Positions 1 through 64,000 of a stretch of 64,000 nucleotides of DNA are shown here, one piece after another (within the stretch, counting starts at the first letter, position 1; each line of letters opens with the position of its first letter). The notes beneath the pieces are model-generated. The model saw nothing but the letters and a program-made list of their open reading frames with translations, was not told the origin of the DNA and searched no databases. Both the position numbers and the translations under genes were made by a program. The stretch comes from Elusimicrobia bacterium UBA6262 (GTDB lineage: Bacteria > CAYTYR01 > UBA6262). Where the stretch lies: NCBI GenBank assembly GCA_002441095.1, contig DJVG01000043.1:2254-66253 (forward strand), written 5' to 3'.

Positions 1-103
1 TCCGGGGAGGAGTCTTACATTTCAGCAGCTGGGTAAAGAGTTTATTCATTTCATAGGACAGCACACTGAAATTAGTGAACAGGTCTTCCTTAGAACTGCT
101 CAT
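1..103 (-). CDS. 5'-partial hypothetical protein (N-terminus MSSSKEDLFTNFSVLSYEMNKLFTQLLKCKTPP...; continues beyond window start)
   Basis: ATG at 101-103 (revcomp of 'cat') overlaps the TGA stop of the upstream gene (ATGA overlap, positions 100-103); open frame runs to position 1; too short for ORF track. Confidence 0.3.
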   Translation of the reverse strand, partial: MSSSKEDLFTNFSVLSYEMNKLFTQLLKCKTPPR

Positions 104-1392
104 TTTTTCTTCTCCTGCTCCGTTCCCTTTATTTCTTTCTGCATTTTCTTACCGGTAAACATTTGCTGGATCACCTCATAAGCCAAGCGCGGTTTACGCA
201 TATTAAGCCCGTTAACCAAGGCTTGGTCCTGGGCTACCAGTCCCCACCATTCTTCGTTCATGTTCAGATTATTTTCCGCTTTTATATCCTTCCAATAGGC
301 CCCGTTCGACCAGCAAGCATCAGTATCCTGCTCGCTCAAACTGCCGCCTGCGCGCTTCCACCATTCATCGCACCATTCAAAGAGAAACCCGCCCAGGGAA
401 TTGCCGAAACCCAATCCACCCATGGCATTTTCCGCAATTTCTTTCCACTGGCTCTTGATGAAATCAGCCTGGATCTGCTGGTCCTCGCGTTTTTTGTACG
501 CATCATAGGCGTCACAGCCAAATTCCAGCAGCAGCACTGGTTTTTTCCATTCCCGGTCCACTTCCCGCCAGAAATTACCGAAACTTTTGCCGCGGTAACA
601 AACCGAACCAAGCACGTCGATATGGGAATTATAGCGTGCCGCCATGGAGATCGAAGCCAGGTCCCCATTACCCAGCACCACCGGATGATCCGGATCAAGT
701 TGTTTGATCTTGCCGGCCAGTTTATTAACAAACGAATAATATATTTTAGCCTGGGCCATTTTCTTTTTATAAGGGTCTTTGATCTTTTCCAGCCCGGGGC
801 TGGTCCAGTAATTAATTTTCTGCGGCGCAAAGGAATAATTATTCTCATTACCCAGGACCCACATCAGGATCCCTGGTGTATCTTTATAAGCCTTGACCAT
901 ATCCAGGACTTCTTTAGTCACTAATTCCTGGAACCTGGGATTGGCATAATCCGCCTGCCACCAATCCAGCCAGTGGCCCATGACACTGCTGATCTCAAAG
1001 TTCTTATACAGGTCAGTGATCACTCTTTTCGTCTGGTAAATATTTTCGCCAGGCTGGTAAAAACGGACCGTATTAATGCCTGCTTCTTTCATCATCTGCC
1101 CGTCCAGCAGCCAGGGCCGGTTCGGGTCACCGCAAAAATTATAATCAGCATCGCCGCCGATCGGAACCGGGTGGTAGCAGACCCCGCGGATAAAATACAG
1201 TTGCCCGTTAACCAGCAATTGATACTGGCCCATCACATTTTTTACTATCTCCACTTTGGCCCGCGCCCAGGCCGACGCAGCGTTGAAAATGATCAGCATC
1301 GATAAACAATAAAAACAAATTATTCGTTTCACCCCGTTAGACCCTCTTTGTGCCTCGCTTCTCCCTTTGTGCCTGGTACTATTTCGTCTCAT
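100..1392 (-). CDS. secreted TIM-barrel glycoside hydrolase (GH5/GH2/GH42-like fold; family not resolvable by eye)
   Basis: 430-aa ORF; internal hydrophobic signal-like segment MLIIFNAASAWARA (true start may be the Met at ~1299); motifs GINTVRFY and VLGNENN typical of clan GH-A catalytic acid region. Confidence 0.5.
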   Translation of the reverse strand: MRRNSTRHKGRSEAQRGSNGVKRIICFYCLSMLIIFNAASAWARAKVEIVKNVMGQYQLLVNGQLYFIRGVCYHPVPIGGDADYNFCGDPNRPWLLDGQMMKEAGINTVRFYQPGENIYQTKRVITDLYKNFEISSVMGHWLDWWQADYANPRFQELVTKEVLDMVKAYKDTPGILMWVLGNENNYSFAPQKINYWTSPGLEKIKDPYKKKMAQAKIYYSFVNKLAGKIKQLDPDHPVVLGNGDLASISMAARYNSHIDVLGSVCYRGKSFGNFWREVDREWKKPVLLLEFGCDAYDAYKKREDQQIQADFIKSQWKEIAENAMGGLGFGNSLGGFLFEWCDEWWKRAGGSLSEQDTDACWSNGAYWKDIKAENNLNMNEEWWGLVAQDQALVNGLNMRKPRLAYEVIQQMFTGKKMQKEIKGTEQEKKK

Positions 1393-1415
1393 TTTACCCC
1401 CGGGAAACAGTTGAA

Positions 1416-1781
1416 TTATGATAAATATTTCTTCACTTCTGCCAGCAGGACTTCAGGCCGGAACGGTTTAATTACATAACTATTGGCCTTGGCTTTTTTA
1501 GCTTCGATCATAGCTTCCTTCTGGCTTTTCGCGCTCAATATTATTATCGGGATCTGACCGAGAGACGGATCATTTTTTATGCGGATACAAACCTGCAGAC
1601 CGTCTATTTTTGGCATCATTATATCCAGGATCAGCAAATCCGGCTTTTCCATGGCGGCCTTGGCTAAAGCTTCTTCCCCGTCAGCCGCGGTCATTACTTC
1701 ATAGCCACTGGCTTCTAAGCGCGATTTCACCAGCATTAGTAATTTTGGCTCATCATCAACCAATAATATTTTATTCCCCAC
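1416..1781 (-). CDS. single-domain response regulator (CheY-like receiver)
   Basis: ILLVDDEP...LLILDIMMP...ILSAK receiver motifs; the track ORF extends to 1904 but overlaps the upstream RR; GTG at 1779-1781 preceded by GGGAG gives a non-overlapping start (VGNKILLVDDE). Confidence 0.7.
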   Translation of the reverse strand: MGNKILLVDDEPKLLMLVKSRLEASGYEVMTAADGEEALAKAAMEKPDLLILDIMMPKIDGLQVCIRIKNDPSLGQIPIIILSAKSQKEAMIEAKKAKANSYVIKPFRPEVLLAEVKKYLS

Positions 1782-1804
1782 ACTTAACTCCCGGCTAAAT
1801 GATC

Positions 1805-2188
1805 CTATAGTTCGTTCTTCTTGCTTAGTTCTTTGACCATGCCCAGCAGTACTTCCGGTGAAAAAGGCTTCATGATCACATAATCCACCCCTAAAGACCG
1901 GCATTGTTCTTCCAGTTCCCGGACATTAGACGCAGTGAAAATAATGATCGGGATCTTGGCAAATTCAGGATCTGCTTTTAATTGTTTGGCTACTTCATAC
2001 CCATTGAGATCAGGCATGACAATATCCAACAGGATCAGGTCAGGCTTTTCCTCTTTTACCTTTTCCAGGGCCTGTACACCGCCATAAGCAGTGGCTACGC
2101 TGAAACCATTGGCTTCCAGCCTGGATTTTAAGAGGATCCGCACATGAGGTTCGTCATCCACTACCAGTATTTTTTTATTAGTGCTCAT
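1805..2188 (-). CDS. single-domain response regulator (CheY-like receiver)
   Basis: MSTNKKILVVDDEPHVR...DLILLDIVMP...FTAS...KP receiver signature; 4-nt ATGA overlap with upstream kinase gene. Confidence 0.85.
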   Translation of the reverse strand: MSTNKKILVVDDEPHVRILLKSRLEANGFSVATAYGGVQALEKVKEEKPDLILLDIVMPDLNGYEVAKQLKADPEFAKIPIIIFTASNVRELEEQCRSLGVDYVIMKPFSPEVLLGMVKELSKKNEL

Positions 2189-5100
2189 TTTGCCTCCTCT
2201 AATTTGCTCTTGGCCAACCGCAGCAGTTCTTCAGACTCATGGCCATCTTCAGGATATATGGCTATCGCCTGCGACAGGCTATCAACGGGAACTTGTTTTT
2301 TCCGGCAGTTCTCGATAATGCGCTGGCACAGGGAATTAGCTCCTGGCCGGGCAGACCTGACCAGGACGACAAGCAAGGTGCGCTCTTCAAACCGCACTAC
2401 CATGTCGTCTGCTCTCCTGACACTATATCTGGCTGCTGCTTCGACCCCATCAAGTATAGACATGGCCTGCAGAGCACCCTGGACCGGCTTGATCAAGATC
2501 AAAGCCAGGGACTCATACTCTTTCTTAGCTTTATCCAGCTGGTCCCTTAAGAGCTCATGGAAAACCGCATCAGCTGATAATTTCGGCAGGGTAAAAATAA
2601 ATTTACTGCCTTTTTCCAGTTCGCTCTCCACGCGGATAGTGCCGCCATGCATTTCCACCAGGCTCTTGCTGATCGACAAGCCCAGGCCTGTCCCGCGATA
2701 GCCCGGCCCTGCTGTCCGGTTGATCTGTTCGAACCGGTCAAATATTTTATGGAAGTTTTCAGCAGCGATCCCCCGGCCATGGTCCTCCACTGTTATTTCG
2801 ATCTCCGGGCCTTTGTCTACCAGGTAAACTTCCACTTTCCCTTTATCCTGCGAGAACTTGATAGCATTATCTATTAAATTACTGAGCACCTGTTTTATCC
2901 GGTCCTCATCAAGAAACAAAGAAAAGCCAGGCAGGCCCAGATGCATTTCCAAGGTGATCTGACGCTCCCGGCCCCTTATTTCCAGGTTGTTAACCACCGA
3001 CCTGATCACCGGTACTATATCATGTTCTGTCTTATTCAAAGTAACCTTGCCTGCCTCGATCTTGGAGACATCCAGCAGATCATTAATGATCCGGGTCAGG
3101 CGGTCAATTTCTTCCGTGGCAATATGCAGGAATTCTTTTTGGTCCGGGTTGAGCTCGCCTTTGATGCCTTCCAGGACCTGGGAAATAGATTCACGGATAC
3201 AGGTGATCGGGGTCCTCAATTCATGCGAAACAGTGGAAATAAATTCGCTTTTCAACCGTGCCGCTTCTTTCTCCCTGGTCACATCCCGGAAAGCCAGGGC
3301 CAATCCGATCATCTCATTCTCTGCCTTAAAAACAGGGGCAATATCAAAATGCAGGATCCGGCTGGGATTCTCACCTAATTTCACTTCTTTTTTGACAACC
3401 TTGCTTTTTTCCCATGATTCCACCAGGCTCAAGTCCAGCCCTACGCTAGTCAACATTTCCAGCACTTTGGCGTAATCTTTCTCATCCTTCTGGTATCCCA
3501 GCAAGTGCAGAGCCATATCATTGCTTACTGCGACCTGGCCGTTTTTATCCAGCATGATCACGCCTTCGTTCAACGATTCAACAAGAACCGAGATCTTTTC
3601 ATTCCACTCCTGGAGTTTGCCCTGCATGACTTGCATTTCCTGCCTGTTTTCCTCAAAATCTTCCAGCAAAGAAAGCATTACTTCCCTTGATTCTTTGGCT
3701 TCCTGCAACGCCTGCTCCAGATTCCTGGTTCTTTCCCGGATCTTATCTTCCAGAGTTACGCTGTAATGCTCCAGTGCATTCTTGGAATTATTAAGTTCTT
3801 CGATCATCTGCAGGTTTTCCCGCAAATCAGTCCCCACCAGGATCATGCCGTCAATTTCATTTTTCTTGTCCCGGACCATAGTGCAGGAAAGGCTGACCGG
3901 GATAGGGACCAGGGTCTTGGTGCGGTATTTCACGACCACATTACGGGTCGGATGCTTCTTAGTTTTAGCTATCAGATCAGCCAGTATCTCAACGCTATCC
4001 CCTTCCTGGAATAAAATTTCTACACTCTTATTATGGAGCTCTTCCCAGGTATAGCCAAGCAAGTTTAGCGTCACCTTGTTTACTTCCCGGATGGTCCCGT
4101 CATTATGCAATACCACTAATGAATCGCTCATACTGTTAATAATGTTCTCAAAAAATAGTTTCCGGTCAGTGATCTCCTGGTACGCAGTTTTCAGATCCGT
4201 GATCATCCAGTTAAAAGACTGGGCCAACTGTTCTATCTCATCACCAGTTTTGATATTAGACCGGACATTCAAGTCTCCGGTAGATACTTTTTGCATCGCT
4301 TTCTGCAATGAGGAAACGGAATCCACGATCCGCCGGCTGAAAAATATATTAAAAGGTATCAGGATCAGTAATAAGGCCGCAGCCAGGGCAAACTGCCGGG
4401 CGAACATCTGCCTGATCGGGGCAAAAGCTACTGCCGTTTCCTGGGATAGACAAACTATCCATTGCAGATCATTGTCCTGCAATATCTCATTTTTAACTAC
4501 GGCAACGGTAATGATTGCGCTATGATTATTAATATCCGAACCAATGATCCAGGGATTTTTACCTGAGACGATCAGCTCTTTTATATCCTGGCTGAATTTC
4601 AGGCCGGGCAGCTGCCTATGCAAATCCCTGATCAGGATATTGCCATCCTGGTCAGTCAAGACGGCAGTGCTCCCGGGGATATTGTTGAGCATTTCCATTT
4701 CTTCTAATTCATTCTTTATATTATACACTCCCTTGAGCACCCCGATAACATTATCAGCGGGCCCCACAATAGGAATGCAAAGCGGGATGGACCAGGCCTG
4801 GCTTGATTCATCAAATTCAATTTGACCTATATAAGGTTTCTCTTTGGTATAACTAATAGCTTTTTGCCACCATGTTTCATCAGCCTGGTAAAAGTCTGTT
4901 GTTTTTCCAGAGGCAGCCACCAATCCACCAAAGCGGTCGCTGATAAAAACCTCACCGATTTTTCCCATAATAGTATCATATCTTCGCAATTGGGCGGCGG
5001 CAGGAATATCTGTGTATTTTTTAACTAGCGGGGATTCCTGAGTAGCTGCCCGCCATTGCTGGTCCATGGTATCGAAATAGGCCTGCCGATCCGGGATAGT

Positions 5101-5364
5101 GCCGTACGAGGTATTAGCCTGCTGCAGCAAGGCTATAAAATTGGAGTTCTGGGCAACTTCTGTTAATATTGCTACTTCTTCCTTGATCTTCTTGGCTAGA
5201 TTACTGGCAATGACCTGTGCCCGGCCCTGTAAATTTTCAGTAATAGTTTGCTTACGGATAGTAGAAATAGAGTAATAGCTATAAAGACTGACGCCGACCA
5301 GGACCAGGCAAGTCAGAATTAAATTATTTACCAGTATTTTTTCCCTGAGACTGATCATTCTCAT
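2185..5364 (-). CDS. sensor histidine kinase with N-terminal TM + periplasmic Cache-like region, HAMP, PAS, HisKA (SHELRTPI) and HATPase_c (GTGLGLSISK) plus ~150-aa uncharacterised C-terminal domain
   Basis: 1059 aa; H-box FISTVSHELRTPITCI, N/G boxes DNAIKFS, DHGRGI, GTGLGLSI; two TM segments flanking ~280-aa extracytoplasmic region. Confidence 0.85.
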   Translation of the reverse strand: MRMISLREKILVNNLILTCLVLVGVSLYSYYSISTIRKQTITENLQGRAQVIASNLAKKIKEEVAILTEVAQNSNFIALLQQANTSYGTIPDRQAYFDTMDQQWRAATQESPLVKKYTDIPAAAQLRRYDTIMGKIGEVFISDRFGGLVAASGKTTDFYQADETWWQKAISYTKEKPYIGQIEFDESSQAWSIPLCIPIVGPADNVIGVLKGVYNIKNELEEMEMLNNIPGSTAVLTDQDGNILIRDLHRQLPGLKFSQDIKELIVSGKNPWIIGSDINNHSAIITVAVVKNEILQDNDLQWIVCLSQETAVAFAPIRQMFARQFALAAALLLILIPFNIFFSRRIVDSVSSLQKAMQKVSTGDLNVRSNIKTGDEIEQLAQSFNWMITDLKTAYQEITDRKLFFENIINSMSDSLVVLHNDGTIREVNKVTLNLLGYTWEELHNKSVEILFQEGDSVEILADLIAKTKKHPTRNVVVKYRTKTLVPIPVSLSCTMVRDKKNEIDGMILVGTDLRENLQMIEELNNSKNALEHYSVTLEDKIRERTRNLEQALQEAKESREVMLSLLEDFEENRQEMQVMQGKLQEWNEKISVLVESLNEGVIMLDKNGQVAVSNDMALHLLGYQKDEKDYAKVLEMLTSVGLDLSLVESWEKSKVVKKEVKLGENPSRILHFDIAPVFKAENEMIGLALAFRDVTREKEAARLKSEFISTVSHELRTPITCIRESISQVLEGIKGELNPDQKEFLHIATEEIDRLTRIINDLLDVSKIEAGKVTLNKTEHDIVPVIRSVVNNLEIRGRERQITLEMHLGLPGFSLFLDEDRIKQVLSNLIDNAIKFSQDKGKVEVYLVDKGPEIEITVEDHGRGIAAENFHKIFDRFEQINRTAGPGYRGTGLGLSISKSLVEMHGGTIRVESELEKGSKFIFTLPKLSADAVFHELLRDQLDKAKKEYESLALILIKPVQGALQAMSILDGVEAAARYSVRRADDMVVRFEERTLLVVLVRSARPGANSLCQRIIENCRKKQVPVDSLSQAIAIYPEDGHESEELLRLAKSKLEEAK

Positions 5365-6209
5365 ACAGTTTGGGTACCTTTGTTTTTAGCTAATTCCTCT
5401 TTCAGCTTATCAACCTGCTCTTTCAGCTCAATGACCCGTTTTTCCCGGTCCATAGTAACCCTGTGCAATAACTGCATTTCCTCTATTTTCTGGCTCAATT
5501 CTTTCCTGGACTTATCCAACTCCTCAATAATTTTCCCGGTCTTGGCAAACTCCCTGACCGCGCTGATAGTCCCGACAACCCGGCCTTTCTTGTCTTTCAC
5601 TGCCACTATATCAGCCAGCACCTGTCTTCCGGCGGGGTTGTGAAAGGATACTTCATTGATCATCCCCTGTATAAATACCTTTTCAAACTCGTGGGCAAAG
5701 ACCGGCCAGTCATCCAACGAGACGACATTCTTGATATCCTTGTGTAATATATTTTCCTGGTTTAAGCCGGTTTGCTCTAAGATCCGCTGGTTGCAAAACA
5801 AGATCTTCCCTTTAGCATCGGTCCGGATAATTCCTTCGGGTATCGTTTGCAGTAGGACATCAAGATCCTGCCTCTGTTGTTCAAGTTCATCATTAGTTGA
5901 CCGCAACTCCTCGTCTGTCGCCTGTAATTCCTGGTTAGTCGCCTGCAATTCCTGCCTGGCCGCCTCTGCTTTCAGGTGGGTGTTACGCAATTCCCGGATC
6001 AGCTCCTGATAATGCCGGGTGATCAGGCGTTGGAGAATGAGCAGTGAAATAAAAGCAACTAAAGTCACAAAAATAATAGTCACTATATGCGAAAGCCATA
6101 AATTGTCAATAACAAATACTTCAGTTTTTAAAAATTCAAAAACCACGGTTAATATAAATACAATCAGCGTATATGGCAGCACCAGCTGCCTGATCTTATT
6201 ATTGTCCAT
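5361..6209 (-). CDS. membrane-anchored PAS-domain protein with coiled-coil segments (QELQATNQELQATDEELRSTNDELE)
   Basis: 282 aa; two N-terminal TM helices, heptad-like ELQ repeats, PAS-like block, C-terminal TMDREKRVIELKEQVDKLKEEL motif shared with upstream 1300-aa protein. Confidence 0.55.
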   Translation of the reverse strand: MDNNKIRQLVLPYTLIVFILTVVFEFLKTEVFVIDNLWLSHIVTIIFVTLVAFISLLILQRLITRHYQELIRELRNTHLKAEAARQELQATNQELQATDEELRSTNDELEQQRQDLDVLLQTIPEGIIRTDAKGKILFCNQRILEQTGLNQENILHKDIKNVVSLDDWPVFAHEFEKVFIQGMINEVSFHNPAGRQVLADIVAVKDKKGRVVGTISAVREFAKTGKIIEELDKSRKELSQKIEEMQLLHRVTMDREKRVIELKEQVDKLKEELAKNKGTQTV

Positions 6210-9200
6210 GTGCGTTTTGCTCCAGGTCTTTCAGCTTTTTCTTCAGCTCGATGATCCGTTTTTCGCGTTCCATAGTCACCTTGTTGAACCGGTCCAGTTC
6301 ATTTATCCGCTTTTTTAACTCTTCCTCCGCCCGCTTGCGTTCGGTGATATCCTGGTTCACTCCATAAGTATTGACTGTTCTTCCTTGCTGGTCTTTGATA
6401 ATAAAATAACGAACGGAAATATAGCCAACCTCTCCATGAGAGTCAATTATACGGTGCTCTAGCTGGTGGCTAAAATTAGAATCAGTGGCTTCAATGGCTC
6501 GTCGGGTTTCCAAGCTGACCACTTCAGCATCTTCGGGATGAACAAAACGCTTTACATAATCAGCAGATGACATAGTATAGCCGCCAGCCTGCTCGGCAGT
6601 CGTGTGGAAGATAGCGTAAAAAGAATCCGTGAAGGTAAATACATCGTTTACCACATCATATTCCCAGGGTCCCAGGCGCGCCATATACGCAGCATTTAAT
6701 AACTGGGCTTCGCTCACCCGTAACGCTGCCTCAGCCTGTCTGCGCTCAGTAATATCTACGGCAAAGCCGACAATCCCAATGATCTCTCCCTTTTCATTTC
6801 TATAGGGTATTTTATCGGTCTGGACCCATTTCAGCCCTTCTTGCGTCTGCATTGATTCTACGATGTTTAGTCTTGGTTGTCCTGAATCCATCACTGCCTT
6901 ATCATCCTGCCAGTATTTCTCCGCCTCTTCTTTAGGATAAATATCAAACACCGACTTCCCTTCCAGCTGCTCTTTGGTCAAGCCCATACTTTTAGCCATA
7001 GCCTTGTTGACACGGATGAAATTATTATTCTTATCCTTATAAAAGATCATTGCTGGCGTAGAATCCAGGATAGTACTTAGTTCCTGCTGTTGTTGTAGCA
7101 GAGTCTCTTCGTATTTTTTTCGCTCAGTGATATCCTGATTAACGCCATAAGTTTTGATCGTCTTTCCTTGCTGGTCTTTGACAATAAAAAAACGCACCGA
7201 AATATAACCAATTTCCCCATTAGCATCAATTTTACGGTGCTCCAGCTGACGGCTAAAATTAGAATCAGTTGTTTCAATGGCTTTGCGAGTTTCTTCACCG
7301 ACCACCGCTGCATCTTCTGGATGGACAAAACGCTTTACGTAATCTGCCGCCGACATAGTATAGCCGCCGACTTGCTCGGCTGTTGTGTGAAAAACAGTGT
7401 AAAAAGAATCAGTAAAAGTAAAAATATCTTTCACCACATCATATTCCCAGGGTCCCAAGTGCGCAATATTCAAAGCATTGGATAGCTGATCTTCATTCTG
7501 CTGGAGTGCTACTTCGGCTTTTTTACGTTCGGAAATATCGTGGGAAAATACGAACATTTGATCTGAATCCCTGAGAATCGTTACGCTAATCACAATATCG
7601 ATAATAGTTCCGTCTTTGCATTTATGTTTAGTTTCAAAGCGGTCACTGCCATTTTCCATAATTTTATGAATACGGGCTTGTATCTCTGCTGGTTTCTCGT
7701 TTACTTCCAAGTCAGCGATTTTCATTTTTTGCAATTCTACCCGGCTATAACCGATCATTTTACAATAAGAATCATTTACTTCAATGATATTGCCTTGCAT
7801 ATCCGTCAGCCAGAAACCGTCTATAGAGGTCTCAATTATAGCTTTATATTTCTGTTCCTGTTTCTGGCATTCGGTAATATCAGTAACCACCCCGATCAGT
7901 CCGGCGATTGTGCCGTCAGGATTATTATAAGTGGCTTTATTAAAGATGACTAAACGACGGGTACCGTCTGCCTGTTGAATACTGGATTCATAGGCTTGGG
8001 TTCCGGGATGGCTTAGTAATTCCTCGTCTTTCTGGTGGTAGACATCAGCTAGATCCTTAGGCGCGAGTTCATAGACAGATTTACCAATGATTTTTTCCTT
8101 TGCTCTTCCCAAGAAACGCTCAAAAGCCTGGTTACACCCTTGATAGATCCCTTGCGCGTCTTTGTAGAATACCGGATTAGGAATAGCTTCAAGCAATTGC
8201 TGGATAAATGCCAATTGGTTTGTCATTGCGGTTTTGGCTTTTTCTATATCAGTGACATCTTCTACGATACCGATAAAACCGGTAGGCTGGTTTTGGGCAG
8301 AGACTATCATTTTGATCTGCGTATGCACCCAACGAGTCTCATTCTGCTTATTGAGGATCCTAAACTTCAAGGATTCTTCTTTGCCTTGGGGCAGCGGTCC
8401 GGTAATGATATTCAAGGCCTCTTCCTGCTCTTCAGGATGGATCAGCTTTCTCCAGCCTTGTCCCAGACATTCATCAAAAGTCATTCCGGAAAATGAAATA
8501 AGTTTTTTATTTACATAAACAACTTCCCCTTGCATATTTAAAAAGAAAATGCCAACTGGAGCCAGATCACTTAAATTACGGAATTTTGCTTCACTCTCGT
8601 GCAAGACATTTTCTATTTTTTTGCGCTCGGTGATATCCCGGGCAAAACTTAAAATAAATTTTTCCCCGGCAAGCTCAACTATGCTGCTATTGATCTCTAC
8701 CGGGATAAGCTGCCCTTCCTTGGTCATATGTTCTGATTCAAAAAGGGCCTTGCCTTCTTTTAAGATTTTAGCCATTCTTTCCGGTACTAAAGCCGCATTT
8801 TGAGGAGAATCTATTTTTGTTGGTCCCAAGGTTAAAAGTTCGGTGCGGGTATAATGCAGCATTTGGCAAGCGCTCTGGTTAATATCTATAAACTGGGGAT
8901 TAACAGGATCCAAAGTAAGGAGATATATGGCTTCAGATGAACCTTCGATCAGGGAGCGGGATTTCTGCTCTGACTGCACCAGCCTCTGCCGCGCTTTTTC
9001 TTCCTCTGTCACATCACGGAAAATAGCCGCGACTTTATCGCCTACCGGATAAATAACATTATGCATATACTGGTCGTGTTGCGCGTCCTGGTAATGAACC
9101 AGCGGAATGATCTTTGACTCCCCTGACTGGGAACATTCCACGATAGCTTTATAGACCTCGGTTTTTTCCATTGCCGGGAAAAACTTTTTAATATCCTGGC

Positions 9201-10101
9201 CCAGCACCTCTTGCCGTAAAAGATTGTACATTTTCTCAGCCGCCCGGTTCCAATCGGCGACGATCATTTCTTGGCCTTCATCTTTTACTTCATAGAGGGC
9301 GAACCCGTCAGTCATGGCATCAAAAACAGACCGGTATTGCTCCTCATAATCAACCAACTCCTGATTAGCTGATTTCAGGGACAGCCAGACGCCCAGGGTA
9401 CTGGCCACAGCTTCCAATATATTTTGTTCATCCGGCTGCTTAAATGGTTTGTTTTCAGTATAATACATGGTCAGTTCGCCGGCTTCATGCCCGTTGATAT
9501 ATAATGGTGCAGTCAAGCCATATTCAAGATCATCGCTATATTTATCCGTGCTGAAAGTTTCATCCTCAATAGCAATGAGCGGGACAGCCAGCTGGGGATA
9601 GGTCATGGCTGCGACCAGCGCTTCCAGGACAAAATGGATAGTATACTCTATGGAGTCGTTATCCTGCAGTTTCCTGGTGATCAGGGATAAGCTGTTCAAT
9701 TGGCGCAAATGAGCTTGCTGGAGTTGTTCCTGTTCTTTTTGGCTGGTCAGATCACGGCAGAGGATTAATATTTTAGTCTGGGTTTTATTGGCATCAGCCA
9801 ATAACATCGGGGTCAGGGCTACCGGGAAAATACTGCCATTCTTACGTACATATTCCTGCTCGATATTGGGGGCGTTATGCTGTACCAGGGCAGCTTCCTG
9901 GATAGCCTGGCTTTCTTGCTGGTGCCATTTAGCCGGCGTCAGGTCACGATGGGTCTTCTGGATTATTTCGTCCAGGGTATATCCCAGCATGGACAGAGCC
10001 GCTGGATTAGCCTGTATGATCCGGCCACGCAGGTCAAGCTCCAGCAGTCCATCATGTATGGTTTCGGAGATAAGTTTATAGATCTCTTTTTCGTCAACCA
10101 T
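6199..10101 (-). CDS. large cytoplasmic multi-PAS/PAC sensor protein (>=8 PAS-like repeats) with no recognisable output domain
   Basis: 1300 aa; repeated PAS/PAC blocks each ending ...DITERKKAE/ DVTEEEKAR/ DITERRQAE; no H-box, GGDEF, EAL or HTH visible; C-terminus coiled-coil TMEREKRIIELKKKLKDLEQ. Confidence 0.7.
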   Translation of the reverse strand: MVDEKEIYKLISETIHDGLLELDLRGRIIQANPAALSMLGYTLDEIIQKTHRDLTPAKWHQQESQAIQEAALVQHNAPNIEQEYVRKNGSIFPVALTPMLLADANKTQTKILILCRDLTSQKEQEQLQQAHLRQLNSLSLITRKLQDNDSIEYTIHFVLEALVAAMTYPQLAVPLIAIEDETFSTDKYSDDLEYGLTAPLYINGHEAGELTMYYTENKPFKQPDEQNILEAVASTLGVWLSLKSANQELVDYEEQYRSVFDAMTDGFALYEVKDEGQEMIVADWNRAAEKMYNLLRQEVLGQDIKKFFPAMEKTEVYKAIVECSQSGESKIIPLVHYQDAQHDQYMHNVIYPVGDKVAAIFRDVTEEEKARQRLVQSEQKSRSLIEGSSEAIYLLTLDPVNPQFIDINQSACQMLHYTRTELLTLGPTKIDSPQNAALVPERMAKILKEGKALFESEHMTKEGQLIPVEINSSIVELAGEKFILSFARDITERKKIENVLHESEAKFRNLSDLAPVGIFFLNMQGEVVYVNKKLISFSGMTFDECLGQGWRKLIHPEEQEEALNIITGPLPQGKEESLKFRILNKQNETRWVHTQIKMIVSAQNQPTGFIGIVEDVTDIEKAKTAMTNQLAFIQQLLEAIPNPVFYKDAQGIYQGCNQAFERFLGRAKEKIIGKSVYELAPKDLADVYHQKDEELLSHPGTQAYESSIQQADGTRRLVIFNKATYNNPDGTIAGLIGVVTDITECQKQEQKYKAIIETSIDGFWLTDMQGNIIEVNDSYCKMIGYSRVELQKMKIADLEVNEKPAEIQARIHKIMENGSDRFETKHKCKDGTIIDIVISVTILRDSDQMFVFSHDISERKKAEVALQQNEDQLSNALNIAHLGPWEYDVVKDIFTFTDSFYTVFHTTAEQVGGYTMSAADYVKRFVHPEDAAVVGEETRKAIETTDSNFSRQLEHRKIDANGEIGYISVRFFIVKDQQGKTIKTYGVNQDITERKKYEETLLQQQQELSTILDSTPAMIFYKDKNNNFIRVNKAMAKSMGLTKEQLEGKSVFDIYPKEEAEKYWQDDKAVMDSGQPRLNIVESMQTQEGLKWVQTDKIPYRNEKGEIIGIVGFAVDITERRQAEAALRVSEAQLLNAAYMARLGPWEYDVVNDVFTFTDSFYAIFHTTAEQAGGYTMSSADYVKRFVHPEDAEVVSLETRRAIEATDSNFSHQLEHRIIDSHGEVGYISVRYFIIKDQQGRTVNTYGVNQDITERKRAEEELKKRINELDRFNKVTMEREKRIIELKKKLKDLEQNAHGQ
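6330..6710. repeat. intragenic PAS-domain repeat copy A' (~85% nt identity to 7120-7490)
   Basis: protein LGPWEYDVVNDVFTFTDSFYAIFHTTAEQAGGYTMSSADYVKRFVHPEDAEVV... vs ...LGPWEYDVVKDIFTFTDSFYTVFHTTAEQVGGYTMSAADYVKRFVHPEDAAVV...; DNA aligned by eye. Confidence 0.85.
7120..7490. repeat. intragenic PAS-domain repeat copy A (partner of 6330-6710)
   Basis: see 6330-6710; ~790-bp spacing, a different PAS domain between the copies. Confidence 0.85.
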
Positions 10102-10219
10102 TAAGCACCCTACGCTAAAAGTAATTCCAAATTACAAATTTCAAATGACAAATTAAGGAATTCTGTGTGATCTCTGTTCTAATCTGTGTAATCTCTTTTT
10201 CTAATCGGTGTAATCATGT
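10102..10219. repeat. intergenic array of CTGTGTAATC / GGTGTAATC motifs (GATTACACAG family) ending in TAATCGGTGTAATCAT
   Basis: tctgtgtgatctctgttctaatctgtgtaatctctttttctaatcggtgtaatcat; identical 16-mer taatcggtgtaatcat recurs at ~20008. Confidence 0.6.
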
Positions 10220-12412
10220 TCACATCACAAAAAGCATCTCGCGATATTTCGGCAGGTCCCAATGCTCATCCGCGATCACGCCTTCCAGGTCATCGCTGTG
10301 TTTACGGATATGTTCCATCAGCGGTTTCAATTCATTAAAATATACAGCAGCTTTCTCTTTGCCTTCCAGGCTCCTGGCTTTTTCCAGTAATTTCACCAAA
10401 ATCTGGGTATTTTTCCGTAAATAATAGATCTTATTGGTGACATCAGCCAGGTGCCCTTTCAGATCCTCAAAAGCTTTCTCATCAATATTCAAGCCAATGG
10501 TATTTTTAAGGCTACTGATCTTTTCCAGGTTATTAGCCAATTGTCCCTGGTATTCCAGTCCCGCCGGGACAACTATCGAGTCAACCATTTCCCGCAGGGT
10601 GCTGGCTTCAATAGTGAGCACAATGTTATACATTTCAACCCAGATATTATATCGCGCCATTAATTCATCATGGCTTAATACGCCTTGTTTCTCGAAAATG
10701 GCAATATTTCCTTTTTCCGTGAAAGCAGCCAGGGCCTCAGCGGTAGAAGCGACATTGGCCAAACCGCGTTCTTTGGCCTCATAGAGCCATTCTGAAGAAT
10801 AATTATTACCTTCAAACCTGATATTTTTCGTTTCTTTAGCCAGCTGGGCAATTACTGCCACCACGGCAGATTCAAGATCCTTATTTCTCAGTTCTTTAGT
10901 TATCTCCTCAGCCACATAATTCAGCGAATCGGCAATGATCGTATTGATCACTGTCAATGGCCAGCTGATATTCTGCGATGAACCTACCGCCCGGAACTCA
11001 AACTTACTGCCGGTAAAGGCAAAGGGCGAAGTCCGGTTACGGTCAGTAGCGTCCTTATTCACTTTAGGCAGGCGTCCCACACCAAGGTCGATAATATCTT
11101 TTTTAGTGACTTTATGCGCAGTCCCGGCAACAATCGTGTCCAGCACCTTGGTCAGTTGTTCTCCCAGGAACACCGAAACAATCGCCGGCGGGGCCTCATT
11201 AGCTCCCAAGCGGTGTTCATTGCCGGCTGAGGCAATACTGGCCCGCAAAAGATCCGCATGCTTATGAACCGCCCGTAAAACTGCTACCAGCACAGCCAGG
11301 AATTGCAGGTTATCTTCCGGCGTCTGTCCGGGATTAAGCAGGTTATTTCCCTGGTCATCAGCCATGGACCAGTTCACATGCTTGCCACTGCCATTAATTC
11401 CGGCAAAAGGTTTCTCATGCAGCAGGCAAACCAGGTTATGGCGCAAAGCTACTTTTTTCATGATTTCCATCAGTAGCTGGTTATGATCAGCAGCAATATT
11501 GGATTCTTCAAAAATAGGAGCAAATTCAAACTGGTGCGGCGCTACTTCATTATGGCGGGTAGTGACGGGAATACCCATCTTAAAGGCTTCTACGGAAACT
11601 TCTTCCATATAATTCAGGACCCGCTCTTTGATCGAGCCAAAATACTGGTCCTCCAGCTGCTGCCCTTTCGGCGAAGAGGCCCCGATCAGCGTGCGTCCGG
11701 TCAGCATCAGGTCCTGCCGCAATTTGTAATAGTTATTATCGATCAGGAAATATTCCTGCTCCGGGCCGCAGGTAGAAACTACCTTGCTAATGTCCCGGCG
11801 GCTGAATAATTTAAGCAGTTTTTTCGCCGCTTTACTGAGCGCTTCATCAGAACGAAGCAAGGGCAGCTTTTTATCTAAAGCATACCCATGGTAGGAGACG
11901 AAAATGCTGGGAATACACAGTGTTTTCCCTAACCGGGTCTCGCTGATAAAAGCCGGGCTGGAAGGATCCCAGGCAGTATAGCCGCGCGCCTCGAATGTGC
12001 TCCTGATACCGCCGCTGGGGAAAGAACTGGCATCTGGCTCACCCAGGATCAGTTTGGATCCGGAGAACTTTTCCACGACCTTGCCGGCACTATGCAGGGA
12101 TATAAAGCTGTCATGTTTTTCGGCGGTCAGTCCGGTCATAGGCTGGAACCAGTGGGCATAATATATTGCTCCTTTTTCCACGGCCCAGTCTTTCATAGCC
12201 CCGGCAATTTCATCAGCCTCTTTCATACTGATGGTACTGCCCCCGGCTAACCAGCGCTTGAAAGAAATAAAGGTTTTTTTACCGATCCGTTTCTGCATTT
12301 CGCTGATACTGAAAGTATTAGAACCAAAGTACCCGGAAACTTTTTTTGGTTTTTCAATTTTTGTTAAAGGAACACTCTCGATCTTGTCCACCACTTTTTG
12401 CCTAACGCACAT
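10220..12412 (-). CDS. glnN: glutamine synthetase type III (GlnN)
   Basis: 730 aa (GSIII size); N-terminal SGYFGSNTF...YAHWFQPMTGLTAEKHDSF and central NGSGKHVNWS, C-terminal regions characteristic of Bacteroides-type GSIII. Confidence 0.85.
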   Translation of the reverse strand: MCVRQKVVDKIESVPLTKIEKPKKVSGYFGSNTFSISEMQKRIGKKTFISFKRWLAGGSTISMKEADEIAGAMKDWAVEKGAIYYAHWFQPMTGLTAEKHDSFISLHSAGKVVEKFSGSKLILGEPDASSFPSGGIRSTFEARGYTAWDPSSPAFISETRLGKTLCIPSIFVSYHGYALDKKLPLLRSDEALSKAAKKLLKLFSRRDISKVVSTCGPEQEYFLIDNNYYKLRQDLMLTGRTLIGASSPKGQQLEDQYFGSIKERVLNYMEEVSVEAFKMGIPVTTRHNEVAPHQFEFAPIFEESNIAADHNQLLMEIMKKVALRHNLVCLLHEKPFAGINGSGKHVNWSMADDQGNNLLNPGQTPEDNLQFLAVLVAVLRAVHKHADLLRASIASAGNEHRLGANEAPPAIVSVFLGEQLTKVLDTIVAGTAHKVTKKDIIDLGVGRLPKVNKDATDRNRTSPFAFTGSKFEFRAVGSSQNISWPLTVINTIIADSLNYVAEEITKELRNKDLESAVVAVIAQLAKETKNIRFEGNNYSSEWLYEAKERGLANVASTAEALAAFTEKGNIAIFEKQGVLSHDELMARYNIWVEMYNIVLTIEASTLREMVDSIVVPAGLEYQGQLANNLEKISSLKNTIGLNIDEKAFEDLKGHLADVTNKIYYLRKNTQILVKLLEKARSLEGKEKAAVYFNELKPLMEHIRKHSDDLEGVIADEHWDLPKYREMLFVM

Positions 12413-12590
12413 GGTTTTACCCCCATTGGTCAGAGTATCAGGATATCAGGATATCAGGCTATCAGGTTTTCCTGATAATCTGATTACCTGATACCCTGTT
12501 GTCCTGATCCATAATCTCCTGATATTCTCACCCTGATTACCTGATATTCTGATATCCTTATTTATTTTTCTATTATACTTTATTGCCTGG
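12413..12590. repeat. ATCAGG x4 / CCTGAT x8 opposed-repeat element (long imperfect palindrome) in glnN upstream region
   Basis: gtatcaggatatcaggatatcaggctatcagg...cctgataatctgattacctgataccctgttgtcctgatccataatctcctgatattctcaccctgattacctgatattctgatatcc. Confidence 0.7.
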
Positions 12591-15149
12591 TTAAATGCAA
12601 GCGTTTCCCTTTTTCTTATAGTTAACCATCTTCAGGATTTCAAACCAGAGAATACTAAAGATCCCAGCCGCCGTACAGATCACAAAATCAATGAAGTGAA
12701 GCTGCGAAAAGTGAAACAACCTTTTCAAGAACGGTACATTCAGGCTCAAGCCCAGGAATAACAAGGCTCCTGTTAAAACCAGCCAGGAAGCCGTATTAGG
12801 AGCGCGCAACGTGGTTATGATCGACTTTGACCAGGAACGGTTCGTGAAGATCAGGGCTATATTGGCTACGATCAACGTGGTAAAGGTCATGGCCCTGGCT
12901 TCCATATCACCCAATCCCCGGAATAAAGCTATGGCATAAACCGCTAAGACCACGACTAAAACAGTTATACCTTGCAGCAGGCTGATACCAATAGTACGCC
13001 GGTTGAACAGTGACTGTTTAGGATCCCGCGGCGGGCGGTTCATGATCTGTGGTTCCTCTTTTTCCGCTTCAAAGACTATCGAACACGCCGGGTCTATAAT
13101 TAGCTCCAGGAAAACAATATGTACCGGTAGTAAGACCAGGGGCCATTTAAGTAAAACCGGTATCAGGGACAGGCCGGCGATCGGCACATGAATAGCAAAA
13201 ATATAAGCCATGGCTTTTTTAATATTATCAAAGATCCTTCTGCCCAGCCTGACCGCTGAGACAATAGAAGAAAAATCATCATCCAGTAATACCAGTCCCG
13301 CAGCCTCCCTGGCGACATCGGTCCCGCGTCCGCCCATGGCAATACCAATATGGGCCGCTTTCAGCGCCGTAGCGTCATTAACCCCGTCACCGGTCATGGC
13401 GACGATCTCGCCATTGGCTTTCAACGCATTGACCAGTAATAATTTTTGTTCTGGCATGACCCGGGCAAAGATACTGGTTTTCTTGATCCGTTCACATAGT
13501 TCCGCAACACTTAATTTTTCCAGTTCCGGTCCGGTGATATAATCATCAGCTTTATGCAAACCGATCTGGCGGGCAATATTCATAGCTGTACCAGGATAAT
13601 CACCAGTGATCATTACGACGCGGATACCGGCAGTATAACATTCCTTGATGGATTCAGCCACAGTCGGGCGCACCGGATCCGTCAGTCCAACCAGCCCGAC
13701 AAATTCAAAAAAGAAATCATGTTGTTGTCCTGGTAATGACTCTTCCTGGAAATGGGCTTTGGCCACGCCAATGATCCTCAATCCCTCGTCAGCCATGGTA
13801 TTTATCTGCCCACTTAATTCAGCCGCCGCTGTCTGATCCATATGGCACAGGTCAATGACCGCTTCTGGCGAACCTTTGGCCGCAATAATATAGTCTTTCC
13901 CGTCAGGAGATTTCCAGACATGGGACATCGCCAGCAATTCCTGTGACAAGGGATATTCCTGGACCAGGGTCCAATTATAATGCAAATGTTCTGTATTGGA
14001 AAGAGTTTTGGTCCCTAGATCCCTGATGGCTTTTTCCATCGGGTCAAAAGGATCATGCTGGCTGGCCAGGATGGCAAACTCTACGATCTCATGGAATTTT
14101 TCCGGTAGCCTTCCCTTATACTCCGGATCAACGGCAAAGTACTTGCTTTGGGCACACACTTTTCCGACCGTCATCCGGTTCATGGTCAGGGTCCCGGTTT
14201 TGTCCACACAGAGCACCGTGGCTGCTCCCAAAGTTTCAATGACCGGTACCCTCCGGGTTAAAACATTTTTTTGGGAAATACGCCAGGCTCCTAACGCCAG
14301 GAAAATGGTCAGGACCACCGGGAATTCTTCCGGCAGCATGGCCATCGCCAGGGTAATGCCGGCCAGAAACCCGTGCAGGAAACTGCCGGTAGTCAAACCA
14401 TAGGCGACAATAACGATCGAACATAGTACTATACCGCTAATAGCTAAATTTTTAACTACCCTGCCGGTTTCTTTCTGCAAGGCTGTTTCTTCTTCTTCTA
14501 TGGTTTGCAGGGATTTACCGATCTTGCCGATCTCTGTATTCAGGCCTGTACCCTTTACCCGGGCGATCCCTTGACCGCGCACGACCAGTGTTGCTGAATA
14601 AACAAACGGCGTATCTTCGCCACCGGGACGGGACATTTCCTCATCAGATTTTTCGGCAGTTTTCCTAACCGGCACTGACTCACCGGTTAACAAGGATTCA
14701 TCCACAGAAAGAGCGCTGGACCAAAGCACCATGGCATCAGCCGGTATACGGTCACCTTCAGCCAGGATCAGGATATCTTCACACACCACTTCCCGGCCGG
14801 CAATACGTAATTGTTTACCATCCCTGATCACCAGTGCCCTGGGGCTGGTGATATCACGCAAAGCCTCCAAAGCCCGCTCAGTTTTGCGTTCCTGGTACAG
14901 GGTAATACCCATCACCACAAAAACAAAACCCAGCAGCATTAATGCTTCCTGTTTATCACCCAATAACCAGTAAATTACCCCGCAGGCCACCAGCAGCAGG
15001 AACATCGGTTCGCTCAATATTTCAAAAGCGATCTTCCAGACACTGCGCCGACGACTGGACGGGAGTTCATTATATCCTTCTGCCCCCAATCTGGCCTGCG
15101 CTTCTTTTTGGGACAGTCCGGTAATATTTTTTATTTCACTGTAATCCAT
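12591..15149 (-). CDS. cation-transporting P-type ATPase (P2-type, Ca2+/Mg2+-like)
   Basis: 852 aa; DKTGTLT phosphorylation motif, TGES actuator-like motif, MTGDGVNDA hinge, 8-10 TM helices. Confidence 0.85.
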   Translation of the reverse strand: MDYSEIKNITGLSQKEAQARLGAEGYNELPSSRRRSVWKIAFEILSEPMFLLLVACGVIYWLLGDKQEALMLLGFVFVVMGITLYQERKTERALEALRDITSPRALVIRDGKQLRIAGREVVCEDILILAEGDRIPADAMVLWSSALSVDESLLTGESVPVRKTAEKSDEEMSRPGGEDTPFVYSATLVVRGQGIARVKGTGLNTEIGKIGKSLQTIEEEETALQKETGRVVKNLAISGIVLCSIVIVAYGLTTGSFLHGFLAGITLAMAMLPEEFPVVLTIFLALGAWRISQKNVLTRRVPVIETLGAATVLCVDKTGTLTMNRMTVGKVCAQSKYFAVDPEYKGRLPEKFHEIVEFAILASQHDPFDPMEKAIRDLGTKTLSNTEHLHYNWTLVQEYPLSQELLAMSHVWKSPDGKDYIIAAKGSPEAVIDLCHMDQTAAAELSGQINTMADEGLRIIGVAKAHFQEESLPGQQHDFFFEFVGLVGLTDPVRPTVAESIKECYTAGIRVVMITGDYPGTAMNIARQIGLHKADDYITGPELEKLSVAELCERIKKTSIFARVMPEQKLLLVNALKANGEIVAMTGDGVNDATALKAAHIGIAMGGRGTDVAREAAGLVLLDDDFSSIVSAVRLGRRIFDNIKKAMAYIFAIHVPIAGLSLIPVLLKWPLVLLPVHIVFLELIIDPACSIVFEAEKEEPQIMNRPPRDPKQSLFNRRTIGISLLQGITVLVVVLAVYAIALFRGLGDMEARAMTFTTLIVANIALIFTNRSWSKSIITTLRAPNTASWLVLTGALLFLGLSLNVPFLKRLFHFSQLHFIDFVICTAAGIFSILWFEILKMVNYKKKGNACI

Positions 15150-15172
15150 TCCGTCATGGTCCTTTTCCTATG

Positions 15173-16000
15173 CTACTTCCTGATCTGGCGGTAAAGGAAA
15201 GAACTTATAAACAATACCAGGCTCACCAGGACAATGGTAGCCCCGCTGGGCCAGTCCAGGAAAAAGGAAAGCATAATACCTGTCCAGACTGAAACCACCG
15301 CCACTACTACCGCCACCAGCATCGTCATCCTGAATCCTTTGGCAACCTGCAGTGCAGTGACAGTAGGCAGTATTAGCAAAGCCGATACCAGCATTATGCC
15401 CACTACTTTCATGGCTAGTACTACGGTAATAGCAGTCAAAACCACCAGCATTTTATTTACGGCCTTGGTATTTATGCCTTCAGCCTGGGCGCATTCTTCA
15501 TCAAAAGTGACTGCCACCAGGTCATAATAAAAAAAAGCCACCAGAATAATAACTATCGTCGCCAAGCCGATGGACATCCATACCTCAGTCTTAGTGATAG
15601 CCAGGATATTGCCAAACAGGTAACTGAACAAGTCAATATTAAAGCCCTTGGTTATGCTCACCAGCAGGATCCCGATAGCAATACCCAGCGCTGAAACAAT
15701 GCCGATAGCCGCATCTCCGTAAAGGTACTGCGCTTCAGTCAGTTTCATGATCCCTAGAGAACTAAGGACCACCAAAGGCAAAGCTACATACACTGGAGTG
15801 ACATTAAAGAACAAACCTAAGGCTAAAGCGCCAAAAGTCACATGTGACAGGCCATCCCCGATCAGGGACAAGCGGCGCAGCACCAGGAACACACCCAGAA
15901 TAGCGCACAAAGCCGCAATGAATGAACCGGCAATGACTGCCCGCTGCATAAAGCCGTAACTTAGAAATTTAAATAAATCCATTGGGGAACCTTTTTTCAA
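15173..16000 (-). CDS. metal (Zn/Mn) ABC transporter permease, ABC-3 / ZnuB family
   Basis: 275 aa polytopic membrane protein, N-terminal FLSYGFMQRAVIAGSFIAAL... typical of ZnuB/MntB. Confidence 0.75.
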   Translation of the reverse strand: MKKGSPMDLFKFLSYGFMQRAVIAGSFIAALCAILGVFLVLRRLSLIGDGLSHVTFGALALGLFFNVTPVYVALPLVVLSSLGIMKLTEAQYLYGDAAIGIVSALGIAIGILLVSITKGFNIDLFSYLFGNILAITKTEVWMSIGLATIVIILVAFFYYDLVAVTFDEECAQAEGINTKAVNKMLVVLTAITVVLAMKVVGIMLVSALLILPTVTALQVAKGFRMTMLVAVVVAVVSVWTGIMLSFFLDWPSGATIVLVSLVLFISSFLYRQIRK

Positions 16001-16133
16001 AATAAGTTATAAACTACGGGTATCAGGTAATCAGGGGACCAGGGAGTGGATATCAGGAAATCAGGACAGCAGGTCTTACCTGATACTCTGATAACCTGAT
16101 TCCCTCTACCTGATAACCTGTTATCCTGATGTC
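16001..16133. repeat. ATCAGG / CCTGAT opposed-repeat element (same family as 12413-12590)
   Basis: ggtatcaggtaatcaggggaccagggagtggatatcaggaaatcaggacagcagg...cctgatactctgataacctgattccctctacctgataacctgttatcctgatgtcc; lies between znuC-like stop and znuB-like start. Confidence 0.7.
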
Positions 16134-16901
16134 CTAACTTTTCGGCGCATCATGCCGATGGCAGATAAGATGCTGGGCATATTCACCGAAGTACTCGGTA
16201 ATGTCCGGGGAAGCGCAAAAATTATCAAAACCGCCAAAAAAGATGATCTTTTTATCCAGGTACAGCATTTTCGCCGCGTATTTCCCGATCGTGCCAATAT
16301 CATGCGTGATCAATAAAATAGTTACTTTTCTTTTTTCATTGAATTCTTTCAGCACCGCGTAAAATCTTTCCCGGGTTTCCGGGTCAAGCGCAGTAGTCGG
16401 CTCATCAAGGATCAATAATTCCGGTTCACCGGCTAAGGCCCTGGCGGCCATGGCGCGCTGCTGTTGCCCGCCGGAGAGCTCGCTGATAAGCTTATGCTTA
16501 ATGTCCCTGATCTCCAGCAGGGCCAGTGCCTTATCGATCGCGATTTCATCGGTGCGGGATATCTGCTTGGGGAATTTTTTGCCGGCTAAAAGGCCGAATG
16601 ATACTACTTCCCTGACAGTAGCCGGGAACTGCGGATTAAAGGAAGTTAATTTTTGCGGTAAATACCCTATCCTCTGCCACTCCTTGAACTGGCTTTGCCT
16701 CGTACCCAAAATACTTATTTTTCCCTGGGTCGGCAGGAGCAGGCCCAGGATAGTCCGGACTAGGGTGGTTTTGCCAGAGCCATTGGGGCCAACAATACCG
16801 ATATAATCCCCGGCTTGCGCGGTAAAAGAGATCCCGCTCAAAACTTCATTCGCCTGGTATTTTACCGTGACCTGGTCTACGGCTAAAGAAATTACTGACA
16901 T
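16134..16901 (-). CDS. metal ABC transporter ATP-binding protein (ZnuC-like)
   Basis: Walker A GPNGSGKTT, signature LSGGQQQR, Walker B LLILDEPT. Confidence 0.85.
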   Translation of the reverse strand: MSVISLAVDQVTVKYQANEVLSGISFTAQAGDYIGIVGPNGSGKTTLVRTILGLLLPTQGKISILGTRQSQFKEWQRIGYLPQKLTSFNPQFPATVREVVSFGLLAGKKFPKQISRTDEIAIDKALALLEIRDIKHKLISELSGGQQQRAMAARALAGEPELLILDEPTTALDPETRERFYAVLKEFNEKRKVTILLITHDIGTIGKYAAKMLYLDKKIIFFGGFDNFCASPDITEYFGEYAQHLICHRHDAPKS

Positions 16902-17758
16902 GACAATCCTAGTTTTAAATTATTTAAATTAGCTTTCATAATATCAATAAAACTTATCCCCTTATCCAGTTCTTCCCTGGATACATTATGGGCAGCGGAA
17001 AGTTCCAGCAGACGTACTCCGGTCTCTTGCGCGAGGGTTTCGGCTACCCGCGGAGAGACCAGTTCTTCATAAAAAATATATTTCACTTTATTTTGCCTGA
17101 TCGTGTCAACCAGCTCAGCCAGGTTCCTGGGCGTTGGCTCCGCGTCCGGAGAGAATCCTTTATAGGCAGCTATGTATTTTAAATGGTAACGCCTGGCCAG
17201 GTAACCAAAAGCAAAATGCCCGCTCTGGATCAGCACTTTATCCCGGCAGCCGGATAATGCTCCCTGGTATTCGGTATCCAGTTCGGCCAGCTTTTTATTA
17301 TATTGCCTGGCTGCGGCCTGGTATAGATTCCGGTTGGCCGGGTCCCTGGCAGCTAAGACATCGCGAATGCGGTTAACCATGATCATAGCTTTGGTAAAAT
17401 CCAGCCAGGTATGCGGATCATTGTCTGTGAAACCGCTGCTCGCTTCCAGCACTATTAACTTCTTATTATCGATCCCGCGGATAAATTTTTCCGCCCAGGG
17501 TTCCATCTGCCTGCTGGTATAGATAAATACATCCGCCTCTGTTACCCTGACCACATCACCGGCAGACGGTTCGTAACTATGCGCTTCCACTCCGGGAGGC
17601 AGCAGCAGGATCACGGAGATATTATCCTGGCCGACATTGCGCGCAAAATCATAGAGCGGGAATAATGTTGTTATGACGGTTTGTTTTTTTTCAGCGGCGA
17701 TCAGGTTGGAATTCAAGAAGAAAACCAAGAGACACAAAAAAGAAAGTTTTTTGTACAT
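16892..17758 (-). CDS. metal ABC transporter substrate-binding lipoprotein/periplasmic protein (ZnuA/TroA family)
   Basis: 288 aa, signal peptide, TTLFPLYDFARNVG and HxH / E/D metal-ligand-containing TroA-like layout; operon with ZnuC/ZnuB-like genes. Confidence 0.7.
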   Translation of the reverse strand: MYKKLSFLCLLVFFLNSNLIAAEKKQTVITTLFPLYDFARNVGQDNISVILLLPPGVEAHSYEPSAGDVVRVTEADVFIYTSRQMEPWAEKFIRGIDNKKLIVLEASSGFTDNDPHTWLDFTKAMIMVNRIRDVLAARDPANRNLYQAAARQYNKKLAELDTEYQGALSGCRDKVLIQSGHFAFGYLARRYHLKYIAAYKGFSPDAEPTPRNLAELVDTIRQNKVKYIFYEELVSPRVAETLAQETGVRLLELSAAHNVSREELDKGISFIDIMKANLNNLKLGLSCQ

Positions 17759-17759
17759 T

Positions 17760-18842
17760 TTAATACCCTAATTCATCATACAGGGTACTTGACGAATGTA
17801 AATACTCGGACTGGCTGGTTTCAGTGATCCAATTACCTTTAACCGTGATATTATTTTGTATCCGGCAATTACCCCACCCCTGGCCCTGAAACATGGGTAT
17901 CGTTTCCCAGTCCCAGTTAATGTAAGAGATGGCTTTTACCTTTTTAGCTGCGACAAAATCAAAGAATGACTTGAACCAGTTATCCCAGGAAGTTTGCCCG
18001 GATAAGGTGCCGATACCATACGGTGTTGCTTCCGCGATCATCAGCGGCTTATTATGCTCGACGGCAATGGCGGCAATATGATCCATGTAGGCGCTCATCT
18101 CAGTTAAAAAAAACGAAACCCCTACCCAATCTACATAACTATCTCCGGGATACCAGTTTATAGCCGCGGTCGAATTATTTTGAGCCCAGGAATGCCAGAC
18201 ATAAGCCACATTAATGATACCCTGAGCGCGGAGATGGTCAACTACATGCTTATAAGCACGGACATATTTTTCGGCGGTATAATGAAAATCAGGATTGTCA
18301 AATTCATAGCCAACGCGCAAATAGACCGGCCGGTTAAGATTCTTGATCCAGTTACCTAAAGTATCAAGATTGGCGTCATAGTCACCATTATCGATCCGGT
18401 CAAGGTCATCTTCACTGCCGGTCGTTCCTGACATCCATAAGCCGATCTGCACAGCCATATCCGGATAATCCGCGAAACTTAACGGGAAATCCCATGTACC
18501 ACCTTCATTATCACCAGGCACTTTTATTAATTCCAATCGCTGGATTGATGTATAAACCATCAATCCGCCAGGATTACCGATATCAGTAATATACTCTTCC
18601 AGAGCCGGCTGGTCCTGGCCAATGATCAACAGCACTTTACCGTCTGCTGGCTCATATTTCCCTAACAAAGGAGACCTCTCAGTAGTAAATGTTGCGTTCT
18701 TGGAGTGTGCTTTTTCATCCAGTTCACCTATTTTTTTACGTACTGCTCCGGTCATACCCAAACTTATTCCGCCGGCCCATACCAGGCCCAAACTCAATTG
18801 TAATCCGGCTAATAGTAAAGATATTAGATACTGTCTTTTCAT
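17760..18842 (-). CDS. secreted hypothetical TIM-barrel glycoside-hydrolase-like protein (GH26/GH5-like)
   Basis: signal peptide; YLRVGYEFDNP, WHSWAQ aromatic-rich blocks reminiscent of clan GH-A; weak. Confidence 0.35.
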   Translation of the reverse strand: MKRQYLISLLLAGLQLSLGLVWAGGISLGMTGAVRKKIGELDEKAHSKNATFTTERSPLLGKYEPADGKVLLIIGQDQPALEEYITDIGNPGGLMVYTSIQRLELIKVPGDNEGGTWDFPLSFADYPDMAVQIGLWMSGTTGSEDDLDRIDNGDYDANLDTLGNWIKNLNRPVYLRVGYEFDNPDFHYTAEKYVRAYKHVVDHLRAQGIINVAYVWHSWAQNNSTAAINWYPGDSYVDWVGVSFFLTEMSAYMDHIAAIAVEHNKPLMIAEATPYGIGTLSGQTSWDNWFKSFFDFVAAKKVKAISYINWDWETIPMFQGQGWGNCRIQNNITVKGNWITETSQSEYLHSSSTLYDELGY

Positions 18843-18853
18843 TAGCCTGGCCC

Positions 18854-19402
18854 TTATTCCTCTTCGTATTCTTCCTCTTCTATTTCTAGCTCTTGCTTTA
18901 CTTTTCCTGTTTTGCGCCGGCTGATTTCTTGTTGACTGCCGAAATACCAGTTAAGCCCAAAATTAACAACATATTCAATACCATTAACACTGAGGGAAGA
19001 TTCTTTATCTTTTAAGATGATAAAAGCCGGCCCAAAATCAACCTGCAGGGAAAAACGGCTCAGCAAAAAGAATTCTATACCCAGATAGAGCTCTTCAGCA
19101 AAGCCATGGCCCTTGCTTTCCTCACCTTTAAAACTGACATAATCCGACTCAATGCCCATAAACAGCACGGCATTACTATCAGGATTAAAATAATAATTAC
19201 CCCGCAACCCGCCAATAACTATATCGTCAGCAAATTGTCCGCGTAACTCCAGGCTTAACCGGTTATTAAATAAATACTTGATCCCGGCGCCAGGATAATT
19301 CAATCCCACTCCCCAACGCGGCAGTGCTTCTTCACCTGCTGCCGAGGAATATGGCAGTAATAAAAAAAATAACAGCAACGCTGTATTTAAAATACGTTTC
19401 AT
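18854..19402 (-). CDS. small outer-membrane beta-barrel protein (OmpW/OmpA-like) with acidic C-terminal tail
   Basis: signal peptide MKRILNTALLLFFLLLPYSSAAG, alternating hydrophobic beta-strand pattern, C-terminal aromatic WYF; tail EIEEEEYEEE. Confidence 0.5.
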   Translation of the reverse strand: MKRILNTALLLFFLLLPYSSAAGEEALPRWGVGLNYPGAGIKYLFNNRLSLELRGQFADDIVIGGLRGNYYFNPDSNAVLFMGIESDYVSFKGEESKGHGFAEELYLGIEFFLLSRFSLQVDFGPAFIILKDKESSLSVNGIEYVVNFGLNWYFGSQQEISRRKTGKVKQELEIEEEEYEEE

Positions 19403-19455
19403 GGCAAAATATTACCCCATTTCCGTACTTAAAAGCAAGGGAAAACCATTCCCTC

Positions 19456-19923
19456 TTAGTAGACCTGCTTATCAGGTAACCGGTCCCAATCCTTTAATAG
19501 ACCCAGGCACTCTTTCCGGGCATGATCCCTGATTATTTTCACCGCACTCCCGCCAAGTTTTTTCAGCACTCTATTGCTGATAGCCAGCTCATTGAATCCT
19601 CTCTTTTTTACATCACTAATTGTTGTGCCATAATAAATTTTTACTATCTTAGCCCAGTGAATAGCGGCAAAGCACATCGGGCAGGGCTCAGTAGTAGAAT
19701 AAATCTCACAGCCGCTCAAGTCAAAGGTCCCAAGTTTTTTAGCGGCCAGCCTGATAGTATTTATTTCCGCATGGCAAGTAGCATCATTTTTTAATACTGT
19801 ATTGCGTGCAACGGCTATGACCCGGCCCCTTTTAACAATACACGCGCCAAAAGGACCGCCCTGTATATCAGTCAGGTTTTTTCTTGCTTCTTTGATCGCC
19901 CTTTGCATAAATTTCTTTTGCAT
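19456..19923 (-). CDS. tadA: zinc-dependent nucleoside/tRNA adenosine deaminase (TadA / CDA family)
   Basis: HAEINTIR ... TEPCPMC zinc-binding deaminase motifs, 155 aa. Confidence 0.75.
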   Translation of the reverse strand: MQKKFMQRAIKEARKNLTDIQGGPFGACIVKRGRVIAVARNTVLKNDATCHAEINTIRLAAKKLGTFDLSGCEIYSTTEPCPMCFAAIHWAKIVKIYYGTTISDVKKRGFNELAISNRVLKKLGGSAVKIIRDHARKECLGLLKDWDRLPDKQVY

Positions 19924-20017
19924 AAAATCCTTTTGGATTACACAGATTACGAAAAGCGATTACACAGATAGAACGAAAGCTAGTAATCAGTGTAATCTCT
20001 CTTAATAATCGGTGTAA
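19924..20017. repeat. GATTACACAG x2 ... CAGTGTAATC / CGGTGTAATC inverted motif array (same family as 10102-10219)
   Basis: ggattacacagattacgaaaagcgattacacagatagaac...gtaatcagtgtaatctctcttaataatcggtgtaatcat. Confidence 0.65.
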
Positions 20018-20326
20018 TCATTTGCTAGATTTGATCATTATGAGCATCATTTTAAATTTCTTGGTGGCTATTAAGGCATGCGGGCGACCCGCCGGCAGTT
20101 TTACCAGGTCCCCCTTGACCGCGCGTTGCGGTTTGCCAGCGATAGTTATTTCGGCTTCCCCGTCAACAAGATAAACCAGGGCATCGAAGGGAGCTGTATG
20201 CTCGCTTAATCCTTGCCCTTGATCGAATGAAAAAAGGGTCACGGTCCCGGTGTCTTTTTTAATCACGGTACGGCTGACCACCGCCCCTTTCTGGTAGGCT
20301 ATCATCTTATTTAACTGCATTTTCAT
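20018..20326 (-). CDS. cupin-domain protein
   Basis: 102 aa; GEAEITIAGKPQRAVKGDLVKLPAGRPHAL cupin beta-barrel motif. Confidence 0.55.
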   Translation of the reverse strand: MKMQLNKMIAYQKGAVVSRTVIKKDTGTVTLFSFDQGQGLSEHTAPFDALVYLVDGEAEITIAGKPQRAVKGDLVKLPAGRPHALIATKKFKMMLIMIKSSK

Positions 20327-20560
20327 CTTCCCTTTACCTGAAGTATCCTGGCTTCCCGCAGTGCCAATTGATCCTCCCTTTTTTAAGTGTGCCAGTGCTC
20401 GAGTTGCCAGTCAGAACAAGAACAGTGACCAGGTGTAAGTTTTGGAAGTAAGTTTGGTCTGAGGTCTATGGGTATTAGGCTCTAACCCACAACTTCAGAC
20501 CTACTTCCATACCTACTTCTACAACCTTCACCCTATCACTACTGATTCTCGTATTTACTG

Positions 20561-22039
20561 TTAAGCCCAGCGCAGACTGCGTTGTACTGCTTGCCGCCAC
20601 TTGTCATAGTAATCGGCACTGATTTTTTCATCTAACTGCGGTTGAAATATACGGTCTTTAGTAATAATCTTCTTAAATTCCTCTTTGCTCCAGAATTTCG
20701 CTCTGAAGCCGCTAACTCCCGCGGCGCCGAGCGCGGTAGTTTCATTCATGGTGGTACGCTCAATAGCGATCCTGGCAATATCAGCCTGGAATTGCATTAG
20801 AAAGTTATTCGCTGCCGCACCGCCATCCACCCGCGCTACGGCCAGCTTCTGCTTCATCGTCACCTGCATTTCATCTACTACTTCTCTTACCTGATAAGCC
20901 ATGGCTTCCAATGCCGCCCGGGCAATATTAGCCGTGGTTGTTTTCCTGGTCAAGCCGATGATCAGGCCGCGCGCTTGCGGATCCCAATAAGGAGCTCCTA
21001 ATCCCTGCAGCGCCGGCACAAAATATACCCCCTCATTACTTTCGAGCGCATTAGCCATGGATTCACTATCACTGGCCTGATCAATGATCTGCAATCCATC
21101 CCGCAGCCATTGCAGGGCCGCCCCGCCAATAAAAATACTGCCTTCCAAGGCATAGTTTACCTCTCCGCCTATTTTCCAGGCCACGGTTGTCACCAGCCGT
21201 TCTGAACGGCAGAGTTCTTTTAAGGTATTGGCCATGGCAAAAATCCCTGTGCCATAAGTGACTTTAGCCAGGTCTTTATCCCAACCGCACTGGGCCAGCA
21301 GGGCTGCCTGCTGGTCTCCTAAAATGCCGGTAATAGGGATTTCCCGTCCCACAAACTTCTTATCCAATAACCCGAAAATAGCATCAGAATCCCTTACCTC
21401 CGGCAATATTGCTGCTGGTATATCAAATATTTTCAATAATTCCTGGTCAAAATGCATCTGGTTAATATCAAAGAGCAGGGTGCGGGAAGCATTACTGGGA
21501 TCAGTAGCATGCGCTTTGCCACCGGTCAAGTTCCATAAGAGCCAAGTATCAGGAGTGCCAAAAATAATTTCTCCGCGATCGATCTTCTCTTTAACTCCGG
21601 GGACCTGGTTTATCAGCCAGGAAATTTTGGTAGCGGAAAAATAAGGGTCCAGGAATAAGCCGGTTTTTTGTTTAATTAGCTCCTGATGAACAGCCAGCTG
21701 CCGGCACATTTTTCCCGTGCGGCGGTCTTGCCAGACAATGGCATTATGAACCGGTTGGCCAGAGTTCTTGTCCCAGAGGATCGAAGTTTCCCGCTGATTA
21801 GTAATACCGATACACTCAATATTTTCCGGCCCAACTATGGCTGCCACATCCTGAAAAGCTTGTAAAGAGGTCTTTAGGATTGCCTGGGGCTCGTGCTCTA
21901 CCCAGCCAGCCTGCGGGAATATTTGCGGAAATTCATAGTAGGATCTAGCCGCGACAGTACCATCCCGGTTAAAAGCCATTACCCGGTTACCGGTCGTACC
22001 CAGATCAAATGCTACAATTACTTTAGGCTTCATCATCAC
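20561..22039 (-). CDS. glpK: glycerol kinase
   Basis: 492 aa FGGY kinase; AFDLGTTGNR, WVEHEP, GTGIFAM motifs typical of GlpK. Confidence 0.9.
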   Translation of the reverse strand: MMMKPKVIVAFDLGTTGNRVMAFNRDGTVAARSYYEFPQIFPQAGWVEHEPQAILKTSLQAFQDVAAIVGPENIECIGITNQRETSILWDKNSGQPVHNAIVWQDRRTGKMCRQLAVHQELIKQKTGLFLDPYFSATKISWLINQVPGVKEKIDRGEIIFGTPDTWLLWNLTGGKAHATDPSNASRTLLFDINQMHFDQELLKIFDIPAAILPEVRDSDAIFGLLDKKFVGREIPITGILGDQQAALLAQCGWDKDLAKVTYGTGIFAMANTLKELCRSERLVTTVAWKIGGEVNYALEGSIFIGGAALQWLRDGLQIIDQASDSESMANALESNEGVYFVPALQGLGAPYWDPQARGLIIGLTRKTTTANIARAALEAMAYQVREVVDEMQVTMKQKLAVARVDGGAAANNFLMQFQADIARIAIERTTMNETTALGAAGVSGFRAKFWSKEEFKKIITKDRIFQPQLDEKISADYYDKWRQAVQRSLRWA

Positions 22040-22044
22040 GCCTT

Positions 22045-22310
22045 TGGCTCAGTAAGAACGAAGAGCAGTCAGAACGAAAAGCAGTAGAAACGAGGAGCAG
22101 TCAGAACGAAAAGCAGTAAAACATAATTACAGTCATTACGAGGAACAGTTGCCAGTAAGTAAAAAAACAGTAAGCGCTAATCTTTATTAGTTACTATCAA
22201 ATGACTCTCGCTGCTTTTGTTTTTCGTTTTGACTGCCTTTCATTCTTACTGCTCTTTGCTTTGACTGCTCTTCGTCTTTACTGCTTCTTGCTTTGACTTA
22301 TTAACTCCGC
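22045..22310. repeat. tandem CAGTCAGAACGAAAAGCAGTA units (22045-22140) and inverted copies TACTGCTTTTCGTTTTGACTG (22200-22310): long imperfect inverted repeat
   Basis: gagcagtcagaacgaaaagcagtagaaacgaggagcagtcagaacgaaaagcagtaaaac ... ctgcttttgtttttcgttttgactgcc...tactgctctttgctttgactgctcttcgtctttactgcttcttgctttgac; related copy at ~20395-20430. Confidence 0.7.
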
Positions 22311-22713
22311 CAGGGAAATTCTTGGCATATTTAGCGATCCATTCCTGCGCTGCTTCCCGGCCATCAAGGATACGGCCCTCTCGTTCAGCTATTTCTTTCT
22401 TGTAGTGCTGGATATAACAAACCTGTTCCACCATCCTGGTCCGGAAGGATTCCCTGGCTTCGTCAAATTTGACTCCGATATCAAACAGGTCACCCTTTTT
22501 TTTACACCACACTACCCGGGCCTTGGTTTCAAAAGGAGGCTGGCTGACCGGGATCTTGATATCGAGCAATGTCCCTTTTTCCACATAGTGGTCAGCTTGC
22601 AAGGAAAGGCCGCCCGCGCTGATATTATTCAGCCTCTGCTCACGCGGAGAAACCAGGGCCAAGTGATGTATCTCAATGGGAATATCTGCTGGATGTCTGA
22701 TAAAATTTCTCAT
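22246..22713 (-). CDS. PilZ-domain (c-di-GMP-binding) protein
   Basis: RNFIRHP (RxxxR) and NISAGGLSL (D/NxSxGG) motifs; 3' end (KTKSSQSKEQ) is encoded by the inverted-repeat DNA. Confidence 0.6.
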   Translation of the reverse strand: MRNFIRHPADIPIEIHHLALVSPREQRLNNISAGGLSLQADHYVEKGTLLDIKIPVSQPPFETKARVVWCKKKGDLFDIGVKFDEARESFRTRMVEQVCYIQHYKKEIAEREGRILDGREAAQEWIAKYAKNFPGGVNKSKQEAVKTKSSQSKEQ

Positions 22714-22797
22714 ATATATAATAGTAATCCCTGTTACTTATCTGGTCAAGCGCAAAATATTTTTTTTACCATTTTTATTGCTATATTAATTTCCTAG

Positions 22798-23838
22798 CTA
22801 TTGCACTTTCTTCCAACCGCTCCGCCGGCGTTTACCAACGACGATCAAGACGGCGATCACGCCGAAAATGATACCTGCCTGCGAAAGAGTCAGTCCTGCT
22901 TCCCAAGCCGAGTCATTACTGACCATGATCGCACTGATCCCCAGGGAAAAAGTAATGAAATAGATGAACCTTACTGCTCCTGAAGGACTTAATCCCAGGT
23001 CCACGAGATAATGATGAAAATGATCTTTGCCGCCGTATTTCAGCCATTCTATGATGTTGGCTATTTTTTCCTCTTTGATCCTCATAATAGTGGTAAAGAT
23101 CATATCAAAGATCGGCACCCCGAGGATCAGGATGGGAATGGACAATTTAACTGCGTTATTAGCCGCCCAATCTCCGGCTAAGGCAAAACAAGCCAGCATA
23201 AATCCCAGGAAAGTACTACCGGCATCACCCAGGAATATTTTAGCTCGCTTATAATTATTATACGGCAGGAAACCGATGCAGGCAGCCATCAAGGTAATAA
23301 CCATGAGTTCCAGGGCATATTGTTTGGTACTGTTAAGGACACTCCAAAGGCAAAAAAGGTTGATTACCGCTGAACCTGTCGCCAAACCATTAAGCCCATC
23401 CAGGTAATTATAAGCATTGGTCACCCCGATTATCCAGAACAGGGTAAGTAATACTTCTATGGGATCTTTCCATAAACCTAAAGGCACAAAAGTGACCCGG
23501 ACCCCGTAATAAATGACCAGGAGTGCGGCCAGTAATTGACAGAACATGCGGACCTGAGCACTTAAACCTTTAACATCATCAATAATGCCAACTATTAAAA
23601 TAAAGCTGGCACTGACAAAGATCGGCAGATACTGGGTCAGGGATTGAAACCGGATCAAGATCCCGGCCAAAACCCCGAGGTAGATAGCTAATCCGCCTAA
23701 GAGCGGGGTAGCATGGTCATGTATTTTCCTGCCGCCAGGCAGATCCACTATGCCCAGGAGCAAAGCCAGCTTGCGCACTAGCGGAGTAATAACCGCTACC
23801 AGCAGGACAATGATACCAAATAATAAGGGGATCCGCAT
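22798..23838 (-). CDS. polyprenyl-phosphate HexNAc-1-phosphate transferase (WecA/TagO/MraY family, initiating transferase)
   Basis: 346 aa, 10-11 TM; DDVKGLS, NAYNYLDGLNGLA motifs. Confidence 0.85.
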   Translation of the reverse strand: MRIPLLFGIIVLLVAVITPLVRKLALLLGIVDLPGGRKIHDHATPLLGGLAIYLGVLAGILIRFQSLTQYLPIFVSASFILIVGIIDDVKGLSAQVRMFCQLLAALLVIYYGVRVTFVPLGLWKDPIEVLLTLFWIIGVTNAYNYLDGLNGLATGSAVINLFCLWSVLNSTKQYALELMVITLMAACIGFLPYNNYKRAKIFLGDAGSTFLGFMLACFALAGDWAANNAVKLSIPILILGVPIFDMIFTTIMRIKEEKIANIIEWLKYGGKDHFHHYLVDLGLSPSGAVRFIYFITFSLGISAIMVSNDSAWEAGLTLSQAGIIFGVIAVLIVVGKRRRSGWKKVQ

Positions 23839-23917
23839 AGTTACCCACCTATTCTCAATTTTAAGGTCCGCTGAAAAACACCGCGTCCCTTGTAATCAAG
23901 ACTCACTGCAGTGAGTC

Positions 23918-24538
23918 TTATTTTATCTCCCGCAATACCCGCAGCGCCTTAAATCCTTCGGCATATCTGACCCGTCCCTGGAAACCGCGGAAATTAGCGC
24001 ACGATTGGGCGATTTCAACTATATTAAGATTCTCTACCCGGGTTCTGTTGACCTGGGAAGTATGGGTTTTTAGTAGTTCCGCTTTTTGCTCCAGGACATC
24101 ACCGATATCAATAAAAACATCCGGCTCAAAATCCTGCGTAGTCGGTACTTCAAAAAACAGCACTTCCTTGATATACCTGGTAGCAGATATGCCGGCCTGG
24201 GCTACAGCACGGTGATCCTGGTGCACATCATTGATATTGTTCAAAAACACAATATCAGGAGACACTTTCCTGACTACTCCTTCAATCTTCAGGATCAAGT
24301 GAAGATTATCTTCCAGTTGCGTGTCTTCGAACCCGCCCCAAAAAAGTTCTTTAACCCCGATAACTTTAGCAGCAGCTTCCTGCTCTTTTTGCCGCACTTC
24401 CGGACTGCCGCCGACTTCGCCCGTGGTCAATACCAATAAATACACATTATGCCCGGCCCGGGCATATTTGATCAGGCTGCCGCCGCAGCCGATCTCAATG
24501 TCATCCGGGTGCGCACCGATCGCTAAAATATTCATCAC
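23918..24538 (-). CDS. PIG-L/LmbE family N-acetylglucosaminyl deacetylase
   Basis: AIGAHPDDIEIGCGGSL N-terminal motif, 206 aa. Confidence 0.8.
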   Translation of the reverse strand: MMNILAIGAHPDDIEIGCGGSLIKYARAGHNVYLLVLTTGEVGGSPEVRQKEQEAAAKVIGVKELFWGGFEDTQLEDNLHLILKIEGVVRKVSPDIVFLNNINDVHQDHRAVAQAGISATRYIKEVLFFEVPTTQDFEPDVFIDIGDVLEQKAELLKTHTSQVNRTRVENLNIVEIAQSCANFRGFQGRVRYAEGFKALRVLREIK

Positions 24539-24564
24539 TAGCCCCTCTTTCCAGAGTAGTTAAT

Positions 24565-25392
24565 TTAGCCTTCTAAGTCTTTGGCCACATCACGAATGAT
24601 ATCTTCCCCGATTATTGGCGTTTCTTTGCCAAATCCGGAAAATAAGGCCAGGTCGCAGATATTATTTATCCGCCGGGGGATACCGCCTGATCTTTCAAAT
24701 ATTAATTTATATGACTCGTCTGTAAAGACCGGCTCATGCCGGTTGGCAATAGCTAAACGGTGCAAAATATATTTTTTTGTATCTTCTTCATTCAAGTTCT
24801 CCAAATGGCATTTAACCGCTATCCGTTGGGAAAACTGCTTATTGCTGTCAATCAGTTCCTTTAGTTCCGGCTGACCCAGTATCAGCAGTGTCAACAGGAA
24901 CTTATTTTCTGCCTGGAAATTCAGGATCAATCTTAATTCCTCCCATACCTGGCGGTCCTGGATCACATGGGCTTCATCGATCAGCACCACGGTTTTTTTG
25001 CCGTCCCGCATATTATTCTCCAGGATCTCTCCCAGCCTCTCCAGGATGACATTGACCAAGACATCTGATTTTTTCTGGGGCAGGTCCTTGCCGCCCAGGT
25101 TATAGACAATATACATTAAAAGTTCTTCGTAATTCAAATAGGGGTTGGAAATAAACGCGGTGCGGTAAACATCATTACTCAATTCCTGGAACAAGGTCCG
25201 GCCGATCAGCGTCTTGCCGCAGCCAAAAACACCGGAGAGCAAACCGGCGCCCTTGCCTTCCCTGACCACATAAAGCAGGCGGGACAGGCTTTCTTCGTGC
25301 TGCGGCGAAAAATAAATGAACCGCGGATCAGGCGTATTTTCAAAAGGTTTTTCGGTTAATTTCCAGTATTCTTTATACATTGCAGTTCTCAC
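24565..25392 (-). CDS. ExeA/GspA-like AAA+ ATPase (secretion-ATPase-like, polysaccharide-locus subfamily)
   Basis: P-loop GVFGCGKTL, Walker B VLIDEAH; FENTPDPRFIYFSPQHEE N-terminus typical of ExeA-like proteins. Confidence 0.65.
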   Translation of the reverse strand: MRTAMYKEYWKLTEKPFENTPDPRFIYFSPQHEESLSRLLYVVREGKGAGLLSGVFGCGKTLIGRTLFQELSNDVYRTAFISNPYLNYEELLMYIVYNLGGKDLPQKKSDVLVNVILERLGEILENNMRDGKKTVVLIDEAHVIQDRQVWEELRLILNFQAENKFLLTLLILGQPELKELIDSNKQFSQRIAVKCHLENLNEEDTKKYILHRLAIANRHEPVFTDESYKLIFERSGGIPRRINNICDLALFSGFGKETPIIGEDIIRDVAKDLEG

Positions 25393-25476
25393 CTTTCAAG
25401 AAAATCGCCTGCGGCGATGACTTTTATCTCCGAACATAAGCGATTTTCGCAGTCCCAGCCGTTTTGCTTTGTATTT

Positions 25477-26178
25477 TTATACTTTCCTATGCAGTAGTAT
25501 AGACTGGCTGCGTTCTCCTTCATTAAATAGCAAGTCAACAGCCGCCATATTAGGCATAAACTCGTCTTGCGTCGCAGCATAAACCTGCTGGTACCGGGGA
25601 TGGGCAAATTGCTGATATTCCAGTCTGATACCAGCTTGGCTGAACTTTTCCTCTTCCAGGTAGTCTTTGCCGCCTGTACCTGACAGGTATGTATCAGCTT
25701 TCAGGGCCAGGCATAGTTCGATGATCCGTCCGGTGCTCAAGGATGTTGTGCCGACGCTTGATTCCATTTTGACCGGAGTAGTAATTTTAAACTGCTCCAG
25801 CAGGTACCCGGTTATCTTTATGTTCAGGTCTACCAGTTTTTCCCAGCGAGTTGTATAAACTTCTTCTAAAAACTGGTAGTGTTCTTTAAAAAAAGGAGCC
25901 CGGTTATAACATTTCTCTAAACTGGCCAGGTGTTTCTTGGCCCAATCACTGCTGTTATCTACTTCCACACTCCTGATACACTGCCGGCCCAAACCGGTAC
26001 TCTTGACCGGGACAGTCAGCCACATCCAGCCCTCTTTGGTGCGGACCCGGTTGCGGTTCTGGTACTCCCGTTCTTTATACTGCACCTGGTCCAGGTATAC
26101 AAAACAGTCACTCTGCCGGATCTTATCGAAAAAACCGAGCCAGGGCAGATATTGGGGCTGATGCACAGAAAGGATCAT
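25477..26178 (-). CDS. WbqC-family protein (LPS/polysaccharide locus protein of unknown function)
   Basis: MILSVHQPQYLPWLGFFDKI...YKNRNRV N-terminal signature of WbqC-like family. Confidence 0.65.
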   Translation of the reverse strand: MILSVHQPQYLPWLGFFDKIRQSDCFVYLDQVQYKEREYQNRNRVRTKEGWMWLTVPVKSTGLGRQCIRSVEVDNSSDWAKKHLASLEKCYNRAPFFKEHYQFLEEVYTTRWEKLVDLNIKITGYLLEQFKITTPVKMESSVGTTSLSTGRIIELCLALKADTYLSGTGGKDYLEEEKFSQAGIRLEYQQFAHPRYQQVYAATQDEFMPNMAAVDLLFNEGERSQSILLHRKV

Positions 26179-26204
26179 GGGAGTTTATTCATAATGATCA
26201 ATTT

Positions 26205-27671
26205 TTACTCGCTAAAATCAACAAATACCGGATTTGTGACCAAGACTGTTTTTTCATTACTGATCTCGAGGCGGTAATATATTTTTTTACCAGCCTCATG
26301 GATCTTATCGGTATAGTTTATCATAAAAGGGGTCTTTACTTCAAATGTTTTAATTTTCAAGCCATTCCTGACCAATTGTATTTTAACCGGGCCCGGAACT
26401 CCTCCACCGCTGATCTCCAGTTGGGGATAGCCCTGTACCCGCAGCTGCTCGCCGGCCACGCTTGCAACTTGAGTCTTGGTGTCTGTGATCTTGAACTGCT
26501 GGAGCCTTAACTTCCTGTCTCCCTCGATCACATACAGGCGCCCTTTTTTCAAGGCCTCCAGGATAGCGGCCTGACTGAGTTCAGACACCAGAGCTACTGT
26601 CTCCAGGCTCTGCAAACGGCTGTCCAAATTTCCTCCCTGGTCATAGGCTACTGCAGCGATAGACCAGATCGGGGTGCTCCTTTGCCCGGCACAATATTCC
26701 TTTAAGATCGTATCCCATAGTCCGCCGATCTTTCCTATTTTATTGAATCCATCATAAAAAATAGCAAACCCGGTATAGCGCTGCGTCCGTAATAAATTAT
26801 CAGCATCATAACCAGTCTCAATACTGATATCACTCCGCTGGCTGATATTCGTCGCTTCCGGATGAGCCCAATATGTCAAAGCTCCGTGGCGCTCAGCGTA
26901 ATCAATAAGAAATTGATATGGCTGCGTACCCTTATCCCCGTGATACTGGTCGAAAGCCAGGCGGCGATAGGGATAATTATTAACTATTCCCAGTAAACTG
27001 AAAAATATTATTGTCAATCCCAGGGTGCGCCAGAATCCTGAATAAGGCCCTAAAGCATGTCCCTGTTCATCAGAATAGTTATATTTTCTTTTTCGGATAC
27101 AGATCACCCCCAGGATCAGCAGTAAAAACGGCCATAACAATTTCAGATCTGCTGTTTCCCAAGGCTGGCGCAAGCTTTTTTTGTTAACCACTGACGGCAA
27201 GTTCTCATAATCAGCGGCTTTATCCAAACCGATGACTAAGATGTGCTTATGCCAGTTCTTAAGCTTAAAGTTTTGGGTATAGGGACTTCCTTCCCAATAG
27301 TAGAAAGGAGCTGACTCAGTCCCGGGGATAATTATTATATCATTATATTGTTGCTGTAAGGCGGCTATTCTTTCCAGGTATTTTCCCGCGCCATAGGTGG
27401 CCAGGGAAGGCATACTTTGCCGGGTCTTGATCAAATTGCGTAAGGGCCATAAACCATATTCCCATTGTAAGTAATCGCGGTCAGTGATGACCACTGCCTG
27501 GAAACCATTATTACGGGCCAGACGGACGATCTCTTCCAATGGCAGATCACCGTCGCTGATAGTCGAACTGATATGTATCGCTACCGGAGCCTGCAGGTAT
27601 TCAGCGGCGACACTGAAGACCCCCTGAAATAGAGCCAATAAAACAAGTATAATTATGTTAATTATTTTCAT
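26205..27671 (-). CDS. hypothetical bitopic membrane protein with N-terminal degenerate PHP-like domain
   Basis: signal/TM, AIHISSTISDG...LEEIVRLARNNGFQAVVITDRD resembles PHP motifs I-III but with His substitutions; central TM LLWPFLLLILGVICI. Confidence 0.3.
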   Translation of the reverse strand: MKIINIIILVLLALFQGVFSVAAEYLQAPVAIHISSTISDGDLPLEEIVRLARNNGFQAVVITDRDYLQWEYGLWPLRNLIKTRQSMPSLATYGAGKYLERIAALQQQYNDIIIIPGTESAPFYYWEGSPYTQNFKLKNWHKHILVIGLDKAADYENLPSVVNKKSLRQPWETADLKLLWPFLLLILGVICIRKRKYNYSDEQGHALGPYSGFWRTLGLTIIFFSLLGIVNNYPYRRLAFDQYHGDKGTQPYQFLIDYAERHGALTYWAHPEATNISQRSDISIETGYDADNLLRTQRYTGFAIFYDGFNKIGKIGGLWDTILKEYCAGQRSTPIWSIAAVAYDQGGNLDSRLQSLETVALVSELSQAAILEALKKGRLYVIEGDRKLRLQQFKITDTKTQVASVAGEQLRVQGYPQLEISGGGVPGPVKIQLVRNGLKIKTFEVKTPFMINYTDKIHEAGKKIYYRLEISNEKTVLVTNPVFVDFSE

Positions 27672-28857
27672 CAGGCACCAAATCCAGATATAAATTATTA
27701 ATGCTGCGTACCATTTCTCTGGCGGTAAAGCGGGTAGTTACTTTTTCCTTAGCTGCCTGGCCCAGGTGTTCCCGTTTTTCACGATCTGTTAATAATTCGA
27801 CCAGGGCCCTGGCCATACTGCCGGCATCCTGCGCCGGGACCAGCAGTCCTGTTTCCTGGTCCCTGACTATTTCCGGCACTCCCCCGACCCTGGTTGCCAC
27901 TACCGGCACGCCATAGGCCGCGGCTTCAAGAATAATTCTGCCCACTGCTTCATTCAATGAGGGCAATACCAGGATATCCAGCACCCCCAGCAATTGTTCG
28001 ACATGTTCCCGCCAACCGGCAAAAACAAAATTACCGGTTAAGTTCGCCGTGCGGCACTGCTCTTCCATTTTTTTCCTAAGCGAACCTTCACCGATGACGA
28101 GAAATATTACATCCGGACAGGCAGCCGCCACTATTTTAGCCGCTTCTACCATTAGCAAAGGCCCTTTTACCGGTTCTAACCTGCCCACCATTCCTACTAC
28201 CCGGGCTGTAGCTGGCAGGCGCCACTCTTCTTTCAGCTTTTTGATCCCTTCCTGCGAGCTCTGGTACTTTTCTATTTCCAAGCCACTCTGGACCACAACT
28301 ACCTTTTTAGCGGAGGTGACACGATAATTGATCAGGTCGCTTTTTTCCAATTCGGTTAAAGCGATAAATTTATCGGAAAACCGGTCAAAAAACCTTTCTA
28401 TGGTGATCACTAATTTACTACCCCAAAATCCGAAATAACCATAAAAGTTATGCCCGTGAGACCAATGAACGATCTTTTTAACTCCGGCCAGCCGTGCCGC
28501 TAACCGCCCCAGGATGCCGGCTTTGGCAGTATGAGTTTGTACCAGGTCGAATTTTCCCGTGTGTAAAATATTATATATCTTAATCAAGGCTGCCAGGTCT
28601 TTTAAAGGATTGATCTCCCGCTGTAGTTGCGGGATATATCTTGTCCTGTTCTTGAATTGTTCCAGAAATTGCTGGTTCGTTTGCGAAATATGAGCTGACC
28701 GCCCGATGACCAGGGTGATATCAAATTTTTCCGGGTCCAGGCCCTGGCAGAGCAACCGCACTATATCCGGCGAGCCGCCCCAATCCATTCTTGTAATTAT
28801 TTGGGCAATTCTTATTTTTTTCACATTAATACCTGTACAATTCTGTGCAACGGGCAC
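27658..28857 (-). CDS. glycosyltransferase family 4 (GT-B)
   Basis: C-terminal EAVGRIILEAAAYGVPVVATRVGGVPEIV (E-x7-E-like GT4 motif). Confidence 0.8.
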   Translation of the reverse strand: MPVAQNCTGINVKKIRIAQIITRMDWGGSPDIVRLLCQGLDPEKFDITLVIGRSAHISQTNQQFLEQFKNRTRYIPQLQREINPLKDLAALIKIYNILHTGKFDLVQTHTAKAGILGRLAARLAGVKKIVHWSHGHNFYGYFGFWGSKLVITIERFFDRFSDKFIALTELEKSDLINYRVTSAKKVVVVQSGLEIEKYQSSQEGIKKLKEEWRLPATARVVGMVGRLEPVKGPLLMVEAAKIVAAACPDVIFLVIGEGSLRKKMEEQCRTANLTGNFVFAGWREHVEQLLGVLDILVLPSLNEAVGRIILEAAAYGVPVVATRVGGVPEIVRDQETGLLVPAQDAGSMARALVELLTDREKREHLGQAAKEKVTTRFTAREMVRSINNLYLDLVPDENN

Positions 28858-29980
28858 AGACCGGGAAGAGCCGGTGCTGTTTCAGCTGCCGCCGGAATTT
28901 TATCGCCTGTGGATCATTCCATAGTTCGGTAAACTTATTGTTTTTTATATTACCGTAAGTATAGCTAAAATTCAAGCAGGGTTTTACTTGCCCGTCGGGG
29001 AAAATATACGCAACCATCCAGGGACTCAGACAGCGGGCCGCCCCGCCGGAGGGCCGGTAGTTCTTGTTAGAGTAATAATCCAGTAATTCTTCCCGGGAGA
29101 AATTGGGATAAAAATCAACGCTGAACGGATAGGTACCGGCCTTGACCTGGGCGATCTTCCGGGAAAGCAGGCCTATATCCATACCCGGCTCAAAAATAAA
29201 ACCTTCCCAGGCTAATGAATCGCAACCCAGTTCCTGATTAATTTTTTCCTGTTCCTGGATAATTGACCGGTCCAGGAAGATCAAATTATGGAAAGTCAGG
29301 GAATTAGCCTTTACCTGCCGGGCTACTTCCGTCAACTGTTCCAAGTGCTGGTAGTTATCCCGGTTGATCGTGCATTGCAAATTGATCAAAGGAATTTTAC
29401 GGTTTTTCTGTTCTTTGTAATAATTTATTTTCTGCAAACCAGCCATGATCTGGTTGAACAACCCAGGCAAACCGCGGATCCGGTCATGCTCTTCGCCTTT
29501 CCCGTCCAGGGAAAGATTTAATTCATCCAGGCCGCTGGCGACTATTTCTTCGGCTGCCTTTTCCAATAGTGACCCGTTCGTGATCATCAGGCAATGCATA
29601 CCTTTTTGTTTGATCCGGCTGATCAGGTCTGTTACCGACGGATACAGCAGGGGTTCGCCGCCAAAAAGGGTAATATTGGGTCGGAAAACTGCCAGGTCGT
29701 CGATAACTGAGTTTAACTCAACGACGGATAATTCCTCCCGGATATGCTGGGAGGTATCCTTTTTAGTTACTCCCCCCTCGCCCCATTGGCCGCACATTTT
29801 ACAGCGCAGGTTGCAACGGTGCGTCAGGAATAAAGTAACTGCCTCGGGGTAGCTGCTTTTCCCCGCGCCAAAAACATACGAGCTAAAGCTGGCCAGTCTT
29901 TTTGAAAATACTTTTAAGGCATACCCCGGCTGCTTGAGGCTTTTATTTAAAAATCTCTGCCAATTTCTTAGTGCGTTCAC
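28826..29980 (-). CDS. radical SAM/SPASM-domain protein
   Basis: CNLRCKMC (CxxxCxxC) near N-terminus; C-terminal Cys cluster CLSPWMVAYIFPDGQVKPCLNF...PVCARC. Confidence 0.7.
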   Translation of the reverse strand: MNALRNWQRFLNKSLKQPGYALKVFSKRLASFSSYVFGAGKSSYPEAVTLFLTHRCNLRCKMCGQWGEGGVTKKDTSQHIREELSVVELNSVIDDLAVFRPNITLFGGEPLLYPSVTDLISRIKQKGMHCLMITNGSLLEKAAEEIVASGLDELNLSLDGKGEEHDRIRGLPGLFNQIMAGLQKINYYKEQKNRKIPLINLQCTINRDNYQHLEQLTEVARQVKANSLTFHNLIFLDRSIIQEQEKINQELGCDSLAWEGFIFEPGMDIGLLSRKIAQVKAGTYPFSVDFYPNFSREELLDYYSNKNYRPSGGAARCLSPWMVAYIFPDGQVKPCLNFSYTYGNIKNNKFTELWNDPQAIKFRRQLKQHRLFPVCARCTELYRY

Positions 29981-31158
29981 GCTATTGACTCCCGTATTAC
30001 TTTTATTATTTTTTCCAGGTCCGCCTCTGCTACTAGCGGGTGAACCGGCAAGGTCAGCATTTTTTCGGCGAAACCAGTAGCTACAGGAAATTCTTCCTGC
30101 CCATAACCTAAAGAAAAGAGCTGCTGGATCGGTTTTAAATATAAACGCGAAGTATCGATCTTATTCTGCTCCAGCGCTTTTTCAACTTTATCTCTCCCTG
30201 CTGTATCTTTAAACACTATTGGCAGGCGCAACACAGCCGGCTCTGTGCCTGGATATATCTCCGGGGTCATGATCCCTTGGGTATTCTTAAGCCCCTCGAT
30301 CAGGGCGAGGGCATTACTCAATCTTTGTTGGCTTACTTCTACTGTTTTTCTTAACAGCGCTATACCAATCCCGGCCTGCGACGAGGAATACTGCCCAACC
30401 TGGAAATCTTGGGGTAATTTATTATCCTTGAATTTCGCTATTAATGAATATCCCAGTCCATAAATAAGCGGCTGATTAGCCAGGGAAAATGCCATGATCT
30501 TGATCGGAGTGGCAATTTTCGGTATTAGGCCCAGCGGCGACAATTGCGCTATTTTAACCGCGATTTTCGCTGCCAGTTCATCGCTCCTGGTAGCGATACA
30601 GCCGCCACCGTATGTGGGCAGGTTCTTCCCGCGGTTAAAACTAAAAAAAGAAACATCAGAAAAATTGCCCACCGGCTGGTTATTGATCTTTGTCCCCCAG
30701 GCTTGGGCGCAATCCTCAATGACATATATATCTGACCGGCTTTTTTTAAATTTTTCTATTTCCGCCACCGCCAAGCCGAACATGTGCGGCATAACAATAG
30801 CCAGAGTATCATGAGTTACTGCTGCTGGCACTAAAGACAGGTCGATATTGAAATCTTTAGCTGAAATATCGCTGAGTACCGGTTTCAGCCCGGCTTTGAT
30901 AATGGGAAGGATCAAGGAAGGCGCAGTATATGCCGGTAATATTACTTCTTTTTTAGGTGAAACTTCCCGCAGCGCCTGCAGGATCAGATAAAAAGCGGTC
31001 AGCCCGGAATTCGTCAAATAAATATTTTTAATCGTCAAGTATTCAGCCAGGGCTTTGGCAAAAGCCACTTTTTGGTCATATATCATTCCCCGGAATCCCC
31101 AACCCAAATCAATCCAATTTAATGGAGCTCCTACTTGTGATAAACGTTTGATCTTCAT
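29977..31158 (-). CDS. DegT/DnrJ/EryC1/StrS-family PLP-dependent sugar aminotransferase
   Basis: 393 aa; FSFNRGKNL (PLP lysine region) and overall AAT-fold layout. Confidence 0.8.
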   Translation of the reverse strand: MKIKRLSQVGAPLNWIDLGWGFRGMIYDQKVAFAKALAEYLTIKNIYLTNSGLTAFYLILQALREVSPKKEVILPAYTAPSLILPIIKAGLKPVLSDISAKDFNIDLSLVPAAVTHDTLAIVMPHMFGLAVAEIEKFKKSRSDIYVIEDCAQAWGTKINNQPVGNFSDVSFFSFNRGKNLPTYGGGCIATRSDELAAKIAVKIAQLSPLGLIPKIATPIKIMAFSLANQPLIYGLGYSLIAKFKDNKLPQDFQVGQYSSSQAGIGIALLRKTVEVSQQRLSNALALIEGLKNTQGIMTPEIYPGTEPAVLRLPIVFKDTAGRDKVEKALEQNKIDTSRLYLKPIQQLFSLGYGQEEFPVATGFAEKMLTLPVHPLVAEADLEKIIKVIRESIA

Positions 31159-31823
31159 ATTTTCTCTATCTCCAAGACCATGATCGGAGCTATTCCCGCT
31201 GGCGGGAAGCCGATAGGCATCTGCCTGGTTATCTTCAAGCCGGCTGCGTCCAGGAGCGGTTTCAGTTCTGCCAGCCGGTATGTCCTTAACGGTAAATCCT
31301 TTACTGTACGGTCATAATACGGAGCCAGCTTATATTTAAAATACAACAACGGGTTATTGGCATTCCGGTAATCAAGGATCACCTTGCCGCCTTTTTTACA
31401 AACCCTGGATATTTCCTGGAAAACCTTACTAACTGTAACCAATGAATCCAGGTTAAAAACAGTATTGATACATACTACTGTCTCAAAATAAGAATCCGCG
31501 AAGGGCAATTTTGCGCCATCGGCCAGGGAAAGCTTTACCGTGCCTATTTCTTTACTGGCCAGCCTTTCTTTGGCTCGCTGTAATATCTCTTCCCAATTAT
31601 CCACGCCATGAAGTTCCAGGGATTTATTAACCAGTGCCAATTCAGCCAGGAACAAGGCCTCACCGCAACCTACTTCCAGCAAGCGACCGGAAGTTGCGGC
31701 GCTGATATTCAGGGCCGCGGCTCTTACTGCCGCCTGCCAATGTCCGCCTGAATATTCTCCTTTTTCCCCGGTCTTGGAAGTTGCCTTCAGGAGATAAGCA
31801 TAAATTTTTTCCAGCAGCAGCAT
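31155..31823 (-). CDS. class I SAM-dependent methyltransferase
   Basis: LLEVGCGEALF motif I. Confidence 0.7.
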   Translation of the reverse strand: MLLLEKIYAYLLKATSKTGEKGEYSGGHWQAAVRAAALNISAATSGRLLEVGCGEALFLAELALVNKSLELHGVDNWEEILQRAKERLASKEIGTVKLSLADGAKLPFADSYFETVVCINTVFNLDSLVTVSKVFQEISRVCKKGGKVILDYRNANNPLLYFKYKLAPYYDRTVKDLPLRTYRLAELKPLLDAAGLKITRQMPIGFPPAGIAPIMVLEIEKI

Positions 31824-31967
31824 AATACCATCTCATCCCTTCAGTAATTTATTTACTTTAATCTGTGCCGTGCCCGCCGGCGCTCTTTGGCGGGTAATCC
31901 CTGTCCGCCTCTGGCGGATATCTTTGAAATCTGTGTAATCAAGTATAGGAATTCTTACATTCTTATA

Positions 31968-32702
31968 CTAGTATTTAAACCAGGTATGATCCAGTTTTGC
32001 CTTGCAATATTCCCTTAATTTGTTTATTTTGTTGGTCTGGTCGAATAAAGCCTTGTTCTCGGTCCTTTTTTTAGAGACAAAGAGAACAGAATCGACCCGC
32101 CCCTCGACAATGAATTCCGGCGAGTTCAGAACCAACTCAGATATTGCCTTGTTAACTCCAGCTAAAAAAGCCGGATTCGTCTCCGGGAAATAATCATGAA
32201 AGGCGATAATACCCCCGTCTATAACCTTGCCCTGCCACAGCAGGATGTCCTGCTTCACTGCTTCGTATTCATGATTACCGTCGATAAACAGCAGCCTGAC
32301 CGGAGAGCTAAAATCCCTTACCGCTTCCTCAGACTTTTGAAACAGCGGCACTACTTGTTTAATAATTTTCGCCCGGGTCAGGTTCCGGATAAATTGTTCG
32401 CGTATTGACAGGTCAGGTTGCGGATCAATGGCATAGACCATCTCCCGGCCTGTCATCTTGCTGCCTAAAGCCAGGCAGATGGTAGTCCGTCCCTTAAAAC
32501 TGCCTATTTCCACTATCGCGCCGCCACCCCAGCCGTTTTTAGCGCACCGATACAAAAAATTACTTTCAATAAAAGAAGTCATCTGGCCCAGCTCACCGGC
32601 TTTTAGTAAAACAAACAGCAGCTTGAAATCACGGTAAGCAGCTAAGGCAAAAAAGACCTGCAAAATCCTCCTGGCTTTTTCCTTGAAAGAGACCAGCGGC
32701 AA
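31968..32702 (-). CDS. class I SAM-dependent methyltransferase (O-methyltransferase-like)
   Basis: VEIGSFKGRTT motif I, IDGNHEYE acidic motif. Confidence 0.6.
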   Translation of the reverse strand: MPLVSFKEKARRILQVFFALAAYRDFKLLFVLLKAGELGQMTSFIESNFLYRCAKNGWGGGAIVEIGSFKGRTTICLALGSKMTGREMVYAIDPQPDLSIREQFIRNLTRAKIIKQVVPLFQKSEEAVRDFSSPVRLLFIDGNHEYEAVKQDILLWQGKVIDGGIIAFHDYFPETNPAFLAGVNKAISELVLNSPEFIVEGRVDSVLFVSKKRTENKALFDQTNKINKLREYCKAKLDHTWFKY

Positions 32703-32706
32703 TTTA

Positions 32707-34488
32707 TTACCTTCTTTCTGTTTTCTGCCACAAACCCATTACCGCGGCAACCACGTCTGTCACGGTGATAGCTTTTAAACATTTTAAAGAAGCGCATTCT
32801 TTATTATTACAAGGAGCACAATCTGTCTGCTGGTAAAGGACCACTGCCTGTCCTGAGATATTCCGCGGATCGAACCTGATGATCTCTCCCGGCCCCAGCA
32901 CAGCTACCAGTGGCGTCTCTAAAACAGCAGCCAGGTGCATGGGCCCGGTATCATTCGTGATAAATATCCGGCAACGTTCGATCAGGGCTTCCAGCTCCAG
33001 GATAGTAAGTTTCCCGGACAAGTTTATTATTTGTGACTTATCCGCCCCGGCCAGGTCTTCCGCCAGCTGGTATTCATCTCTTGAGCCAGTGAGCACAAAT
33101 TTACATTTTACCTGTTGCTTAAGTTCGGCTATGACCTGGGCGAATCTCTCCTGCGGCCAGCGCCGGGAAGGCAGCCCGCCGGGATGGATCCCGATCACTA
33201 TGTCGCTGGCGGTAATATTTTCGCGGGCCAGTATCTGGGTCGTGGTTTGCCTGGCTTGTTCATCTATCTTGAGCGTAATTTTATTATTGGTCACCACTGC
33301 TCCCAAAGCAGCAGCAGTAGCGATATCATAATCCCTTTCATATGCCTGTCCGGGATCTGTTTCCGGGATCTTAATATCCAGAAAATGTCCCCGGCCGGCA
33401 GTATCCCGGCCGGCCTTCACTTTAGGTTTGATCAAGGCCATTAAAAGCTTCATCTTTTGGGCGCTTTTGTGAGAGGCCAATGTGCGCATATTGACCGCCA
33501 GGTCAAATTCTTGCTGCCGTAAAGAATTTACCGTGCCTATATCCCTGGCTATTTTCCCTCCTGGTATCGTACCGCCAAATTCCAGGTAAAATTTATAGAC
33601 CCGGTCAGCGACAGCCAAACTCCGGGCAAAATCATAATTCCGGGCTGAGACGAGCAAAGAGAGCTCACTGCCGGCATAGTGCCGGCGCAAAGCCTGCAAG
33701 GCCGGCAGTGATAATAAAATATCTCCCAGGCCGCCCAGGTTTATGATCAATATTTTACTTTTAGCTTTGGTCAGTTTTTTCGCCGCCATAATATAATTTG
33801 CTTTTAAATGCCGGCCAAAAGGCAACACTCCCAGCAACAGGTCAAATCTTTTCCATAACGCCAGCAAGAGCGGCACCCGGTCGAACAACTGCCAGGCTGG
33901 AACACGCATAACCCCAGGAATAAATCTTTCAACTATGAATCCCTGGGATTGCAGCATGGTTTTCATTTCCCGGGGAGTATATTCACGAAAATGAGGATCT
34001 ATATCTTTCCCCGGAGCGACTGCATAAACCGCCCGGCGCAGGATTTTCTTCAGCACAGCCGGGATACCTTTACCGACCAAAGTAATATAGTTATATTTAG
34101 AGGGCGTCGTTACGATCAGCATCCCGTTATTCTTGAGCACACGCCGCGCCTCGGAAAAGTAAACCAGCGGCTGGGGAGTATGTTCAATGACCTCAGATGA
34201 AATAGCGACATCAAAAGAACTATCCTTAAAAGGGATGGCTTCTCCCTTGGCTTGCACCAGGCAGCAACCCGTCCGGCCAGCTAACCTGGCTTTAGCTTCA
34301 GCCAGGGATAAAGCGGAATTATCCAAGCCATAAATCATGTCTCCCCGTCCGCTAAGCGCGATACGTTCCAGGTCAGCACCGCTGCCGCAACCAATATCCA
34401 GGATCTTGCCCGGACTATTTTCCAGAACCAGGTCAAACAGTTTATCTTTGAATCCCATGTTAAACTTAAGCACCCGAGAGATCGCCAT
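32707..34488 (-). CDS. bifunctional SAM methyltransferase (N-term) / glycosyltransferase family 9 heptosyltransferase-like (C-term) fusion
   Basis: ILDIGCGSGADL + SSEVIEHT in first 200 aa; KILIINLGGLGDILLSLPALQALRRHY GT9 signature from ~aa 240. Confidence 0.7.
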   Translation of the reverse strand: MAISRVLKFNMGFKDKLFDLVLENSPGKILDIGCGSGADLERIALSGRGDMIYGLDNSALSLAEAKARLAGRTGCCLVQAKGEAIPFKDSSFDVAISSEVIEHTPQPLVYFSEARRVLKNNGMLIVTTPSKYNYITLVGKGIPAVLKKILRRAVYAVAPGKDIDPHFREYTPREMKTMLQSQGFIVERFIPGVMRVPAWQLFDRVPLLLALWKRFDLLLGVLPFGRHLKANYIMAAKKLTKAKSKILIINLGGLGDILLSLPALQALRRHYAGSELSLLVSARNYDFARSLAVADRVYKFYLEFGGTIPGGKIARDIGTVNSLRQQEFDLAVNMRTLASHKSAQKMKLLMALIKPKVKAGRDTAGRGHFLDIKIPETDPGQAYERDYDIATAAALGAVVTNNKITLKIDEQARQTTTQILARENITASDIVIGIHPGGLPSRRWPQERFAQVIAELKQQVKCKFVLTGSRDEYQLAEDLAGADKSQIINLSGKLTILELEALIERCRIFITNDTGPMHLAAVLETPLVAVLGPGEIIRFDPRNISGQAVVLYQQTDCAPCNNKECASLKCLKAITVTDVVAAVMGLWQKTERR

Positions 34489-34492
34489 AACG

Positions 34493-35329
34493 CTATGCTC
34501 TGCCCTTCTGTTTTAATACTTTGTACTTGGCCAGTCCATAACCATATCCCAGGGAATAATAAATTTTTGCTGAAACCAGTAAAATTTTCCCTTGGCTAAT
34601 GGCTTTAAAGCCGGTCTGGAAAAACCTCATTGCTCTTTCCGGCCTGGTCTTAGGCGCTGAATAATGGATTATGCCGGCGGGATGGATATCTGAATTCAAA
34701 TGTGGATACCAGGCATCCACAAAAGCTACGCCTGCCCCATTGCGCAGATTAGTCCTGGCCAGTTGCCAATAATTATCCGGGCTCGGATGAAAACACCACG
34801 TTTTTGGCGCCAGCACAGTACGGTATCCGGCTTTTCTGATCCTCTCGGTCAGTTCAGAATCCTCCCCCCTGATCATCAACTCATTAAAACCGCCGAGTTT
34901 AGTAAACAGTTCTGCCCGCATGGCAAAGCAAGCTGACGGGACAACATAAACATCTGTCATAACATCAACGACTGGTGTTTCACTATGAGCAATTTCCCGG
35001 GCATAGCGCTTTTGAAAGGCTGAAGTTTGCGGCGGTAATCGTAAAGAAGCGCAGACCGCGCCCGGGGCCGGGGCAGCAACCAGGGCTGTGACCAAATTCT
35101 CCAGGTAAAGATCATTCCCCAGCCGGATATCACCGTCCAGGAAAGCCAGTATTTCTCCATTGGCTTTTTTAGCGCCTTCATTCCTGGCTTTGCCGGGAGG
35201 AGATACATCTGTGATCGTGATCACTTCTGTTTTAAGTGATGTATTTTGGCTATTAATATCCTGCAATAACCCGGTCAGGGCATCTTTTCTGCGACTGATA
35301 ATGATCACTGATACGACTTTATTACTCAT
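34493..35329 (-). CDS. glycosyltransferase family 2
   Basis: VSVIIISRRKD...FLDGD GT-A DxD layout. Confidence 0.7.
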   Translation of the reverse strand: MSNKVVSVIIISRRKDALTGLLQDINSQNTSLKTEVITITDVSPPGKARNEGAKKANGEILAFLDGDIRLGNDLYLENLVTALVAAPAPGAVCASLRLPPQTSAFQKRYAREIAHSETPVVDVMTDVYVVPSACFAMRAELFTKLGGFNELMIRGEDSELTERIRKAGYRTVLAPKTWCFHPSPDNYWQLARTNLRNGAGVAFVDAWYPHLNSDIHPAGIIHYSAPKTRPERAMRFFQTGFKAISQGKILLVSAKIYYSLGYGYGLAKYKVLKQKGRA

Positions 35330-36771
35330 GAAGCGGCAACCGCCTTTTTTGCTATCCGGTATAACAGGTTATTGAAGAATTTATGCCGTAAAACAATATT
35401 TTGTACAAAATTGCGCGTATAAAGATAGGCCAGTATTTTACCCAGCCAGCCCAGCTTTGCCAGCCTCCTGGACCAGGAACGTTGTGTAGTCAGGCTCATG
35501 ATGCGAAAGGCCCGCCGTAACGCTTTCTTTCTTTGCTGGTACGGCATTTCTTTAGTTTCAAAAAGCGGCTGGGCCTCATAGACCGGGTAAGTATTCAGGT
35601 ACTCTGCGGGATCTGCCAGTAGTTTGCCGTTCTGTCCGATCCAGTCAAACAGTTCAGTATGCGGAAAAGGAATAATATTATAAAAATATACGCAATTTAC
35701 CGGTGACTCCATAGCTATCTTGAAAGAATCTTCCAGGTCAGCCATGGTTTCTCCCGGCGAACCGACCAGGAAAAACAGGTCCACTTCATAACCCAGTTCA
35801 GCAGCTTCCTGTATCCGTGCTTTGATCGTAACTATGCTTTCCCTTTTTTTCAACATTTTCAGGACTTTATCGTTACCTGCTTCCACGCCCAGAGCGATCC
35901 GGTAGAAACCAGCTTCTTTCATCAGGCACAGTAAATCACGGTCAACCCGGTCCGCCCTGATCCCATTATCACAGCTCAGCTTCAAGCCGGTAAGGTTACT
36001 GGCTTTGACCAGCTCACAGAAACGCTGCACCCGCTCCCTGATCAAGGTAAAATTATCATCCCCAAAACTGAACCTGCGCCAGCCGCGCTCGTACCAGTAA
36101 GACAATTCAGTCATAATGCTTTCCGGACTGCGGGTGCGGAAATTCTCGCCAATGGAGCATTTCACCGGGCAGTAGATACAATCAAAAGGGCAGCCGCGCG
36201 AAGAGATGAGCGGCAAAGCATTCACTTCCCGGTTCAGTGAACGTTCCAATTCAAATGCCGCATACCGGGGGAAGGGAACCTGGTCCAGGTCCTTGATAAA
36301 AGGCCGGTCCCCGTTATAAATCACTCGCCCCTGGGCCCTGAAGATCAATCCTTTGATCCCAGCCGGGGGTTTCCCCTGGCAAAGTTCTGCCATGGTCTCT
36401 TCCCCTTCCAGTACGATGCCATAATCAAGCCCGTCGCAAGCCTGCAAAACTTCTTCCCGGAAGAGGGAAATATGAGGACCGCCGGCCGCGATCGGTATAT
36501 TAGGAAAATCTTTTTTTATTTTTCTGACCAGCCGGTAGGTTTCCTGGTAATGATAGGTCATAATGGAAAAGGCGATCAGGTCCGGGGCATCAGACAGGAC
36601 CTTCTTTCTCAGGTCCCTATAACTATACCCCAGGCTCATATCCAAAACAGTGATCGCCACGCCTGCCTGCGTAAGATATTCAGCTATATATCCTAACCCG
36701 GCGGAAAATACCACCCGCACCCGGTTACCGGAATAAGGAGGGTTGACTAATAATACTCTTTTAAAGTTCAC
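35326..36771 (-). CDS. B12-binding-domain radical SAM protein (class B radical SAM, likely C-methyltransferase/modifying enzyme)
   Basis: N-terminal Rossmann-like B12-binding region; SRGCPFDCIYC (CxxxCxxC). Confidence 0.8.
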   Translation of the reverse strand: MNFKRVLLVNPPYSGNRVRVVFSAGLGYIAEYLTQAGVAITVLDMSLGYSYRDLRKKVLSDAPDLIAFSIMTYHYQETYRLVRKIKKDFPNIPIAAGGPHISLFREEVLQACDGLDYGIVLEGEETMAELCQGKPPAGIKGLIFRAQGRVIYNGDRPFIKDLDQVPFPRYAAFELERSLNREVNALPLISSRGCPFDCIYCPVKCSIGENFRTRSPESIMTELSYWYERGWRRFSFGDDNFTLIRERVQRFCELVKASNLTGLKLSCDNGIRADRVDRDLLCLMKEAGFYRIALGVEAGNDKVLKMLKKRESIVTIKARIQEAAELGYEVDLFFLVGSPGETMADLEDSFKIAMESPVNCVYFYNIIPFPHTELFDWIGQNGKLLADPAEYLNTYPVYEAQPLFETKEMPYQQRKKALRRAFRIMSLTTQRSWSRRLAKLGWLGKILAYLYTRNFVQNIVLRHKFFNNLLYRIAKKAVAAS

Positions 36772-38009
36772 AACAGGCCTTCCAATAATTTTATCTCTTC
36801 ATTCATCCGTTGTTCCCAGGTCCATAATTTTTCCCGGGCGGTCTTTTTAACATTGGTTTGATATTTTCGCAGGGCCTGCTCATCAGCCAAGAGACGGTTC
36901 AATACTTCCGGCAGATGGTTTAAATCTTCTGCTTTGAGCAGGAACCCGTTTTCCCCGGAGATGATCAGTTCTTTGATCGCCTCATTCTCCATAGCCACTA
37001 TAGCTTTCCCGGCTGCCATAGCTTCAAACAATGAGTTATTGCAGTTGCTATACCGTCCAATATTGATATATACATCACTGGCCTGGACCAATTCCCGCAC
37101 ATATGATTTTTCCACAGTGCCGGTGAAGATGACCCGGTCAGCTATTTTTTGGCGGCACACATAATCCTGCAGTTTCTCCTGGTCTGGCCCGCTATGGGCG
37201 ATGATACAGGCGCACCGGGAATTCAGCCGTAATAATTCCGACAACTGGTAAATTAAAGTATCAGTGTTGTAAAAATAGTAGAGCCGCGAGGTGGAGATAA
37301 TAATTTTCCAATCCTGTTGCAATCCAAGCTTGGCCCGGATTTTGTTTTTTATTTCCGGGTCCGGCTGGTCAAAACCGAAATCCACGCCGTTACGCCAATG
37401 ATGGATCTTTTCTTCCTTTACTCCCAATTGCCTGGCCAGGATATCTGCTTTGGTCCCGTCCTTGGTGATGATCAGTTGATCAGCGGGAAGTTTAAACGCT
37501 ATAAAATCCCGGACTTCTTTTAGCCTGCTCCAAAAATGCTGATAACGCCAATACAGGTCCCTTGTACCATAAACCCGCAGGATAAACTTAGCCGCATAGA
37601 TGCGGCTGAGCAGCCAGGCGGCTGGCGCCGGGGACAGGTCATGGCAATAAATAAGCTGGGGTTTGGACTTACGCGCTATTTTTATGGCCCAGCCCAAACC
37701 ATAGGCCAGGAAAAACAGCCAGGTTAAATTATAAAGCAGTGTAGCCTGTATCCGGTTAAAAAACCGGTCAGTGCGGATATATCCGGCGAATAATTTAGCG
37801 CTGACATTGAACGGCAGGCGAATCCGATACAGGTGAATACCCTGGTAGGTACTGATCTCGGTTTGCTCTTTCCTGGACGGGCAGATAAAATGGACTTCAT
37901 GCCCGCGGTCCGCCAGGGCTTTTTGCGAGGCATAGATCGAAGGGATACCCTTGCCTTCGCCCGCCGGCCAAAGATCCAAATAGGAAAGACTGATGATCCG
38001 CATTAACAT
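36768..38009 (-). CDS. glycosyltransferase family 4 (GT-B)
   Basis: C-terminal NNSLFEAMAAGKAIVAMENEAIKELI motif. Confidence 0.75.
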   Translation of the reverse strand: MLMRIISLSYLDLWPAGEGKGIPSIYASQKALADRGHEVHFICPSRKEQTEISTYQGIHLYRIRLPFNVSAKLFAGYIRTDRFFNRIQATLLYNLTWLFFLAYGLGWAIKIARKSKPQLIYCHDLSPAPAAWLLSRIYAAKFILRVYGTRDLYWRYQHFWSRLKEVRDFIAFKLPADQLIITKDGTKADILARQLGVKEEKIHHWRNGVDFGFDQPDPEIKNKIRAKLGLQQDWKIIISTSRLYYFYNTDTLIYQLSELLRLNSRCACIIAHSGPDQEKLQDYVCRQKIADRVIFTGTVEKSYVRELVQASDVYINIGRYSNCNNSLFEAMAAGKAIVAMENEAIKELIISGENGFLLKAEDLNHLPEVLNRLLADEQALRKYQTNVKKTAREKLWTWEQRMNEEIKLLEGLL

Positions 38010-38018
38010 TAATTCCTT

Positions 38019-38831
38019 TTAAACAGGTTTAGTAAATTCGGCTATAAACGAATATCCCTGCCGGTTTCCTGAAAGATACCAGTCCAGCCTGACTGCTATC
38101 CAAAAAAGAATGAACCGCAAAGTCCACAAACCTTTTACTCCGTAGGTAATATCCGTAGCCAGGGCCCCGTATTTTTGTAAAAAATACCTATACCCGGCTA
38201 ATTGCAGAAATGGCTTGGCTTTTTCTTCCAATCCCTGCACATCATATTGATGATAGATATTATAACATTTACTGATCGTTTCATTATCAGCCTCATACCA
38301 TTTGATATTCCCTTTAAAATAAACCCGGTACATGAACCTGGGGATGAGCTTTTTTATCCTGGTTTGTGCCTTGAACAGGATTGACGAACAGGTATAGCGC
38401 CAGGGAGTAGTGATCACTAACCGGCCCCCGGGCTTAAGCACCCGGGCAATTTCAGCTAAAGCCTCCCGGTCACGCTCGATCTGCGGTAAAGCATCCATAC
38501 ATACTACCAGGTCGAAAGTCCCTTCGGCAAAGGGCATTTTCAGGATATCTCCCAAGGTGAAATCGATCCTGTCCTTGAATTTACTGCGGCTCTTTTTATC
38601 CTCTGCCAGCAGGAGATCATTACTGGAAATATCCAAGCCGACGACCTTACGGCATCTTGCGGCTAATTTGACCGAGACATACCCTTCTCCGCAAGCCAGG
38701 TCCAATACTACCGCGGCTTTGGGAATAACCGCCCATTTAAAAAAAATATAATACCGCGGCAGCCAGCTGGTGAATGGAAAAATATTTTCCCGGATGTATC
38801 TTTTAAAATTGTTCAGCAAATTAGCCCTCAA
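38019..38831 (-). CDS. class I SAM-dependent methyltransferase
   Basis: VLDLACGEGYVS motif I; LKPGGRLVITT motif. Confidence 0.7.
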   Translation of the reverse strand: MRANLLNNFKRYIRENIFPFTSWLPRYYIFFKWAVIPKAAVVLDLACGEGYVSVKLAARCRKVVGLDISSNDLLLAEDKKSRSKFKDRIDFTLGDILKMPFAEGTFDLVVCMDALPQIERDREALAEIARVLKPGGRLVITTPWRYTCSSILFKAQTRIKKLIPRFMYRVYFKGNIKWYEADNETISKCYNIYHQYDVQGLEEKAKPFLQLAGYRYFLQKYGALATDITYGVKGLWTLRFILFWIAVRLDWYLSGNRQGYSFIAEFTKPV

Positions 38832-39496
38832 GGAACTATTTTATACAAAATGTATTTTGTCCCGACCACTTCTATGCGCTCGGTGACCTTTAATACTGTG
38901 CAATTATATTTAGCAAATGTCTGTTCATTGAATAAATACCGGTGCTCGCCTTTCCAATACAATCTTGGGTCAGTGAATTTTTCACCGTAAGGGGTGCTGA
39001 TATATACCGCCCGGGTAACTGCTTTGAGGCACTTGTCAATGATCGGGAACGGGTCATCAAAATGCTCCAGGATATGGATCAGGGAAATGTAGTCATATTT
39101 TTGGGGAATATCCTGTTTATTCAGGTCAAAAGTAAAATATTCTATATCCTGGCTCTTTGACCGCGCTTTTTCAATACCCACCTGGCTCAGGTCAGCGCCA
39201 GAGATATCTGCCAGTGGAAAATGTTTTTTCAGCAGCCGGCAACCATCGCCTAAGGCGCAGCCAATATCCAAAAGAGTGAATTTTTCTTTTTTCGGCAATT
39301 CTTCCAGCAAGAACTGGTACGGGAAATCCCGCCAAAAATCACCGCGGGCATGCAGGTATTTATCCCAATAGTGTTTGGTATTGACATTGGTGATCTTCCT
39401 GGCCAGGTTGCCTACTTTGTAGTTGGTCAGCCGGTCAAGATATTTAACTGCATCTACTACCGCCCTGTATATTCGGCCCAAATATCCCTGCCCCAT
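38828..39496 (-). CDS. class I SAM-dependent methyltransferase
   Basis: LLDIGCALGDG motif I. Confidence 0.65.
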   Translation of the reverse strand: MGQGYLGRIYRAVVDAVKYLDRLTNYKVGNLARKITNVNTKHYWDKYLHARGDFWRDFPYQFLLEELPKKEKFTLLDIGCALGDGCRLLKKHFPLADISGADLSQVGIEKARSKSQDIEYFTFDLNKQDIPQKYDYISLIHILEHFDDPFPIIDKCLKAVTRAVYISTPYGEKFTDPRLYWKGEHRYLFNEQTFAKYNCTVLKVTERIEVVGTKYILYKIVP

Positions 39497-39497
39497 T

Positions 39498-40967
39498 TTA
39501 TTCCCCTCTCCGGGTAAGCTTATGTATTAATTCGGTTATTTCCCTGTAAGTTTGCCGGTTAAAAATGAATAAGCTATAAGCGTAAAAACCCGCCCCGGCT
39601 ACTATTGACTGGAGAACGAACCAGAGATTGGGCAGGGTAATAATATTTGCCTGGACCCAGATCAAGACCGCTATCCCACCCGCCATCGCCAGGGAAGCAA
39701 TCACCGCAGGCACTAAAGCTTTAAGATACTTGCGCAAGCCCAGATGGATCACTTTTTTCACCATGATCTGCCCGATAATATTCATCACGACCGCGTATAC
39801 AGCCAGAGCAGAAGTAACTCCAACCAGGCCATATTTTTTACCGGAAAAGATCGCTATAATTACGCCACCCAGGCTGATCAGGCAATATTTCAGCGAATAA
39901 TCAGGCCGGCCTACCGCTTCAAATACCGTGCCAATGAATGTAGTTAAGGAAAAACAAATACCAGACACGCATAATATACGTAAAGGAGTAACTATGGGCA
40001 GCCATTTATCAGAATATACCAGCGTAATGAACTGCGGGGCCAAAAGCATCAAGCCGATCAGGATCGGGAAATTGATCACTGCGGCACAACGGATAATTTT
40101 CAGGTATCCCTGGCGTACTTCTTCCAGGTCGTCCTGCATCCGGGAAAAAGCCGGGAAAGCAATATTAGAAATTATCAAAGATAGCTTTTGCCTGGGAAAA
40201 TTAGCCAATAAACTAGACAGTGAATAAAAACCCAGGGTAGCGGTGCCTAAATATTTTCCTATCAGGACCACATCCAGGTTACCGGTAAAATAATTAATGA
40301 CCTTGAAGCCAAGGATATTCCGGCCATACTGGAACAAGTCCAAAAAACCTTCTTTATCGATAGTGAACCGCGGGCGGAAAGAGCTCCTGCCCCACAACTG
40401 CGTGACCCGGACTACGCTGGAGGCGAGGTATCCCCACCCTACCGCCACTATGCCAAACCCGGAAATTACCAGGGTCAGGGTTACCGTACTATATACCAGG
40501 TTGGACCAGATATCAATAATGGCCAGTTTACGGAAAGCCAATGCTCTCTTGAGCGTCGCTTCATGGACGATACCAAAAGAGTCCACAAAGTATTTACCGG
40601 CAATGATTATCACCAGGGCAGTGATCGTCTGGTTTTTAAAATACAGGGCAATAAGAGGCGAAGCAGAAACAGCCGCGAGCACGAACAAAACACCGATGCA
40701 AATACAGATCCAAAAAGGAGCGTTAAGATGCCGCGGCTCCAGTTCCTTTCTTTGGACAATAGCCGAACTCATGCCTAATTCATTAAAAACTATCGCCAGG
40801 TTGGCAAAAACCATGGCTACGCTCAAGGCCCCAAAACTGGTCGGCGGCAATAACCTGGCCAAGATGGCCCAAACCACGAACTGGAACAGGTAATTCAGTC
40901 CCTGGCCGGCAGTGACCCACTTTAACCCTTGGGTTACATTTTTTTTAATTTCCTGCTGGTCGCTCAT
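39498..40967 (-). CDS. wzx: polysaccharide flippase Wzx (MOP superfamily)
   Basis: 489 aa, ~12-14 TM helices, typical Wzx topology. Confidence 0.75.
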   Translation of the reverse strand: MSDQQEIKKNVTQGLKWVTAGQGLNYLFQFVVWAILARLLPPTSFGALSVAMVFANLAIVFNELGMSSAIVQRKELEPRHLNAPFWICICIGVLFVLAAVSASPLIALYFKNQTITALVIIIAGKYFVDSFGIVHEATLKRALAFRKLAIIDIWSNLVYSTVTLTLVISGFGIVAVGWGYLASSVVRVTQLWGRSSFRPRFTIDKEGFLDLFQYGRNILGFKVINYFTGNLDVVLIGKYLGTATLGFYSLSSLLANFPRQKLSLIISNIAFPAFSRMQDDLEEVRQGYLKIIRCAAVINFPILIGLMLLAPQFITLVYSDKWLPIVTPLRILCVSGICFSLTTFIGTVFEAVGRPDYSLKYCLISLGGVIIAIFSGKKYGLVGVTSALAVYAVVMNIIGQIMVKKVIHLGLRKYLKALVPAVIASLAMAGGIAVLIWVQANIITLPNLWFVLQSIVAGAGFYAYSLFIFNRQTYREITELIHKLTRRGE

Positions 40968-41968
40968 TTCATCCCTGCTCCTGAAACATTATAGGCAAAC
41001 TCAGCGATACTAAAATCCAGAGCCGCTATCCTCTTTAATTGGAAAATATCATCTACTGCTGTATTCAAACCGGCCGCGCGTCCAAAACTGCACAGGCCGC
41101 CGCTTTTTTTAATTTTTTCCAGCACTTTGCCGTCACCCGAGCTGAAAGGCAAAGCAAAAGCGATCTCCTGCTGGCTGGTTAAATTCCTGATGAAAGCTAT
41201 TGACTCGGTTATTTCCTGATCCACCTGCTGTTCACTTAGTTCTGTCATATCGCTGTGGGAAACGGTATGCGCCCCCAGCTCAATACCAGCGCCGGCTAAT
41301 AATTTCAGATCTTCAGCTGTAAGGTAAAACTCTCCGGATACCAGTTGTTTGCTGACCCCTAAAGTTTTACTGATCGCCCCAACTGCTCCCAGGCGTTCAG
41401 CGGCAGGCAACTTACGGATCGCCTCAAGTAAGCCAATGATCGACTGGTATTTCTCTTCATCCCCACTTAAATCCAGGGGCACAGTTTTATTGCCGACACT
41501 AATCAATGCTTTTTTCCCGCCTGCTTCATCCAAGATATAATACAACTGGTGCTGCCAATGGACCGCTTCTAAAAAACTTTTTGGGAAAAATATCGTGACC
41601 GGTACTTCATATTTTTTTATGACCGGCCAGGCCAGGATCAAAAAATCCTTGTATCCATCATCAAACGTTACTACGGCACAGTTAGCCAGGCTCTCTCCTG
41701 ACTTTTTCCGCCGAACGCATTCTGCCAGGCTGACCAGGCGATATTTTCTTTTTAAATACTTTATTTGTTTTTCAAAGTTGCTGACGCTTACCGTCAATCC
41801 TCTCAACCGGAAAGAAGAACTGACCCGGGGCAGGACAGAGTCGTCTACCACCCGGTGATATACCAGTATCGGGAATCTTCCCTGCCAGCTCTGCCACCGG
41901 CGGACTAATTCAAAAATACCGGCATAATATCCGGCGGCCAGGATCATACTCTTAACTACTCTCCCCAC
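40964..41968 (-). CDS. polysaccharide deacetylase (NodB homology, CE4)
   Basis: AVVTFDDGYKDF motif 1, HTVSHSD motif. Confidence 0.75.
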   Translation of the reverse strand: MGRVVKSMILAAGYYAGIFELVRRWQSWQGRFPILVYHRVVDDSVLPRVSSSFRLRGLTVSVSNFEKQIKYLKRKYRLVSLAECVRRKKSGESLANCAVVTFDDGYKDFLILAWPVIKKYEVPVTIFFPKSFLEAVHWQHQLYYILDEAGGKKALISVGNKTVPLDLSGDEEKYQSIIGLLEAIRKLPAAERLGAVGAISKTLGVSKQLVSGEFYLTAEDLKLLAGAGIELGAHTVSHSDMTELSEQQVDQEITESIAFIRNLTSQQEIAFALPFSSGDGKVLEKIKKSGGLCSFGRAAGLNTAVDDIFQLKRIAALDFSIAEFAYNVSGAGMK

Positions 41969-41980
41969 TTTTTGCCTCTC

Positions 41981-43144
41981 TTACTGCCGTAATTTATTCC
42001 AGATAATTCCGGCTATGATCCCGGAAACATTTTTATCCCGGTTGATAAAAATATTATTAAACATGTTTTTCCGTTGTTCGCGGAAATTATCCCGCCCTTT
42101 TACCGCCTTATCTATTTCTTCGAGCATCTCTGGGACAGTCTCTACTACTTCTCCCAAAACCCAGCTTAAATAATACCGGTTATTACGCCAAACAACTTTT
42201 TTGGTATTGAAGAACAGGACCGGCTTATCAAAATACAGCCATTCAAAAACACTGCTGCTGACATCAGTAATATAAATATCCGCCGCGGCCATATAATCCA
42301 GGTTGGTCTTTGACCGTTCAGCAATGACGATATCTGGCAGGTTGCCCAACTTCGCCAACAGCGGCTGTATTCTCCTGGCCAGATCAGGATGAGGCATAAA
42401 GATTATATTATATTTCCTGCCGGCACTTAAAGCTTCAAGTAATTCCCTGCCCTGGTCAAAAAAGGAAGTTACCTGCGGGTCGAAATGAGGATTATACATT
42501 ACCACCGGCTTAGTCTCCCGGAACAGGGCTGACGCGCCGGCCTGGTGATAGCGCAAATAATCCAGTTTGGCATACCCGGCGATAACTGCGTTACTAAGAG
42601 GGCCTACTCTTTCTGCCAATTCCTGCTTTTCCTTTTCTCCCGGTAATAGCAGCAGGTCATAATCATGCAAATGCGGGTCATCGCCGAATTTGCGGTTGAC
42701 AAAGCCATGCGGCAAATATATCCAAAAAGTCTTAACTCCTAACTGCCGGAAAACATTATCAAAAAAATCAGTGACCACTACTGCTTTGGGCAGGTGCATG
42801 CGCAAACGGCACAAAAAAACAAACCAGTTAACATTAAAATCTATGCGGTTATAACCTGGATGGCGTATTTTAATAAATTTAACGCGGTTGGGAATGGCCG
42901 CCAGTTCCGCTGCGATGATCTTACTGGCCTCCGCGCTGGTGCTCAGCACCACTACTTCATTTTCAGATTGCAGATTGGAGAGCTCAATAGCGACAAAGAG
43001 CGAATGATAGATATGATGGATAGACTGGTTATAGCAAAAATAGATCCGCGGCGGTAGCGGCCGGATTTTCCGGTAAAGGTTGAGGCTGCCGGTTAAAAGA
43101 ATAGCTATAATTCTTATTACTATTTTTTTTACGCTTTTATGCAT
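41981..43144 (-). CDS. CDP-glycerol glycerophosphotransferase (TagB/TagF family)
   Basis: LPHGF, YNPHFDP, DIYITDVSSSVFEWLYFDKPVLFF blocks characteristic of Glyphos_transf. Confidence 0.7.
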   Translation of the reverse strand: MHKSVKKIVIRIIAILLTGSLNLYRKIRPLPPRIYFCYNQSIHHIYHSLFVAIELSNLQSENEVVVLSTSAEASKIIAAELAAIPNRVKFIKIRHPGYNRIDFNVNWFVFLCRLRMHLPKAVVVTDFFDNVFRQLGVKTFWIYLPHGFVNRKFGDDPHLHDYDLLLLPGEKEKQELAERVGPLSNAVIAGYAKLDYLRYHQAGASALFRETKPVVMYNPHFDPQVTSFFDQGRELLEALSAGRKYNIIFMPHPDLARRIQPLLAKLGNLPDIVIAERSKTNLDYMAAADIYITDVSSSVFEWLYFDKPVLFFNTKKVVWRNNRYYLSWVLGEVVETVPEMLEEIDKAVKGRDNFREQRKNMFNNIFINRDKNVSGIIAGIIWNKLRQ

Positions 43145-44534
43145 GGGCTCCTTCAGGACTCTCTGCCATAAGTTTAGGCAAAGCTATTACCATGGCAGCC
43201 ATGAACCAAAAAGGTTCCATGATGCGGATCAGGATGAATGATTCCGCGGAAAAAGCATGGAATAATAAACCGACGAACCCGGCGATAAAGCCCAGACTTA
43301 AGCCCTGGGCAAAGTTATCCCCTTTGGTTAAGATAAAAGTTTGCTTGCCAGCCCGGTAGATACGGAACATCAGCCAAAGATAAATAGCAAAGCCGATCGT
43401 GCCTACTTCCCTGATGACCCGGGCATACTGGTTATCAACGACAGAACCAGCCGGGACACCGTATCCCAAAAACGGCCGTTTGACCCATTTATTAAAAGCG
43501 TAGGTCCAGCTCTCCACCCGGCTCACTGCTGACTGGTCCAGCGTGAATTTTTTCCCCAGGACAGCATATTGCTGCGACCCGGGCACATCCTTAATAAAAG
43601 TCTGGGCAATGCGCTCTTGGACTTGCCGGGGGAACAGGACCGGCATCAGCAAGAACAGCGAAAGCAAAGCCAGCAGGAGCATCCCTTTTTTTCTCCTGGT
43701 CAATAAAACCAGGGTCAAGCACATCGGGAAAAAAGCGATCCAGGCACCGCGGGAAAGAGTAAATAAAAAAGGAGGAATGATACAGCTGATCACACCCAGC
43801 AGCAGGAGTTGTCGTTTCCAGGCAGTTTCATACAAGAATAATCCCAAAGCCAGGCTCATCATCAGCAGCAGGTATCCGCCTAGCGTATTAGCCTCCCCGG
43901 TCTTTCCTTCAAACGGAGCAGAGACCCGCGCCAAATGCTGGACATTGAGCCAGGCATAGAGGCAAACCGCTACGCAGGTAAGTAACAGGAAAAACACAAA
44001 TATTTTGGATTGCTTGACGGAGCGCAGGTTGTTGGTCACCATAAAGAACAGAATATAATATTCTACATACTTTAAGAGATAAAAAAAGCTTTGCTGGAGT
44101 TTAACATTCCCTTCCAGCGCCCCCAGCAGGGAAGCTACGACACTAACAGTAAAATATAAAATGATCGGGGTATTTAAAGACGTAGGTTGTAATAGTCCTG
44201 TTTCCTTATTAATGGCTATCCTGGCCAGCCAGCCGAAAAAAATAACAAATATCAACGCGTCATCAAACCTGAAGGTCACACTGCGGCCGGTGATCGCCCC
44301 GAGATAAAACTCAGGCGATAACAGCATGGCCAGGATCAGGATGATCAACGCCAGGTCAGGCTTGAGTAAAGCGACCAGGAATAAGCTGAGAGATATTATT
44401 ATGAGTACGGGAAGATAAGGAGGAAGTTTGTAGACCATTACGCCGATAATCAGGAAAATGACCAATAATAATATATATATTATGCCGCTGAGGCGCGTTT
44501 GTCCGCTATTGGAGGCCATGTCATTGTCACGCAT
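43137..44534 (-). CDS. O-antigen polymerase/ligase-like membrane protein (Wzy_C family)
   Basis: 465 aa, ~11 TM with large loop; position between TagF-like and Wzc-like. Confidence 0.6.
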   Translation of the reverse strand: MRDNDMASNSGQTRLSGIIYILLLVIFLIIGVMVYKLPPYLPVLIIISLSLFLVALLKPDLALIILILAMLLSPEFYLGAITGRSVTFRFDDALIFVIFFGWLARIAINKETGLLQPTSLNTPIILYFTVSVVASLLGALEGNVKLQQSFFYLLKYVEYYILFFMVTNNLRSVKQSKIFVFFLLLTCVAVCLYAWLNVQHLARVSAPFEGKTGEANTLGGYLLLMMSLALGLFLYETAWKRQLLLLGVISCIIPPFLFTLSRGAWIAFFPMCLTLVLLTRRKKGMLLLALLSLFLLMPVLFPRQVQERIAQTFIKDVPGSQQYAVLGKKFTLDQSAVSRVESWTYAFNKWVKRPFLGYGVPAGSVVDNQYARVIREVGTIGFAIYLWLMFRIYRAGKQTFILTKGDNFAQGLSLGFIAGFVGLLFHAFSAESFILIRIMEPFWFMAAMVIALPKLMAESPEGAHA

Positions 44535-46477
44535 TAGTTTGTTTTCAACTGCTTATCCGGATTTTTATCAGCTTTGGATTCATTATATTTATATTTATAA
44601 TAATAGGGATAATTGGCCACGATCTCGGTGCCTGGTTTAATATGATTTAAAACTATACCGATGATCTTCCCGCCAGCAGATTCGATCTGCGATTTTGTCC
44701 GGAGCAGGGCGCTGCGGGCGGTTTTGCCCGCTTCGTATACCAGGAGTACCCCGTCTACTTTGTCGGCCAGCAGCATCGCGTCAGCGATCGGCAGGACCGG
44801 AGGAGAATCAAAGAGCACAAAATCAAACTTTCTTCTCAATTCAGCCATTAATTTTATCATATCCTGGGAATTGAGCAGTTCTGCCGGCCGCGCCGGTATG
44901 TGCCCCGCTCCTAATATAAATATGTTTTCAATACCTGGCGTTTTCAGGATATCCTCCATGCTCATGCTGCCCAGCATAATATCAGAAATCGTGCTTACCA
45001 CTTTACCCAAATCCATAACTTTGGTTAGGACTTCATTTAATCCCGGCTCCTCATTCAAGCCAAAGCTCTTAGCCACGGTCGGCCGCCTCAAGTCAGAAGA
45101 GACCAGCAGGACCTTGGCCCCGGTTTGGGCGATAGTCAATCCCAAATTAGTGATCAAGGTGCTTTTACCTTCGCGCGGACCGGCGCTTGTCACCATCAGG
45201 GTCTTCAGAGCGGGACTTAATTTGAGGTTAGTGCGGACCGACCGGTAGGCCTCTGCTAAAATAGAATTAGGCTCATAATGGACAATGAGGCGCATATAGT
45301 ATTCGCTGAGATGCCTTTTCCGGGAGGGGAAAAATGATAATAAAGGCCGTTTATAAAAAGGTCCGTCGTCATCCCCCCATTTGCTTTTCATTGAAGGGAC
45401 GACCCCAACCACCGGCAGTTTGGCAAAATTTTCGACATCTTCAATGGTCCCGATCGAGGTATCCAGGTTCTCTACAATAAAAGCGAAGATCAATCCCAGG
45501 ATCAATCCGATCAATCCCCCTAACAGCAGCCCGGTCCTCCGGTCAGTCCCCATGATCGTGATCGGATGGACAGCCGGGTCAACGATAGTGACATCACCGA
45601 CTTTTTGGGCCTCGGTGATCCTGGCTTCTTCCAGTTTTTCTTTCAGCATGGAATAGAGTTTCTGGTTTACTTCCACTTCCCGGCTCAGCCGGGCATATTC
45701 CAGCTCTTTTTGCGAAAAACCTTTCAGCTGGTACTCTAACTCCCTGATCTGTTCCTTTAGCTGCTGTACCTGCGGATGTTTTTCCGTGTACCTTTGCAGC
45801 AGGGAAATAAGCTCTACCTGCAGATCCACCAGTTTTTGCTGGATCGGGGAATTCATTTTAATATTCCCGGTTTGATTCTGGAATTTACTTAACTTTTCTT
45901 CTGCCTCCAGTAAACGGCTTTCCAAAGCCCCCAATTGTTCTTCAATGAACTGGCGGGTAGCCTGAGCCTGTTTTTTCTTTTGGAACAGGTTTTCCTCGAC
46001 ATATGCCTGCGCCACCATATTGGCCAGCTCCATCGCCCCTGCAGGGTCAGCGGCTTTCGTCGTGATCTGGATAATATTAGTAGCCCGGATGGTTTCAGCA
46101 AATACATTATTCTGTAGTTCCGTGATCACGGAATTTATTTTCTCCAGCGGGCTGTCAGCGGTGATCATTCCCAGGCGCAGGGCCGCCTTTTTGATCACCG
46201 GGAATCCTTTTATATCCTTGGCGGCTGATTCCATGACATCGGCTGGGTTTACTTCCACCCATTCAGTCAGCAATCCAGCCAGGGTCTTTCGTTCTTCTAT
46301 TTTAATAGTAGCTTTAGCTTGATAAGAGGGCACTTGACGGGAAACATAAAGCCAGGCGAATACTATAGCAGCTAAAGTGGTGAGAAAAATGATCAATCTT
46401 CTTTTGCGGAGAATACGTATGTAATCGCTGAGGCTCAATGGGTACTGTGGCAAAGATATCTCCTGGTATAATTTCAT
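44534..46477 (-). CDS. polysaccharide co-polymerase / BY-kinase (Wzc-like: Wzz domain + P-loop tyrosine kinase domain)
   Basis: N-terminal TM + Wzz region + coiled coil + second TM; C-terminal Walker A SAGPREGKST, Walker A' LLVSSD, Walker B FVLFDSPPV. Confidence 0.8.
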   Translation of the reverse strand: MKLYQEISLPQYPLSLSDYIRILRKRRLIIFLTTLAAIVFAWLYVSRQVPSYQAKATIKIEERKTLAGLLTEWVEVNPADVMESAAKDIKGFPVIKKAALRLGMITADSPLEKINSVITELQNNVFAETIRATNIIQITTKAADPAGAMELANMVAQAYVEENLFQKKKQAQATRQFIEEQLGALESRLLEAEEKLSKFQNQTGNIKMNSPIQQKLVDLQVELISLLQRYTEKHPQVQQLKEQIRELEYQLKGFSQKELEYARLSREVEVNQKLYSMLKEKLEEARITEAQKVGDVTIVDPAVHPITIMGTDRRTGLLLGGLIGLILGLIFAFIVENLDTSIGTIEDVENFAKLPVVGVVPSMKSKWGDDDGPFYKRPLLSFFPSRKRHLSEYYMRLIVHYEPNSILAEAYRSVRTNLKLSPALKTLMVTSAGPREGKSTLITNLGLTIAQTGAKVLLVSSDLRRPTVAKSFGLNEEPGLNEVLTKVMDLGKVVSTISDIMLGSMSMEDILKTPGIENIFILGAGHIPARPAELLNSQDMIKLMAELRRKFDFVLFDSPPVLPIADAMLLADKVDGVLLVYEAGKTARSALLRTKSQIESAGGKIIGIVLNHIKPGTEIVANYPYYYKYKYNESKADKNPDKQLKTN

Positions 46478-46493
46478 TATACGTACAGGATGT

Positions 46494-47447
46494 CTACCAA
46501 TTATGAATGGTCTGCGTCGTATACAATCCCTGGGCTATCGGACTCAATATCTGCGTCATGACATAGCTGACATTGGAAATGAAGGTTCTGGGTATATAGA
46601 CAATATCTTCCGGCTCCAGGAGCATGTTCTGGCTCAGGTCGCCCTTCTTCATGGCCTTTACCAGGTCGAGACGGTAACCGACCGGCTTTTGCAAACCACC
46701 CCTGATCAAAACTACGCTGGACATGACCGCGTCCTTCGTATAACCATTGGCCAGGGCGACCAGTTCCAGGACGCTGCTTTTACCGGTTACCGCATAAACT
46801 CCCGGTTTATTCACTTCGCCCAGCAAAATAACTTTCTTGCCGCCGATCTTCCTGATAGTGACCGATACTTCGGGATACTTAATATAATCTTTTAATTTTT
46901 CCGTGATCAACTGGTCCAGCTGGCTCACGCTTAAACCCTCTGCCTGCACATCACCGATCAGCAGGACCGCTATTTTACCGTCTTGGCGCACGGCTGCTTC
47001 CTGGTCCAGGTCCTTATTCTGCCACACCGAAATAAAGAGTATATCATCTACCCCGATTATATACTCAGCACGGGCACTGGCAGCAGCCGGTGCTGACGAT
47101 ATGGCGACGGTATTATTTTGCGGTAGCGGGCCATCGGCCTGGGCTAAGGCCAGATCTTCCTTATCTTTGATCTTCATTTCTGCTTTTTTTATAAAATCCT
47201 GGGCATAAGCAGTATAGATCAGCTTAAAATTCCGCTCTAGTTCGATCACCTGGCTAAAGTTTACTATCGCTGAAGAATAACTGCCTTTTTGCATATTCTC
47301 TTTGCCAGCCTGGTAATAGGCTTCAATTTGCGATAATTTTTCCTGCTCCCCCACATTCATTCCCTGGGCTGGGCTTGAAAAGGAACAATTTACCCAAATT
47401 GCCAGCAGTAATAAACACTGCCACGGGTGAACTTTACGGTTCATCAA
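46494..47447 (-). CDS. polysaccharide export protein (Wza/EpsE-like, SLBB domains)
   Basis: signal peptide; YIIGVDDILFISVW...KIAVLLIGDVQAEGLSVSQL polysaccharide-export-protein motifs. Confidence 0.7.
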   Translation of the reverse strand: MMNRKVHPWQCLLLLAIWVNCSFSSPAQGMNVGEQEKLSQIEAYYQAGKENMQKGSYSSAIVNFSQVIELERNFKLIYTAYAQDFIKKAEMKIKDKEDLALAQADGPLPQNNTVAISSAPAAASARAEYIIGVDDILFISVWQNKDLDQEAAVRQDGKIAVLLIGDVQAEGLSVSQLDQLITEKLKDYIKYPEVSVTIRKIGGKKVILLGEVNKPGVYAVTGKSSVLELVALANGYTKDAVMSSVVLIRGGLQKPVGYRLDLVKAMKKGDLSQNMLLEPEDIVYIPRTFISNVSYVMTQILSPIAQGLYTTQTIHNW

Positions 47448-47542
47448 TACATTCCTTTTAGCGAGATACTTTCATGTTAATATACCACTATTACAAAAGC
47501 TTTGTCAAATAATCTTTATTGTGCTATATTTACTAACAAACC

Positions 47543-48373
47543 ATGACTAAAAATATACTGGAAACTTCCCATCTTATTAAAGATTTTCGCCCTGCAGCTT
47601 CCTTTTCCGAGTGGGCCAAATTTAATTTTACCCCACCGGCTCCGACCAGGGCAATGAACGATCTATCTTTTTCCCTGGAAAGAGGGAAGATCCTGGGGAT
47701 CCTCGGCCCTAATGGCGCGGGGAAAACCACCCTGTTAAAGACCATCGCTACCCTTATTCTCCCCACTTCCGGCACCTTGTCATTTTTTAATGCTGGCCCC
47801 ACGGCTATAACCTGGACCAGCCAGGGCCTCACCAACGAACAGACCGAATGGCAATTAAAGTCCAGTATCGGCTTGACGATAGATGAAGAAAGAAGCTTTT
47901 ACTGGAGATTATCAGGACATCAAAACCTGGAGTTTTTTTCCGCTCTCTATGGGCTCGATGCAGCGGCAACTAGCAAACGCATTAACGAATTATTTTCCCT
48001 TTTTGGGATCGACTATGGGGCTAAAAGATTTGATTCTTACTCCTCCGGCATGAAAAAATGTTTTTCCCTGATCCGGGCCTTGCTCCACAACCCGTCATTG
48101 CTGCTCTTGGACGAACCTACTAAAAGCCTGGATTATGCCACTGCTGCCAGGCTCAAAGAATTTATCAAAACAAAACTCGTGCAGGCTGACGGGAAAACAG
48201 TCATTTTTACTACCCATAACCTGAATGAAAATCTCGATTTTTGCGATCTATTCATGATCCTGCGCCAGGGACAGGTCGCTGCTTTTGGCTCGTTGGCTCA
48301 TTTAAGGCAACAAATAAGCAATCCAGCCGCGACTATAGCGGATATATTCCTGCATTTTACCAGGGAGGCCTGA
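47543..48373 (+). CDS. ABC transporter ATP-binding protein
   Basis: GILGPNGAGKTT, YSSGMKK, LLLDEPT. Confidence 0.85.
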   Translation: MTKNILETSHLIKDFRPAASFSEWAKFNFTPPAPTRAMNDLSFSLERGKILGILGPNGAGKTTLLKTIATLILPTSGTLSFFNAGPTAITWTSQGLTNEQTEWQLKSSIGLTIDEERSFYWRLSGHQNLEFFSALYGLDAAATSKRINELFSLFGIDYGAKRFDSYSSGMKKCFSLIRALLHNPSLLLLDEPTKSLDYATAARLKEFIKTKLVQADGKTVIFTTHNLNENLDFCDLFMILRQGQVAAFGSLAHLRQQISNPAATIADIFLHFTREA

Positions 48374-48374
48374 G

Positions 48375-49181
48375 ATGTGGCATAAACCCTGGGCTTTTAT
48401 CAAAAAAGACTTCCAAAATGTGGCCAGTTACAAACTGGCGCTCTGCCTGAACTTTTTTAGCATTTTTATTGGGATCCTCAGTTACTTTTTTATTGATAAA
48501 TTATTCGGCCAGAAAATTGTGCCGCACTTAGCAGAATTTGGCGTTAACTATTTTGCTTATATTCTGCTCAGCATGGCTTTTTACGGCTATATAGGCGTAG
48601 GCATGGGTTCATTTACCAACCAGATCAGGAATGAGCAATTATTAGGCACCTTGGAAGCTACCCTGCTTACTCCCACCAAGGTCAGCACTATTCTCTTTTC
48701 TATGGCCCTCTGGAACCTGATCTTAGCCAGCCTTGATGTAATGGTGTATATCCTTTTAGGAGTTTTCCTTTTTAAACTGAACTTTTCGAATGTAAATATT
48801 TTGTCCTCATTAGTGATCTTATTCCTGACTATTATTTCTTTCAGCGGCTTGGGCATACTGGCGGCTTGTTTTATCATGATCTTTAAAAGGGGAAATCCGA
48901 TCGGCGGGGTCATTACCGGCATTGAGGGATTAATCAGTGGAGTTTATTTCCCGGTGAGCATCCTGCCTGGCTGGTTGCAGACAGTAGCGATGTTTTTCCC
49001 GATCACTTATGCGATCCGGGCCATTGAATTGGCAGTCTGGCAAGGATATGCGGTAAGCCAGCTATACCGGGAGATCCTGGCTTTAGTTCTTTTTTCCCTG
49101 CTCTTGCTGCCATTGAGTTTGGTACTATTCAGGTACAGCCTCAGAAAAGCCCGGCAAGACGGCAGTCTCGCTCAATTTTAA
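48375..49181 (+). CDS. ABC-2 family transporter permease
   Basis: 268 aa, 6 TM; TGA/ATG coupled to upstream ATPase. Confidence 0.75.
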   Translation: MWHKPWAFIKKDFQNVASYKLALCLNFFSIFIGILSYFFIDKLFGQKIVPHLAEFGVNYFAYILLSMAFYGYIGVGMGSFTNQIRNEQLLGTLEATLLTPTKVSTILFSMALWNLILASLDVMVYILLGVFLFKLNFSNVNILSSLVILFLTIISFSGLGILAACFIMIFKRGNPIGGVITGIEGLISGVYFPVSILPGWLQTVAMFFPITYAIRAIELAVWQGYAVSQLYREILALVLFSLLLLPLSLVLFRYSLRKARQDGSLAQF

Positions 49182-49212
49182 AGGACTGCTGAAAAAGAGA
49201 GATTACACAGAT

Positions 49213-51354
49213 TCAATCAAAAATACGGCAGGAATAGTGCAGGTATATCTCGTCAGCAGACCGCTGATATGGCGCAGGAGATACGCGGAACCCGGCTTGT
49301 TGATACAAATTCAAGGCCGGGATAGCTTTTTTGTTAACAAACAAACCAACTTCCCTGGCTCCGGCTGCAGTCGCCCTCACAATCGCTTCCTGTACCAGTT
49401 TCCTGGCTATGCCCAAACCACGGAACATTGGTTTTGTTTCCAGACCGAATATCAGCCAAAGTTTTTCGTCTTTTTCGTATTTGAAAATAGTCAAAGCACC
49501 AGTTATCGTCTTGTTCTTAAGCGCTATTAGACAATATCCTTCTTTTTTGAGGTCAATGATCAATTGCTCTATCTCCTGGACAATCATAGTAGCATATACG
49601 CTGCGCAGGGATTTCTTATCGGCTAATTCAGCTGCCCGGATAATTATATCTTTCCCCGCTATTTTTCCCATTAAACGCCGATAACTCCTCATTTTTTGAA
49701 AAGCGGAAAGGAGATTTATCCGGCGCGCCGCAATTTTATTAATAAATAAAATAAACCTATAGCTTTTTTCTCCCAATGCCCGCCGCGCATAATCAGCAAA
49801 ACCAACTTTAGAAACTTCTTGTTGGCTGATCAAAGCCATTTCTTGTTTATTAGGGAAAATAGCCTGCCAAATAAATTCCAGCCGTTTTCCCCACTTTTCG
49901 TTCATCCCCATGGTTACTAATCCCAGATTAACCTGCCGGCCATAAAAACCATGCTTAATAAATCCTTTCAGGAACCGTCGTTCAAAGATACTTAGTTTTT
50001 TTGGCTTTAACTTCACCAAGCATTCCTGGGGCACCGGCACACCGAAAACCTCATACACCAGTTCCAAGCCAAAATATACATACCTGTCCAGCCCAAGGCT
50101 AAAGGATTCTCTTGCCAGAAAATCCCAATCCAGGCTGCTGCCCTTCAATTGCAGGAACTTAAAGAGATCATATAAAAGCATTCCCGGAGTATACGCATGC
50201 TGAAAAGCATGCAGGCATAAATAAATGACCTGATGCGTATCAGCTAAAGTCAGGGCTGGGACTTCATCCACATAAACGGTCGTGGCCGACTGCCAGATAT
50301 TCTTCATTGTAAATTTTCCCAGGACTTCCTGCTCAAAAGGGAAGAGATTTAATAGATGCCAATAAAGATGAACAAACCGGGGTGTTCCTTGCGGATCAGT
50401 GTACATTAAGCTATTGCGATAGGGATTTGCTTGCAGCGAGGAAAAGTCTTTAATAGCAAAAGGCGCGGTGTAATTTAATTCCTGCAGTATCCTGTCAGCC
50501 GCAGGCAGGTCTTCCCGGGCAACTAAAATATCTACATCTGTTATGGGGCGCAAACCAATGTCCGGATACAGCAATTCTGCCAGGACCGGCCCCTTAAAAA
50601 CAAGGATCTTGATCCCCTGCCGGCGGAAAGCTGCCAATATCTCCCCGGTCTTTTTAAAAATTAAAACATTATTGGTAAGAGTTTGGTAATAACTGCTCCT
50701 GAATCGCTCTAATACCACTGCCGGGATATTCAGTCGTGCTGTCCCCCAAGCTTCTAAGGACTTGTATATCAGCGGCGCTACTTTTTCCTCTATGGCTCGC
50801 TGTAAAAAATATTCCCATTTAAATCCCGGAGCAGACAATTTTTCTATCAGCGGACCATTTTCTTCCCGCTCACTGGGAATATTAACCAGCAGTTTTTCGT
50901 ATATATCATCAGCGTCACCCAGCTTCTTAAATATTGCTGCCAGGGGATAAAAATAAGGCCCTAACTGGGCCAGCCTAAACCAGAAATAGTTAGCGCTACC
51001 GTCTATATTCCTGTGCTTACCGTTCCGTTCAATAGCAATGACTTTACCCAATACATCTTTTGCCTCTACTAGCGGATCCGGATGAATATAGGCATCGCCC
51101 TTGGTCACCAGGACAGTCTGCTCGCCTTGATCTAGCTTTTTTATTACCCGGTGAACATATAATTTACCGGCACTGGTTTTACAAAAAACAATATCCCCTG
51201 AATTGATCATAGCTATTTCAACCGGCTCTACTACTATGGTATCACCAGTGCGCATAAATGGGCGCATACTGCCGCCGGCGACCTGGAATTTTAACCTGTT
51301 TTGGTCCGTCAGTATCTCCTGGCATATCCTGGAGAACTCTATCTGCGGATTCAT
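49213..51354 (-). CDS. tri-domain protein: N-terminal S24/S26 (LexA/signal-peptidase-like) Ser-Lys peptidase domain, central PF14907-type nucleotidyltransferase, C-terminal GNAT acetyltransferase
   Basis: GGSMRPFMRTGDTIVVEP (S24/S26 nucleophile motif); KGPVLAELLYPDIGLRPITDVDILV (NTP_transf_5-like); GLGIARKLVQEAIVRATAAGAREVGLFVNKKAIPALNLYQQAGF (GNAT motif A). Confidence 0.6.
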   Translation of the reverse strand: MNPQIEFSRICQEILTDQNRLKFQVAGGSMRPFMRTGDTIVVEPVEIAMINSGDIVFCKTSAGKLYVHRVIKKLDQGEQTVLVTKGDAYIHPDPLVEAKDVLGKVIAIERNGKHRNIDGSANYFWFRLAQLGPYFYPLAAIFKKLGDADDIYEKLLVNIPSEREENGPLIEKLSAPGFKWEYFLQRAIEEKVAPLIYKSLEAWGTARLNIPAVVLERFRSSYYQTLTNNVLIFKKTGEILAAFRRQGIKILVFKGPVLAELLYPDIGLRPITDVDILVAREDLPAADRILQELNYTAPFAIKDFSSLQANPYRNSLMYTDPQGTPRFVHLYWHLLNLFPFEQEVLGKFTMKNIWQSATTVYVDEVPALTLADTHQVIYLCLHAFQHAYTPGMLLYDLFKFLQLKGSSLDWDFLARESFSLGLDRYVYFGLELVYEVFGVPVPQECLVKLKPKKLSIFERRFLKGFIKHGFYGRQVNLGLVTMGMNEKWGKRLEFIWQAIFPNKQEMALISQQEVSKVGFADYARRALGEKSYRFILFINKIAARRINLLSAFQKMRSYRRLMGKIAGKDIIIRAAELADKKSLRSVYATMIVQEIEQLIIDLKKEGYCLIALKNKTITGALTIFKYEKDEKLWLIFGLETKPMFRGLGIARKLVQEAIVRATAAGAREVGLFVNKKAIPALNLYQQAGFRVSPAPYQRSADEIYLHYSCRIFD

Positions 51355-52211
51355 TAAAACTGGCTCCTGACGAAATCTACTATATTTTTATCCGGTACAA
51401 ATCCTATTTCCCAAGCCGGGATTTTTCTGGCAATTTCTACGCAAAAAGATAAGGCGAATTCGATCCCCTTTTTATCCCAAAATGGCAGGAAAGCAGTAGC
51501 CGCGATCCGGGCTGCGGTCTCTGCCGGAGAAAGAGCTTTCAAGCAGTTTTTGTTCGCTTTTTTAAGAAAATAAATTCCCTTTAATGGCGCTCTATCCGCG
51601 CAACACACCTGGCTTTTGCCATACCAGGGGGTACCGAAAATATATGGGGTCCCCTGCCACTGCCTGACCAACACCCGGTCATCATTAAGGATGGTGACTC
51701 CCTTTTCTTTTTCCCATAATTTTGCCATGGTACTCTTCCCGGCGCCGGAAGCTCCGAGAAAAAGCAACCCCCGTCCCTGGTCATTAATGCCACAGCTATG
51801 GGTTAATATACCTACCCCTAGAGAAAAAAGATGAATGAAATAAATTTCATCAAAAGGATATTGGAAAGGATAAATATTTAATTTCTTGGCTTGAGGATTT
51901 AAATAAATATCACCGGAGGAAAAGTTTTTCTTTAATACAACGGTTTGATAGGGATGGGAGCCGAAATCCAGGTTATAAAAATGCAGGATATTCTTGCCCC
52001 AGGCAGTCCCGAAACACCAGGTAGCGCCAGAGTCAAAATTTATTTTTCCCATCTTGATCAACGGGAAGCTGCCTTGATGAATACGCAGTACTGCCTGACA
52101 ATTACCAGCTGTTTGGAAAGGCCTATATCTTGCCTTAATATTAATCTCTTGATCATCAGCTGAGACCAGAGCAATAGTAACGCCGCCAATTGTCACCTTG
52201 AAATTTGGCAA
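51354..52211 (-). CDS. HPr-kinase-related P-loop kinase (HprK C-terminal-domain-like; candidate peptide kinase)
   Basis: LFLGASGAGKST P-loop followed by NDDRVLV as in HprK/P C-domain. Confidence 0.6.
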   Translation of the reverse strand: MPNFKVTIGGVTIALVSADDQEINIKARYRPFQTAGNCQAVLRIHQGSFPLIKMGKINFDSGATWCFGTAWGKNILHFYNLDFGSHPYQTVVLKKNFSSGDIYLNPQAKKLNIYPFQYPFDEIYFIHLFSLGVGILTHSCGINDQGRGLLFLGASGAGKSTMAKLWEKEKGVTILNDDRVLVRQWQGTPYIFGTPWYGKSQVCCADRAPLKGIYFLKKANKNCLKALSPAETAARIAATAFLPFWDKKGIEFALSFCVEIARKIPAWEIGFVPDKNIVDFVRSQF

Positions 52212-52232
52212 TTTTATCCACCATACTTAAAT

Positions 52233-52391
52233 TTAAGAGCCGCTTGCTTTATTAACACATGAGTCAGGCCCTTTACAGCCAAATTGCGCTTTTAGGTCCC
52301 CGGTGGCGGCCTTGCAAGCCGTTAAAACTGCTTCTTCAGGAGACAACTTGACTTCTTTTATTTGCGGTGTTTGATACTCTTTTTTGTCCAT
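52233..52391 (-). CDS. candidate RiPP precursor peptide (52 aa: MDKKEYQTPQIKEVKLSPEEAVLTACKAATGDLKAQFGCKGPDSCVNKASGS)
   Basis: ATG at 52389-52391 preceded 5 nt upstream by GGAGGAGG; 3 Cys in C-terminal half, C-terminal Ser; directly downstream of PqqD+rSAM/SPASM; overlaps rSAM 3' end by 56 nt. Confidence 0.5.
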   Translation of the reverse strand: MDKKEYQTPQIKEVKLSPEEAVLTACKAATGDLKAQFGCKGPDSCVNKASGS

Positions 52392-53463
52392 TTTTTCCTC
52401 CTCCGAATTCTTTAGCCCTGAGCTGGGCAATTTGGCACACAAAATCAACGATAAACTCATCCTCGCCGCCTTCCAGGCTGGACCAGGCTGGGCAGAGATT
52501 GCAAAAAGCACTTTGCTGACACTGTCCGCAGGGTGAGTCCTTTTTCTGGCGCGTCAGCGAAGATATCTTAGCAAAACATTCATCCCATCCTTCACGGAAA
52601 GAACCAGCCAGTAAATCAAAGCTGGGTGAGCGCAACATATCGCACAGCCGTAATTGGCCATAAGAGTCTACGGCAAAAGAGCTTTTTCCCGCATTACAGG
52701 TAAAAAGTTTCTCCGAATACGCGGCCTGGCCATATTGGCCATTGAATTCCTGCCAGCCCCGGGAGCGCTTCTGGTCCTCAATATCAAGTTGAACGACCTC
52801 GGCCGGAGAAAGCCGGCAGAAAATATTATCTTTCTGTCCGTTTATCCTGGGCCAGATCATAGCGTCGAACCGGAAATCTATTTTTAATTCTTGTTCCACA
52901 TAATTTTTGATCGGCCAGAGTTCCGGCCGGTTCTGGGTAGTAACCATGGTTTTTAATTTCAATGGAATTTCTCTGTCCAGCAACAACCTGATCCCGCGCT
53001 GGCAGAGATCCAGTGCTTCCCCGTTGCCAGTCATGGCTTTATAAGTTTCCCTGGATATGCCATATAAACTGATCTCTACTAAAAAAGGCGGATAATCCCG
53101 CAGGACATCGGCTATCTCCGGAGTCAATAATGTGCCATTAGTAAAAAGAGTGACAATAAGCCCTTTCTTTTTAGCATATAAATAAAGCTCAATAAAATCT
53201 TCCCTGAGCAAGGGTTCGCCGCCAGTGATCAACAGGTATAAGCACCCGGCTGCTGACAGTTTATCCAAGATCGTTTTAACCTGGCTGGTGTTTAATTCGG
53301 TTTTCCCTGGATCAGTTGTCTCATAACAGTGGACACAATGCAAATTGCAGCGCTGGGTTAAAGTGAATGTACCGCACAAGGGGGTTCTGGCAAGGATCGC
53401 TTTATCGTGCAGAGCAGCGGAAAATTCCGCATAACTGAGTTCCTGGACTTGCGAACACGGCAT
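52336..53463 (-). CDS. radical SAM/SPASM-domain peptide-modifying enzyme
   Basis: CNLHCVHC (CxxxCxxC); C-terminal SPASM Cys cluster CGQCQQSAFCNLCPAW. Confidence 0.8.
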   Translation of the reverse strand: MPCSQVQELSYAEFSAALHDKAILARTPLCGTFTLTQRCNLHCVHCYETTDPGKTELNTSQVKTILDKLSAAGCLYLLITGGEPLLREDFIELYLYAKKKGLIVTLFTNGTLLTPEIADVLRDYPPFLVEISLYGISRETYKAMTGNGEALDLCQRGIRLLLDREIPLKLKTMVTTQNRPELWPIKNYVEQELKIDFRFDAMIWPRINGQKDNIFCRLSPAEVVQLDIEDQKRSRGWQEFNGQYGQAAYSEKLFTCNAGKSSFAVDSYGQLRLCDMLRSPSFDLLAGSFREGWDECFAKISSLTRQKKDSPCGQCQQSAFCNLCPAWSSLEGGEDEFIVDFVCQIAQLRAKEFGGGKNGQKRVSNTANKRSQVVS

Positions 53464-53762
53464 TATAATGCCCTGATTTCTTCAATTAATTTTTTAGTCT
53501 CCAACTGCCCGATGAAAGTGCTTACCTCTTTCCTGGCAGTCTCAGGATTAACAGAAAAAGAACTAACCAAGGCGTCAATAATATGAGCCAGGCTTCTCTT
53601 GCCGTTAATATTGCTCCAGACAAAAGCACCCACTTCATTTAAGGTATAAATACACTTAAGGTCAGCCACTTTGTCCCGGACCGGCACGAGAATTACTTCA
53701 CCGGCGACCTGGCGAAAAACTATATTCTCATTTTTAGCAAATATTTTAGCTAAATCGTTCAT
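53463..53762 (-). CDS. PqqD-family protein (RiPP precursor recognition element)
   Basis: 99 aa; IVFRQVAGEVILV...IYTLNEVGAFVWSNINGKRSLAHIIDAL...FIGQLETKKLIEEI matches PqqD family consensus layout. Confidence 0.75.
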   Translation of the reverse strand: MNDLAKIFAKNENIVFRQVAGEVILVPVRDKVADLKCIYTLNEVGAFVWSNINGKRSLAHIIDALVSSFSVNPETARKEVSTFIGQLETKKLIEEIRAL

Positions 53763-53782
53763 GGCCCCTCCGGCAGGATTTC

Positions 53783-54910
53783 TTATTCCTTATCTAAATG
53801 CCTTATCCAAATAGCCGGCTCCGTAGCCAGGTTTACGCGTTTTTCCTCGGTGCACTCTTCGCCATTGCAAGTAGTGATTATTTTTACTACTGGACGAAGA
53901 ATATTATTACTATTCAGGGCGACCACCCTGGCTAATTCCTTGGTGTTCAACTCCACCAGGCTGCCGATCGGGAAAATACCGATCTTGTTTATCAGCACCT
54001 TGATCAATTTAGGATCATAAGCGCTTTTATTTTTCAGTATCTCCTGGATCGTTTCCCGGGCCTGGAATTCGGTGCGGTAGGTTCTCCGGTGCATCATGGC
54101 TTCATATATATCCAGGATACCGACTATAGAACTATATTCATGTATCTGGCTGCCCTTCAAGCCATCGGGATAACCGGAGCCGTCCAGATGTTCATGGTGT
54201 TGCCGCGCCACTTCAAAAACTACATCATCCAGGCCTTTGATACTGGATAACATCTTGGCCGCAAACAAGGTATGGTTTTTTGTCCTCTCAAAATCTTCTT
54301 TGCTTAATTTATTGGCCTGGCTTATTATTTCCAGGTAATGAGCCATCCCCACATCATGCAATAAAGAGGCGGTCCCGAGTTCTTTTAACCGGTATGGTTC
54401 GTATCCTAATTCCAGGCCGATCATTATGGATAAAATACAGACATTGGTTACATGACAAAATATATATGTGGTTTGCGAAGAAACATCCGGATTTAACGCC
54501 AGTTCGGTCATTTTCTCCGGATGCGCCCTGGCTAGATCGATTATCTTGTCTACGATCGCGGAGATCCGGTGAATATCAATAAGCTCATAGATCGCATCTT
54601 CTTTCATTATTTCTTGCATTAAGGCCAGCGCATCATTATAGGCTTTTTCACATTCAGTGAAAGCAGCGACATCTATATTTTGTCTTATAGGCTGCGGGCT
54701 GGGCGTAATTATTTCTGCTTCTGCCGGTGCGGGAGCAGGTTGAAAAACAGTTTCATGATGAGCAACTATGGGAGTGTCTAGTGGAGGAGCGGCGGAGACA
54801 GGTAATGGCTGGATACCCTTATCTGTTTTTTTTCTTTCCTCGATCTTTTTGAATATATCCGACATTTTAACCATGATAGTATTATATATACCATAAAATG
54901 TTCTTGTCAA
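53783..54910 (-). CDS. HD-GYP domain c-di-GMP phosphodiesterase
   Basis: HDVGMAHYLE ... HHEHLDGSGYPDGL. Confidence 0.85.
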   Translation of the reverse strand: MTRTFYGIYNTIMVKMSDIFKKIEERKKTDKGIQPLPVSAAPPLDTPIVAHHETVFQPAPAPAEAEIITPSPQPIRQNIDVAAFTECEKAYNDALALMQEIMKEDAIYELIDIHRISAIVDKIIDLARAHPEKMTELALNPDVSSQTTYIFCHVTNVCILSIMIGLELGYEPYRLKELGTASLLHDVGMAHYLEIISQANKLSKEDFERTKNHTLFAAKMLSSIKGLDDVVFEVARQHHEHLDGSGYPDGLKGSQIHEYSSIVGILDIYEAMMHRRTYRTEFQARETIQEILKNKSAYDPKLIKVLINKIGIFPIGSLVELNTKELARVVALNSNNILRPVVKIITTCNGEECTEEKRVNLATEPAIWIRHLDKE

Positions 54911-55001
54911 GCAAGCAAGTAAAAAGGGAATTAGTTTTTACCCGATATTCTGGTATCCTGATAACCTCTTCCTGATCTCCTGATTCCCTGATATCCTCAA
55001 T
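54911..55001. repeat. CCTGAT x5 repeat element (same family as 12413-12590, one arm only)
   Basis: atattctggtatcctgataacctcttcctgatctcctgattccctgatatcctc. Confidence 0.6.
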
Positions 55002-56447
55002 TTACATCTTTGGCAGGTTCGTCTTTCCCATCAGGTATTTATCTATATTATAAGCCGCGGTACGGCCTTCGGATATGGCCCAGACTATCAGGGACTGGCC
55101 CCGGTGCATGTCCCCGGCAGTAAAAATCTTCTGAACTGAGGTTTGGTGGTTCTCCCCGGCCTTGACATTGCCCCTCTGGTCCAGTTCTACTTTCAGCTTT
55201 TCCAACAATCCTTTTGGTTCCGGGTGCAGGAACCCAAGCGCTAACAGTACCAGGTCTGCCTGGATATTGAACTCACTGCCGGCTATGTCCTTAGGTGATA
55301 CGCAACCCTTGGCATCTTTACCTGACCAATCGATACGGACGCATTCCAAATGCTTGACCTGTCCTTTTTCCCCGCTGAATTTCCTGGTCTGGATGGCCCA
55401 CTCCCTTTCCCCGCCTTCCTCATGGCTGGAAGAAGTCTTCAACAGCGGCGGATATTTGGGCCAGGGGAATTGCCCGGTCCGGCATTCCGGCGCTGGCGGC
55501 AGCAATTCGATCTGCACTACACAGCTGGCTCCCTGGCGATGGGCAGTGCCCACACAGTCTGCACCAGTATCACCGCCGCCGATCACTACCACTTTTTTGC
55601 CTTTAGTATCGATCAATTGGCTGGCTGGTATTTTTTCCCCGCTCACTTTTTTATTGGATTGGATCAGGTAATCCATGGCAAAATAAATTCCTGCCAATTC
55701 CCGGCCCGCGATTTTAAAGTCACGCGGCTGACGTGAGCCACCCGCGAGGCAGACAGCGTCAAATTCCTTCAACAGTTTAGCCACAGGATAATCAATTCCC
55801 GCATTTACATTGGTGCGGAATTCGATCCCTTCTTTTTCATAGATCTCCAGCCGGCGGTCCAGGATACTCTTTTCCAGCTTGAAGTCAGGAATACCGTAAC
55901 GCAAAATACCGCCTGGTTTGGCGTCTTTTTCAAAAACCGTCACCTTATGCCCGGCTTTGTTCAACTGGTCAGCCGCAGCCAGCCCGGCTGGTCCGGACCC
56001 GATCACTGCTACTTTCTTGCCGGTACGTTTCAGCGGCGGTTCAGGTTTGATCAGTCCCATTTTGAAAGCATATTCAATAATAGCCAGCTCATTCTCGCGG
56101 ATCGTGACCGGGTCATCATTAATACCCAGCACGCAGGCAAACTCACACAGAGCCGGGCACAAACGACCGGTAATTTCCGGCAGGTTGTTGCAGGCGTGCA
56201 GGAGTTCAATGGCCCGTTCCCAATGGGAGCGGTAAACCAGGTCGTTCCAGTCAGGAATATAATTACCGATCGGACAACCCCAATGGCAGAACGGCGTCCC
56301 GCAATCCATGCACCGCGAAGCCTGCTCCTGCGTTACTTCTTCTTTCCGCGGTACAACCACGTCACGGTAGTCTTTGGTCCGTACGCACACCGGCCGGTAT
56401 TTTGTTTTTAGCCGTTTTACTTTTAAGAAACCCTTTGGATCACCCAT
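55002..56447 (-). CDS. gltD: glutamate synthase (NADPH) small subunit
   Basis: VAVIGSGPAGLAAADQL dinucleotide-binding motif, N-terminal Cys cluster, 481 aa. Confidence 0.85.
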   Translation of the reverse strand: MGDPKGFLKVKRLKTKYRPVCVRTKDYRDVVVPRKEEVTQEQASRCMDCGTPFCHWGCPIGNYIPDWNDLVYRSHWERAIELLHACNNLPEITGRLCPALCEFACVLGINDDPVTIRENELAIIEYAFKMGLIKPEPPLKRTGKKVAVIGSGPAGLAAADQLNKAGHKVTVFEKDAKPGGILRYGIPDFKLEKSILDRRLEIYEKEGIEFRTNVNAGIDYPVAKLLKEFDAVCLAGGSRQPRDFKIAGRELAGIYFAMDYLIQSNKKVSGEKIPASQLIDTKGKKVVVIGGGDTGADCVGTAHRQGASCVVQIELLPPAPECRTGQFPWPKYPPLLKTSSSHEEGGEREWAIQTRKFSGEKGQVKHLECVRIDWSGKDAKGCVSPKDIAGSEFNIQADLVLLALGFLHPEPKGLLEKLKVELDQRGNVKAGENHQTSVQKIFTAGDMHRGQSLIVWAISEGRTAAYNIDKYLMGKTNLPKM

Positions 56448-56501
56448 TCTTATACCTCGTTTTTCGGTTTACGGTTACGATGCCCGTTTACAAACTTCGG
56501 T
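56448..56501. repeat. tandem ~27-bp CGGTTTACGG-TTACGATGCCCGTTTA units flanking the four-helix-bundle gene
   Basis: cggtttacggttacgatgcccgtttacaaacttcggtttacgggtgcggtttcgatgcccgtttaa. Confidence 0.6.
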
Positions 56502-56912
56502 TTACGGGTGCGGTTTCGATGCCCGTTTAAAACTGTTCCAAACATTTCCGAGTTTATATAACTGTCGCGCTGATTTATCATATGAATCTATCAATTTATT
56601 ACATAATAAAACATCTGTTTGTTCTGGATAAATATCCTTAGTCTGATTCAAGCTGACAATTATTTCATTACACTCAGCCATTGCGTCATCAATATACTTT
56701 TGGAAGCCAGCTTTTTGATGTCGTTTCGCGTACCCCTCAGCTATTAATCTTGGCACTGACTTACATGCTCTACTTAGCTGATCTTTCAAATCATATCTTT
56801 CAACATCTGGTAATTTTGGTAAGACCTCTTTCATTACTACAAGCATCGCTTTATAAGTATTGTTATATACTTCCAAATCCGTAAAACTAACAATCTTCTT
56901 TTTATTTTCCAA
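56502..56912 (-). CDS. four-helix-bundle protein (family frequently encoded in 23S rRNA intervening sequences)
   Basis: 136 aa; LEVYNNTYKAML...RACKSVPRLIAEGYAKR...ECNEIIVSL pattern of the four-helix-bundle (TIGR02436-like) family. Confidence 0.65.
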   Translation of the reverse strand: MENKKKIVSFTDLEVYNNTYKAMLVVMKEVLPKLPDVERYDLKDQLSRACKSVPRLIAEGYAKRHQKAGFQKYIDDAMAECNEIIVSLNQTKDIYPEQTDVLLCNKLIDSYDKSARQLYKLGNVWNSFKRASKPHP

Positions 56913-57038
56913 TTCTTTTCCTTTCGCTCTCCGAAACCGTATATCGATTCCTAGCTTCTATTCGGGCCTCGTATCCGTTTACCGTATACCAAGCTTCTAT
57001 TCGGGCTTCGTTACCGTACACCGTATACCGAGCTTTTA
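56913..57038. repeat. tandem ~44-bp AGCTTCTATTCGGGCYTCGT-TCCGTTTACCGTATACC units flanking the four-helix-bundle gene
   Basis: agcttctattcgggcctcgtatccgtttaccgtataccaagcttctattcgggcttcgttaccgtacaccgtataccgagctt. Confidence 0.6.
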
Positions 57039-60000
57039 TTATCCGTCATAAGACTGTTCTAAGTCCAGCTTATCTGCTTTTTTCTTGGATTCCAGTATCT
57101 TCTTGTATTCCAGCGGCATGACCTTGATGAATTTCCCGCGCTGGCCCTCAAAATCAGCCAGTACTTTTTGCGCGTATTCACTGCCAGTGTATTTTTTGTG
57201 GTTTTCCAGCAGGTTTTTTATTATGCCCGCATCATCTTCATTAACAATATCCAATTCCACCATATCCTGGTTGCACCTGGCTGGGAAATTACCGTCTTCA
57301 TCAAGTATATAGGCTACGCCGCCGCTCATGCCAGCCGCGAAATTGCGCCCGGTACTGCCCAGGACCACGATCCTGCCACCGGTCATGTATTCACAACCAT
57401 GGTCGCCTACACCTTCCACTACCGCGTTTAATCCGGAATTCCTGATACAGAATCTTTCCCCAGCCCGGCCGCAAATATAAGCTTCCCCGGTGATGGCTCC
57501 GTAAAAAGTAGTATTTCCGATTATAATATTCTCTTCCGGCCGGTAATCTGATTTCCGGTCAGGATAAATTATTATCTTCCCGCCGGAGATGCCTTTACCG
57601 ACATAGTCATTAGCCAGTCCTTCCAGCTCGAAAGTCACGCCTCTGGCCAGCCACGCACCGAAACTCTGCCCAGCCATGCCCTTGAATTTAAAATTAATAG
57701 AATCTTCCGGCAAGCCAGCTTCGCCATATTTTTTACAAACTTCGCCGCTCAACATGGCGCCGGTCGTGCGATTGGTATTTTTGATTGTGAGCTCTACTTT
57801 GATCGGTTCCTTTTTTTCCAGCGCTGGTTTGGCCAGGACGATCAATTGCCGGTCCAGCACCTTATCTATATTATGGTTTTGTTTAATGATCTGGTGTGTT
57901 TCAATATTTATATTGGCCTTCGGCTGGTATAACATCCGGGAATAATCCAGACCTTTGGTTTTCCAGTCTAGCATATCCTTGTTCAGCTCCAGCAGGTCTG
58001 TCCGGCCGACCATATCTTCCAAGGTAGGAGTGCCTAATCCTGCCATGATCTCCCGCAGTTCTTCGGCTACTAAACGGAAATAATTCACCAGGTATTCTGG
58101 TTTACCGCGGAACCGTTTGCGCAACTCTTCATCCTGGGTGCAAACCCCGACCGAGCAATTATTCAAATGGCAATGCCTCAGCATCACGCAGCCTAATACA
58201 ACCAGGGCAGCAGTGCCGAACCCGAATTCTTCGGCTCCGAGCATTGCGGCTATGGCCAGGTCCCGTCCGGTGCGCATTTGTCCGTCAGCCTGCAGGCGGA
58301 CCCGGCTCCTCAGGTCATTGAGCACCAGGGTCTGGTGCGTTTCTGATAATCCCAGCTCCCAGGGCAGGCCGGCATGCTTGACCGAGCTCAACGGTGACGC
58401 TCCGGTGCCGCCATCCCCGCCGGAGATCAGGATCATGTCAGCATGGCCCTTGGCCACGCCCGCGGCTACGGTCCCTACGCCGATCTCTGATACCAGCTTG
58501 ACGCTGACGCGCGCTGTAGGATTAGTATTTTTCAGGTCGAAGATCAACTGGGCCAGGTCTTCGATAGAATAAATGTCATGATGCGGCGGCGGTGAGATCA
58601 GCGTTACGCCCGGAGTAGTGTAACGGGTTTTGGCGATCGTCACGCTTACCTTATGACCGGGTAACTGTCCGCCTTCACCTGGTTTCGCGCCTTGGGATAT
58701 CTTTATCTGCAATTCATCGGCATTGACCAGGTAATTGGTAGTTACACCGAAACGGCCGGATGCGACTTGTTTAATAGCGCTGCGCACCGAATCCCCGTTC
58801 GGTAATGGCGCGAACCTGGCTGGATCCTCTCCACCCTCTCCGGTATTGGACTTACCGCCTAAACGGTTCATGGCCATAGCCATGGTTTCATGAGTTTCCT
58901 TACTGATCGAGCCGAAGCTCATAGCTCCGGTCACAAAATGTTTGACCAGGTTTTCTATTGGTTCTACTTTATCCAAAGAAATCGGCTTGGCCTTTTTTAA
59001 TTTCAGCAAACTGCGCAAAGTGGTCGGATGTCCCGATTGGTCATTGATCAGACCGGCGAATTCTTTATACTTCCCGTAATCCCCGTTGCGCGTAGCATCC
59101 TGCAGAGCGGCAATGCTTTCAGGATTCCACAAATGGTATTCCCCGTCCCTTTTCCACTGGTATAACCCGCCGGTGATCAAATACGGGGTCTTGAATTCAT
59201 CGCGCAAAGGATAGGCCTGCTGATGGCGCAAAATGGTTTCCCGGGCCAGGATTTTCATATCCGCTCCGCCGATGCGGGAAACAGTGCCGGCAAAACATCT
59301 CTCGATCACGTCGTCAGCCAAACCAAGAGCTTCATAGATCTGGGCGCCGCGGTAGCTTTGCAAAGTGGAAATACCCATTTTCGAAAGCACTTTTTTAATG
59401 CCCTTGTTAATAGCTTTAATATAATTATCGACTGCCTTGTCCAGTCGGAGATGCACTTCCCCTTCCAGGATCAGGTGCTCGATAGCTTCATACGCCAGGT
59501 AAGGATTAACAACTCCCGCGCCAAAAGCCAGCAAGAGAGTGAAGTGATTCACTTCCCTGGGTTCCGCGCTTTCTACAATTATGGCGATCTGCGCGCGCAA
59601 TCCTTTTTTTACCAGGTATTGGTGGACTGCCCCGGTAGCCAGCAGGGCTGGCAACGCGGCTTGTTTCCGGCTGGTGCCCCGGTCGCTCAAAATAATAAAA
59701 GTAAACCCTTCGCTGATCGCTTCCCGCGCATCGGCGCAGATACGGTCGAGAGCTTTCAGGAATTCTTTTTCATCTTCTGCTTCGTTCCCATTGACCGGGA
59801 ACAGGATCGAGATCCGCTTGGCGCGGAATCCGGGCTCTTTAATAGAATGTATCCGGGTCAGCTCATCGTTAGTAATGACTGGCAGCGGTACCCTGAGCTT
59901 GCGGCAATTTTGCGGTACTTCTTCCATTAAATTCTTTCGCGGGCCCATAAAGCTTTCCAGGCTCATGACCAGTTCTTCCCGGATCGGGTCGATCGGCGGA

Positions 60001-61592
60001 TTGGTCACCTGGGCGAACAGCATACGGAAATAAGTATAAGGTAATTGCGGTTTTTTGCTTAATACCGCGTGCGGCGTGTCATTGCCCATGGAACCGACTG
60101 GTTCCTGGCCATTCTCCACCATCGGCTTGATAATAGTTTTCAGGTCTTCCCGGCTATAGCCGAACGCCTTCATATCAGTCAGTATATCTGTTGATCTTAA
60201 ATAAGCACTCTTGTCCAAAGGCATCATCACTGCTTCCGGCAAGCTGTCCAGTTCCAGCATATTATCTTTGATCCATTCGCCGTACGGGTTGCGGCTGGAC
60301 ATCTGCTCTTTCAATTCCCGGTCGTCGATGATCCTCCCCGCTTCGGTATCGATAAAGAACATCTTCCCTGGTTCAAGTCTTCCTGAATACAAAATATCCT
60401 GCGGCGGGATATCCAATACTCCCACTTCAGAGGCCATGACCACCAGGTCTTTCTTGGTCACCAGATACCGCGCCGGCCGCAAGCCATTGCGGTCCAGCAC
60501 CGCGCCGATCTGCCTGCCGTCGGTGAAAGCAATAGCTGCCGGTCCGTCCCAGGGCTCCATCAGGCAGGTATGGTACATGTAGAAATCTTTTAACTGCTGG
60601 TCCATCAGGTCATTGTGTTCCCAGACCGACGGGATCAGCATGGTCATAGAATGGGCTAAAGACCGGCCCGCCAAAACCATTAATTCGAAAACATTATCAA
60701 TAGACGCGGAATCACTGCCATCAGGTACGATAGTAGGCATGATCTTTTTCAGGTCCTCACCGAATAATTTGCTTTTCAGCAACCCTTCCTTGGCCCGCAT
60801 CCAGTTGATATTGCCCCGCAGGGTATTGATCTCGCCATTATGCGCCAGGAAACGGAACGGCTGCGCCAGGTCCCAGGCCGGGAAAGTATTTGTACTGTAG
60901 CGTGAATGCACCAGGCTGATCGCGCTGTGCAAAGCCGGATCTTTCAGGTCAACAAAATATTCTGCGACCTGTTCCGGCATCAGGAGACCTTTATAGGAAA
61001 AAGTCCGGTTGGACAAATTAGTAATATAGAAAAAAGATTTCTGTTGCAGGGGAGACTCACGGATAGCATTTTCAACCAGTTTGCGGATAATATAGAGTTT
61101 TCTTTCGAGATAAAGACTGTCTTGTCCGGCTTTAGCGCTGGCAGTGCCGACAAATACTTGTTCGATCATTGGCTCAGTTTCTCGGGCAGTCTTGCCAATG
61201 ACCGAGTTATCTACCGGTACCGGACGCCAGCCCAGTATTTCGCATTTTTCATTTTTGACGATCGCGGCGAATTTCTTTTTGCAGTATTCCCTCTCTTTAG
61301 CATCTGTTGGCAAAAACACCAGGCCAGTGCCATACTTCCCGGCAGCAGGCAAATTGAAGCCGGCTGTGCGGCAAACCTGGCTGAAAAACTCATGCGGTAT
61401 CTGGATCAATATGCCGGCTCCGTCACCGGTCTTGGGGTCAGATCCCGTAGCACCGCGGTGAGCCAGCCGGTTAAGAACTTCTAATCCTTGCCTGACTATT
61501 TCATTGGAGCGCTGGCCCTTGATATTACAGACAAAGCCAACTCCGCAGGAATCATGTTCATATCGCGGATCGTACAACCCTTGAGGTTTCAT
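57039..61592 (-). CDS. gltB: glutamate synthase large subunit
   Basis: 1517 aa; N-terminal ...EHDSCGVGFV amidotransferase Cys, FMN and 3Fe-4S regions. Confidence 0.9.
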   Translation of the reverse strand: MKPQGLYDPRYEHDSCGVGFVCNIKGQRSNEIVRQGLEVLNRLAHRGATGSDPKTGDGAGILIQIPHEFFSQVCRTAGFNLPAAGKYGTGLVFLPTDAKEREYCKKKFAAIVKNEKCEILGWRPVPVDNSVIGKTARETEPMIEQVFVGTASAKAGQDSLYLERKLYIIRKLVENAIRESPLQQKSFFYITNLSNRTFSYKGLLMPEQVAEYFVDLKDPALHSAISLVHSRYSTNTFPAWDLAQPFRFLAHNGEINTLRGNINWMRAKEGLLKSKLFGEDLKKIMPTIVPDGSDSASIDNVFELMVLAGRSLAHSMTMLIPSVWEHNDLMDQQLKDFYMYHTCLMEPWDGPAAIAFTDGRQIGAVLDRNGLRPARYLVTKKDLVVMASEVGVLDIPPQDILYSGRLEPGKMFFIDTEAGRIIDDRELKEQMSSRNPYGEWIKDNMLELDSLPEAVMMPLDKSAYLRSTDILTDMKAFGYSREDLKTIIKPMVENGQEPVGSMGNDTPHAVLSKKPQLPYTYFRMLFAQVTNPPIDPIREELVMSLESFMGPRKNLMEEVPQNCRKLRVPLPVITNDELTRIHSIKEPGFRAKRISILFPVNGNEAEDEKEFLKALDRICADAREAISEGFTFIILSDRGTSRKQAALPALLATGAVHQYLVKKGLRAQIAIIVESAEPREVNHFTLLLAFGAGVVNPYLAYEAIEHLILEGEVHLRLDKAVDNYIKAINKGIKKVLSKMGISTLQSYRGAQIYEALGLADDVIERCFAGTVSRIGGADMKILARETILRHQQAYPLRDEFKTPYLITGGLYQWKRDGEYHLWNPESIAALQDATRNGDYGKYKEFAGLINDQSGHPTTLRSLLKLKKAKPISLDKVEPIENLVKHFVTGAMSFGSISKETHETMAMAMNRLGGKSNTGEGGEDPARFAPLPNGDSVRSAIKQVASGRFGVTTNYLVNADELQIKISQGAKPGEGGQLPGHKVSVTIAKTRYTTPGVTLISPPPHHDIYSIEDLAQLIFDLKNTNPTARVSVKLVSEIGVGTVAAGVAKGHADMILISGGDGGTGASPLSSVKHAGLPWELGLSETHQTLVLNDLRSRVRLQADGQMRTGRDLAIAAMLGAEEFGFGTAALVVLGCVMLRHCHLNNCSVGVCTQDEELRKRFRGKPEYLVNYFRLVAEELREIMAGLGTPTLEDMVGRTDLLELNKDMLDWKTKGLDYSRMLYQPKANINIETHQIIKQNHNIDKVLDRQLIVLAKPALEKKEPIKVELTIKNTNRTTGAMLSGEVCKKYGEAGLPEDSINFKFKGMAGQSFGAWLARGVTFELEGLANDYVGKGISGGKIIIYPDRKSDYRPEENIIIGNTTFYGAITGEAYICGRAGERFCIRNSGLNAVVEGVGDHGCEYMTGGRIVVLGSTGRNFAAGMSGGVAYILDEDGNFPARCNQDMVELDIVNEDDAGIIKNLLENHKKYTGSEYAQKVLADFEGQRGKFIKVMPLEYKKILESKKKADKLDLEQSYDG

Positions 61593-61752
61593 TTACGTTA
61601 CCTCTTTTATCCAAGAACCGAGATTTGATTATGGAATTCGATAAAAATTCTCTTCATATTTTTTTCTAAAAAGATGCTTACATACCCGTGCGAGTATGCG
61701 CGCTTCTTTTTAGAAAAAAATATTTTGAGCTTTTTCATCTCGGTTCTCATAA
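61593..61752. promoter_or_regulatory. gltB upstream region with nested inverted repeats (GAACCGAGAT...ATCTCGGTTC outer; TTTCTAAAAAG...CTTTTTAGAAA inner)
   Basis: ccaagaaccgagatttg...tttttctaaaaagatgcttacatacccgtgcgagtatgcgcgcttctttttagaaaaaaata...ttcatctcggttctcat. Confidence 0.4.
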
Positions 61753-62073
61753 CTAATCTCGGCTCTCGGATTTCCATCTCGTGATGTCAATGCCCAGTTT
61801 CTTGATCTTGGTACGGAGAGTATTCCTATTTATACCTAATATCCTGGCAGTTTTCAACTGGTTTCCTGCGGTTTGTTCCAAAACAAAATCAATCAGCTGT
61901 TTTTCAACCTTGGCCATGACCGTCTTGTAGAGGATCCCGCTTTTTTCTTCTACCACACCATATCCTTCGGCCTTGAGCATCTGGCTGACTATTTTCTGGA
62001 TCTTTTTTTCGTTTTCCGCGATCAAGACAGTGATCATAGAACAATCCTTTTCCAGGCACAGCCTTTTGTGCAT
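61753..62073 (-). CDS. small Fis-type HTH (HTH_8) DNA-binding protein
   Basis: 106 aa; QLIDFVLEQTAGNQLKTARILGINRNTLRTKIKKLGI = NtrC/Fis C-terminal HTH. Confidence 0.6.
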   Translation of the reverse strand: MHKRLCLEKDCSMITVLIAENEKKIQKIVSQMLKAEGYGVVEEKSGILYKTVMAKVEKQLIDFVLEQTAGNQLKTARILGINRNTLRTKIKKLGIDITRWKSESRD

Positions 62074-62111
62074 TTTTTGCCTATACTTTAATCACTTCCG
62101 GCTAAAAAAAA

Positions 62112-62804
62112 TTAGGCCTTCAGTAAAATTGAAAAATTATCACATAGCTTTTTTATTTGCGTTGCCAAGAGGTCCTTCCGTTGATACGCGCCCATCAGCA
62201 GTTCTACTGAGTTAGGAAGGCTTTCATCTGCCTTAACCCAGGACCAGATCATATCTGTAGTAATTTCTATATGAAATTGCAGGCCATAGGCATTCTGCCC
62301 ATAGCGGAAAGCCTGGTTCTTACATGTCTCTGCCGTCGCCAGCAATACACCGCCTTCGGGAATTACAAAAGTGTCTTCATGCCACTGGAAAACTTCCAAA
62401 GGCCCGTCTATCTCCTGCAGTAATGGATCATGCGCAGCTTCCAGGGTCAGGGCTACATTAAACCAGCCAATCTCCTTTTGCGGCGCTTTGATCACTGCCG
62501 CGCCGCAGGCTTTGGCCAACAACTGTGAACCCAGGCAAATACCGAGATAAGGGATCTCTTTTCCTACGACTGTTTTTATGAACGCATTTTCCTCTTTTAG
62601 AAAAGGATATTTATCCTCTTCATAGACATTCATCGGGCCGCCCATTACCACTACTGCCGCCACTTCATCCAGGTCTGCCGGCAACGAATCGCCACGGAAT
62701 AATTCCACAGTACGAAGTTCCCAGGCAGTATTGCGGAAAAAATCCCCAATACTGCCCGGTCCTTCATTTTCAACATGTTTTATGATCAATATCTTCTTTT
62801 TCAT
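62112..62804 (-). CDS. class I glutamine amidotransferase-like protein (GATase1)
   Basis: LGICLGSQLL (Cys nucleophile elbow), FQWHEDTF (His region), 230 aa. Confidence 0.75.
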   Translation of the reverse strand: MKKKILIIKHVENEGPGSIGDFFRNTAWELRTVELFRGDSLPADLDEVAAVVVMGGPMNVYEEDKYPFLKEENAFIKTVVGKEIPYLGICLGSQLLAKACGAAVIKAPQKEIGWFNVALTLEAAHDPLLQEIDGPLEVFQWHEDTFVIPEGGVLLATAETCKNQAFRYGQNAYGLQFHIEITTDMIWSWVKADESLPNSVELLMGAYQRKDLLATQIKKLCDNFSILLKA

Positions 62805-62814
62805 AGATCCTTAT

Positions 62815-64000
62815 TTACATCACGAAGAGCATTTCGCGGTATTTCGGCAAGTCCCAATGCTCGTCTGAGATCACGGTCTCCAGGTCATCGCAATGCCGGC
62901 GGATATGTTCCATCAGGGGTTTCAGCTCGTTGAAATACGTTTCCGCTTTTTCCGGCCCTTCTTCTCCAGCCGCTTTTTCCAGCAGTTTGGCCATGGCCAA
63001 GGTATGCTTCCGGACATAGTAGATCTTGTAGGTGACTTCTGATAAATGCTCTTTCAAATCAGCATAGGCTGCTTCATCCACATTTAAGCCGGCGCTGGCC
63101 TTGAGCTGAGTCAATTCAGAAACGATTTTTGCCAGCTGGCTCTGGTAATCCAGTCCAGAGGGCACAACATTGGCATTGACCATTTCTTTCAGAGTATTGG
63201 CTTCGATGGTGAGCATTGTATTGTACATTTCGATCCAGATATGGTAACGGGATACCAGTTCATCTTTAGTCAGGACGCCCTGCTTTTCGAAAATAGCAAT
63301 ATTTTCTTTTTTACTAATGGCTTTCAAGGCCTTATAAGTAGCGGCGATATTGGGCAGGCCTCTCTTCTCTGCTTCTATGACCCATTCGGCTGCATAGTTA
63401 TTGCCCTCAAAACATATCTTTTTGGTTTCTTTTACCAAAGAAGTAACCACAGCCATGACCGCGCTCTCGAGATCTTTGGTTTTAGCCTGCTTCTCGATCT
63501 GCTCCGCCACATAGGTCAGTGAGTCGGCGATGATCGTGTTCAGGATCATGATCGGAGTGGAAATATTCTGTGAAGACCCCAAAGCCCGGAACTCGAACTT
63601 AGCCCCGGTAAAGGCAAAGGGCGATGTGCGGTTGCGGTCAGTGGCATCTTTGTTAATCGTCGGCAGTTTGCCTACTCCCAGATTGATGATATCCTGTTTG
63701 CTGACTTTTTGTTTGGCGCCTTTTTCGATAGTGTCTAGGATCGCGGTCAATTGTTCTCCTAAAAACACGGAGACAATGGCCGGCGGGGCTTCATTGGCTC
63801 CCAAGCGATGCTCATTGCCGGCGAAAGCAATACTGGCTCTCAGCAGATCAGAGTGATTGTACACAGCGCGCAGGATCGCGGTCAGCACTGCCAGGAACTG
63901 CAGGTTCTCCTGCGGCGACTTACCCGGATTCAGCAGGTTATTGCCCTGGTCATCAGCCATGGACCAGTTTAAATGTTTCCCACTGCCATTAATGCCGGCA
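62815..64000 (-). CDS. second glutamine synthetase type III paralog, 5'-truncated by window end
   Basis: aligns residue-for-residue with aa ~340-730 of the 10220-12412 GlnN (MADDQGNNLLNPG...NEHRLGANEAPPAIVSVFLGEQL...HWDLPKYREMLFVM); frame stays open upstream to 64000 (…GINGSGKHLNWSMADD). Confidence 0.8.
   Translation of the reverse strand, partial: AGINGSGKHLNWSMADDQGNNLLNPGKSPQENLQFLAVLTAILRAVYNHSDLLRASIAFAGNEHRLGANEAPPAIVSVFLGEQLTAILDTIEKGAKQKVSKQDIINLGVGKLPTINKDATDRNRTSPFAFTGAKFEFRALGSSQNISTPIMILNTIIADSLTYVAEQIEKQAKTKDLESAVMAVVTSLVKETKKICFEGNNYAAEWVIEAEKRGLPNIAATYKALKAISKKENIAIFEKQGVLTKDELVSRYHIWIEMYNTMLTIEANTLKEMVNANVVPSGLDYQSQLAKIVSELTQLKASAGLNVDEAAYADLKEHLSEVTYKIYYVRKHTLAMAKLLEKAAGEEGPEKAETYFNELKPLMEHIRRHCDDLETVISDEHWDLPKYREMLFVM

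What the first reader, a model, noticed from the sequence alone, without database searches (positions are those of the whole stretch)
12413..12590. ATCAGG/CCTGAT opposed-repeat element (first of three copies) upstream of glnN
The 178-bp intergenic region contains four direct ATCAGG hexamers spaced 6-8 bp apart, followed by eight CCTGAT/CTGAT hexamers. The whole region is an imperfect ~120-bp palindrome able to form a long hairpin or cruciform. The same architecture recurs at 16001-16133 and, as a single arm, at 54911-55001. It lies immediately upstream of the GSIII start. It could be a miniature inverted-repeat element, a multi-site operator for a dimeric regulator, or a structured RNA leader.
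Basis: seen in the sequence. Interest (0 to 1): 0.6.

Follow-up and report, generated by a model that had tools for sequence, protein, structure and literature searches.

The report
Gene-less IVS-type hairpin repeat
The ATCAGG/CCTGAT palindrome in front of the glutamine synthetase gene is one copy of a widespread selfish repeat: the empty stem of a small cassette that, in its full form, carries a four-helix-bundle (S23p/Avd-like) gene of the kind found in 23S rRNA intervening sequences. It is not a dedicated regulator of that gene.

Summary
Three intergenic sites (12425-12561, 16022-16130, 54941-54992) hold 8-bp-period arrays of ATCAGG. Two of them are opposed arrays that fold into stems of about -53 and -56 kcal/mol (z about -5).

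The element is not specific to glnN. It sits between a conserved promoter and the glnN ribosome-binding site, but four of five syntenic relatives lack it there, including the closest (92% GSIII identity).

The arrays have a defined arm: 3 units, an 8-9-nt block, then 3 units. A 28-base arm signature hit 80 metagenome loci. In Planctomycetota the same two arm types bracket a PF05635 gene (23S rRNA intervening-sequence protein, Avd-like). One arm supplies its start codon and first 12 codons, and the other begins at or a few bases after its stop.

At an orthologous fabF-serS locus, some strains carry the full cassette and others a 440-nt deletion that leaves the arms. PF05635 genes sampled without reference to repeats are likewise bracketed by opposed short-repeat arms. 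One lies in this window between gltB and gltD.

Best reading: an ORF-less derivative of an IVS-like cassette, transcribed into mRNA as a long stem. RNase III processing is inferred from rRNA intervening sequences, not tested. How the element moves is unknown.

The parts
12425..12512 (.). Copy 1, core imperfect palindrome: two 42-nt arms separated by 4 nt.
   Evidence: the repeat finder reports the arms as 74% complementary. The RNA fold of 12413-12590 on the minus strand is -52.9 kcal/mol, z = -5.2.
12437..12466 (+). Copy 1: four exact ATCAGG octads. On the glnN sense strand these are the four CCUGAU units of the 3' arm.
12471..12561 (-). Copy 1: about ten ATCAGG-type units on the glnN sense strand, interrupted by two non-unit blocks (12509-12517 and 12524-12531). 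Only the four units nearest the loop have partners.
   Evidence: Parsing; TRF.
12572..12600 (-). Promoter-like TTGCAT, 17 nt, TATAAT. It overlaps the end of the P-type ATPase gene and places copy 1 in the glnN 5' UTR.
   Evidence: Read directly from the sequence. The same motif is conserved upstream of glnN in L121-L124 and L126. The consensus scanner did not call it because the -35 hexamer matches only 3 of 6 positions.
10220..12412 (-). glnN (type III glutamine synthetase), the gene downstream of copy 1.
   Evidence: Pfam GSIII_N, Gln-synt_C and Gln-synt_C-ter.
16022..16073 (+). Copy 2, first arm: 3 units, GAGTGGAT, 3 units. It matches the family arm signature exactly.
   Evidence: Zero mismatches at 16030-16065 against 0.00 expected; arm listing.
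16079..16130 (-). Copy 2, second arm: 3 units, TAGAGGGA, 3 units on the minus strand. The whole copy lies between the ABC ATPase stop (16134) and the ABC-3 permease start.
   Evidence: The fold is -55.5 kcal/mol, z = -4.7.
54941..54992 (-). Copy 3: a solo arm on the minus strand (3 units, AAGAGGTT, 3 degenerate units). It lies between the gltD-like stop (55002) and the promoter of the HD-domain gene.
   Evidence: It has no structure (z = +0.9).
54881..54910 (-). A 12/12 sigma-70-type promoter (TTGACA, 18 nt, TATAAT) immediately downstream of copy 3.
56445..57045 (-). Full-length sister cassette between gltB and gltD. It comprises a 5' arm of TACGGT-type repeats (about 56935-57040), a PF05635 ORF (56502-56912) and a 3' arm of ACCGTA-type repeats (about 56455-56501).
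   Evidence: Pfam 23S_rRNA_IVP, E = 6.3e-15, and TIGR02436. Sequence. In the fold the 5' flank pairs with the 3' flank across the ORF: -150.3 kcal/mol, z = -4.3.

Best explanation
The element is an ORF-less member of a family of small intercistronic cassettes.

The complete cassette, seen in Planctomycetota, reads:
- [3 ATCAGG octads, ATG(C/A)AGGAT, 3 octads]
- a gene of about 125-150 codons for a PF05635 protein (23S rRNA intervening-sequence protein, S23p, Avd-like four-helix bundle)
- [3 CCTGAT octads, RYCCACTA, 3 octads]

The 9-nt block in the first arm is the gene's start codon, and the next three octads encode its first residues. The stop codon lies at or within a few bases of the second arm (shown).

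Internal deletion removes the gene and leaves either two opposed arms (a hairpin element, like copies 1 and 2) or one arm (like copy 3). This is shown at one orthologous locus and inferred for the window copies.

The elements sit between genes, come and go between close relatives, and are transcribed with their host genes (position shown, transcription inferred). In the transcript the two arms pair into a long stem of 6-bp helices separated by 2x2 mismatches (predicted).

By analogy with rRNA intervening sequences that carry the same gene family, the stem is probably cut by RNase III. For copy 1 that would trim the glnN leader. For copy 2 it would separate the znuC-like and znuB-like cistrons (inferred, untested).

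Copy 1 is therefore an accidental passenger in the glnN 5' UTR, not a dedicated regulator. How the cassette spreads is unknown.
For: 1. A defined arm rather than a plain microsatellite.
- Thirty arms of the form 3 units, X, 3 units were found in the loci from the genome scan and the glnN-syntenic loci plus the window. X falls into two classes: 8-nt tAGTGGry and 9-nt rTGyAGGAT.
- A 28-base signature of the first class hit 80 metagenome loci, where chance expectation is about zero.
- The plus arm of copy 2 matches that signature exactly.

2. The same arm pair with and without cargo.
- Of the 80 loci, 57 are paired hairpins whose second arm carries the 9-nt class. In 20 of the 24 second arms that could be strictly parsed, the block begins with ATG, GTG or TTG.
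- In L298, L301, L328, L338, L339 and L346 both arm types enclose a PF05635 ORF; in L372 only the CCACTA-type arm is present (Pfam E = 3e-29).
- Two complete Phycisphaerales genomes show the same arrangement: fabF, arm, ORF, arm, serS.

3. The arm is part of the gene.
- This PF05635 subfamily has 769 database proteins. The 120 listed are 76-100% identical to the query.
- Most of the 120 begin MQDIRKSEYQEKPVAG or a close variant. That is the translation of ATGCAGGAT followed by three octads.

4. Deletion origin. L339 and L298 carry the full cassette, while L337 and L336 carry a 440-nt deletion at the same fabF-serS site. Flanks are 76-82% identical.

5. Generality, tested without reference to repeats.
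- Homologues of the window's own PF05635 protein in five different operons are all co-oriented with their neighbours.
- All five are bracketed by inverted arrays of GGTWACG units. Joining the two flanks gives folds of -50 to -81 kcal/mol.
- The same holds in the window itself.
- Other arm units flank further PF05635 genes in L116, L372 and L338.

6. Dispensable for glnN. L121, L122, L124 and L126 lack the element in the glnN leader and L123 has it. L121 carries one downstream of glnN instead. L124 has the two ABC genes overlapping where copy 2 sits.

7. Literature. The Coxiella IVS is a selfish element with an S23p ORF in the loop of a stem formed by terminal inverted repeats, and RNase III cuts that stem. 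The same holds for Leptospira and Salmonella intervening sequences (PMC4990558). PF05635 is homologous to the DGR protein Avd (PMC10053308; NCBIfam).
Against: - None of the three window copies carries the ORF. No ATCAGG-armed PF05635 gene was seen in the window or in the Omnitrophota-like relatives. The full cassettes found are from Planctomycetota.
- Copy 2 has an AGTGG-type block in both arms rather than the canonical pair. Copy 1 is irregular, with ten units facing four.
- PF05635 is not a known transposase. No target-site duplication was seen at the one site compared. No copy with convergent arms and other cargo was found. Mobility therefore has no mechanism.
- RNase III cleavage is untested, and stems with a 2x2 mismatch every 6 bp may be poor substrates.
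- Spacer dinucleotides are no more complementary than chance: 38% pairable against 45% in permutations. Stem stability itself may therefore not be under selection.
- Period-8 arrays of arbitrary hexamers are common, so array counts alone prove nothing.
Confidence: 0.65

Rival explanations
1. The hairpin elements are the primary entity: a host or selfish palindromic repeat. PF05635 genes are secondary passengers that insert into the loops. The ORF-less form would then be ancestral, not derived.
For: - ORF-less forms far outnumber ORF-bearing ones: 57 paired hairpins against about 7 ORF-bearing loci, and one PF05635 hit (L116, with different arms) among the 119 genome loci.
- ORF-less elements occur in both orientations relative to their neighbours.
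Against: - The start codon and first 12 codons of the gene are built from the arm in more than 100 distinct proteins.
- Different PF05635 subfamilies each have their own arm unit.
- At the fabF-serS locus, the ORF-less state retains only one unit of the first arm, as expected from deletion rather than from an empty target site.
Confidence: 0.12
2. The element is a classical MITE. The arms would be clustered binding sites for a transposase encoded elsewhere, which mobilises the element in trans.
For: - Opposed arms, multiple copies, and presence/absence polymorphism at orthologous sites.
- The hexamer is conserved while the 2-nt spacer is free. The same unit variants occur in both arms, which suggests recognition of the unit as such.
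Against: - No target-site duplication at the filled versus empty glnN leader.
- No pair of convergent arms enclosing a transposase within 0.3-7 kb in about 1.3 Mb of loci.
- The long form found carries PF05635 instead.
Confidence: 0.08
3. The array is a multi-site operator or architectural array for a DNA-binding protein. Possible models are a ribbon-helix-helix protein like MetJ, omega or ParG, which bind tandem 7-8-bp repeats, or IHF/HU as proposed for the paired repeat sites of Geobacter metallireducens.
For: - The 8-bp period with a conserved hexamer.
- The arrays are always convergent, never divergent.
- Single arms show no bias relative to the direction of transcription.
- The Geobacter paired sites were interpreted this way (PMC2700814).
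- The properties of MetJ, omega and ParG are from my own knowledge.
Against: - Position relative to promoters is inconsistent.
- Neighbouring genes are unrelated.
- The element is absent from the closest relative's glnN leader.
- The convergent-only rule and the 3-X-3 design are explained by the cassette structure.
Confidence: 0.07
4. The arrays are independent slippage-born simple-sequence repeats (LSSR/STRR-like) with no common descent. The palindrome would be an accident of local duplication.
For: - Genomes with these arrays hold many other 7-8-nt arrays: 98 heptamer arrays in 913 kb.
- Arbitrary hexamers at period 8 are equally common in viral contigs.
- Unit number differs strongly between the window and L123 at the same site.
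Against: - The conserved central block, the two arm types and their fixed relative orientation recur across phyla.
- Variation is confined to unit positions 7-8.
Confidence: 0.04
5. The element is a dedicated cis-regulatory RNA leader, such as a riboswitch or a protein-binding leader, that controls glnN.
For: It lies between the promoter and the ribosome-binding site, and it folds strongly.
Against: - Absent in four of five syntenic relatives.
- The same element occurs at unrelated genes.
- No Rfam match.
- No spacer covariation.
Confidence: 0.03

Closest known systems
23S rRNA intervening sequences (IVS) carrying an S23p ORF (Coxiella burnetii, Leptospira; PMC4990558)
   Same: The full-length relatives have the same build: a PF05635/S23p gene in the loop of a long stem formed by terminal inverted repeats. 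Both have a sporadic, horizontally scattered distribution and are regarded as selfish elements. The ORF decays or is lost in some lineages.
   Different: - Located between protein-coding genes in operons or in a 5' UTR, not in helix 25 or 45 of 23S rRNA.
- The stems are built from tandem 7-8-nt units with a 3-X-3 design rather than a simple 28-bp inverted repeat.
- The three window copies have no ORF.
- RNase III excision is not shown here.
REP/BIME elements of enterobacteria
   Same: Multi-copy imperfect palindromes in transcribed intergenic regions, often within a few bases of the upstream stop codon. They affect mRNA only as a side effect. This comparison is from my own knowledge.
   Different: - No REP-type GTAG-plus-hairpin unit.
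- No RAYT transposase seen.
- The arms are tandem octads.
- The related long form carries PF05635.
MITEs
   Same: A short, non-coding inverted-repeat derivative of a longer coding element, far more numerous than the long form.
   Different: - No target-site duplication.
- No transposase.
- The mechanism of spread is unknown.
Paired tandem-repeat sites of Geobacter metallireducens ('putative global regulator binding sites', classes 1-3; PMC2700814)
   Same: - Pairs of sites on opposite strands, each made of 3-5 tandem 7-9-nt units, in intergenic positions such as between proB and proA.
- Class 3 units (MTYCTGA) share the TCAG core and the same convergent orientation.
   Different: - Different unit and period.
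- Described only as candidate IHF/HU sites.
- No link to PF05635 was reported or tested here.
TAACTGA heptamer repeats (Beggiatoaceae, Cyanobacteria, Bacteroidetes; PMC4679880) and cyanobacterial STRR heptamers
   Same: - Short tandem units in intergenic regions, close to start codons.
- Patchy cross-phylum distribution and unknown function.
- TAACTGA in tandem reads CTGATAA, close to the CCTGATAA consensus of copy 1.
   Different: - Mostly direct arrays of one orientation.
- Period 7.
- No central block or cargo gene was described.
Avd, the accessory protein of diversity-generating retroelements
   Same: The cargo protein family is homologous to Avd: a weak NF033474 hit, a PF22296 bAvd hit, and PMC10053308.
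   Different: No reverse transcriptase, template repeat or variable repeat lies next to these cassettes.

Membership tests
IVS-type cassette (S23p/PF05635 intervening sequence) | Terminal inverted repeats that pair into a long stem. | tested here: met
   - Copies 1 and 2 fold at -52.9 and -55.5 kcal/mol, z about -5.
- In the window's own PF05635 cassette the flanks pair across the ORF.
- Copy 3 is a solo arm and does not meet this feature.
IVS-type cassette (S23p/PF05635 intervening sequence) | A PF05635 ORF in the loop. | tested here: not met
   - The three ATCAGG copies in the window have loops of 4-5 nt or no second arm.
- The feature is met by full-length relatives with the same arms.
- It is also met by the sister cassette at 56445-57045.
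IVS-type cassette (S23p/PF05635 intervening sequence) | Inserted in 23S rRNA (helix 25 or 45). | tested here: not met
   All copies lie between protein-coding genes. The window holds no rRNA.
IVS-type cassette (S23p/PF05635 intervening sequence) | Excised from the host transcript by RNase III. | not testable with these tools
   Known for Coxiella, Leptospira and Salmonella intervening sequences (PMC4990558). No RNA data exist for this organism.
ATCAGG-armed PF05635 cassette family (defined here) | An arm of 3 ATCAGG octads, an 8-9-nt block, then 3 octads. | tested here: met
   - Copy 2: both arms qualify, and one matches the signature exactly.
- Copy 3: one arm with block AAGAGGTT, by eye; it was not recovered by the strict arm finder.
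- Copy 1: irregular, with two blocks in a ten-unit arm and four plain units opposite.
ATCAGG-armed PF05635 cassette family (defined here) | Canonical arm pair: an ATG-class block in one arm and a CCACTA-class block in the other. | tested here: inconclusive
   - Seen in L121 (downstream of glnN) and in most metagenome copies.
- Copy 2 has AGTGG-like blocks in both arms.
- In copy 1 the ATG sits in a shifted position.
MITE | Target-site duplication and a related autonomous element that encodes a transposase. | tested here: not met
   - No duplication at the filled versus empty glnN leader.
- No transposase-bearing element was found.
- The long form encodes PF05635.
REP/BIME | REP unit (a roughly 35-bp palindrome with a conserved tetranucleotide) and a RAYT gene. 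| tested here: not met
   The arms are tandem octads. No RAYT-like ORF was found among the neighbours scanned. The REP definition is from my own knowledge.
Known structured RNA families (Rfam 15) | A match at or above the family gathering score. | tested here: not met
   No hits over the whole window. Only sub-threshold matches to generic miRNA hairpins appear at copies 1 and 2.
Tandem-repeat operator of a ribbon-helix-helix regulator | A consistent position relative to promoters of a regulon, and a cognate binding protein. | tested here: not met
   Positions are downstream of a promoter, inside an operon, and upstream of a promoter. Neighbouring genes are unrelated. Protein binding itself cannot be tested here.

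The most novel reading that the evidence does not exclude
PF05635 (S23p/Avd-like) cassettes with tandem-repeat arms may be a general, so far unrecognised class of mobile intercistronic elements. Their ORF-less relics would then account for a large share of the unexplained short (7-8-nt) tandem arrays in bacterial intergenic regions. These include cyanobacterial STRRs, TAACTGA repeats and the Geobacter paired sites. In this reading, the pentameric protein recognises the periodic arms of its own RNA or DNA, and spread might involve a reverse transcriptase acting in trans, as Avd does in DGRs.
Probability: 0.2. Interest if true: 0.75.

Novelty: new variant of a known kind. Interest (0 to 1): 0.55.

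Why it matters
- It removes a tempting but wrong reading: a nitrogen-control operator or leader at glnN.
- It ties an odd repeat to a known but poorly understood selfish element, the rRNA intervening sequence with its S23p gene.
- If the link holds, intervening sequences are not an rRNA peculiarity. They would be one habitat of a broader cassette family that lives between genes in operons in Planctomycetota, Omnitrophota and other phyla, and that leaves many gene-less hairpins behind.
- It gives a concrete, testable origin for some of the short tandem intergenic repeats that have been catalogued for decades without explanation.
- It gives the large 'four helix bundle protein' family a defined genetic context.
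- For annotation, such hairpins mark probable RNase III processing sites inside operons and likely break points of metagenome assemblies.

Tried and rejected
- **Rfam.** The gathering-threshold scan of the whole window and the permissive scans of copies 1 and 2 gave nothing beyond sub-threshold miRNA-like hairpins.
- **Count of ATCAGG arrays in genomes as evidence of a special unit.** Rejected after controls. In viral contigs the same pattern built from three other hexamers gave 19, 26 and 92 loci, against 36 for ATCAGG.
- **CsrA-type GGA sites.** Unit position 7 is only a purine and GGA is not conserved. Single arms occur in either orientation relative to the neighbouring genes.
- **RNA-level selection on the stem.** Spacer dinucleotides are not complementary between arms. 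The common unit variants (ACCAGG, ATCAGA, AACAGG) are the same in both arms rather than wobble-asymmetric.
- **Autonomous element with convergent arms and cargo at 0.3-7 kb.** None was found in the loci from the first scans.
- **Functional enrichment of neighbouring genes.** Neighbours include glnN, a znuB-like permease, an HD-domain protein, RecO, cytidine deaminase, DHFR, pirin and an ABC ATPase. No theme emerges.
- **HNH-AP2 endonuclease as partner.** One ORF flanked by two single arms (L061) and one homologue in L085. This is too little to build on.
- **Literature.** Searches for ATCAGG/CCTGAT repeats and for octamer repeats found no description of this family.
- **Sister-type arms.** The GGTAACG/AAGCCCG motifs occur only at the one cassette in the window.

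Full report
**Observation.** The 178-bp gap between a P-type ATPase gene (12591-15149, minus) and glnN (10220-12412, minus; Pfam GSIII_N) holds four exact ATCAGG hexamers at a strict 8-bp period (12437-12466). TRF reports 3.9 copies at 95% match.

These are followed by ten CCTGAT-type units (12471-12561): six exact CCTGAT, two TCTGAT and two degenerate. The same layout recurs at 16022-16130, between an ABC ATPase gene and an ABC-3 permease gene of a ZnuA/ABC/ABC-3 operon. A single arm lies at 54941-54992, between a gltD-like gene and an HD-domain gene.

ATCAGGNNATCAGG with at most one mismatch occurs 20 times in the window against 0.34 expected, and 19 of the 20 lie at these three sites.

On the transcribed (minus) strand, copy 1 folds at -52.9 kcal/mol (z = -5.2) and copy 2 at -55.5 kcal/mol (z = -4.7). 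The solo arm has no structure (z = +0.9). Copy 1 is asymmetric, with about ten units facing four.

**Not a glnN device.** GSIII homology places the window near Omnitrophota MAGs. The source is an ENA metagenome contig.

Five syntenic loci share a promoter-like TTGCAT, 17 nt, TATAAT just after the ATPase stop, and the window has it at 12600-12572 on the minus strand. Copy 1 lies between that -10 box and the glnN ribosome-binding site, so it is in the 5' UTR.

L121 (92% GSIII identity), L122, L124 and L126 have a short leader with no array. Only L123 (87%) has an element there, with very different unit numbers and a nested foreign repeat.

L121 instead carries a complete ATCAGG hairpin downstream of glnN. 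L123 has one between the two ABC genes, like copy 2. In L124 those two genes overlap.

Copy 3 lies just upstream of a 12/12 sigma-70-type promoter, and copy 2 has no promoter nearby. Rfam gives nothing. A conserved operator or leader is therefore not supported.

**How special is the unit?** A scan of one genome per species for three ATCAGG octads returned 119 or more loci from many phyla. About twenty of these show ATCAGG arrays followed by CCTGAT arrays, and none shows the reverse order.

The raw count is not evidence, however. The same pattern built from three other hexamers is about as common in viral contigs: 19, 26 and 92 loci against 36. The genomes concerned are also full of other 7-8-nt arrays.

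What is specific is the internal order:
- In arms that the search did not select for, unit positions 1-6 are conserved and positions 7-8 are free.
- The common unit variants are the same in both arms.
- Spacer dinucleotides are no more complementary between arms than chance.
- Single arms show no bias relative to the direction of transcription.

**A defined arm.** Parsing showed a recurrent arm of 3 units, an 8-9-nt block, then 3 units. Thirty such arms were found. The block is of two kinds: tAGTGGry (8 nt) or rTGyAGGAT (9 nt).

A 28-base signature of the first kind hit 80 metagenome loci. It matches the plus arm of copy 2 exactly.

In 57 of the 80 loci a second, opposed arm follows, and it carries the complement of the 9-nt block. 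The canonical element is therefore asymmetric. In 20 of the 24 second arms that could be strictly parsed, that block begins with ATG, GTG or TTG.

**The cargo.** Several apparently single arms are followed by the same convergent ORF. It is a PF05635 protein (23S_rRNA_IVP, E = 3e-29; weaker bAvd, TIGR02436 and Avd hits).

In gene orientation the cassette reads:
- [3 units, ATG(C/A)AGGAT or GTGCAGGAT, 3 units]
- aaaag, then the ORF, then the stop codon
- [3 units, RYCCACTA, 3 units]

This protein subfamily has 769 database members, labelled Sedimentisphaerales, Phycisphaerae or Planctomycetota. The 120 listed are 76-100% identical to the query, and most begin MQDIRKSEYQEKPVAG or a close variant. 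That is the translation of the 9-nt block plus three octads. Two complete Phycisphaerales genomes show fabF, arm, ORF, arm, serS.

At that same fabF-serS site, L337 and L336 have a 440-nt deletion. It leaves one unit of the first arm and the whole second arm, and the flanks are 76-82% identical to L339. This shows directly that ORF-less and solo-arm forms can arise from the full cassette.

**Generality.** The window itself has a PF05635 gene (56502-56912, minus) between gltB and gltD. TACGGT-type repeats flank it on the 5' side and their complement on the 3' side. In the fold the two flanks pair across the ORF (-150.3 kcal/mol, z = -4.3).

Its homologues were chosen without regard to repeats. 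They sit in five other operons:
- PAPS reductase / EF-Tu-like
- IMPDH / DnaE
- MlaF / MlaD
- LOG-like / PurF
- histidine kinase / response regulator

All five are co-oriented with their neighbours. All five are bracketed by inverted arrays of GGTWACG units around a central block, and joining the two flanks gives folds of -50 to -81 kcal/mol. Further PF05635 genes in L116, L372 and L338 have other arm units.

**Comparison with what is known.** The Coxiella intervening sequence is described as a selfish element in 23S rRNA. It has an S23p ORF in the loop of a stem made by terminal inverted repeats, and RNase III cuts that stem. Leptospira and Salmonella intervening sequences are also excised by RNase III. 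S23p is a pentamer of four-helix bundles (PMC4990558). PF05635 is related to the DGR protein Avd (PMC10053308).

The present elements share the stem-plus-PF05635 build. They differ in three ways: they lie in mRNA intergenic regions, their arms are made of tandem octads, and they are mostly ORF-less.

Paired tandem-repeat sites of Geobacter metallireducens have the same gross architecture, and class 3 shares the TCAG core and orientation. They were only guessed to bind IHF/HU (PMC2700814). TAACTGA repeats and long simple-sequence repeats are related phenomena of unknown function (PMC4679880). I found no paper that describes this family or links such repeats to PF05635.

**Mechanism, with status of each step.**
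- Shown: the anatomy of the arms, the shared arms with and without ORF, one deletion event, the presence/absence polymorphism, and the intergenic position.
- Predicted: the RNA stems.
- Inferred from the rRNA intervening sequences: RNase III cleavage of the stem. For copy 1 this would give a processed glnN leader. For copy 2 it would separate the two ABC cistrons.
- Unknown: how the cassette spreads, and what the protein does.

**Weak points.**
- The window copies are irregular.
- The full ATCAGG cassettes come from another phylum.
- There is no target-site duplication and no transposase.
- The stems have a 2x2 mismatch every 6 bp.

**Verdict.** This is a real, multi-copy element, best filed as an ORF-less variant of an IVS-like PF05635 cassette. 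It is of moderate interest in itself, and of more interest if the link to other short tandem intergenic repeats proves general.

Noticed in passing
window 22050-22298: Another opposed pair of tandem arrays with a different unit: CAGTCAGAACGAAAAG x4 facing its complement. The arms reach 81 nt at 73% complementarity with a loop of about 70-100 nt. The pair lies between a PilZ-domain gene and an FGGY kinase gene and partly overlaps the PilZ ORF as called. It may be an ORF-less element of another arm family.
   Followed up: partly
window 10102-10219: The gap downstream of glnN is made of 22-nt repeats (GATTACAC.GATTAGAA...) followed by AATTTGN heptamers. L122, and in part L123, have homologous arrays. 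L121 has an ATCAGG hairpin at this site instead. Intergenic regions in this lineage look like mosaics of short arrays.
   Followed up: partly
window 53783-54910: The HD-domain ORF as listed starts at a TTG that coincides with the -35 box of a 12/12 sigma-70-type promoter (54910-54881, minus). The true start codon must lie further downstream.
   Followed up: partly
window 12470-12520 (minus strand): On the glnN sense strand, copy 1 contains a possible 16-codon upstream ORF. It starts at the ATG in AGATTATGG and ends at the TGA in the first CCTGAT unit. It may be a remnant of the cassette start codon in a shifted position.
   Followed up: no
L061:6584-7414 and L085:294-881: In a Pirellulales MAG, an HNH_3 + AP2 domain ORF is flanked on both sides by single ATCAGG arms of the 3-X-3 type, next to a Bro-N gene. 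A 44%-identical homologue in a Sedimentisphaerales MAG is flanked by other short arrays.
   Followed up: partly
L123:1930-2085 and L123:3880-3950: A different small repeat (ttatcccctgctgatcc... / gacgcggggacaggtcagg) is nested inside or next to both ATCAGG elements of this relative. This recalls the small dispersed repeats reported inside heptamer arrays of Nostoc (from my own knowledge).
   Followed up: no
L294, L299, L341-L344, L359 and others (metagenome loci): In one abundant subfamily the ATCAGG hairpin is itself nested in a larger palindrome. That outer palindrome is made of GTGCCTAAAG-type repeats on the left and CTTTAGGCAC-type repeats on the right.
   Followed up: no
protein lists: Very many PF05635 proteins of both subfamilies are known only from contigs of 0.5-1.5 kb. 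This fits repeat arms breaking metagenome assemblies at these cassettes.
   Followed up: no
L202-L293 (viral contigs): GTGACA octad arrays are frequent in viral contigs (92 loci), and 42 clusters mix both orientations. They look like phage operator or iteron arrays and are unrelated to the present family.
   Followed up: no
L376:1968-3396: The DnaE gene next to one PF05635 cassette carries an intein with a LAGLIDADG domain, so two selfish elements sit side by side.
   Followed up: no

What the first reader, a model, noticed from the sequence alone, without database searches (positions are those of the whole stretch)
16001..16133. Second ATCAGG/CCTGAT palindromic element inside the znuACB-like operon
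The element has the same five ATCAGG then five CCTGAT organisation as 12413-12590. It lies between the znuC-like ATPase stop and the znuB-like permease start, a position where a 133-bp gap is unusual for a co-transcribed transporter operon. The insertion position suggests mobility or an intra-operon attenuator or processing site.
Basis: seen in the sequence. Interest (0 to 1): 0.5.

Follow-up and report, generated by a model that had tools for sequence, protein, structure and literature searches.

The report
Inserted palindromic octamer repeat in operon
The 116-base stretch between two genes of a zinc-transporter operon is one copy of a scattered, hairpin-forming DNA repeat built from ATCAGG units; close relatives lack it at this spot, so it was inserted there, and nothing suggests it is a purpose-built regulator.

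Summary
Window 16018-16133 holds six ATCAGG-like units (four exact), a 5-nt loop, then six CCTGAT-like units (four exact), spaced 8 nt apart. It lies on the minus-strand operon ZnuA, ABC ATPase, ABC-3 permease. The true gap is 151 nt (15983-16133), because the permease starts at ATG 15982.

It belongs to one family with 12427-12558 and a one-armed copy at 54950-54998. The family has a canonical ~115-135 nt form: 3 units, linker, 3 units, loop, then the mirror image. A pattern expected about twice by chance found more than 113 stretches in MAGs labelled as many phyla.

The elements are almost always intergenic. They show no target-site duplication, no covariation and no strand bias.

Six close relatives have a 12-14 nt junction here. 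Three carry the same element, two of them in the opposite orientation. Two carry an unrelated hairpin repeat that also occurs elsewhere in this window.

Best reading: a mobile, REP/REPIN-like non-coding repeat inserted into the znuC-znuB junction, transcribed as a -54.6 kcal/mol hairpin with no terminator features. Mobility is supported. The attenuator or processing idea has no support. The mobilising or binding factor is unknown.

The parts
16018..16133 (.). E2: palindromic tandem-octamer element (the finding). Its reverse complement has the same ATCAGG-then-CCTGAT layout.
   Evidence: Sequence; repeats; family profile hit 16015-16137 at E = 1e-33; RNA fold of the sense strand -54.6 kcal/mol, z = -4.5.
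16020..16073 (+). ATCAGG arm: two modules of three octamer units (ATCAGG, ATCAGG, ACCAGG / ATCAGG, ATCAGG, AGCAGG) joined by the linker GAGTGGAT (16044-16051).
   Evidence: The 3 + linker + 3 layout is shared with 22 aligned elements from other organisms.
16074..16078 (+). Loop TCTTA. It is TAAGA on the sense strand. The same loop is seen in the orthologous-site copy of L204, in the opposite orientation.
16079..16130 (+). CCTGAT arm: CCTGAT, TCTGAT, CCTGAT / CCTGAT, CCTGTT, CCTGAT with the linker TCCCTCTA (16101-16108). This linker is not the complement of the other linker.
   Evidence: Asymmetric linkers are a feature of the family.
15983..16017 (-). Non-repeat tail between the element and the permease start. 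It contains an AAGG Shine-Dalgarno-like motif about 9 nt before ATG 15982.
   Evidence: Sequence. All filled alleles keep an AAGG about 10 nt before the ATG.
16134..16901 (-). znuC-like ABC ATPase gene. Its stop codon TAG (16136-16134) overlaps the outermost degenerate unit of the element.
   Evidence: Pfam ABC_tran 2.6e-31. The C-terminus HRHD-APKS* differs from the empty-allele HRHDKH*.
15173..15982 (-). znuB-like ABC-3 permease gene.
   Evidence: Pfam ABC-3 1.1e-71. The start codon is fixed by the homologue N-termini MDLFKF.
16892..17758 (-). [quoted passage not shown]
   Evidence: Pfam ZnuA 1.9e-74.
12427..12558 (.). E1: second copy of the family, with unequal arms. It lies in the 5' UTR of the type III glutamine synthetase gene, downstream of the promoter-like TTGCAT-17-TATAAT at 12600-12572 (minus strand).
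   Evidence: The site is empty in relatives L196 and L200.
54950..54998 (.). E3: one-armed copy (six units, 3 + linker + 3, with no complementary arm) between a gltD-like gene and an HD-domain gene.

Best explanation
E2 is one copy of a dispersed, non-coding, palindromic repeat family that was inserted into an ancestrally compact (about 14 nt, translationally coupled) znuC-znuB junction.

Shown:
- The family is built from tandem ATCAGGNN octamers, arranged as 3 units, linker, 3 units, then a variable loop, then the mirror image on the other strand.
- Copies sit almost only in intergenic spacers, next to unrelated housekeeping genes, in many MAGs.
- Copies come and go between close relatives, occur in both orientations at the same site, and can be replaced by unrelated hairpin repeats.
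- There is no target-site duplication and no transposase nearby.

Inferred:
- The element is mobilised in trans, REP/REPIN-like. The enzyme would recognise the conserved hexamers and/or the imperfect hairpin, and could be an HUH (Y1) transposase or another unidentified enzyme.
- The long stem is a by-product of inverted arrays of a conserved hexamer, not a selected RNA structure.
- In the operon transcript the element forms a stable but interrupted hairpin (6-bp blocks separated by mostly unpaired 2-nt spacers) without a U-tract. Transcription probably reads through.
- The likely consequence is loss of ATPase-permease translational coupling. A further possible consequence is a barrier to mRNA decay that changes the upstream-to-downstream cistron ratio, as REPs do in malEFG.
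- The permease keeps its own AAGG ribosome-binding site.
For: 1. It is a real family, found at three places in the window. These are in MAGs labelled Planctomycetota, Chloroflexota, Omnitrophota, Desulfobacterota-type lineages, WOR-1/WOR-3, Aegiribacteria, Auribacterota, Acidobacteriota and Gemmatimonadota, and in the window's own closest named relative CAYTYR01.

2. The architecture is shared. Unit spacing is 8 nt (265 times), 16 or 24 nt, plus a series at 8k+6/7 nt caused by one linker. A 22-sequence alignment gives the 3-linker-3 / loop / 3-linker-3 consensus.

3. The location is intergenic in 111 of 119 cases: 67 between co-directional genes, 15 divergent, 13 convergent, 16 with only one flanking gene called. 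Often there are 0-40 nt to each gene. Flanking genes are unrelated housekeeping genes.

4. There is presence/absence at this very junction.
- Gap of 12-14 nt in L197, L199, L201, L202, L203 and the P0010 contig.
- The same element in L204, L206 and (degenerate) L198.
- An unrelated hairpin repeat in L196/L200 and L205.
- That unrelated repeat also occurs at window 20424-20540.

5. Orientation differs at the same site. The window's antisense strand aligns to L204 at 91% and to L206 at 85%, against 73% and 72% for the sense strand.

6. There are recent copies. Three copies 94-97% identical over 156 nt lie at unlinked sites in one Omnitrophota MAG.

7. The sequence, not the pairing, is conserved. 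74.9% of cells are paired, but covariation is below every shuffle (500 of 500). Hexamer columns are near-invariant, while spacer columns pair at about chance (61 of 172).

8. RNA folding shows no strand bias (28 versus 29).

9. There is no terminator or promoter match at E2.

10. There is no target-site duplication: the mean flank longest-common-substring is 4.36 against 4.26 for random pairings, n = 109.

11. No transposase or recombinase domain is found in any ORF of 150 aa or more in the window.
Against: - No mobilising enzyme or autonomous parent element was found, so 'mobile' rests on population and comparative patterns, not on a mechanism.
- The filled alleles share flank features: an ATPase C-terminal extension HRHD-xPK... 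and a permease N-terminus M-x-LF. These differ from the empty alleles (HRHDKH*, MGxWH) and do not follow overall gene identity. Allele exchange by recombination, or one old insertion followed by in-place turnover, cannot be separated from repeated insertion.
- Conservation of the hexamer across phyla, without covariation, would also fit a host protein-binding function.
- MAG bins can be contaminated, so the breadth of the phylum list is only as good as the bins.
- Any effect on znu expression is untested.
Confidence: 0.7

Rival explanations
1. Host-function protein-binding arrays. The dispersed elements are genome-wide binding sites for a conserved DNA-binding protein. This could be nucleoid-associated or a global regulator, for example a ribbon-helix-helix or IHF/HU-type protein that polymerises on tandem 8-bp sites, with the two arms bound symmetrically. 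The hairpin potential would be incidental, and the element at znuC-znuB is one of many such sites.
For: - The hexamer is near-invariant across MAGs labelled as different phyla, while spacers, loop and unit number vary, and there is no covariation.
- The periodicity is a strict 8 bp, with a 30-32 bp super-period of about three helical turns.
- One-armed copies exist: E3 in the window, L004:6307, L036:5076 and L063:3300.
- Paired opposite-strand arrays of tandem octa- or heptanucleotides in Geobacter metallireducens were proposed to be global-regulator (IHF/HU) sites (PMC2700814).
- From established knowledge: MetJ binds tandem 8-bp metboxes, and the omega repressor binds direct or inverted WATCACW heptads.
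Against: - Sites are gained, lost, flipped and replaced by unrelated hairpin families between close relatives, so no site-specific function is conserved.
- Near-identical copies at unlinked loci indicate proliferation.
- No candidate protein was identified.
- An 8-bp spacing puts successive sites on different faces of B-DNA.
- The two readings are not exclusive: a mobile element may carry binding sites.
Confidence: 0.2
2. Selected RNA element of the operon. The hairpin is kept at this junction because it acts in the mRNA, either as a decay barrier or RNase processing site, or as an attenuator that sets the ZnuA/ZnuC to ZnuB ratio.
For: - The sense RNA folds to -54.6 kcal/mol, z = -4.5.
- The same junction carries long palindromes of unrelated sequence in many lineages: 11 of the 23 gaps of 75 nt or more have z below -3.
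- In L196 the replacement hairpin is much more stable on the sense strand, through G-U pairs: -47.9 (z = -3.4) against -33.9 (z = -0.25).
- There is a classical precedent, from established knowledge: REPs in malE-malF and hisJ-hisQ stabilise upstream mRNA.
Against: - There is no U-tract or terminator-like site and no Rfam family.
- Family-wide there is no sense/antisense difference and no covariation.
- Orientation differs between orthologous copies.
- Six close relatives manage with a 12-14 nt junction.
- The same family sits in unrelated contexts, including divergent and convergent spacers.
Confidence: 0.12
3. Promoter-carrying insertion. The CCTGAT(A) units act as -35-like hexamers and, together with an A/T-rich tail, create an outward promoter that gives the downstream gene (here znuB) its own transcription start.
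For: - In the Omnitrophota copies a conserved 36-nt tail gives CTGATA-17-TATAAC immediately upstream of three unrelated genes (read from the sequence).
- L198 has CTGATA-17-TATAAT between the element and the permease ATG (sequence).
- The scan flags CTGATA-16-CATAAT and CTGATA-16-TATTAT inside E1.
Against: - In the window's E2 the best arrangement is only CTGATT-17-TATAAC (8 of 12), and the scan did not report it.
- Hexamer matches at this level are common by chance: 14 found against 10.5 expected in the region.
- The organism's promoter consensus is not known.
Confidence: 0.08
4. Chance low-complexity sequence or an assembly artefact.
For: Palindromes can break or mis-join assemblies. Contig L002 starts inside the element, 16 nt before the loop.
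Against: - The enrichment is far beyond shuffles.
- The sequence is identical in independent assemblies.
- Orthologous copies exist in L204, L206 and L198.
- More than 113 family members are found elsewhere.
Confidence: 0.01

Closest known systems
REP / BIME / REPIN elements (repetitive extragenic palindromes, mobilised by RAYT Y1 transposases)
   Same: - Short, non-coding, high-copy and extragenic.
- Forms an imperfect hairpin from two inverted halves, as a REPIN does.
- No target-site duplication.
- Classically found in intercistronic spacers of ABC-transporter operons (malE-malF, hisJ-hisQ), where they alter mRNA stability.
- Within-genome subfamilies exist.
- Such elements serve as insertion targets for other elements. 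Nested small hairpins are seen in L198.
   Different: - Each arm is a tandem array of 8-nt units, not a single 20-40 nt palindrome.
- There is no terminal GTAG or CGTC tag (PMC3733652).
- No RAYT gene was found or could be tested.
- The same unit sequence is shared across MAGs labelled as different phyla, whereas most REP families are confined to one or a few species.
Paired tandem octa-/heptanucleotide 'global regulator binding sites' of Geobacter metallireducens (classes 1-3: GTTGCTYN, TCTCCGTS, MTYCTGA; Aklujkar et al. 2009, PMC2700814)
   Same: - Three to five tandem 7-9 nt units on one strand, paired with the same array on the opposite strand at a variable distance.
- Tens of copies per genome.
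- Intergenic, including intra-operon sites (between proB and proA).
- Unique to one of two sister species.
- Insertion sequences land next to them.
   Different: - The unit sequences differ. MTYCTGA resembles CCTGA(T) only loosely.
- Those were described in one genome only, whereas this family is spread over many MAGs.
- The IHF/HU binding proposed there was never tested.
- No 3 + linker + 3 module or asymmetric linker was reported.
TAACTGA heptamer direct repeats of Beggiatoaceae, Cyanobacteria and Bacteroidetes (MacGregor 2015, PMC4679880), and cyanobacterial STRR heptamer arrays (own knowledge)
   Same: - A short unit is repeated in tandem in intergenic DNA, close to gene starts.
- The same unit is shared by distant phyla with no evident transfer mechanism.
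- Function is unknown.
   Different: - Those are almost always direct arrays: 169 direct sets and 1 indirect in one genome.
- Here the inverted pairing of two arrays is the rule.
MITEs such as Correia/NEMIS elements
   Same: - About 100-150 nt, with inverted ends and hairpin potential.
- Inserted in intergenic and intra-operon sites.
- Can carry promoter-like hexamers and affect neighbouring genes.
   Different: - No target-site duplication was detected.
- There are no defined terminal inverted repeat with a parent IS.
- The ends fade out as degenerate repeat units.
Operator or centromere arrays of ribbon-helix-helix proteins (MetJ 8-bp metboxes; omega WATCACW heptads; ParG 8-bp-spaced boxes). 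Own knowledge; resemblance of architecture only.
   Same: Tandem 7-8 bp units in direct and inverted runs. The unit core WATCA is shared with omega heptads.
   Different: - Those are single-locus operators next to their own genes, not dispersed repeats.
- No such protein is linked to these elements.

Membership tests
REP/REPIN (RAYT-associated) | Unit is a 20-40 nt imperfect palindrome carrying a conserved terminal GTAG or CGTC tag | tested here: not met
   The arms are tandem ATCAGGNN octamers. The only GTGG/GTAG-like motif is the internal linker (TAGTGGGT), not a terminal tag.
REP/REPIN (RAYT-associated) | High copy number, extragenic, no target-site duplication | tested here: met
   Three copies in 64 kb. 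111 of 119 are intergenic. Flank repeats are no longer than in random pairings.
REP/REPIN (RAYT-associated) | A Y1 (HUH) transposase gene flanked by the repeats somewhere in the genome | not testable with these tools
   No transposase domain is present in any ORF of 150 aa or more in the window, nor among the recurrent neighbours of 113 loci. Whole genomes could not be scanned.
MITE (DDE-transposon derived) | Target-site duplication flanking the element | tested here: not met
   Mean longest flank repeat is 4.36 nt against 4.26 nt for shuffled pairings, n = 109. The filled-versus-empty comparison for E1 shows no clear duplication. Duplications of 2-3 bp cannot be excluded.
MITE (DDE-transposon derived) | Terminal inverted repeats shared with an autonomous IS | tested here: inconclusive
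   The arms are inverted arrays, but no gene-containing version was seen. The search pattern allowed loops of at most 32 nt.
Geobacter-type paired tandem oligonucleotide arrays | Three to five tandem 7-9 nt units, paired with the same array on the opposite strand, multicopy and intergenic | tested here: met
   description in PMC2700814.
Geobacter-type paired tandem oligonucleotide arrays | Unit consensus GTTGCTYN, TCTCCGTS or MTYCTGA | tested here: not met
   The unit here is (W)ATCAGGN.
Intrinsic terminator / attenuator | G+C-rich stem followed by a U-tract, with alternative structures or a leader peptide | tested here: not met
   No terminator-like site at E2. The sequence after the stem is ACCCGUAGUUUAUAAC.
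Any curated RNA family (Rfam 15) | Match at the gathering score | tested here: not met
   Zero matches in the window. Only sub-threshold microRNA hairpin noise appears at E-value mode.
Structured RNA in general | Compensatory base changes and a preferred strand | tested here: not met
   The covariation score of 0.060 is below the shuffled mean of 0.081; 500 of 500 shuffles are at least as high. The sense-versus-antisense fold comparison gives 28 versus 29.

The most novel reading that the evidence does not exclude
The ATCAGG arrays are recognition sites of a single, still unidentified protein family shared by distantly related, mostly uncultured bacteria. This could be a domesticated HUH-type enzyme or a polymerising DNA-binding protein. 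The conserved asymmetric linker (GCAGG facing CCCAC on one strand, which equals tandem G-T wobbles on the other) would mark the active strand. The elements would then be a cross-phylum, horizontally spreading genome-structuring or mobile system of a new type, rather than many unrelated REP-like families.
Probability: 0.2. Interest if true: 0.75.

Novelty: new variant of a known kind. Interest (0 to 1): 0.45.

Why it matters
For this operon the result is mostly ordinary. A selfish or near-neutral hairpin repeat has split a translationally coupled ATPase-permease junction, as REPs do in classical ABC-transporter operons.

The wider family is more interesting, for five reasons:
- The same 6-nt unit, the same 8-nt period and the same 3 + linker + 3 module recur in MAGs labelled as many phyla, without covariation. 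This points to a conserved recognising protein that nobody has named.
- The linker asymmetry is conserved.
- Copies flip and are swapped for other hairpin families at the same site within a narrow clade.
- At least three such families crowd neighbouring spacers of this genome.
- These elements break metagenome assemblies, inflate intergenic gaps and can mislead operon and regulatory-RNA predictions in uncultured lineages.

A census of the family would give a handle on how small non-coding repeats spread between phyla.

Tried and rejected
- Rfam at gathering and at E-value thresholds: nothing beyond microRNA-hairpin noise.
- HIP1 (GCGATCGC), to test a cyanobacterial origin: 0 hits.
- A recurrent partner gene next to the elements: all-against-all clustering of 1600 ORFs from 113 loci gave only generic families and one syntenic Planctomycetota locus. 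Pfam of 10 neighbours gave housekeeping genes.
- A transposase in the window: none in any ORF of 150 aa or more.
- Strand-specific RNA structure: no bias.
- Orientation of the asymmetric linker relative to transcription: 15 versus 8, not significant.
- Target-site duplications: none.
- Conservation at a syntenic site in three Planctomycetota (L006, L042, L098): uninformative, because the flanks are themselves 89-91% identical.
- Viral contigs as a vehicle: only one real element, in two related contigs. The reversed arrangement gave one probable chance hit, too few to compare.
- Plasmid and phage collections: no match.
- Literature search for ATCAGG/CCTGAT repeats: nothing relevant.
- The supplement of the Geobacter paper does not hold the aligned sequences as text.
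- A Zur box or other znu-specific operator was rejected, because the same element sits at unrelated loci.
- The DnaA-box and IHF-consensus resemblances (TATCAGgnnaTCA against WATCARNNNNTTR, 8 of 9) were noted by eye but not pursued. They are too weak to count as evidence.
- The Methanospirillum hit and 7 other hits inside ORFs are treated as chance matches.
Full report
**1. What is in the sequence**

The genes around the finding are on the minus strand. Pfam identifies ZnuA (17758-16892), an ABC ATPase (16901-16134), an ABC-3 permease and then a P-type ATPase (15149-12591) and a type III glutamine synthetase (12412-10220).

The mechanical ORF list starts the permease at TTG 16000. Homologues begin MDLFKF, which corresponds to ATG 15982. 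The ATPase-permease gap is therefore 151 nt (15983-16133).

Positions 16018-16133 read, on the + strand: GT ATCAGG TA ATCAGG GG ACCAGG GAGTGGAT ATCAGG AA ATCAGG AC AGCAGG TCTTA CCTGAT AC TCTGAT AA CCTGAT TCCCTCTA CCTGAT AA CCTGTT AT CCTGAT. That is six units, a 5-nt loop and six complementary units. Four units on each side are exact. The period is 8 nt, with a 30-nt super-repeat.

The window holds 114 ATCAGG/CCTGAT against 35 +/- 6 expected. The excess lies in three clusters. A profile built from elements of other organisms finds exactly these three: 16015-16137 at E = 1e-33, 12430-12560 at 9e-21 and 54908-54999 at 6e-16. The third is a single arm.

**2. The family**

I scanned one genome per species with the pattern ATCAGGNNATCAGG-N(2-32)-CCTGAT-N(2-32)-CCTGAT. 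It has 24 fixed bases, and my own estimate is about two chance hits in 596 Gb.

The hits come from MAGs labelled as follows:
- Planctomycetota (Pirellulales, Phycisphaerae, Sedimentisphaerales);
- Chloroflexota;
- Omnitrophota;
- Desulfobacterota-type lineages;
- WOR-1, WOR-3, Aegiribacteria and Auribacterota;
- Acidobacteriota, Gemmatimonadota and others.

Eight hits inside ORFs, including the only cultured archaeon, are probably chance.

Spacing between exact units is 8 nt (265 times), 16 or 24 nt. There is also a series at 8k+6/7 nt, caused by one linker.

An alignment of 22 full-length copies gives the canonical form of about 115-135 nt: three units, linker, three units, a variable loop of 3-40 nt, then the mirror image. 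E2 is 86% identical over 114 nt to an element at an unrelated locus of another MAG (L016).

The linkers are not complementary. Either ATGCAGGAT faces ACCCACTA (22 elements), or, in the reverse complement, TAGTGGGT faces ATCCTGCAT (18 elements). Palindromic combinations are rare: 2, plus 3 mixed. On one strand this is a pair of C-A/A-C mismatches. On the other strand it is tandem G-U/U-G wobbles, so the element has a defined polarity.

**3. Sequence, not pairing, is conserved**

On the 22-sequence alignment 74.9% of cells form pairs. Covariation is lower than in every one of 500 shuffles. The hexamer columns are nearly invariant. The 2-nt spacers pair at about chance level (61 of 172 cells, summed from the per-pair table).

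RNA folds of 57 elements lying between co-directional genes are no more stable on the sense strand than on the antisense strand (28 versus 29; Wilcoxon p = 0.30).

The stem is therefore a consequence of inverted arrays of a conserved hexamer, not a structure kept by compensatory change.

**4. Where the elements sit**

Of 119 elements, 111 are intergenic. Often there are 0-40 nt to each neighbouring gene. The breakdown is 67 between co-directional genes, 15 divergent, 13 convergent and 16 with only one flanking gene called.

Neighbouring genes are unrelated housekeeping genes. No ORF of 150 aa or more in the window has a transposase or recombinase domain.

Flanks show no target-site duplication: the mean longest shared word is 4.36 nt against 4.26 nt for random pairings.

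In one Omnitrophota MAG three copies are 94-97% identical over 156 nt. The match includes a 36-nt non-repeat tail, and the copies lie directly upstream of three unrelated genes. This indicates recent proliferation.

**5. The znuC-znuB junction in relatives**

In 73 operons at 56-64% permease identity the median gap is 23 nt. Of these, 43 are 40 nt or less and 23 are 75 nt or more. None of the large gaps holds an ATCAGG element. Eleven are strongly palindromic (z below -3) with unrelated sequence, and several are tandem-unit repeats or palindromes themselves: L178 has GGGGCTAG units and L126 has AATAACCA units.

Closer relatives were found by protein search and their contigs were read. Gene order is conserved in the longer contigs L196, L197 and L199 and in the P0010 contig: FGGY kinase ... 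GH26, ZnuA, ATPase, permease, then P-type ATPase and (where the contig reaches it) GSIII. L198 differs upstream of ZnuA and has a degraded P-type ATPase.

The junction falls into three states:
- Empty, 12-14 nt (TGA-aaggaatccctgtt-ATG): L197 and L199 (92-93%), L201 and L202 (89%), L203 (87%) and the P0010 contig (85%).
- The same ATCAGG element: L206 (94%), L204 (84%) and, degenerate with a nested small hairpin, L198 (85%, named 'Elusimicrobia bacterium').
- An unrelated hairpin repeat: L196/L200 (93%) and L205 (87%).

That unrelated repeat is 86% identical over 84 nt to window 20444-20526, a different spacer. So a second repeat family occupies the same junction in sister lineages.

The window's element is inverted relative to L204 and L206. 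Its antisense strand aligns at 91% and 85%, against 73% and 72% for the sense strand. L204 also keeps a partial arm identical to the window's stop-codon-proximal end.

Filled alleles share an ATPase C-terminal extension (HRHD-xPK...) and a permease N-terminus M-x-LF. Empty alleles have HRHDKH* and MGxWH. This split does not follow overall identity. Allele exchange, or an old insertion with in-place turnover, therefore cannot be told apart from repeated insertion.

The second copy, E1, behaves alike. It lies between a conserved TTGCAT-17-TATAAT promoter-like site and the GSIII start codon. Its site is empty in L196 and L200, differently filled in L197, L199 and L203, and filled by an ATCAGG-type element in L198.

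**6. How it most likely works**

Shown:
- It is a dispersed non-coding repeat.
- It is gained and lost at this junction.
- It occurs in both orientations.
- There is no target-site duplication and no local transposase.
- There is no terminator, promoter or Rfam signature.

Inferred:
- Mobilisation is in trans, by an enzyme that recognises the hexamer arrays and/or the imperfect hairpin. The closest analogy is REP/REPIN with RAYT, which also leaves no duplication.
- In the mRNA the element forms a -54.6 kcal/mol interrupted hairpin that is read through. It removes the translational coupling seen in the 14-nt alleles.
- By analogy with REPs in malEFG, it may protect the upstream cistrons from 3'-exonucleases.
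- The permease retains an AAGG motif about 9 nt before its ATG.

Rivals:
- A host protein-binding array. This is favoured by the conserved hexamer, the strict 8-bp period, the one-armed copies and the Geobacter precedent (PMC2700814). It is weakened by the turnover between close relatives.
- A selected RNA hairpin. This is favoured by the recurrence of unrelated palindromes at this junction and by the G-U-rich, sense-biased hairpin of L196. It is weakened by the lack of strand bias, the lack of covariation, the flip in orientation, and the relatives that have a compact junction.
- An outward promoter. CTGATA-17-TATAAY is seen in some copies, but only 8 of 12 positions match in E2.

**7. Comparison with what is known**

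The kind is known: extragenic palindromic repeats. The nearest described architecture is the paired tandem octa- and heptanucleotide arrays of G. metallireducens. Cross-phylum tandem heptamers (TAACTGA; PMC4679880) are a looser parallel.

Membership of REP/REPIN fails on the unit structure and the terminal tag, and cannot be tested for the RAYT gene. Membership of MITEs fails on the target-site duplication.

No paper in the searched library mentions ATCAGG/CCTGAT repeats.

I rate it a new variant of a known kind. As an explanation of this operon gap it is ordinary. As a family it is moderately interesting.

**8. Limits**

- Phylum labels come from MAG bins.
- The genome scan was truncated and was selected for the ATCAGG-then-CCTGAT arrangement. 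The reversed arrangement could be checked fairly only in viral contigs, where counts were too low to be useful.
- Whole genomes could not be searched for a partner protein.
- All statements about expression are inference.

Noticed in passing
window 20424-20540: A second, unrelated palindromic repeat family, with a G/T-rich arm then a C/A-rich arm on the sense strand, lies between the FGGY kinase stop and a small cupin gene. The sense RNA folds to -47.4 kcal/mol (z = -5.3). It is 86% identical over 84 nt to the element that fills the znuC-znuB junction in relative L196. L196 has no gap at the FGGY/cupin junction.
   Followed up: partly
window 19936-20019: A third palindromic family, built from GATTACAC / GTGTAATC units with a 22-nt super-repeat (hairpin -32.9 kcal/mol, z = -7.3), lies between the cupin gene and the deaminase gene. 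Similar CTGTGTAATC units occur in L198 around 6560-6620. Three families therefore occupy four neighbouring spacers within 9 kb.
   Followed up: partly
window 12572-12600 (minus strand) and 12427-12558: A near-consensus promoter-like site, TTGCAT-17-TATAAT, overlaps the end of the P-type ATPase gene and is conserved in all relatives examined. The E1 repeat lies between it and the GSIII start codon, that is, in the presumed 5' UTR. The site is empty in L196 and L200.
   Followed up: partly
window 54950-54998: A one-armed copy of the ATCAGG family (3 units + linker AAGAGGTT + 3 units on the minus strand, with no complementary arm) lies between a gltD-like oxidoreductase gene and an HD-domain gene. 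It cannot form the hairpin.
   Followed up: partly
L198:5543-5575 and L198 about 7460-7500: A very small hairpin (TTGCTGATCCCGA-loop-TCGGGATCAA) is nested inside both ATCAGG-type elements of this relative. It looks like a still smaller mobile repeat that targets other repeats.
   Followed up: no
L069:5077-5232, L069:6880-7035, L033:4322-4477: Three copies in one Omnitrophota MAG are 94-97% identical. They carry a conserved 36-nt tail that forms CTGATA-17-TATAAC and ends 15-25 nt before the start codons of three unrelated genes (ROK regulator, bifunctional nuclease, nucleoside phosphorylase). This may be a portable promoter.
   Followed up: partly
L198:6560-7590: In the 'Elusimicrobia bacterium' relative, the P-type ATPase gene between the permease and GSIII is reduced to uncalled fragments, so it is probably a pseudogene.
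   Followed up: no
L178:1754-1840, L128:3785-3855, L126 gap upstream of 3071: Other lineages carry the same architecture with different units: inverted arrays of tandem units about 8 nt long, such as GGGGCTAG, GTTCAAGG and AATAACCA. Two of these sit at the same ATPase-permease junction. The architecture is therefore more general than the ATCAGG family.
   Followed up: partly
window 10220-12412, 57039-61592, 55002-56447, 62815-63960: The window carries a nitrogen-assimilation set: a type III glutamine synthetase, a second partial GSIII-like gene, and the glutamate synthase large and small subunits. It also carries a large polysaccharide-biosynthesis cluster (22.8-47.4 kb). Nearly all genes are on the minus strand, and GC skew is uniformly negative.
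   Followed up: no
L012, L035, L115, L196 (MAG GCA_964441745.1): The closest named relative of the window (93% permease identity, same gene order) is labelled 'uncultured Clostridia bacterium'. The next closest (85%) is labelled 'Elusimicrobia bacterium'. The outer-membrane beta-barrel gene in the shared locus makes the Clostridia label doubtful.
   Followed up: no

What the first reader, a model, noticed from the sequence alone, without database searches (positions are those of the whole stretch)
20380..22310. glpK flanked on both sides by CAGTCAGAAC(G/A)A(A/G)AACAGT repeats, with a ~270-bp imperfect inverted repeat upstream
Downstream of glpK is a single copy, gccagtcagaacaagaacagtgacc, at ~20400. 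Upstream are two tandem copies at 22063-22130. They are followed, after an ~60-bp spacer, by their reverse complement repeated about three times at 22205-22305. The last arm encodes the low-complexity tail (KTKSSQSKEQ) of the PilZ gene. The structure could form a very large hairpin. The flanking arrangement suggests glpK sits in a repeat-bounded cassette, or that the upstream structure is a riboregulatory element or sRNA.
Basis: seen in the sequence. Interest (0 to 1): 0.5.

Follow-up and report, generated by a model that had tools for sequence, protein, structure and literature searches.

The report
Repeat-built hairpins bracketing glpK
The glycerol kinase gene of this uncultured bacterium has on each side a long DNA palindrome built from 16-base repeats; the kind of structure is known from other bacteria, but this family has so far been found only next to glpK and is better conserved than neutral sites.

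Summary
At 22050-22299, two opposed arrays of a 16-nt unit (CAGTMAGAACGARRAG, 32-nt super-unit) form a ~250-nt imperfect palindrome: arms 73-80% complementary, RNA fold -104.8 kcal/mol, z = -7.3. The outer units of its 5' arm supply the PilZ tail by read-through. Downstream of glpK (20395-20560) is a gutted second copy. Its centre is now an unrelated hairpin, 89% identical to one at a non-orthologous site in a relative.

glpK is not a mobile cassette: gene order is the same in relatives without the repeats. No sRNA or riboswitch signature was found. Six related lineages have a conserved intrinsic terminator at this junction. Two (L088, L094) carry homologous repeat hairpins, L094 on both sides of glpK. 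Carriers are polyphyletic on the glpK tree.

The elements are 70-79% identical between genomes whose glpK four-fold sites are only 48-55% identical. That means constraint or later spread.

Similar hairpins built from other short units fill other gaps in the window. The kind resembles the convergent heptamer arrays of Xanthomonas and REP/BIME elements.

Best reading: a transcribed intercistronic stem-loop that brackets glpK. That function is inferred, not shown. It is a new variant of a known kind, of moderate interest.

The parts
22220..22299 (-). 5' arm in transcript sense. It has five 16-nt units: AAGTCAAAGCAAGAAG, CAGTAAAGACGAAGAG, CAGTCAAAGCAAAGAG, CAGTAAGAATGAAAGG, CAGTCAAAACGAAAAA. The outer ~3.4 units (22246-22299) are translated as the PilZ tail.
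   Evidence: PilZ ORF
22146..22219 (-). Asymmetric centre of the palindrome. It contains degenerate units, the conserved core ...AAAGATTAGCGCTTACTG...TACTGGCAAC..., and an AT-rich apex.
   Evidence: The core is conserved in L088 and L094.
22050..22145 (-). 3' arm in transcript sense, with six units. On the + strand they read CAGTAAGAACGAAGAG, CAGTCAGAACGAAAAG, CAGTAGAAACGAGGAG, CAGTCAGAACGAAAAG, CAGTAAAACATAATTA, CAGTCATTACGAGGAA. The arm ends 5 nt before the glpK Shine-Dalgarno sequence.
22246..22713 (-). PilZ-domain gene (155 aa). Orthologues are 139-140 aa from the conserved MRNFIRHP start. The extra 15 residues come from reading into the repeat array until an in-frame TAA.
   Evidence: Pfam PF07238; orthologue C-termini
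20561..22039 (-). glpK, glycerol kinase (FGGY_N + FGGY_C). The likely start is the ATG at 22033, matching the public 490-aa form.
20536..20560 (-). Downstream element, outer-stem arm B (CAGTAAATACGAGAATCAGTAGTGA in glpK sense), directly after the glpK stop codon. It matches L088:675-695 at 21 of 21 bases.
20395..20432 (-). Downstream element, outer-stem arm A (...TCACTGTTCTTGTTCTGACTGGCAACTCGAGCAC). It is a 16-mer-family remnant containing the GTTGCCAGT core, also seen at 22147-22171.
   Evidence: (D3)
20444..20526 (-). Nested inner hairpin from a different family (12-nt units, GGAAGTAGGTnT). It occupies the centre of the downstream element. It is 89% identical over 84 nt to L093:8781-8864, which lies at a non-orthologous junction.
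   Evidence: (I6)
20327..20394 (-). Right flank of the downstream element: the Shine-Dalgarno sequence and first five codons (LALRE) of a deleted PEMT gene, then the cupin gene start.
   Evidence: PEMT is intact in L086, L088, L092, L094.
22721..22749 (-). The only sigma-70-like promoter match near the locus (TTGACC-17-TACTAT), upstream of PilZ. It implies that PilZ, the hairpin and glpK are co-transcribed.
   Evidence: a consensus match only

Best explanation
What it is:
- The feature is a ~250-bp imperfect palindrome whose two arms are opposed tandem arrays of a 16-nt unit with a 32-nt super-unit.
- It belongs to a small family whose five known copies all lie directly beside glpK. Upstream copies occur in this window, L088 and L094. 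Downstream copies occur in L094 and, as a gutted remnant with a foreign hairpin nested in its centre, in this window.
- It is one example of a wider class in this uncultured, Elusimicrobiota-labelled clade: long hairpins without a U-tract, built from short tandem units of 8, 12, 16 or 22 nt. They fill the gaps between co-directional genes, where relatives have simple terminator hairpins.

Proposed mechanism:
- The element is transcribed as part of a PilZ-glpK mRNA from the promoter upstream of PilZ.
- It folds into a long imperfect stem-loop.
- Together with the downstream hairpin it brackets the glpK cistron. It would act as an intercistronic RNA structure: a substrate for a double-strand-specific RNase and/or a barrier to exonucleases and read-through. 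That would uncouple glpK mRNA from its neighbours.
- It takes the place of the intrinsic terminator that sits at this junction in six related lineages.

Origin: the arrays grew by duplication of 32-nt super-units mirrored on both arms. The PilZ tail is an accidental read-through product.

Shown: the anatomy, the position, homology across lineages, replacement of the terminator, conservation above the neutral level, and the nesting. Inferred: transcription, folding in the cell, the RNA-level function, and the growth mechanism.
For: - Structure and statistics.
- No promoter-like or terminator-like site lies between PilZ and glpK, and there is one promoter match upstream of PilZ.
- The same junction in L083, L084/85, L086/87, L089/93, L091 and L092 holds a 13-bp-stem terminator with a T-run and three covarying pairs.
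- In L088 the glpK-downstream site holds a small terminator where the window has the composite hairpin.
- Homologous elements occur in L088 (shorter) and in L094 (both flanks).
- Element identity between genomes is 70-79%, and 86-89% for the nested element. glpK four-fold degenerate sites are 48-55% identical. Controls with the 16-nt blocks permuted score far lower.
- Unit number and order are preserved between win_up and L094_dn, and both fold at about -96 kcal/mol.
- There are fewer broken pairs than expected: 13 against ~18, P ~ 0.03-0.05.
- Class context: five window gaps hold repeat-built hairpins with z from -3 to -5.5.
- Noncoding DNA is 4.8% of the window but holds 8 of 8 GATTACAC sites and most of the strong tandem arrays.
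- Relatives have their own unit families at the same junctions.
- The PilZ tail is absent from all orthologues.
Against: - There are no expression data, so transcription and folding are assumed.
- There is no U-tract, so the element cannot be equated with a canonical terminator.
- Compensatory double substitutions are not enriched (2-3 observed, 1.3-1.8 expected). The conservation therefore looks at least as much like sequence constraint as pairing constraint, which fits a protein-binding DNA or RNA site as well.
- Six lineages do without the element.
- Carriers are polyphyletic on the glpK tree (0 of 300 bootstraps monophyletic; L088+L092 98%). A simple vertically inherited functional element does not predict that.
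- Restriction of the family to glpK flanks rests on only ~64 kb plus ~63 kb of sequence.
Confidence: 0.45

Rival explanations
1. A DNA-level protein-binding array. The phased CAGT...ACGA units, 16 bp apart (32 bp is about three helical turns), would be operators for a glycerol regulator such as a DeoR/GlpR-type repressor, or for a nucleoid protein. Clusters on both sides of glpK would allow looping.
For: - Sequence is conserved, not only pairing, and there is little compensatory change.
- CAGT is nearly invariant at the start of each unit across copies.
- All five known copies are beside glpK.
- The units contain AACGAA, which also occurs in the E. coli GlpR operator consensus. This comes from my own knowledge, is a six-base match, and is weak.
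Against: - No regulator gene is present in the conserved neighbourhood.
- Six lineages have only a terminator at this site.
- Analogous hairpins with unrelated units sit at many other junctions. That argues for a general structural class rather than a gene-specific operator.
- An operator array does not need mirror-image arms.
Confidence: 0.2
2. A non-autonomous mobile palindromic element (MITE- or REP-like) that homes to terminator hairpins and replaces them, possibly moved in trans by a Y1 (RAYT/IS200-like) or other transposase.
For: - The nested inner hairpin is 89% identical to a copy at a non-orthologous junction in L093.
- Hairpin-in-hairpin nesting is also seen at L093:12285-12495.
- Carriers are polyphyletic.
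- Elements are more similar than neutral sites.
- Window downstream arm B matches L088's upstream element 21 of 21 bases, although the window's own upstream copy has diverged at that point.
- A 332-aa Y1_Tnp gene lies next to glpK in L093.
Against: - For the 16-mer family itself, every copy is at one of the same two sites beside glpK. There is none elsewhere in the window or in the relatives' loci.
- No target-site duplication or distinct terminal inverted repeat is seen at the junctions (by inspection).
- There is no GTAG or CGTC tag.
- The window encodes no Y1 transposase.
- Both metagenome pattern scans found nothing. They are uninformative, because the collection also missed the known source sample.
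Confidence: 0.2
3. A neutral by-product. Replication slippage, plus intrastrand template switching at a former terminator hairpin, produced a self-complementary microsatellite with no function.
For: - The architecture is tandem repeats.
- There is a recent 32-nt duplication, with identical units at 22066 and 22098.
- The accidental PilZ tail shows that the arrays expand without regard to coding.
- Copy number differs between L088 and the window.
Against: - Conservation is well above four-fold degenerate sites.
- Unit number and order are stable between win_up and L094_dn over the same divergence.
- Units within a copy are no more alike than units between copies, so there is no sign of ongoing homogenising slippage.
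Confidence: 0.1
4. An independent small RNA gene or riboswitch-like leader controlling glpK, or a mobile or invertible glpK cassette bounded by the repeats.
For: - The region forms a large stable hairpin in the glpK 5' region.
- Repeats lie on both sides of glpK, in mutually inverted orientation in L094.
Against: - No promoter or terminator signals.
- No Rfam family.
- Absent from six relatives.
- glpK has the same neighbours and orientation in all eleven loci examined.
- L094's two copies are only ~72% identical, which is too low for efficient homologous inversion.
Confidence: 0.05

Closest known systems
Convergent heptamer SSR arrays of Xanthomonas (GGGAATC) and Nostoc (GGGGAYT); the cyanobacterial tandem heptanucleotides (STRR) are mentioned in the same paper (PMC4692102)
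   Same: Both are intergenic head-to-tail arrays of a short unit. They frequently occur as two nearby arrays in convergent orientation that could form stem-loops or cruciforms: 70-75 such pairs per Xanthomonas genome. Function is unknown in both cases.
   Different: Here the unit is 16 nt with a 32-nt super-unit, not 7 nt. It is not G-rich, so it has no quadruplex potential. The genome uses several unrelated unit families rather than one. This family has been seen only beside glpK. It is more conserved than neutral sites, and it hosts a nested foreign hairpin.
REP / BIME elements (repetitive extragenic palindromes; PMC3733652, PMC2817692)
   Same: Both are extragenic palindromes located mostly between co-directional or convergent genes and downstream of coding regions. 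They are probably transcribed and are proposed to act as RNA hairpins in mRNA stabilisation or termination. A genome can hold several families, and units cluster in opposite orientation into larger structures.
   Different: REPs are 20-40 bp palindromic units in high copy number, carry a GTAG or CGTC tag, and have an associated RAYT. Here the palindrome is ~250 bp and built from non-palindromic 16-nt direct repeats. No tag or RAYT is seen in the window, and copy number appears low.
   Same: Both are modular intergenic elements with a variable number of internal tandem units. They fold into long stable hairpins within transcripts and can affect expression of neighbouring genes.
   Different: BOX elements are a dispersed, high-copy family with defined end modules. 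No end modules or dispersal were found here.
Intrinsic (rho-independent) terminator
   Same: The element occupies exactly the position of a conserved terminator in six related lineages. It is a stable stem-loop at the end of a cistron.
   Different: The stem is AT-rich, ~90 bp and imperfect. It has no U-tract (and direct reading of the sequence).

Membership tests
Convergent intergenic SSR arrays (Xanthomonas/Nostoc type) | Head-to-tail tandem copies of a short unit in noncoding DNA | tested here: met
   TRF reports period 16/32 with 4.2-4.4 copies per arm. The arrays are intergenic except for 54 nt that are read as the PilZ tail.
Convergent intergenic SSR arrays (Xanthomonas/Nostoc type) | Two arrays close together in convergent orientation, one on each strand | tested here: met
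   Arrays at 22050-22145 and 22220-22299 are reverse complements, 73-80% complementary.
Convergent intergenic SSR arrays (Xanthomonas/Nostoc type) | Unit of 6-9 nt; one dominant motif present genome-wide | tested here: not met
   The unit is 16 nt. At least four unrelated unit families occur in 64 kb. This family is found only beside glpK.
REP / BIME | Palindromic unit of 20-40 bp | tested here: not met
   The palindrome is ~250 bp. Its 16-nt units are not themselves palindromic.
REP / BIME | Unpaired GTAG or CGTC tag at one end | tested here: not met
   The ends are CAGT.../...ACTG units, with no GTAG or CGTC tag at the junctions.
REP / BIME | High copy number, dispersed through the genome | tested here: inconclusive
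   No copies were found away from glpK in the 64-kb window or in ~63 kb of relatives' loci. The complete genome was not available, and the metagenome scans returned nothing.
REP / BIME | Associated RAYT (Y1 transposase) gene | tested here: inconclusive
   The window gives no tblastn hit to the L093 Y1_Tnp. A Y1_Tnp gene is present in relative L093. The rest of the genome is unseen.
MITE | Terminal inverted repeats with target-site duplications; insertion polymorphism at varied sites | tested here: not met
   No direct duplication is seen at the junctions in the window, L088 or L094 (inspection). All 16-mer-family copies lie at the same two sites. Only the nested 12-mer-family hairpin is at non-orthologous sites.
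Intrinsic terminator | GC-rich stem followed by a U-tract | tested here: not met
   No terminator-like site lies in either gap. The sequence after the stem is AGCCAAAGGCGTG.
Known cis-regulatory RNA / sRNA family (Rfam) | Match to a curated covariance model at its gathering score | tested here: not met
   The whole window gives 0 hits at gathering thresholds. In E-value mode only plant miRNA-precursor models match, at 19-28 bits against thresholds of 64-184.
Independent sRNA gene | Own promoter and terminator; conserved in relatives | tested here: not met
   There are no promoter-like or terminator-like sites. The element is absent from six of nine related lineages.
Composite transposon / mobile gene cassette | The gene between the repeats is found in different genomic contexts; a transposase is present | tested here: not met
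   glpK keeps the same neighbours and orientation in all related loci. No transposase was found in the window.
DeoR/GlpR-type operator array | Match to the regulator's operator consensus, and a cognate regulator gene | not testable with these tools
   Only a six-base resemblance (AACGAA) recalled from memory. No regulator gene is present in the conserved neighbourhood, and the full genome was unavailable.

The most novel reading that the evidence does not exclude
The two copies are a dedicated gene-bracketing module. A conserved ~260-nt structured element is placed in mutually inverted orientation on both sides of glpK, as in L094. The copies would fold locally, or pair 5' to 3' like the processing stems that flank ribosomal RNA, so that a double-strand RNase excises a discrete, end-protected glpK mRNA. 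The module would exist as an ancient alternative allele to a plain terminator and be exchanged among lineages. More broadly, the clade may harbour hairpin-nesting mini-elements, built of phased short units, that home to and replace terminators.
Probability: 0.12. Interest if true: 0.65.

Novelty: new variant of a known kind. Interest (0 to 1): 0.4.

Why it matters
If the elements act as proposed, an uncultured lineage labelled Elusimicrobiota uses long stem-loops built from repeats, in place of canonical terminators, to delimit individual cistrons.

It would also mean that one such family has stayed tied to a single metabolic gene for as long as it took synonymous sites to saturate. That would be an unusually clear case of selection acting on a 'microsatellite-like' palindrome.

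There is a practical point for annotation. These arrays extend neighbouring ORFs by accident, as with the PilZ tail here. They can also mislead gene callers, repeat finders and miRNA-type RNA models.

If the elements are merely tolerated selfish or neutral palindromes, the finding is an ordinary addition to the catalogue of REP-like and SSR-like intergenic repeats.

Tried and rejected
- **Genome-contig scan with GlpK.** It returned only ~50%-identical homologues from other phyla. These were useless for conservation but were later reused as a control set.
- **Exact look-up of the 492-aa GlpK ORF.** It failed because the public protein starts two codons later.
- **L081 and L082.** Both are the same strain and are identical across the locus, so they say nothing about conservation.
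- **Two metagenome pattern scans.** Both found nothing. The collection also failed to return the known JGI source of L082, so these are uninformative, not negative.
- **P0008's contig.** It has a suggestive 152-nt PilZ-glpK gap, but its DNA was not retrievable.
- **Rfam.** Only generic long-hairpin noise.
- **Covariation in the nested element, window against L093.** Two sequences at 89% identity are uninformative.
- **Unit-register test between the arms.** No sharp diagonal, so there is no evidence for unit-by-unit mirrored descent.
- **Unit similarity within and between copies.** No concerted-evolution signal.
- **Carrier against non-carrier similarity in flanking coding sequence.** Only a marginal rise next to the element. 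The 3'-anchored glpK rows of that call are misaligned by a one-codon length difference and should be ignored.
- **Repeat arrays next to glpK as a cross-phylum regulatory feature.** Considered because Chitinophagaceae loci have 9-mer-built hairpins just upstream of glpK. Rejected as unproven: all control loci were selected through glpK, and the hits amount to about two independent events.
- **Internal terminator reading.** The T7 run at the hairpin apex is not conserved in L088.
Full report
**1. The observation**

glpK lies on the minus strand (20561-22039), downstream of a PilZ-domain gene (22246-22713) and upstream of a small cupin gene (20018-20326).

- Tandem Repeats Finder reports two arrays between PilZ and glpK. 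One is at 22050-22122: period 16, 4.2 copies, with a 32-nt super-period at 90% match. The other is at 22228-22298, with the same periods.
- The second array is the reverse complement of the first. The arms are 45-81 nt long and 73-80% complementary.
- Unit by unit, the + strand carries six CAGTMAGAACGARRAG-like units at 22050-22145. The minus strand carries five at 22220-22299.
- The 16-mer with up to three mismatches occurs 11 times in the window, against 1.96 expected by chance. All 11 lie between 20408 and 22283.
- The transcript strand of 22030-22320 folds into one long imperfect stem-loop of -104.8 kcal/mol. Shuffles average -68.8 +/- 4.9, so z = -7.3.
Together they form the outer stem of a second long hairpin: -62.8 kcal/mol, z = -4.0.

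**2. The PilZ tail is a by-product**

- PilZ orthologues are 139-140 residues from the conserved start. They end shortly after ...FPG.
- Here the reading frame runs 54 nt into the 5' arm, giving KSKQEAVKTKSSQSKEQ, until a CAGTAAG unit supplies an in-frame TAA.
- Because 16 is not a multiple of 3, the frame shifts by one base with every unit.
- In L088 and L094, PilZ stops at the first unit.

The array is therefore the primary feature and the tail is incidental.

**3. Relatives**

Two public contigs encoding the identical PilZ protein are the same strain and add nothing. A protein search found GlpK relatives at 80-86% identity. One is labelled Elusimicrobia/Elusimicrobiota by its source. Contigs were obtained for nine lineages.

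- The gene order PilZ-glpK-(PEMT)-cupin-deaminase-hypothetical-GH26-ZnuA-ABC is conserved, so glpK has not moved.
- In six lineages (L083, L084/85, L086/87, L089/93, L091, L092), the site immediately upstream of glpK holds a canonical terminator of the form AAACGGTTATRCCRC-loop-GYGGYATAACCGTTTTTTT. Its stem has 13 pairs, three of them covarying.
- L088 has a shorter, clearly homologous version of the repeat hairpin at that site.
- L094 has full-length versions on both sides of glpK, in gaps of 251 and 292 nt.
- L094's downstream copy matches the window's upstream element at 87% over 130 nt (E = 2e-30), and at 80% over 252 aligned columns. It has the same six units before the same asymmetric centre, but is inverted relative to glpK.
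- The window's downstream element sits at the same site as L094's. The two share the right flank and the start of the PEMT gene. In the window PEMT has been deleted down to five codons.

The window's downstream copy is thus the remnant of a full copy.

**4. Nesting and a second, dispersed family**

- The centre of the window's downstream element (20444-20526) is a different hairpin, built from 12-nt units.
- It is 89% identical over 84 nt (E = 5e-20) to a hairpin in L093. That one lies between the ABC ATPase and permease genes, which is a non-orthologous junction.
- The orthologous junction in the window (16001-16133) holds yet another hairpin, made of ATCAGG 8-mers.
- Hairpin-within-hairpin nesting is also seen at L093:12285-12495.

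At least this inner family has moved, or is an old multi-copy family.

**5. A genome-wide class**

- Among the window's larger intergenic gaps, five hold long hairpins without a U-tract whose arms are tandem arrays of short units:

| Gap | z-score |
|---|---|
| 12413-12590 | -5.5 |
| 16001-16133 | -5.4 |
| 19924-20017 | -5.5 |
| 20327-20560 | -3.0 |
| 22040-22245 | -3.1 |

- Noncoding DNA is 4.8% of the window. It contains 8 of 8 GATTACAC sites, 23 of 114 ATCAGG sites (5.5 expected), and most of the strong tandem arrays.
- Relatives have their own unit families at the same junctions.
- With a simple TRF-based detector, opposed arrays occur at 3.1 per 100 kb in the window and in its relatives. 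The rate is 0.66 per 100 kb in 0.91 Mb of unrelated bacterial loci, though the counts are small.
- Some control hits show the same architecture in Bacteroidota, so the kind of structure is widespread.

**6. Constraint**

- Four-fold degenerate sites of glpK are 48-55% identical among these genomes.
- The orthologous upstream elements are 70-73% identical. The window's upstream copy and L094's downstream copy are 79% identical. The nested element is 86-89% identical.
- Controls in which the 16-nt blocks of one sequence are permuted score far lower.
- Both full copies fold at about -96 kcal/mol.
- Substitutions break fewer pairs than random placement would: 13 against ~18 (P ~ 0.03-0.05). Compensatory doubles are not enriched.

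The elements are therefore more conserved than neighbouring neutral sites, in sequence at least as much as in pairing. That means purifying selection, or spread more recent than the genome split.

**7. Distribution**

- On a bootstrapped GlpK tree, L088 (hairpin) and L092 (terminator) are sisters at 98%. The three carriers are never monophyletic (0 of 300 replicates).
- All carriers nevertheless share a PilZ C-terminus of G(V/I)N(K/E), which the non-carriers lack.
- Coding sequence beside the element is only marginally more similar among carriers.

The junction thus exists in two alternative states, each internally homologous, that do not follow the gene tree. I cannot tell whether this reflects recombination, repeated gain or repeated loss.

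**8. How it most likely works**

- No sigma-70-like promoter or terminator-like site lies between PilZ and glpK.
- The only promoter match is upstream of PilZ, at 22749-22721.
- No Rfam family fits.

From this I infer the following:

- The element is transcribed within a PilZ-glpK mRNA and folds into a ~90-bp imperfect stem ending 5 nt before the glpK ribosome-binding site.
- Together with the downstream hairpin it brackets the glpK cistron.
- It serves as an intercistronic structure, either a processing site for a double-strand-specific RNase or a barrier to exonucleases and read-through.
- It takes the place that a plain terminator occupies in six related lineages.

These steps are inference. 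The alternatives are given as rivals with their tests: a DNA-level protein-binding array, a REP/MITE-like mobile palindrome, and a neutral slippage product.

**9. Comparison with what is known**

- The nearest described phenomenon is the intergenic heptamer SSR of Xanthomonas and Nostoc. There, 70-75 pairs of arrays per genome lie in convergent orientation and could form stem-loops (PMC4692102).
- REP/BIME elements share the location and the proposed RNA roles. They are defined by 20-40-bp palindromic units, a GTAG or CGTC tag, high copy number and an associated RAYT (PMC3733652). None of those features is met or demonstrable here.
- No report of such elements in Elusimicrobia was found in the held literature.

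I file the feature as a new variant of a known kind.

**10. Verdict**

The cassette and sRNA readings are not supported. The large-hairpin and two-sided-flanking observations are correct and are conserved in another lineage. Interest is moderate (0.4).

Noticed in passing
window 12431-12561 and 16020-16130; one-armed array at 54944-54997; L093:12285-12495: Hairpins built from (T)ATCAGG(A) 8-mers facing CCTGATA(A) arrays (z about -5.5). The gap upstream of the GSIII-type glutamine synthetase gene carries ATCAGG arrays in both the window and L093. In L093 a nested CCCCTGC...GCGGGGACAGG hairpin is added. A one-armed array follows the gltD-like gene.
   Followed up: partly
window 10162-10215, 19936-20019, 31933, 49201; L083:1790-1830; L089/L091 cupin-deaminase gap: GATTACAC(AGAT) units, often 22 nt apart. 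All eight occurrences in the window are noncoding (0.4 expected). They form a hairpin between the deaminase and cupin genes. Related variants (ATTACGCGGAT) sit at the same junction in relatives.
   Followed up: partly
window 20327-20394: Remnant of a deleted PEMT-family methyltransferase gene. The Shine-Dalgarno sequence and the first five codons (LALRE) survive between the downstream hairpin and the cupin gene. The gene is intact in L086, L088, L092 and L094.
   Followed up: yes
L083:3950-3990, L084:3950-3990, L086:3935-3975, L091:870-910, L092:465-505, L093:3075-3115: A strongly conserved terminator (stem CGGTTATACC...), with three covarying pairs, lies 13-45 nt upstream of the glpK start, whatever gene precedes it. 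In some lineages that leaves no room for a promoter. It may be a regulated leader terminator (attenuator) for glpK.
   Followed up: partly
L017:5800-5950, L028:5795-5945, L061:5850-5935, L052:5870-5945 (Chitinophagaceae and other Bacteroidota): Hairpins whose arms are tandem GGTTAAARR 9-mers lie just upstream of glpK. L017 and L028 have an extra downstream copy of the 3' arm, an arrangement that would allow alternative pairing. L044:2660-2780 has a 7-mer-built hairpin just downstream of glpK.
   Followed up: partly
L093:1087-2085 and flanks 2086-2110, 2950-2980: A 332-aa Y1 (IS200/RAYT-like) transposase gene lies close to glpK in one relative. CGTATTGGGGTC-type repeats in inverted orientation lie nearby, and the PilZ gene is missing from this locus.
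   Followed up: no
window 56935-57040: A 39-nt tandem repeat (2.7 copies, 80% match) lies in the gap between the 1517-aa glutamate synthase large-subunit gene and a 136-aa ORF.
   Followed up: no
window 61593-62111: A 519-nt gap with a very stable fold (z = -8.1). It includes a 49-nt-arm inverted repeat at 61640-61739. Part of the gap may be a small uncalled gene.
   Followed up: no
window 1-64000: All but two of about 50 genes lie on the minus strand, and noncoding DNA is only 4.8% of the window.
   Followed up: no
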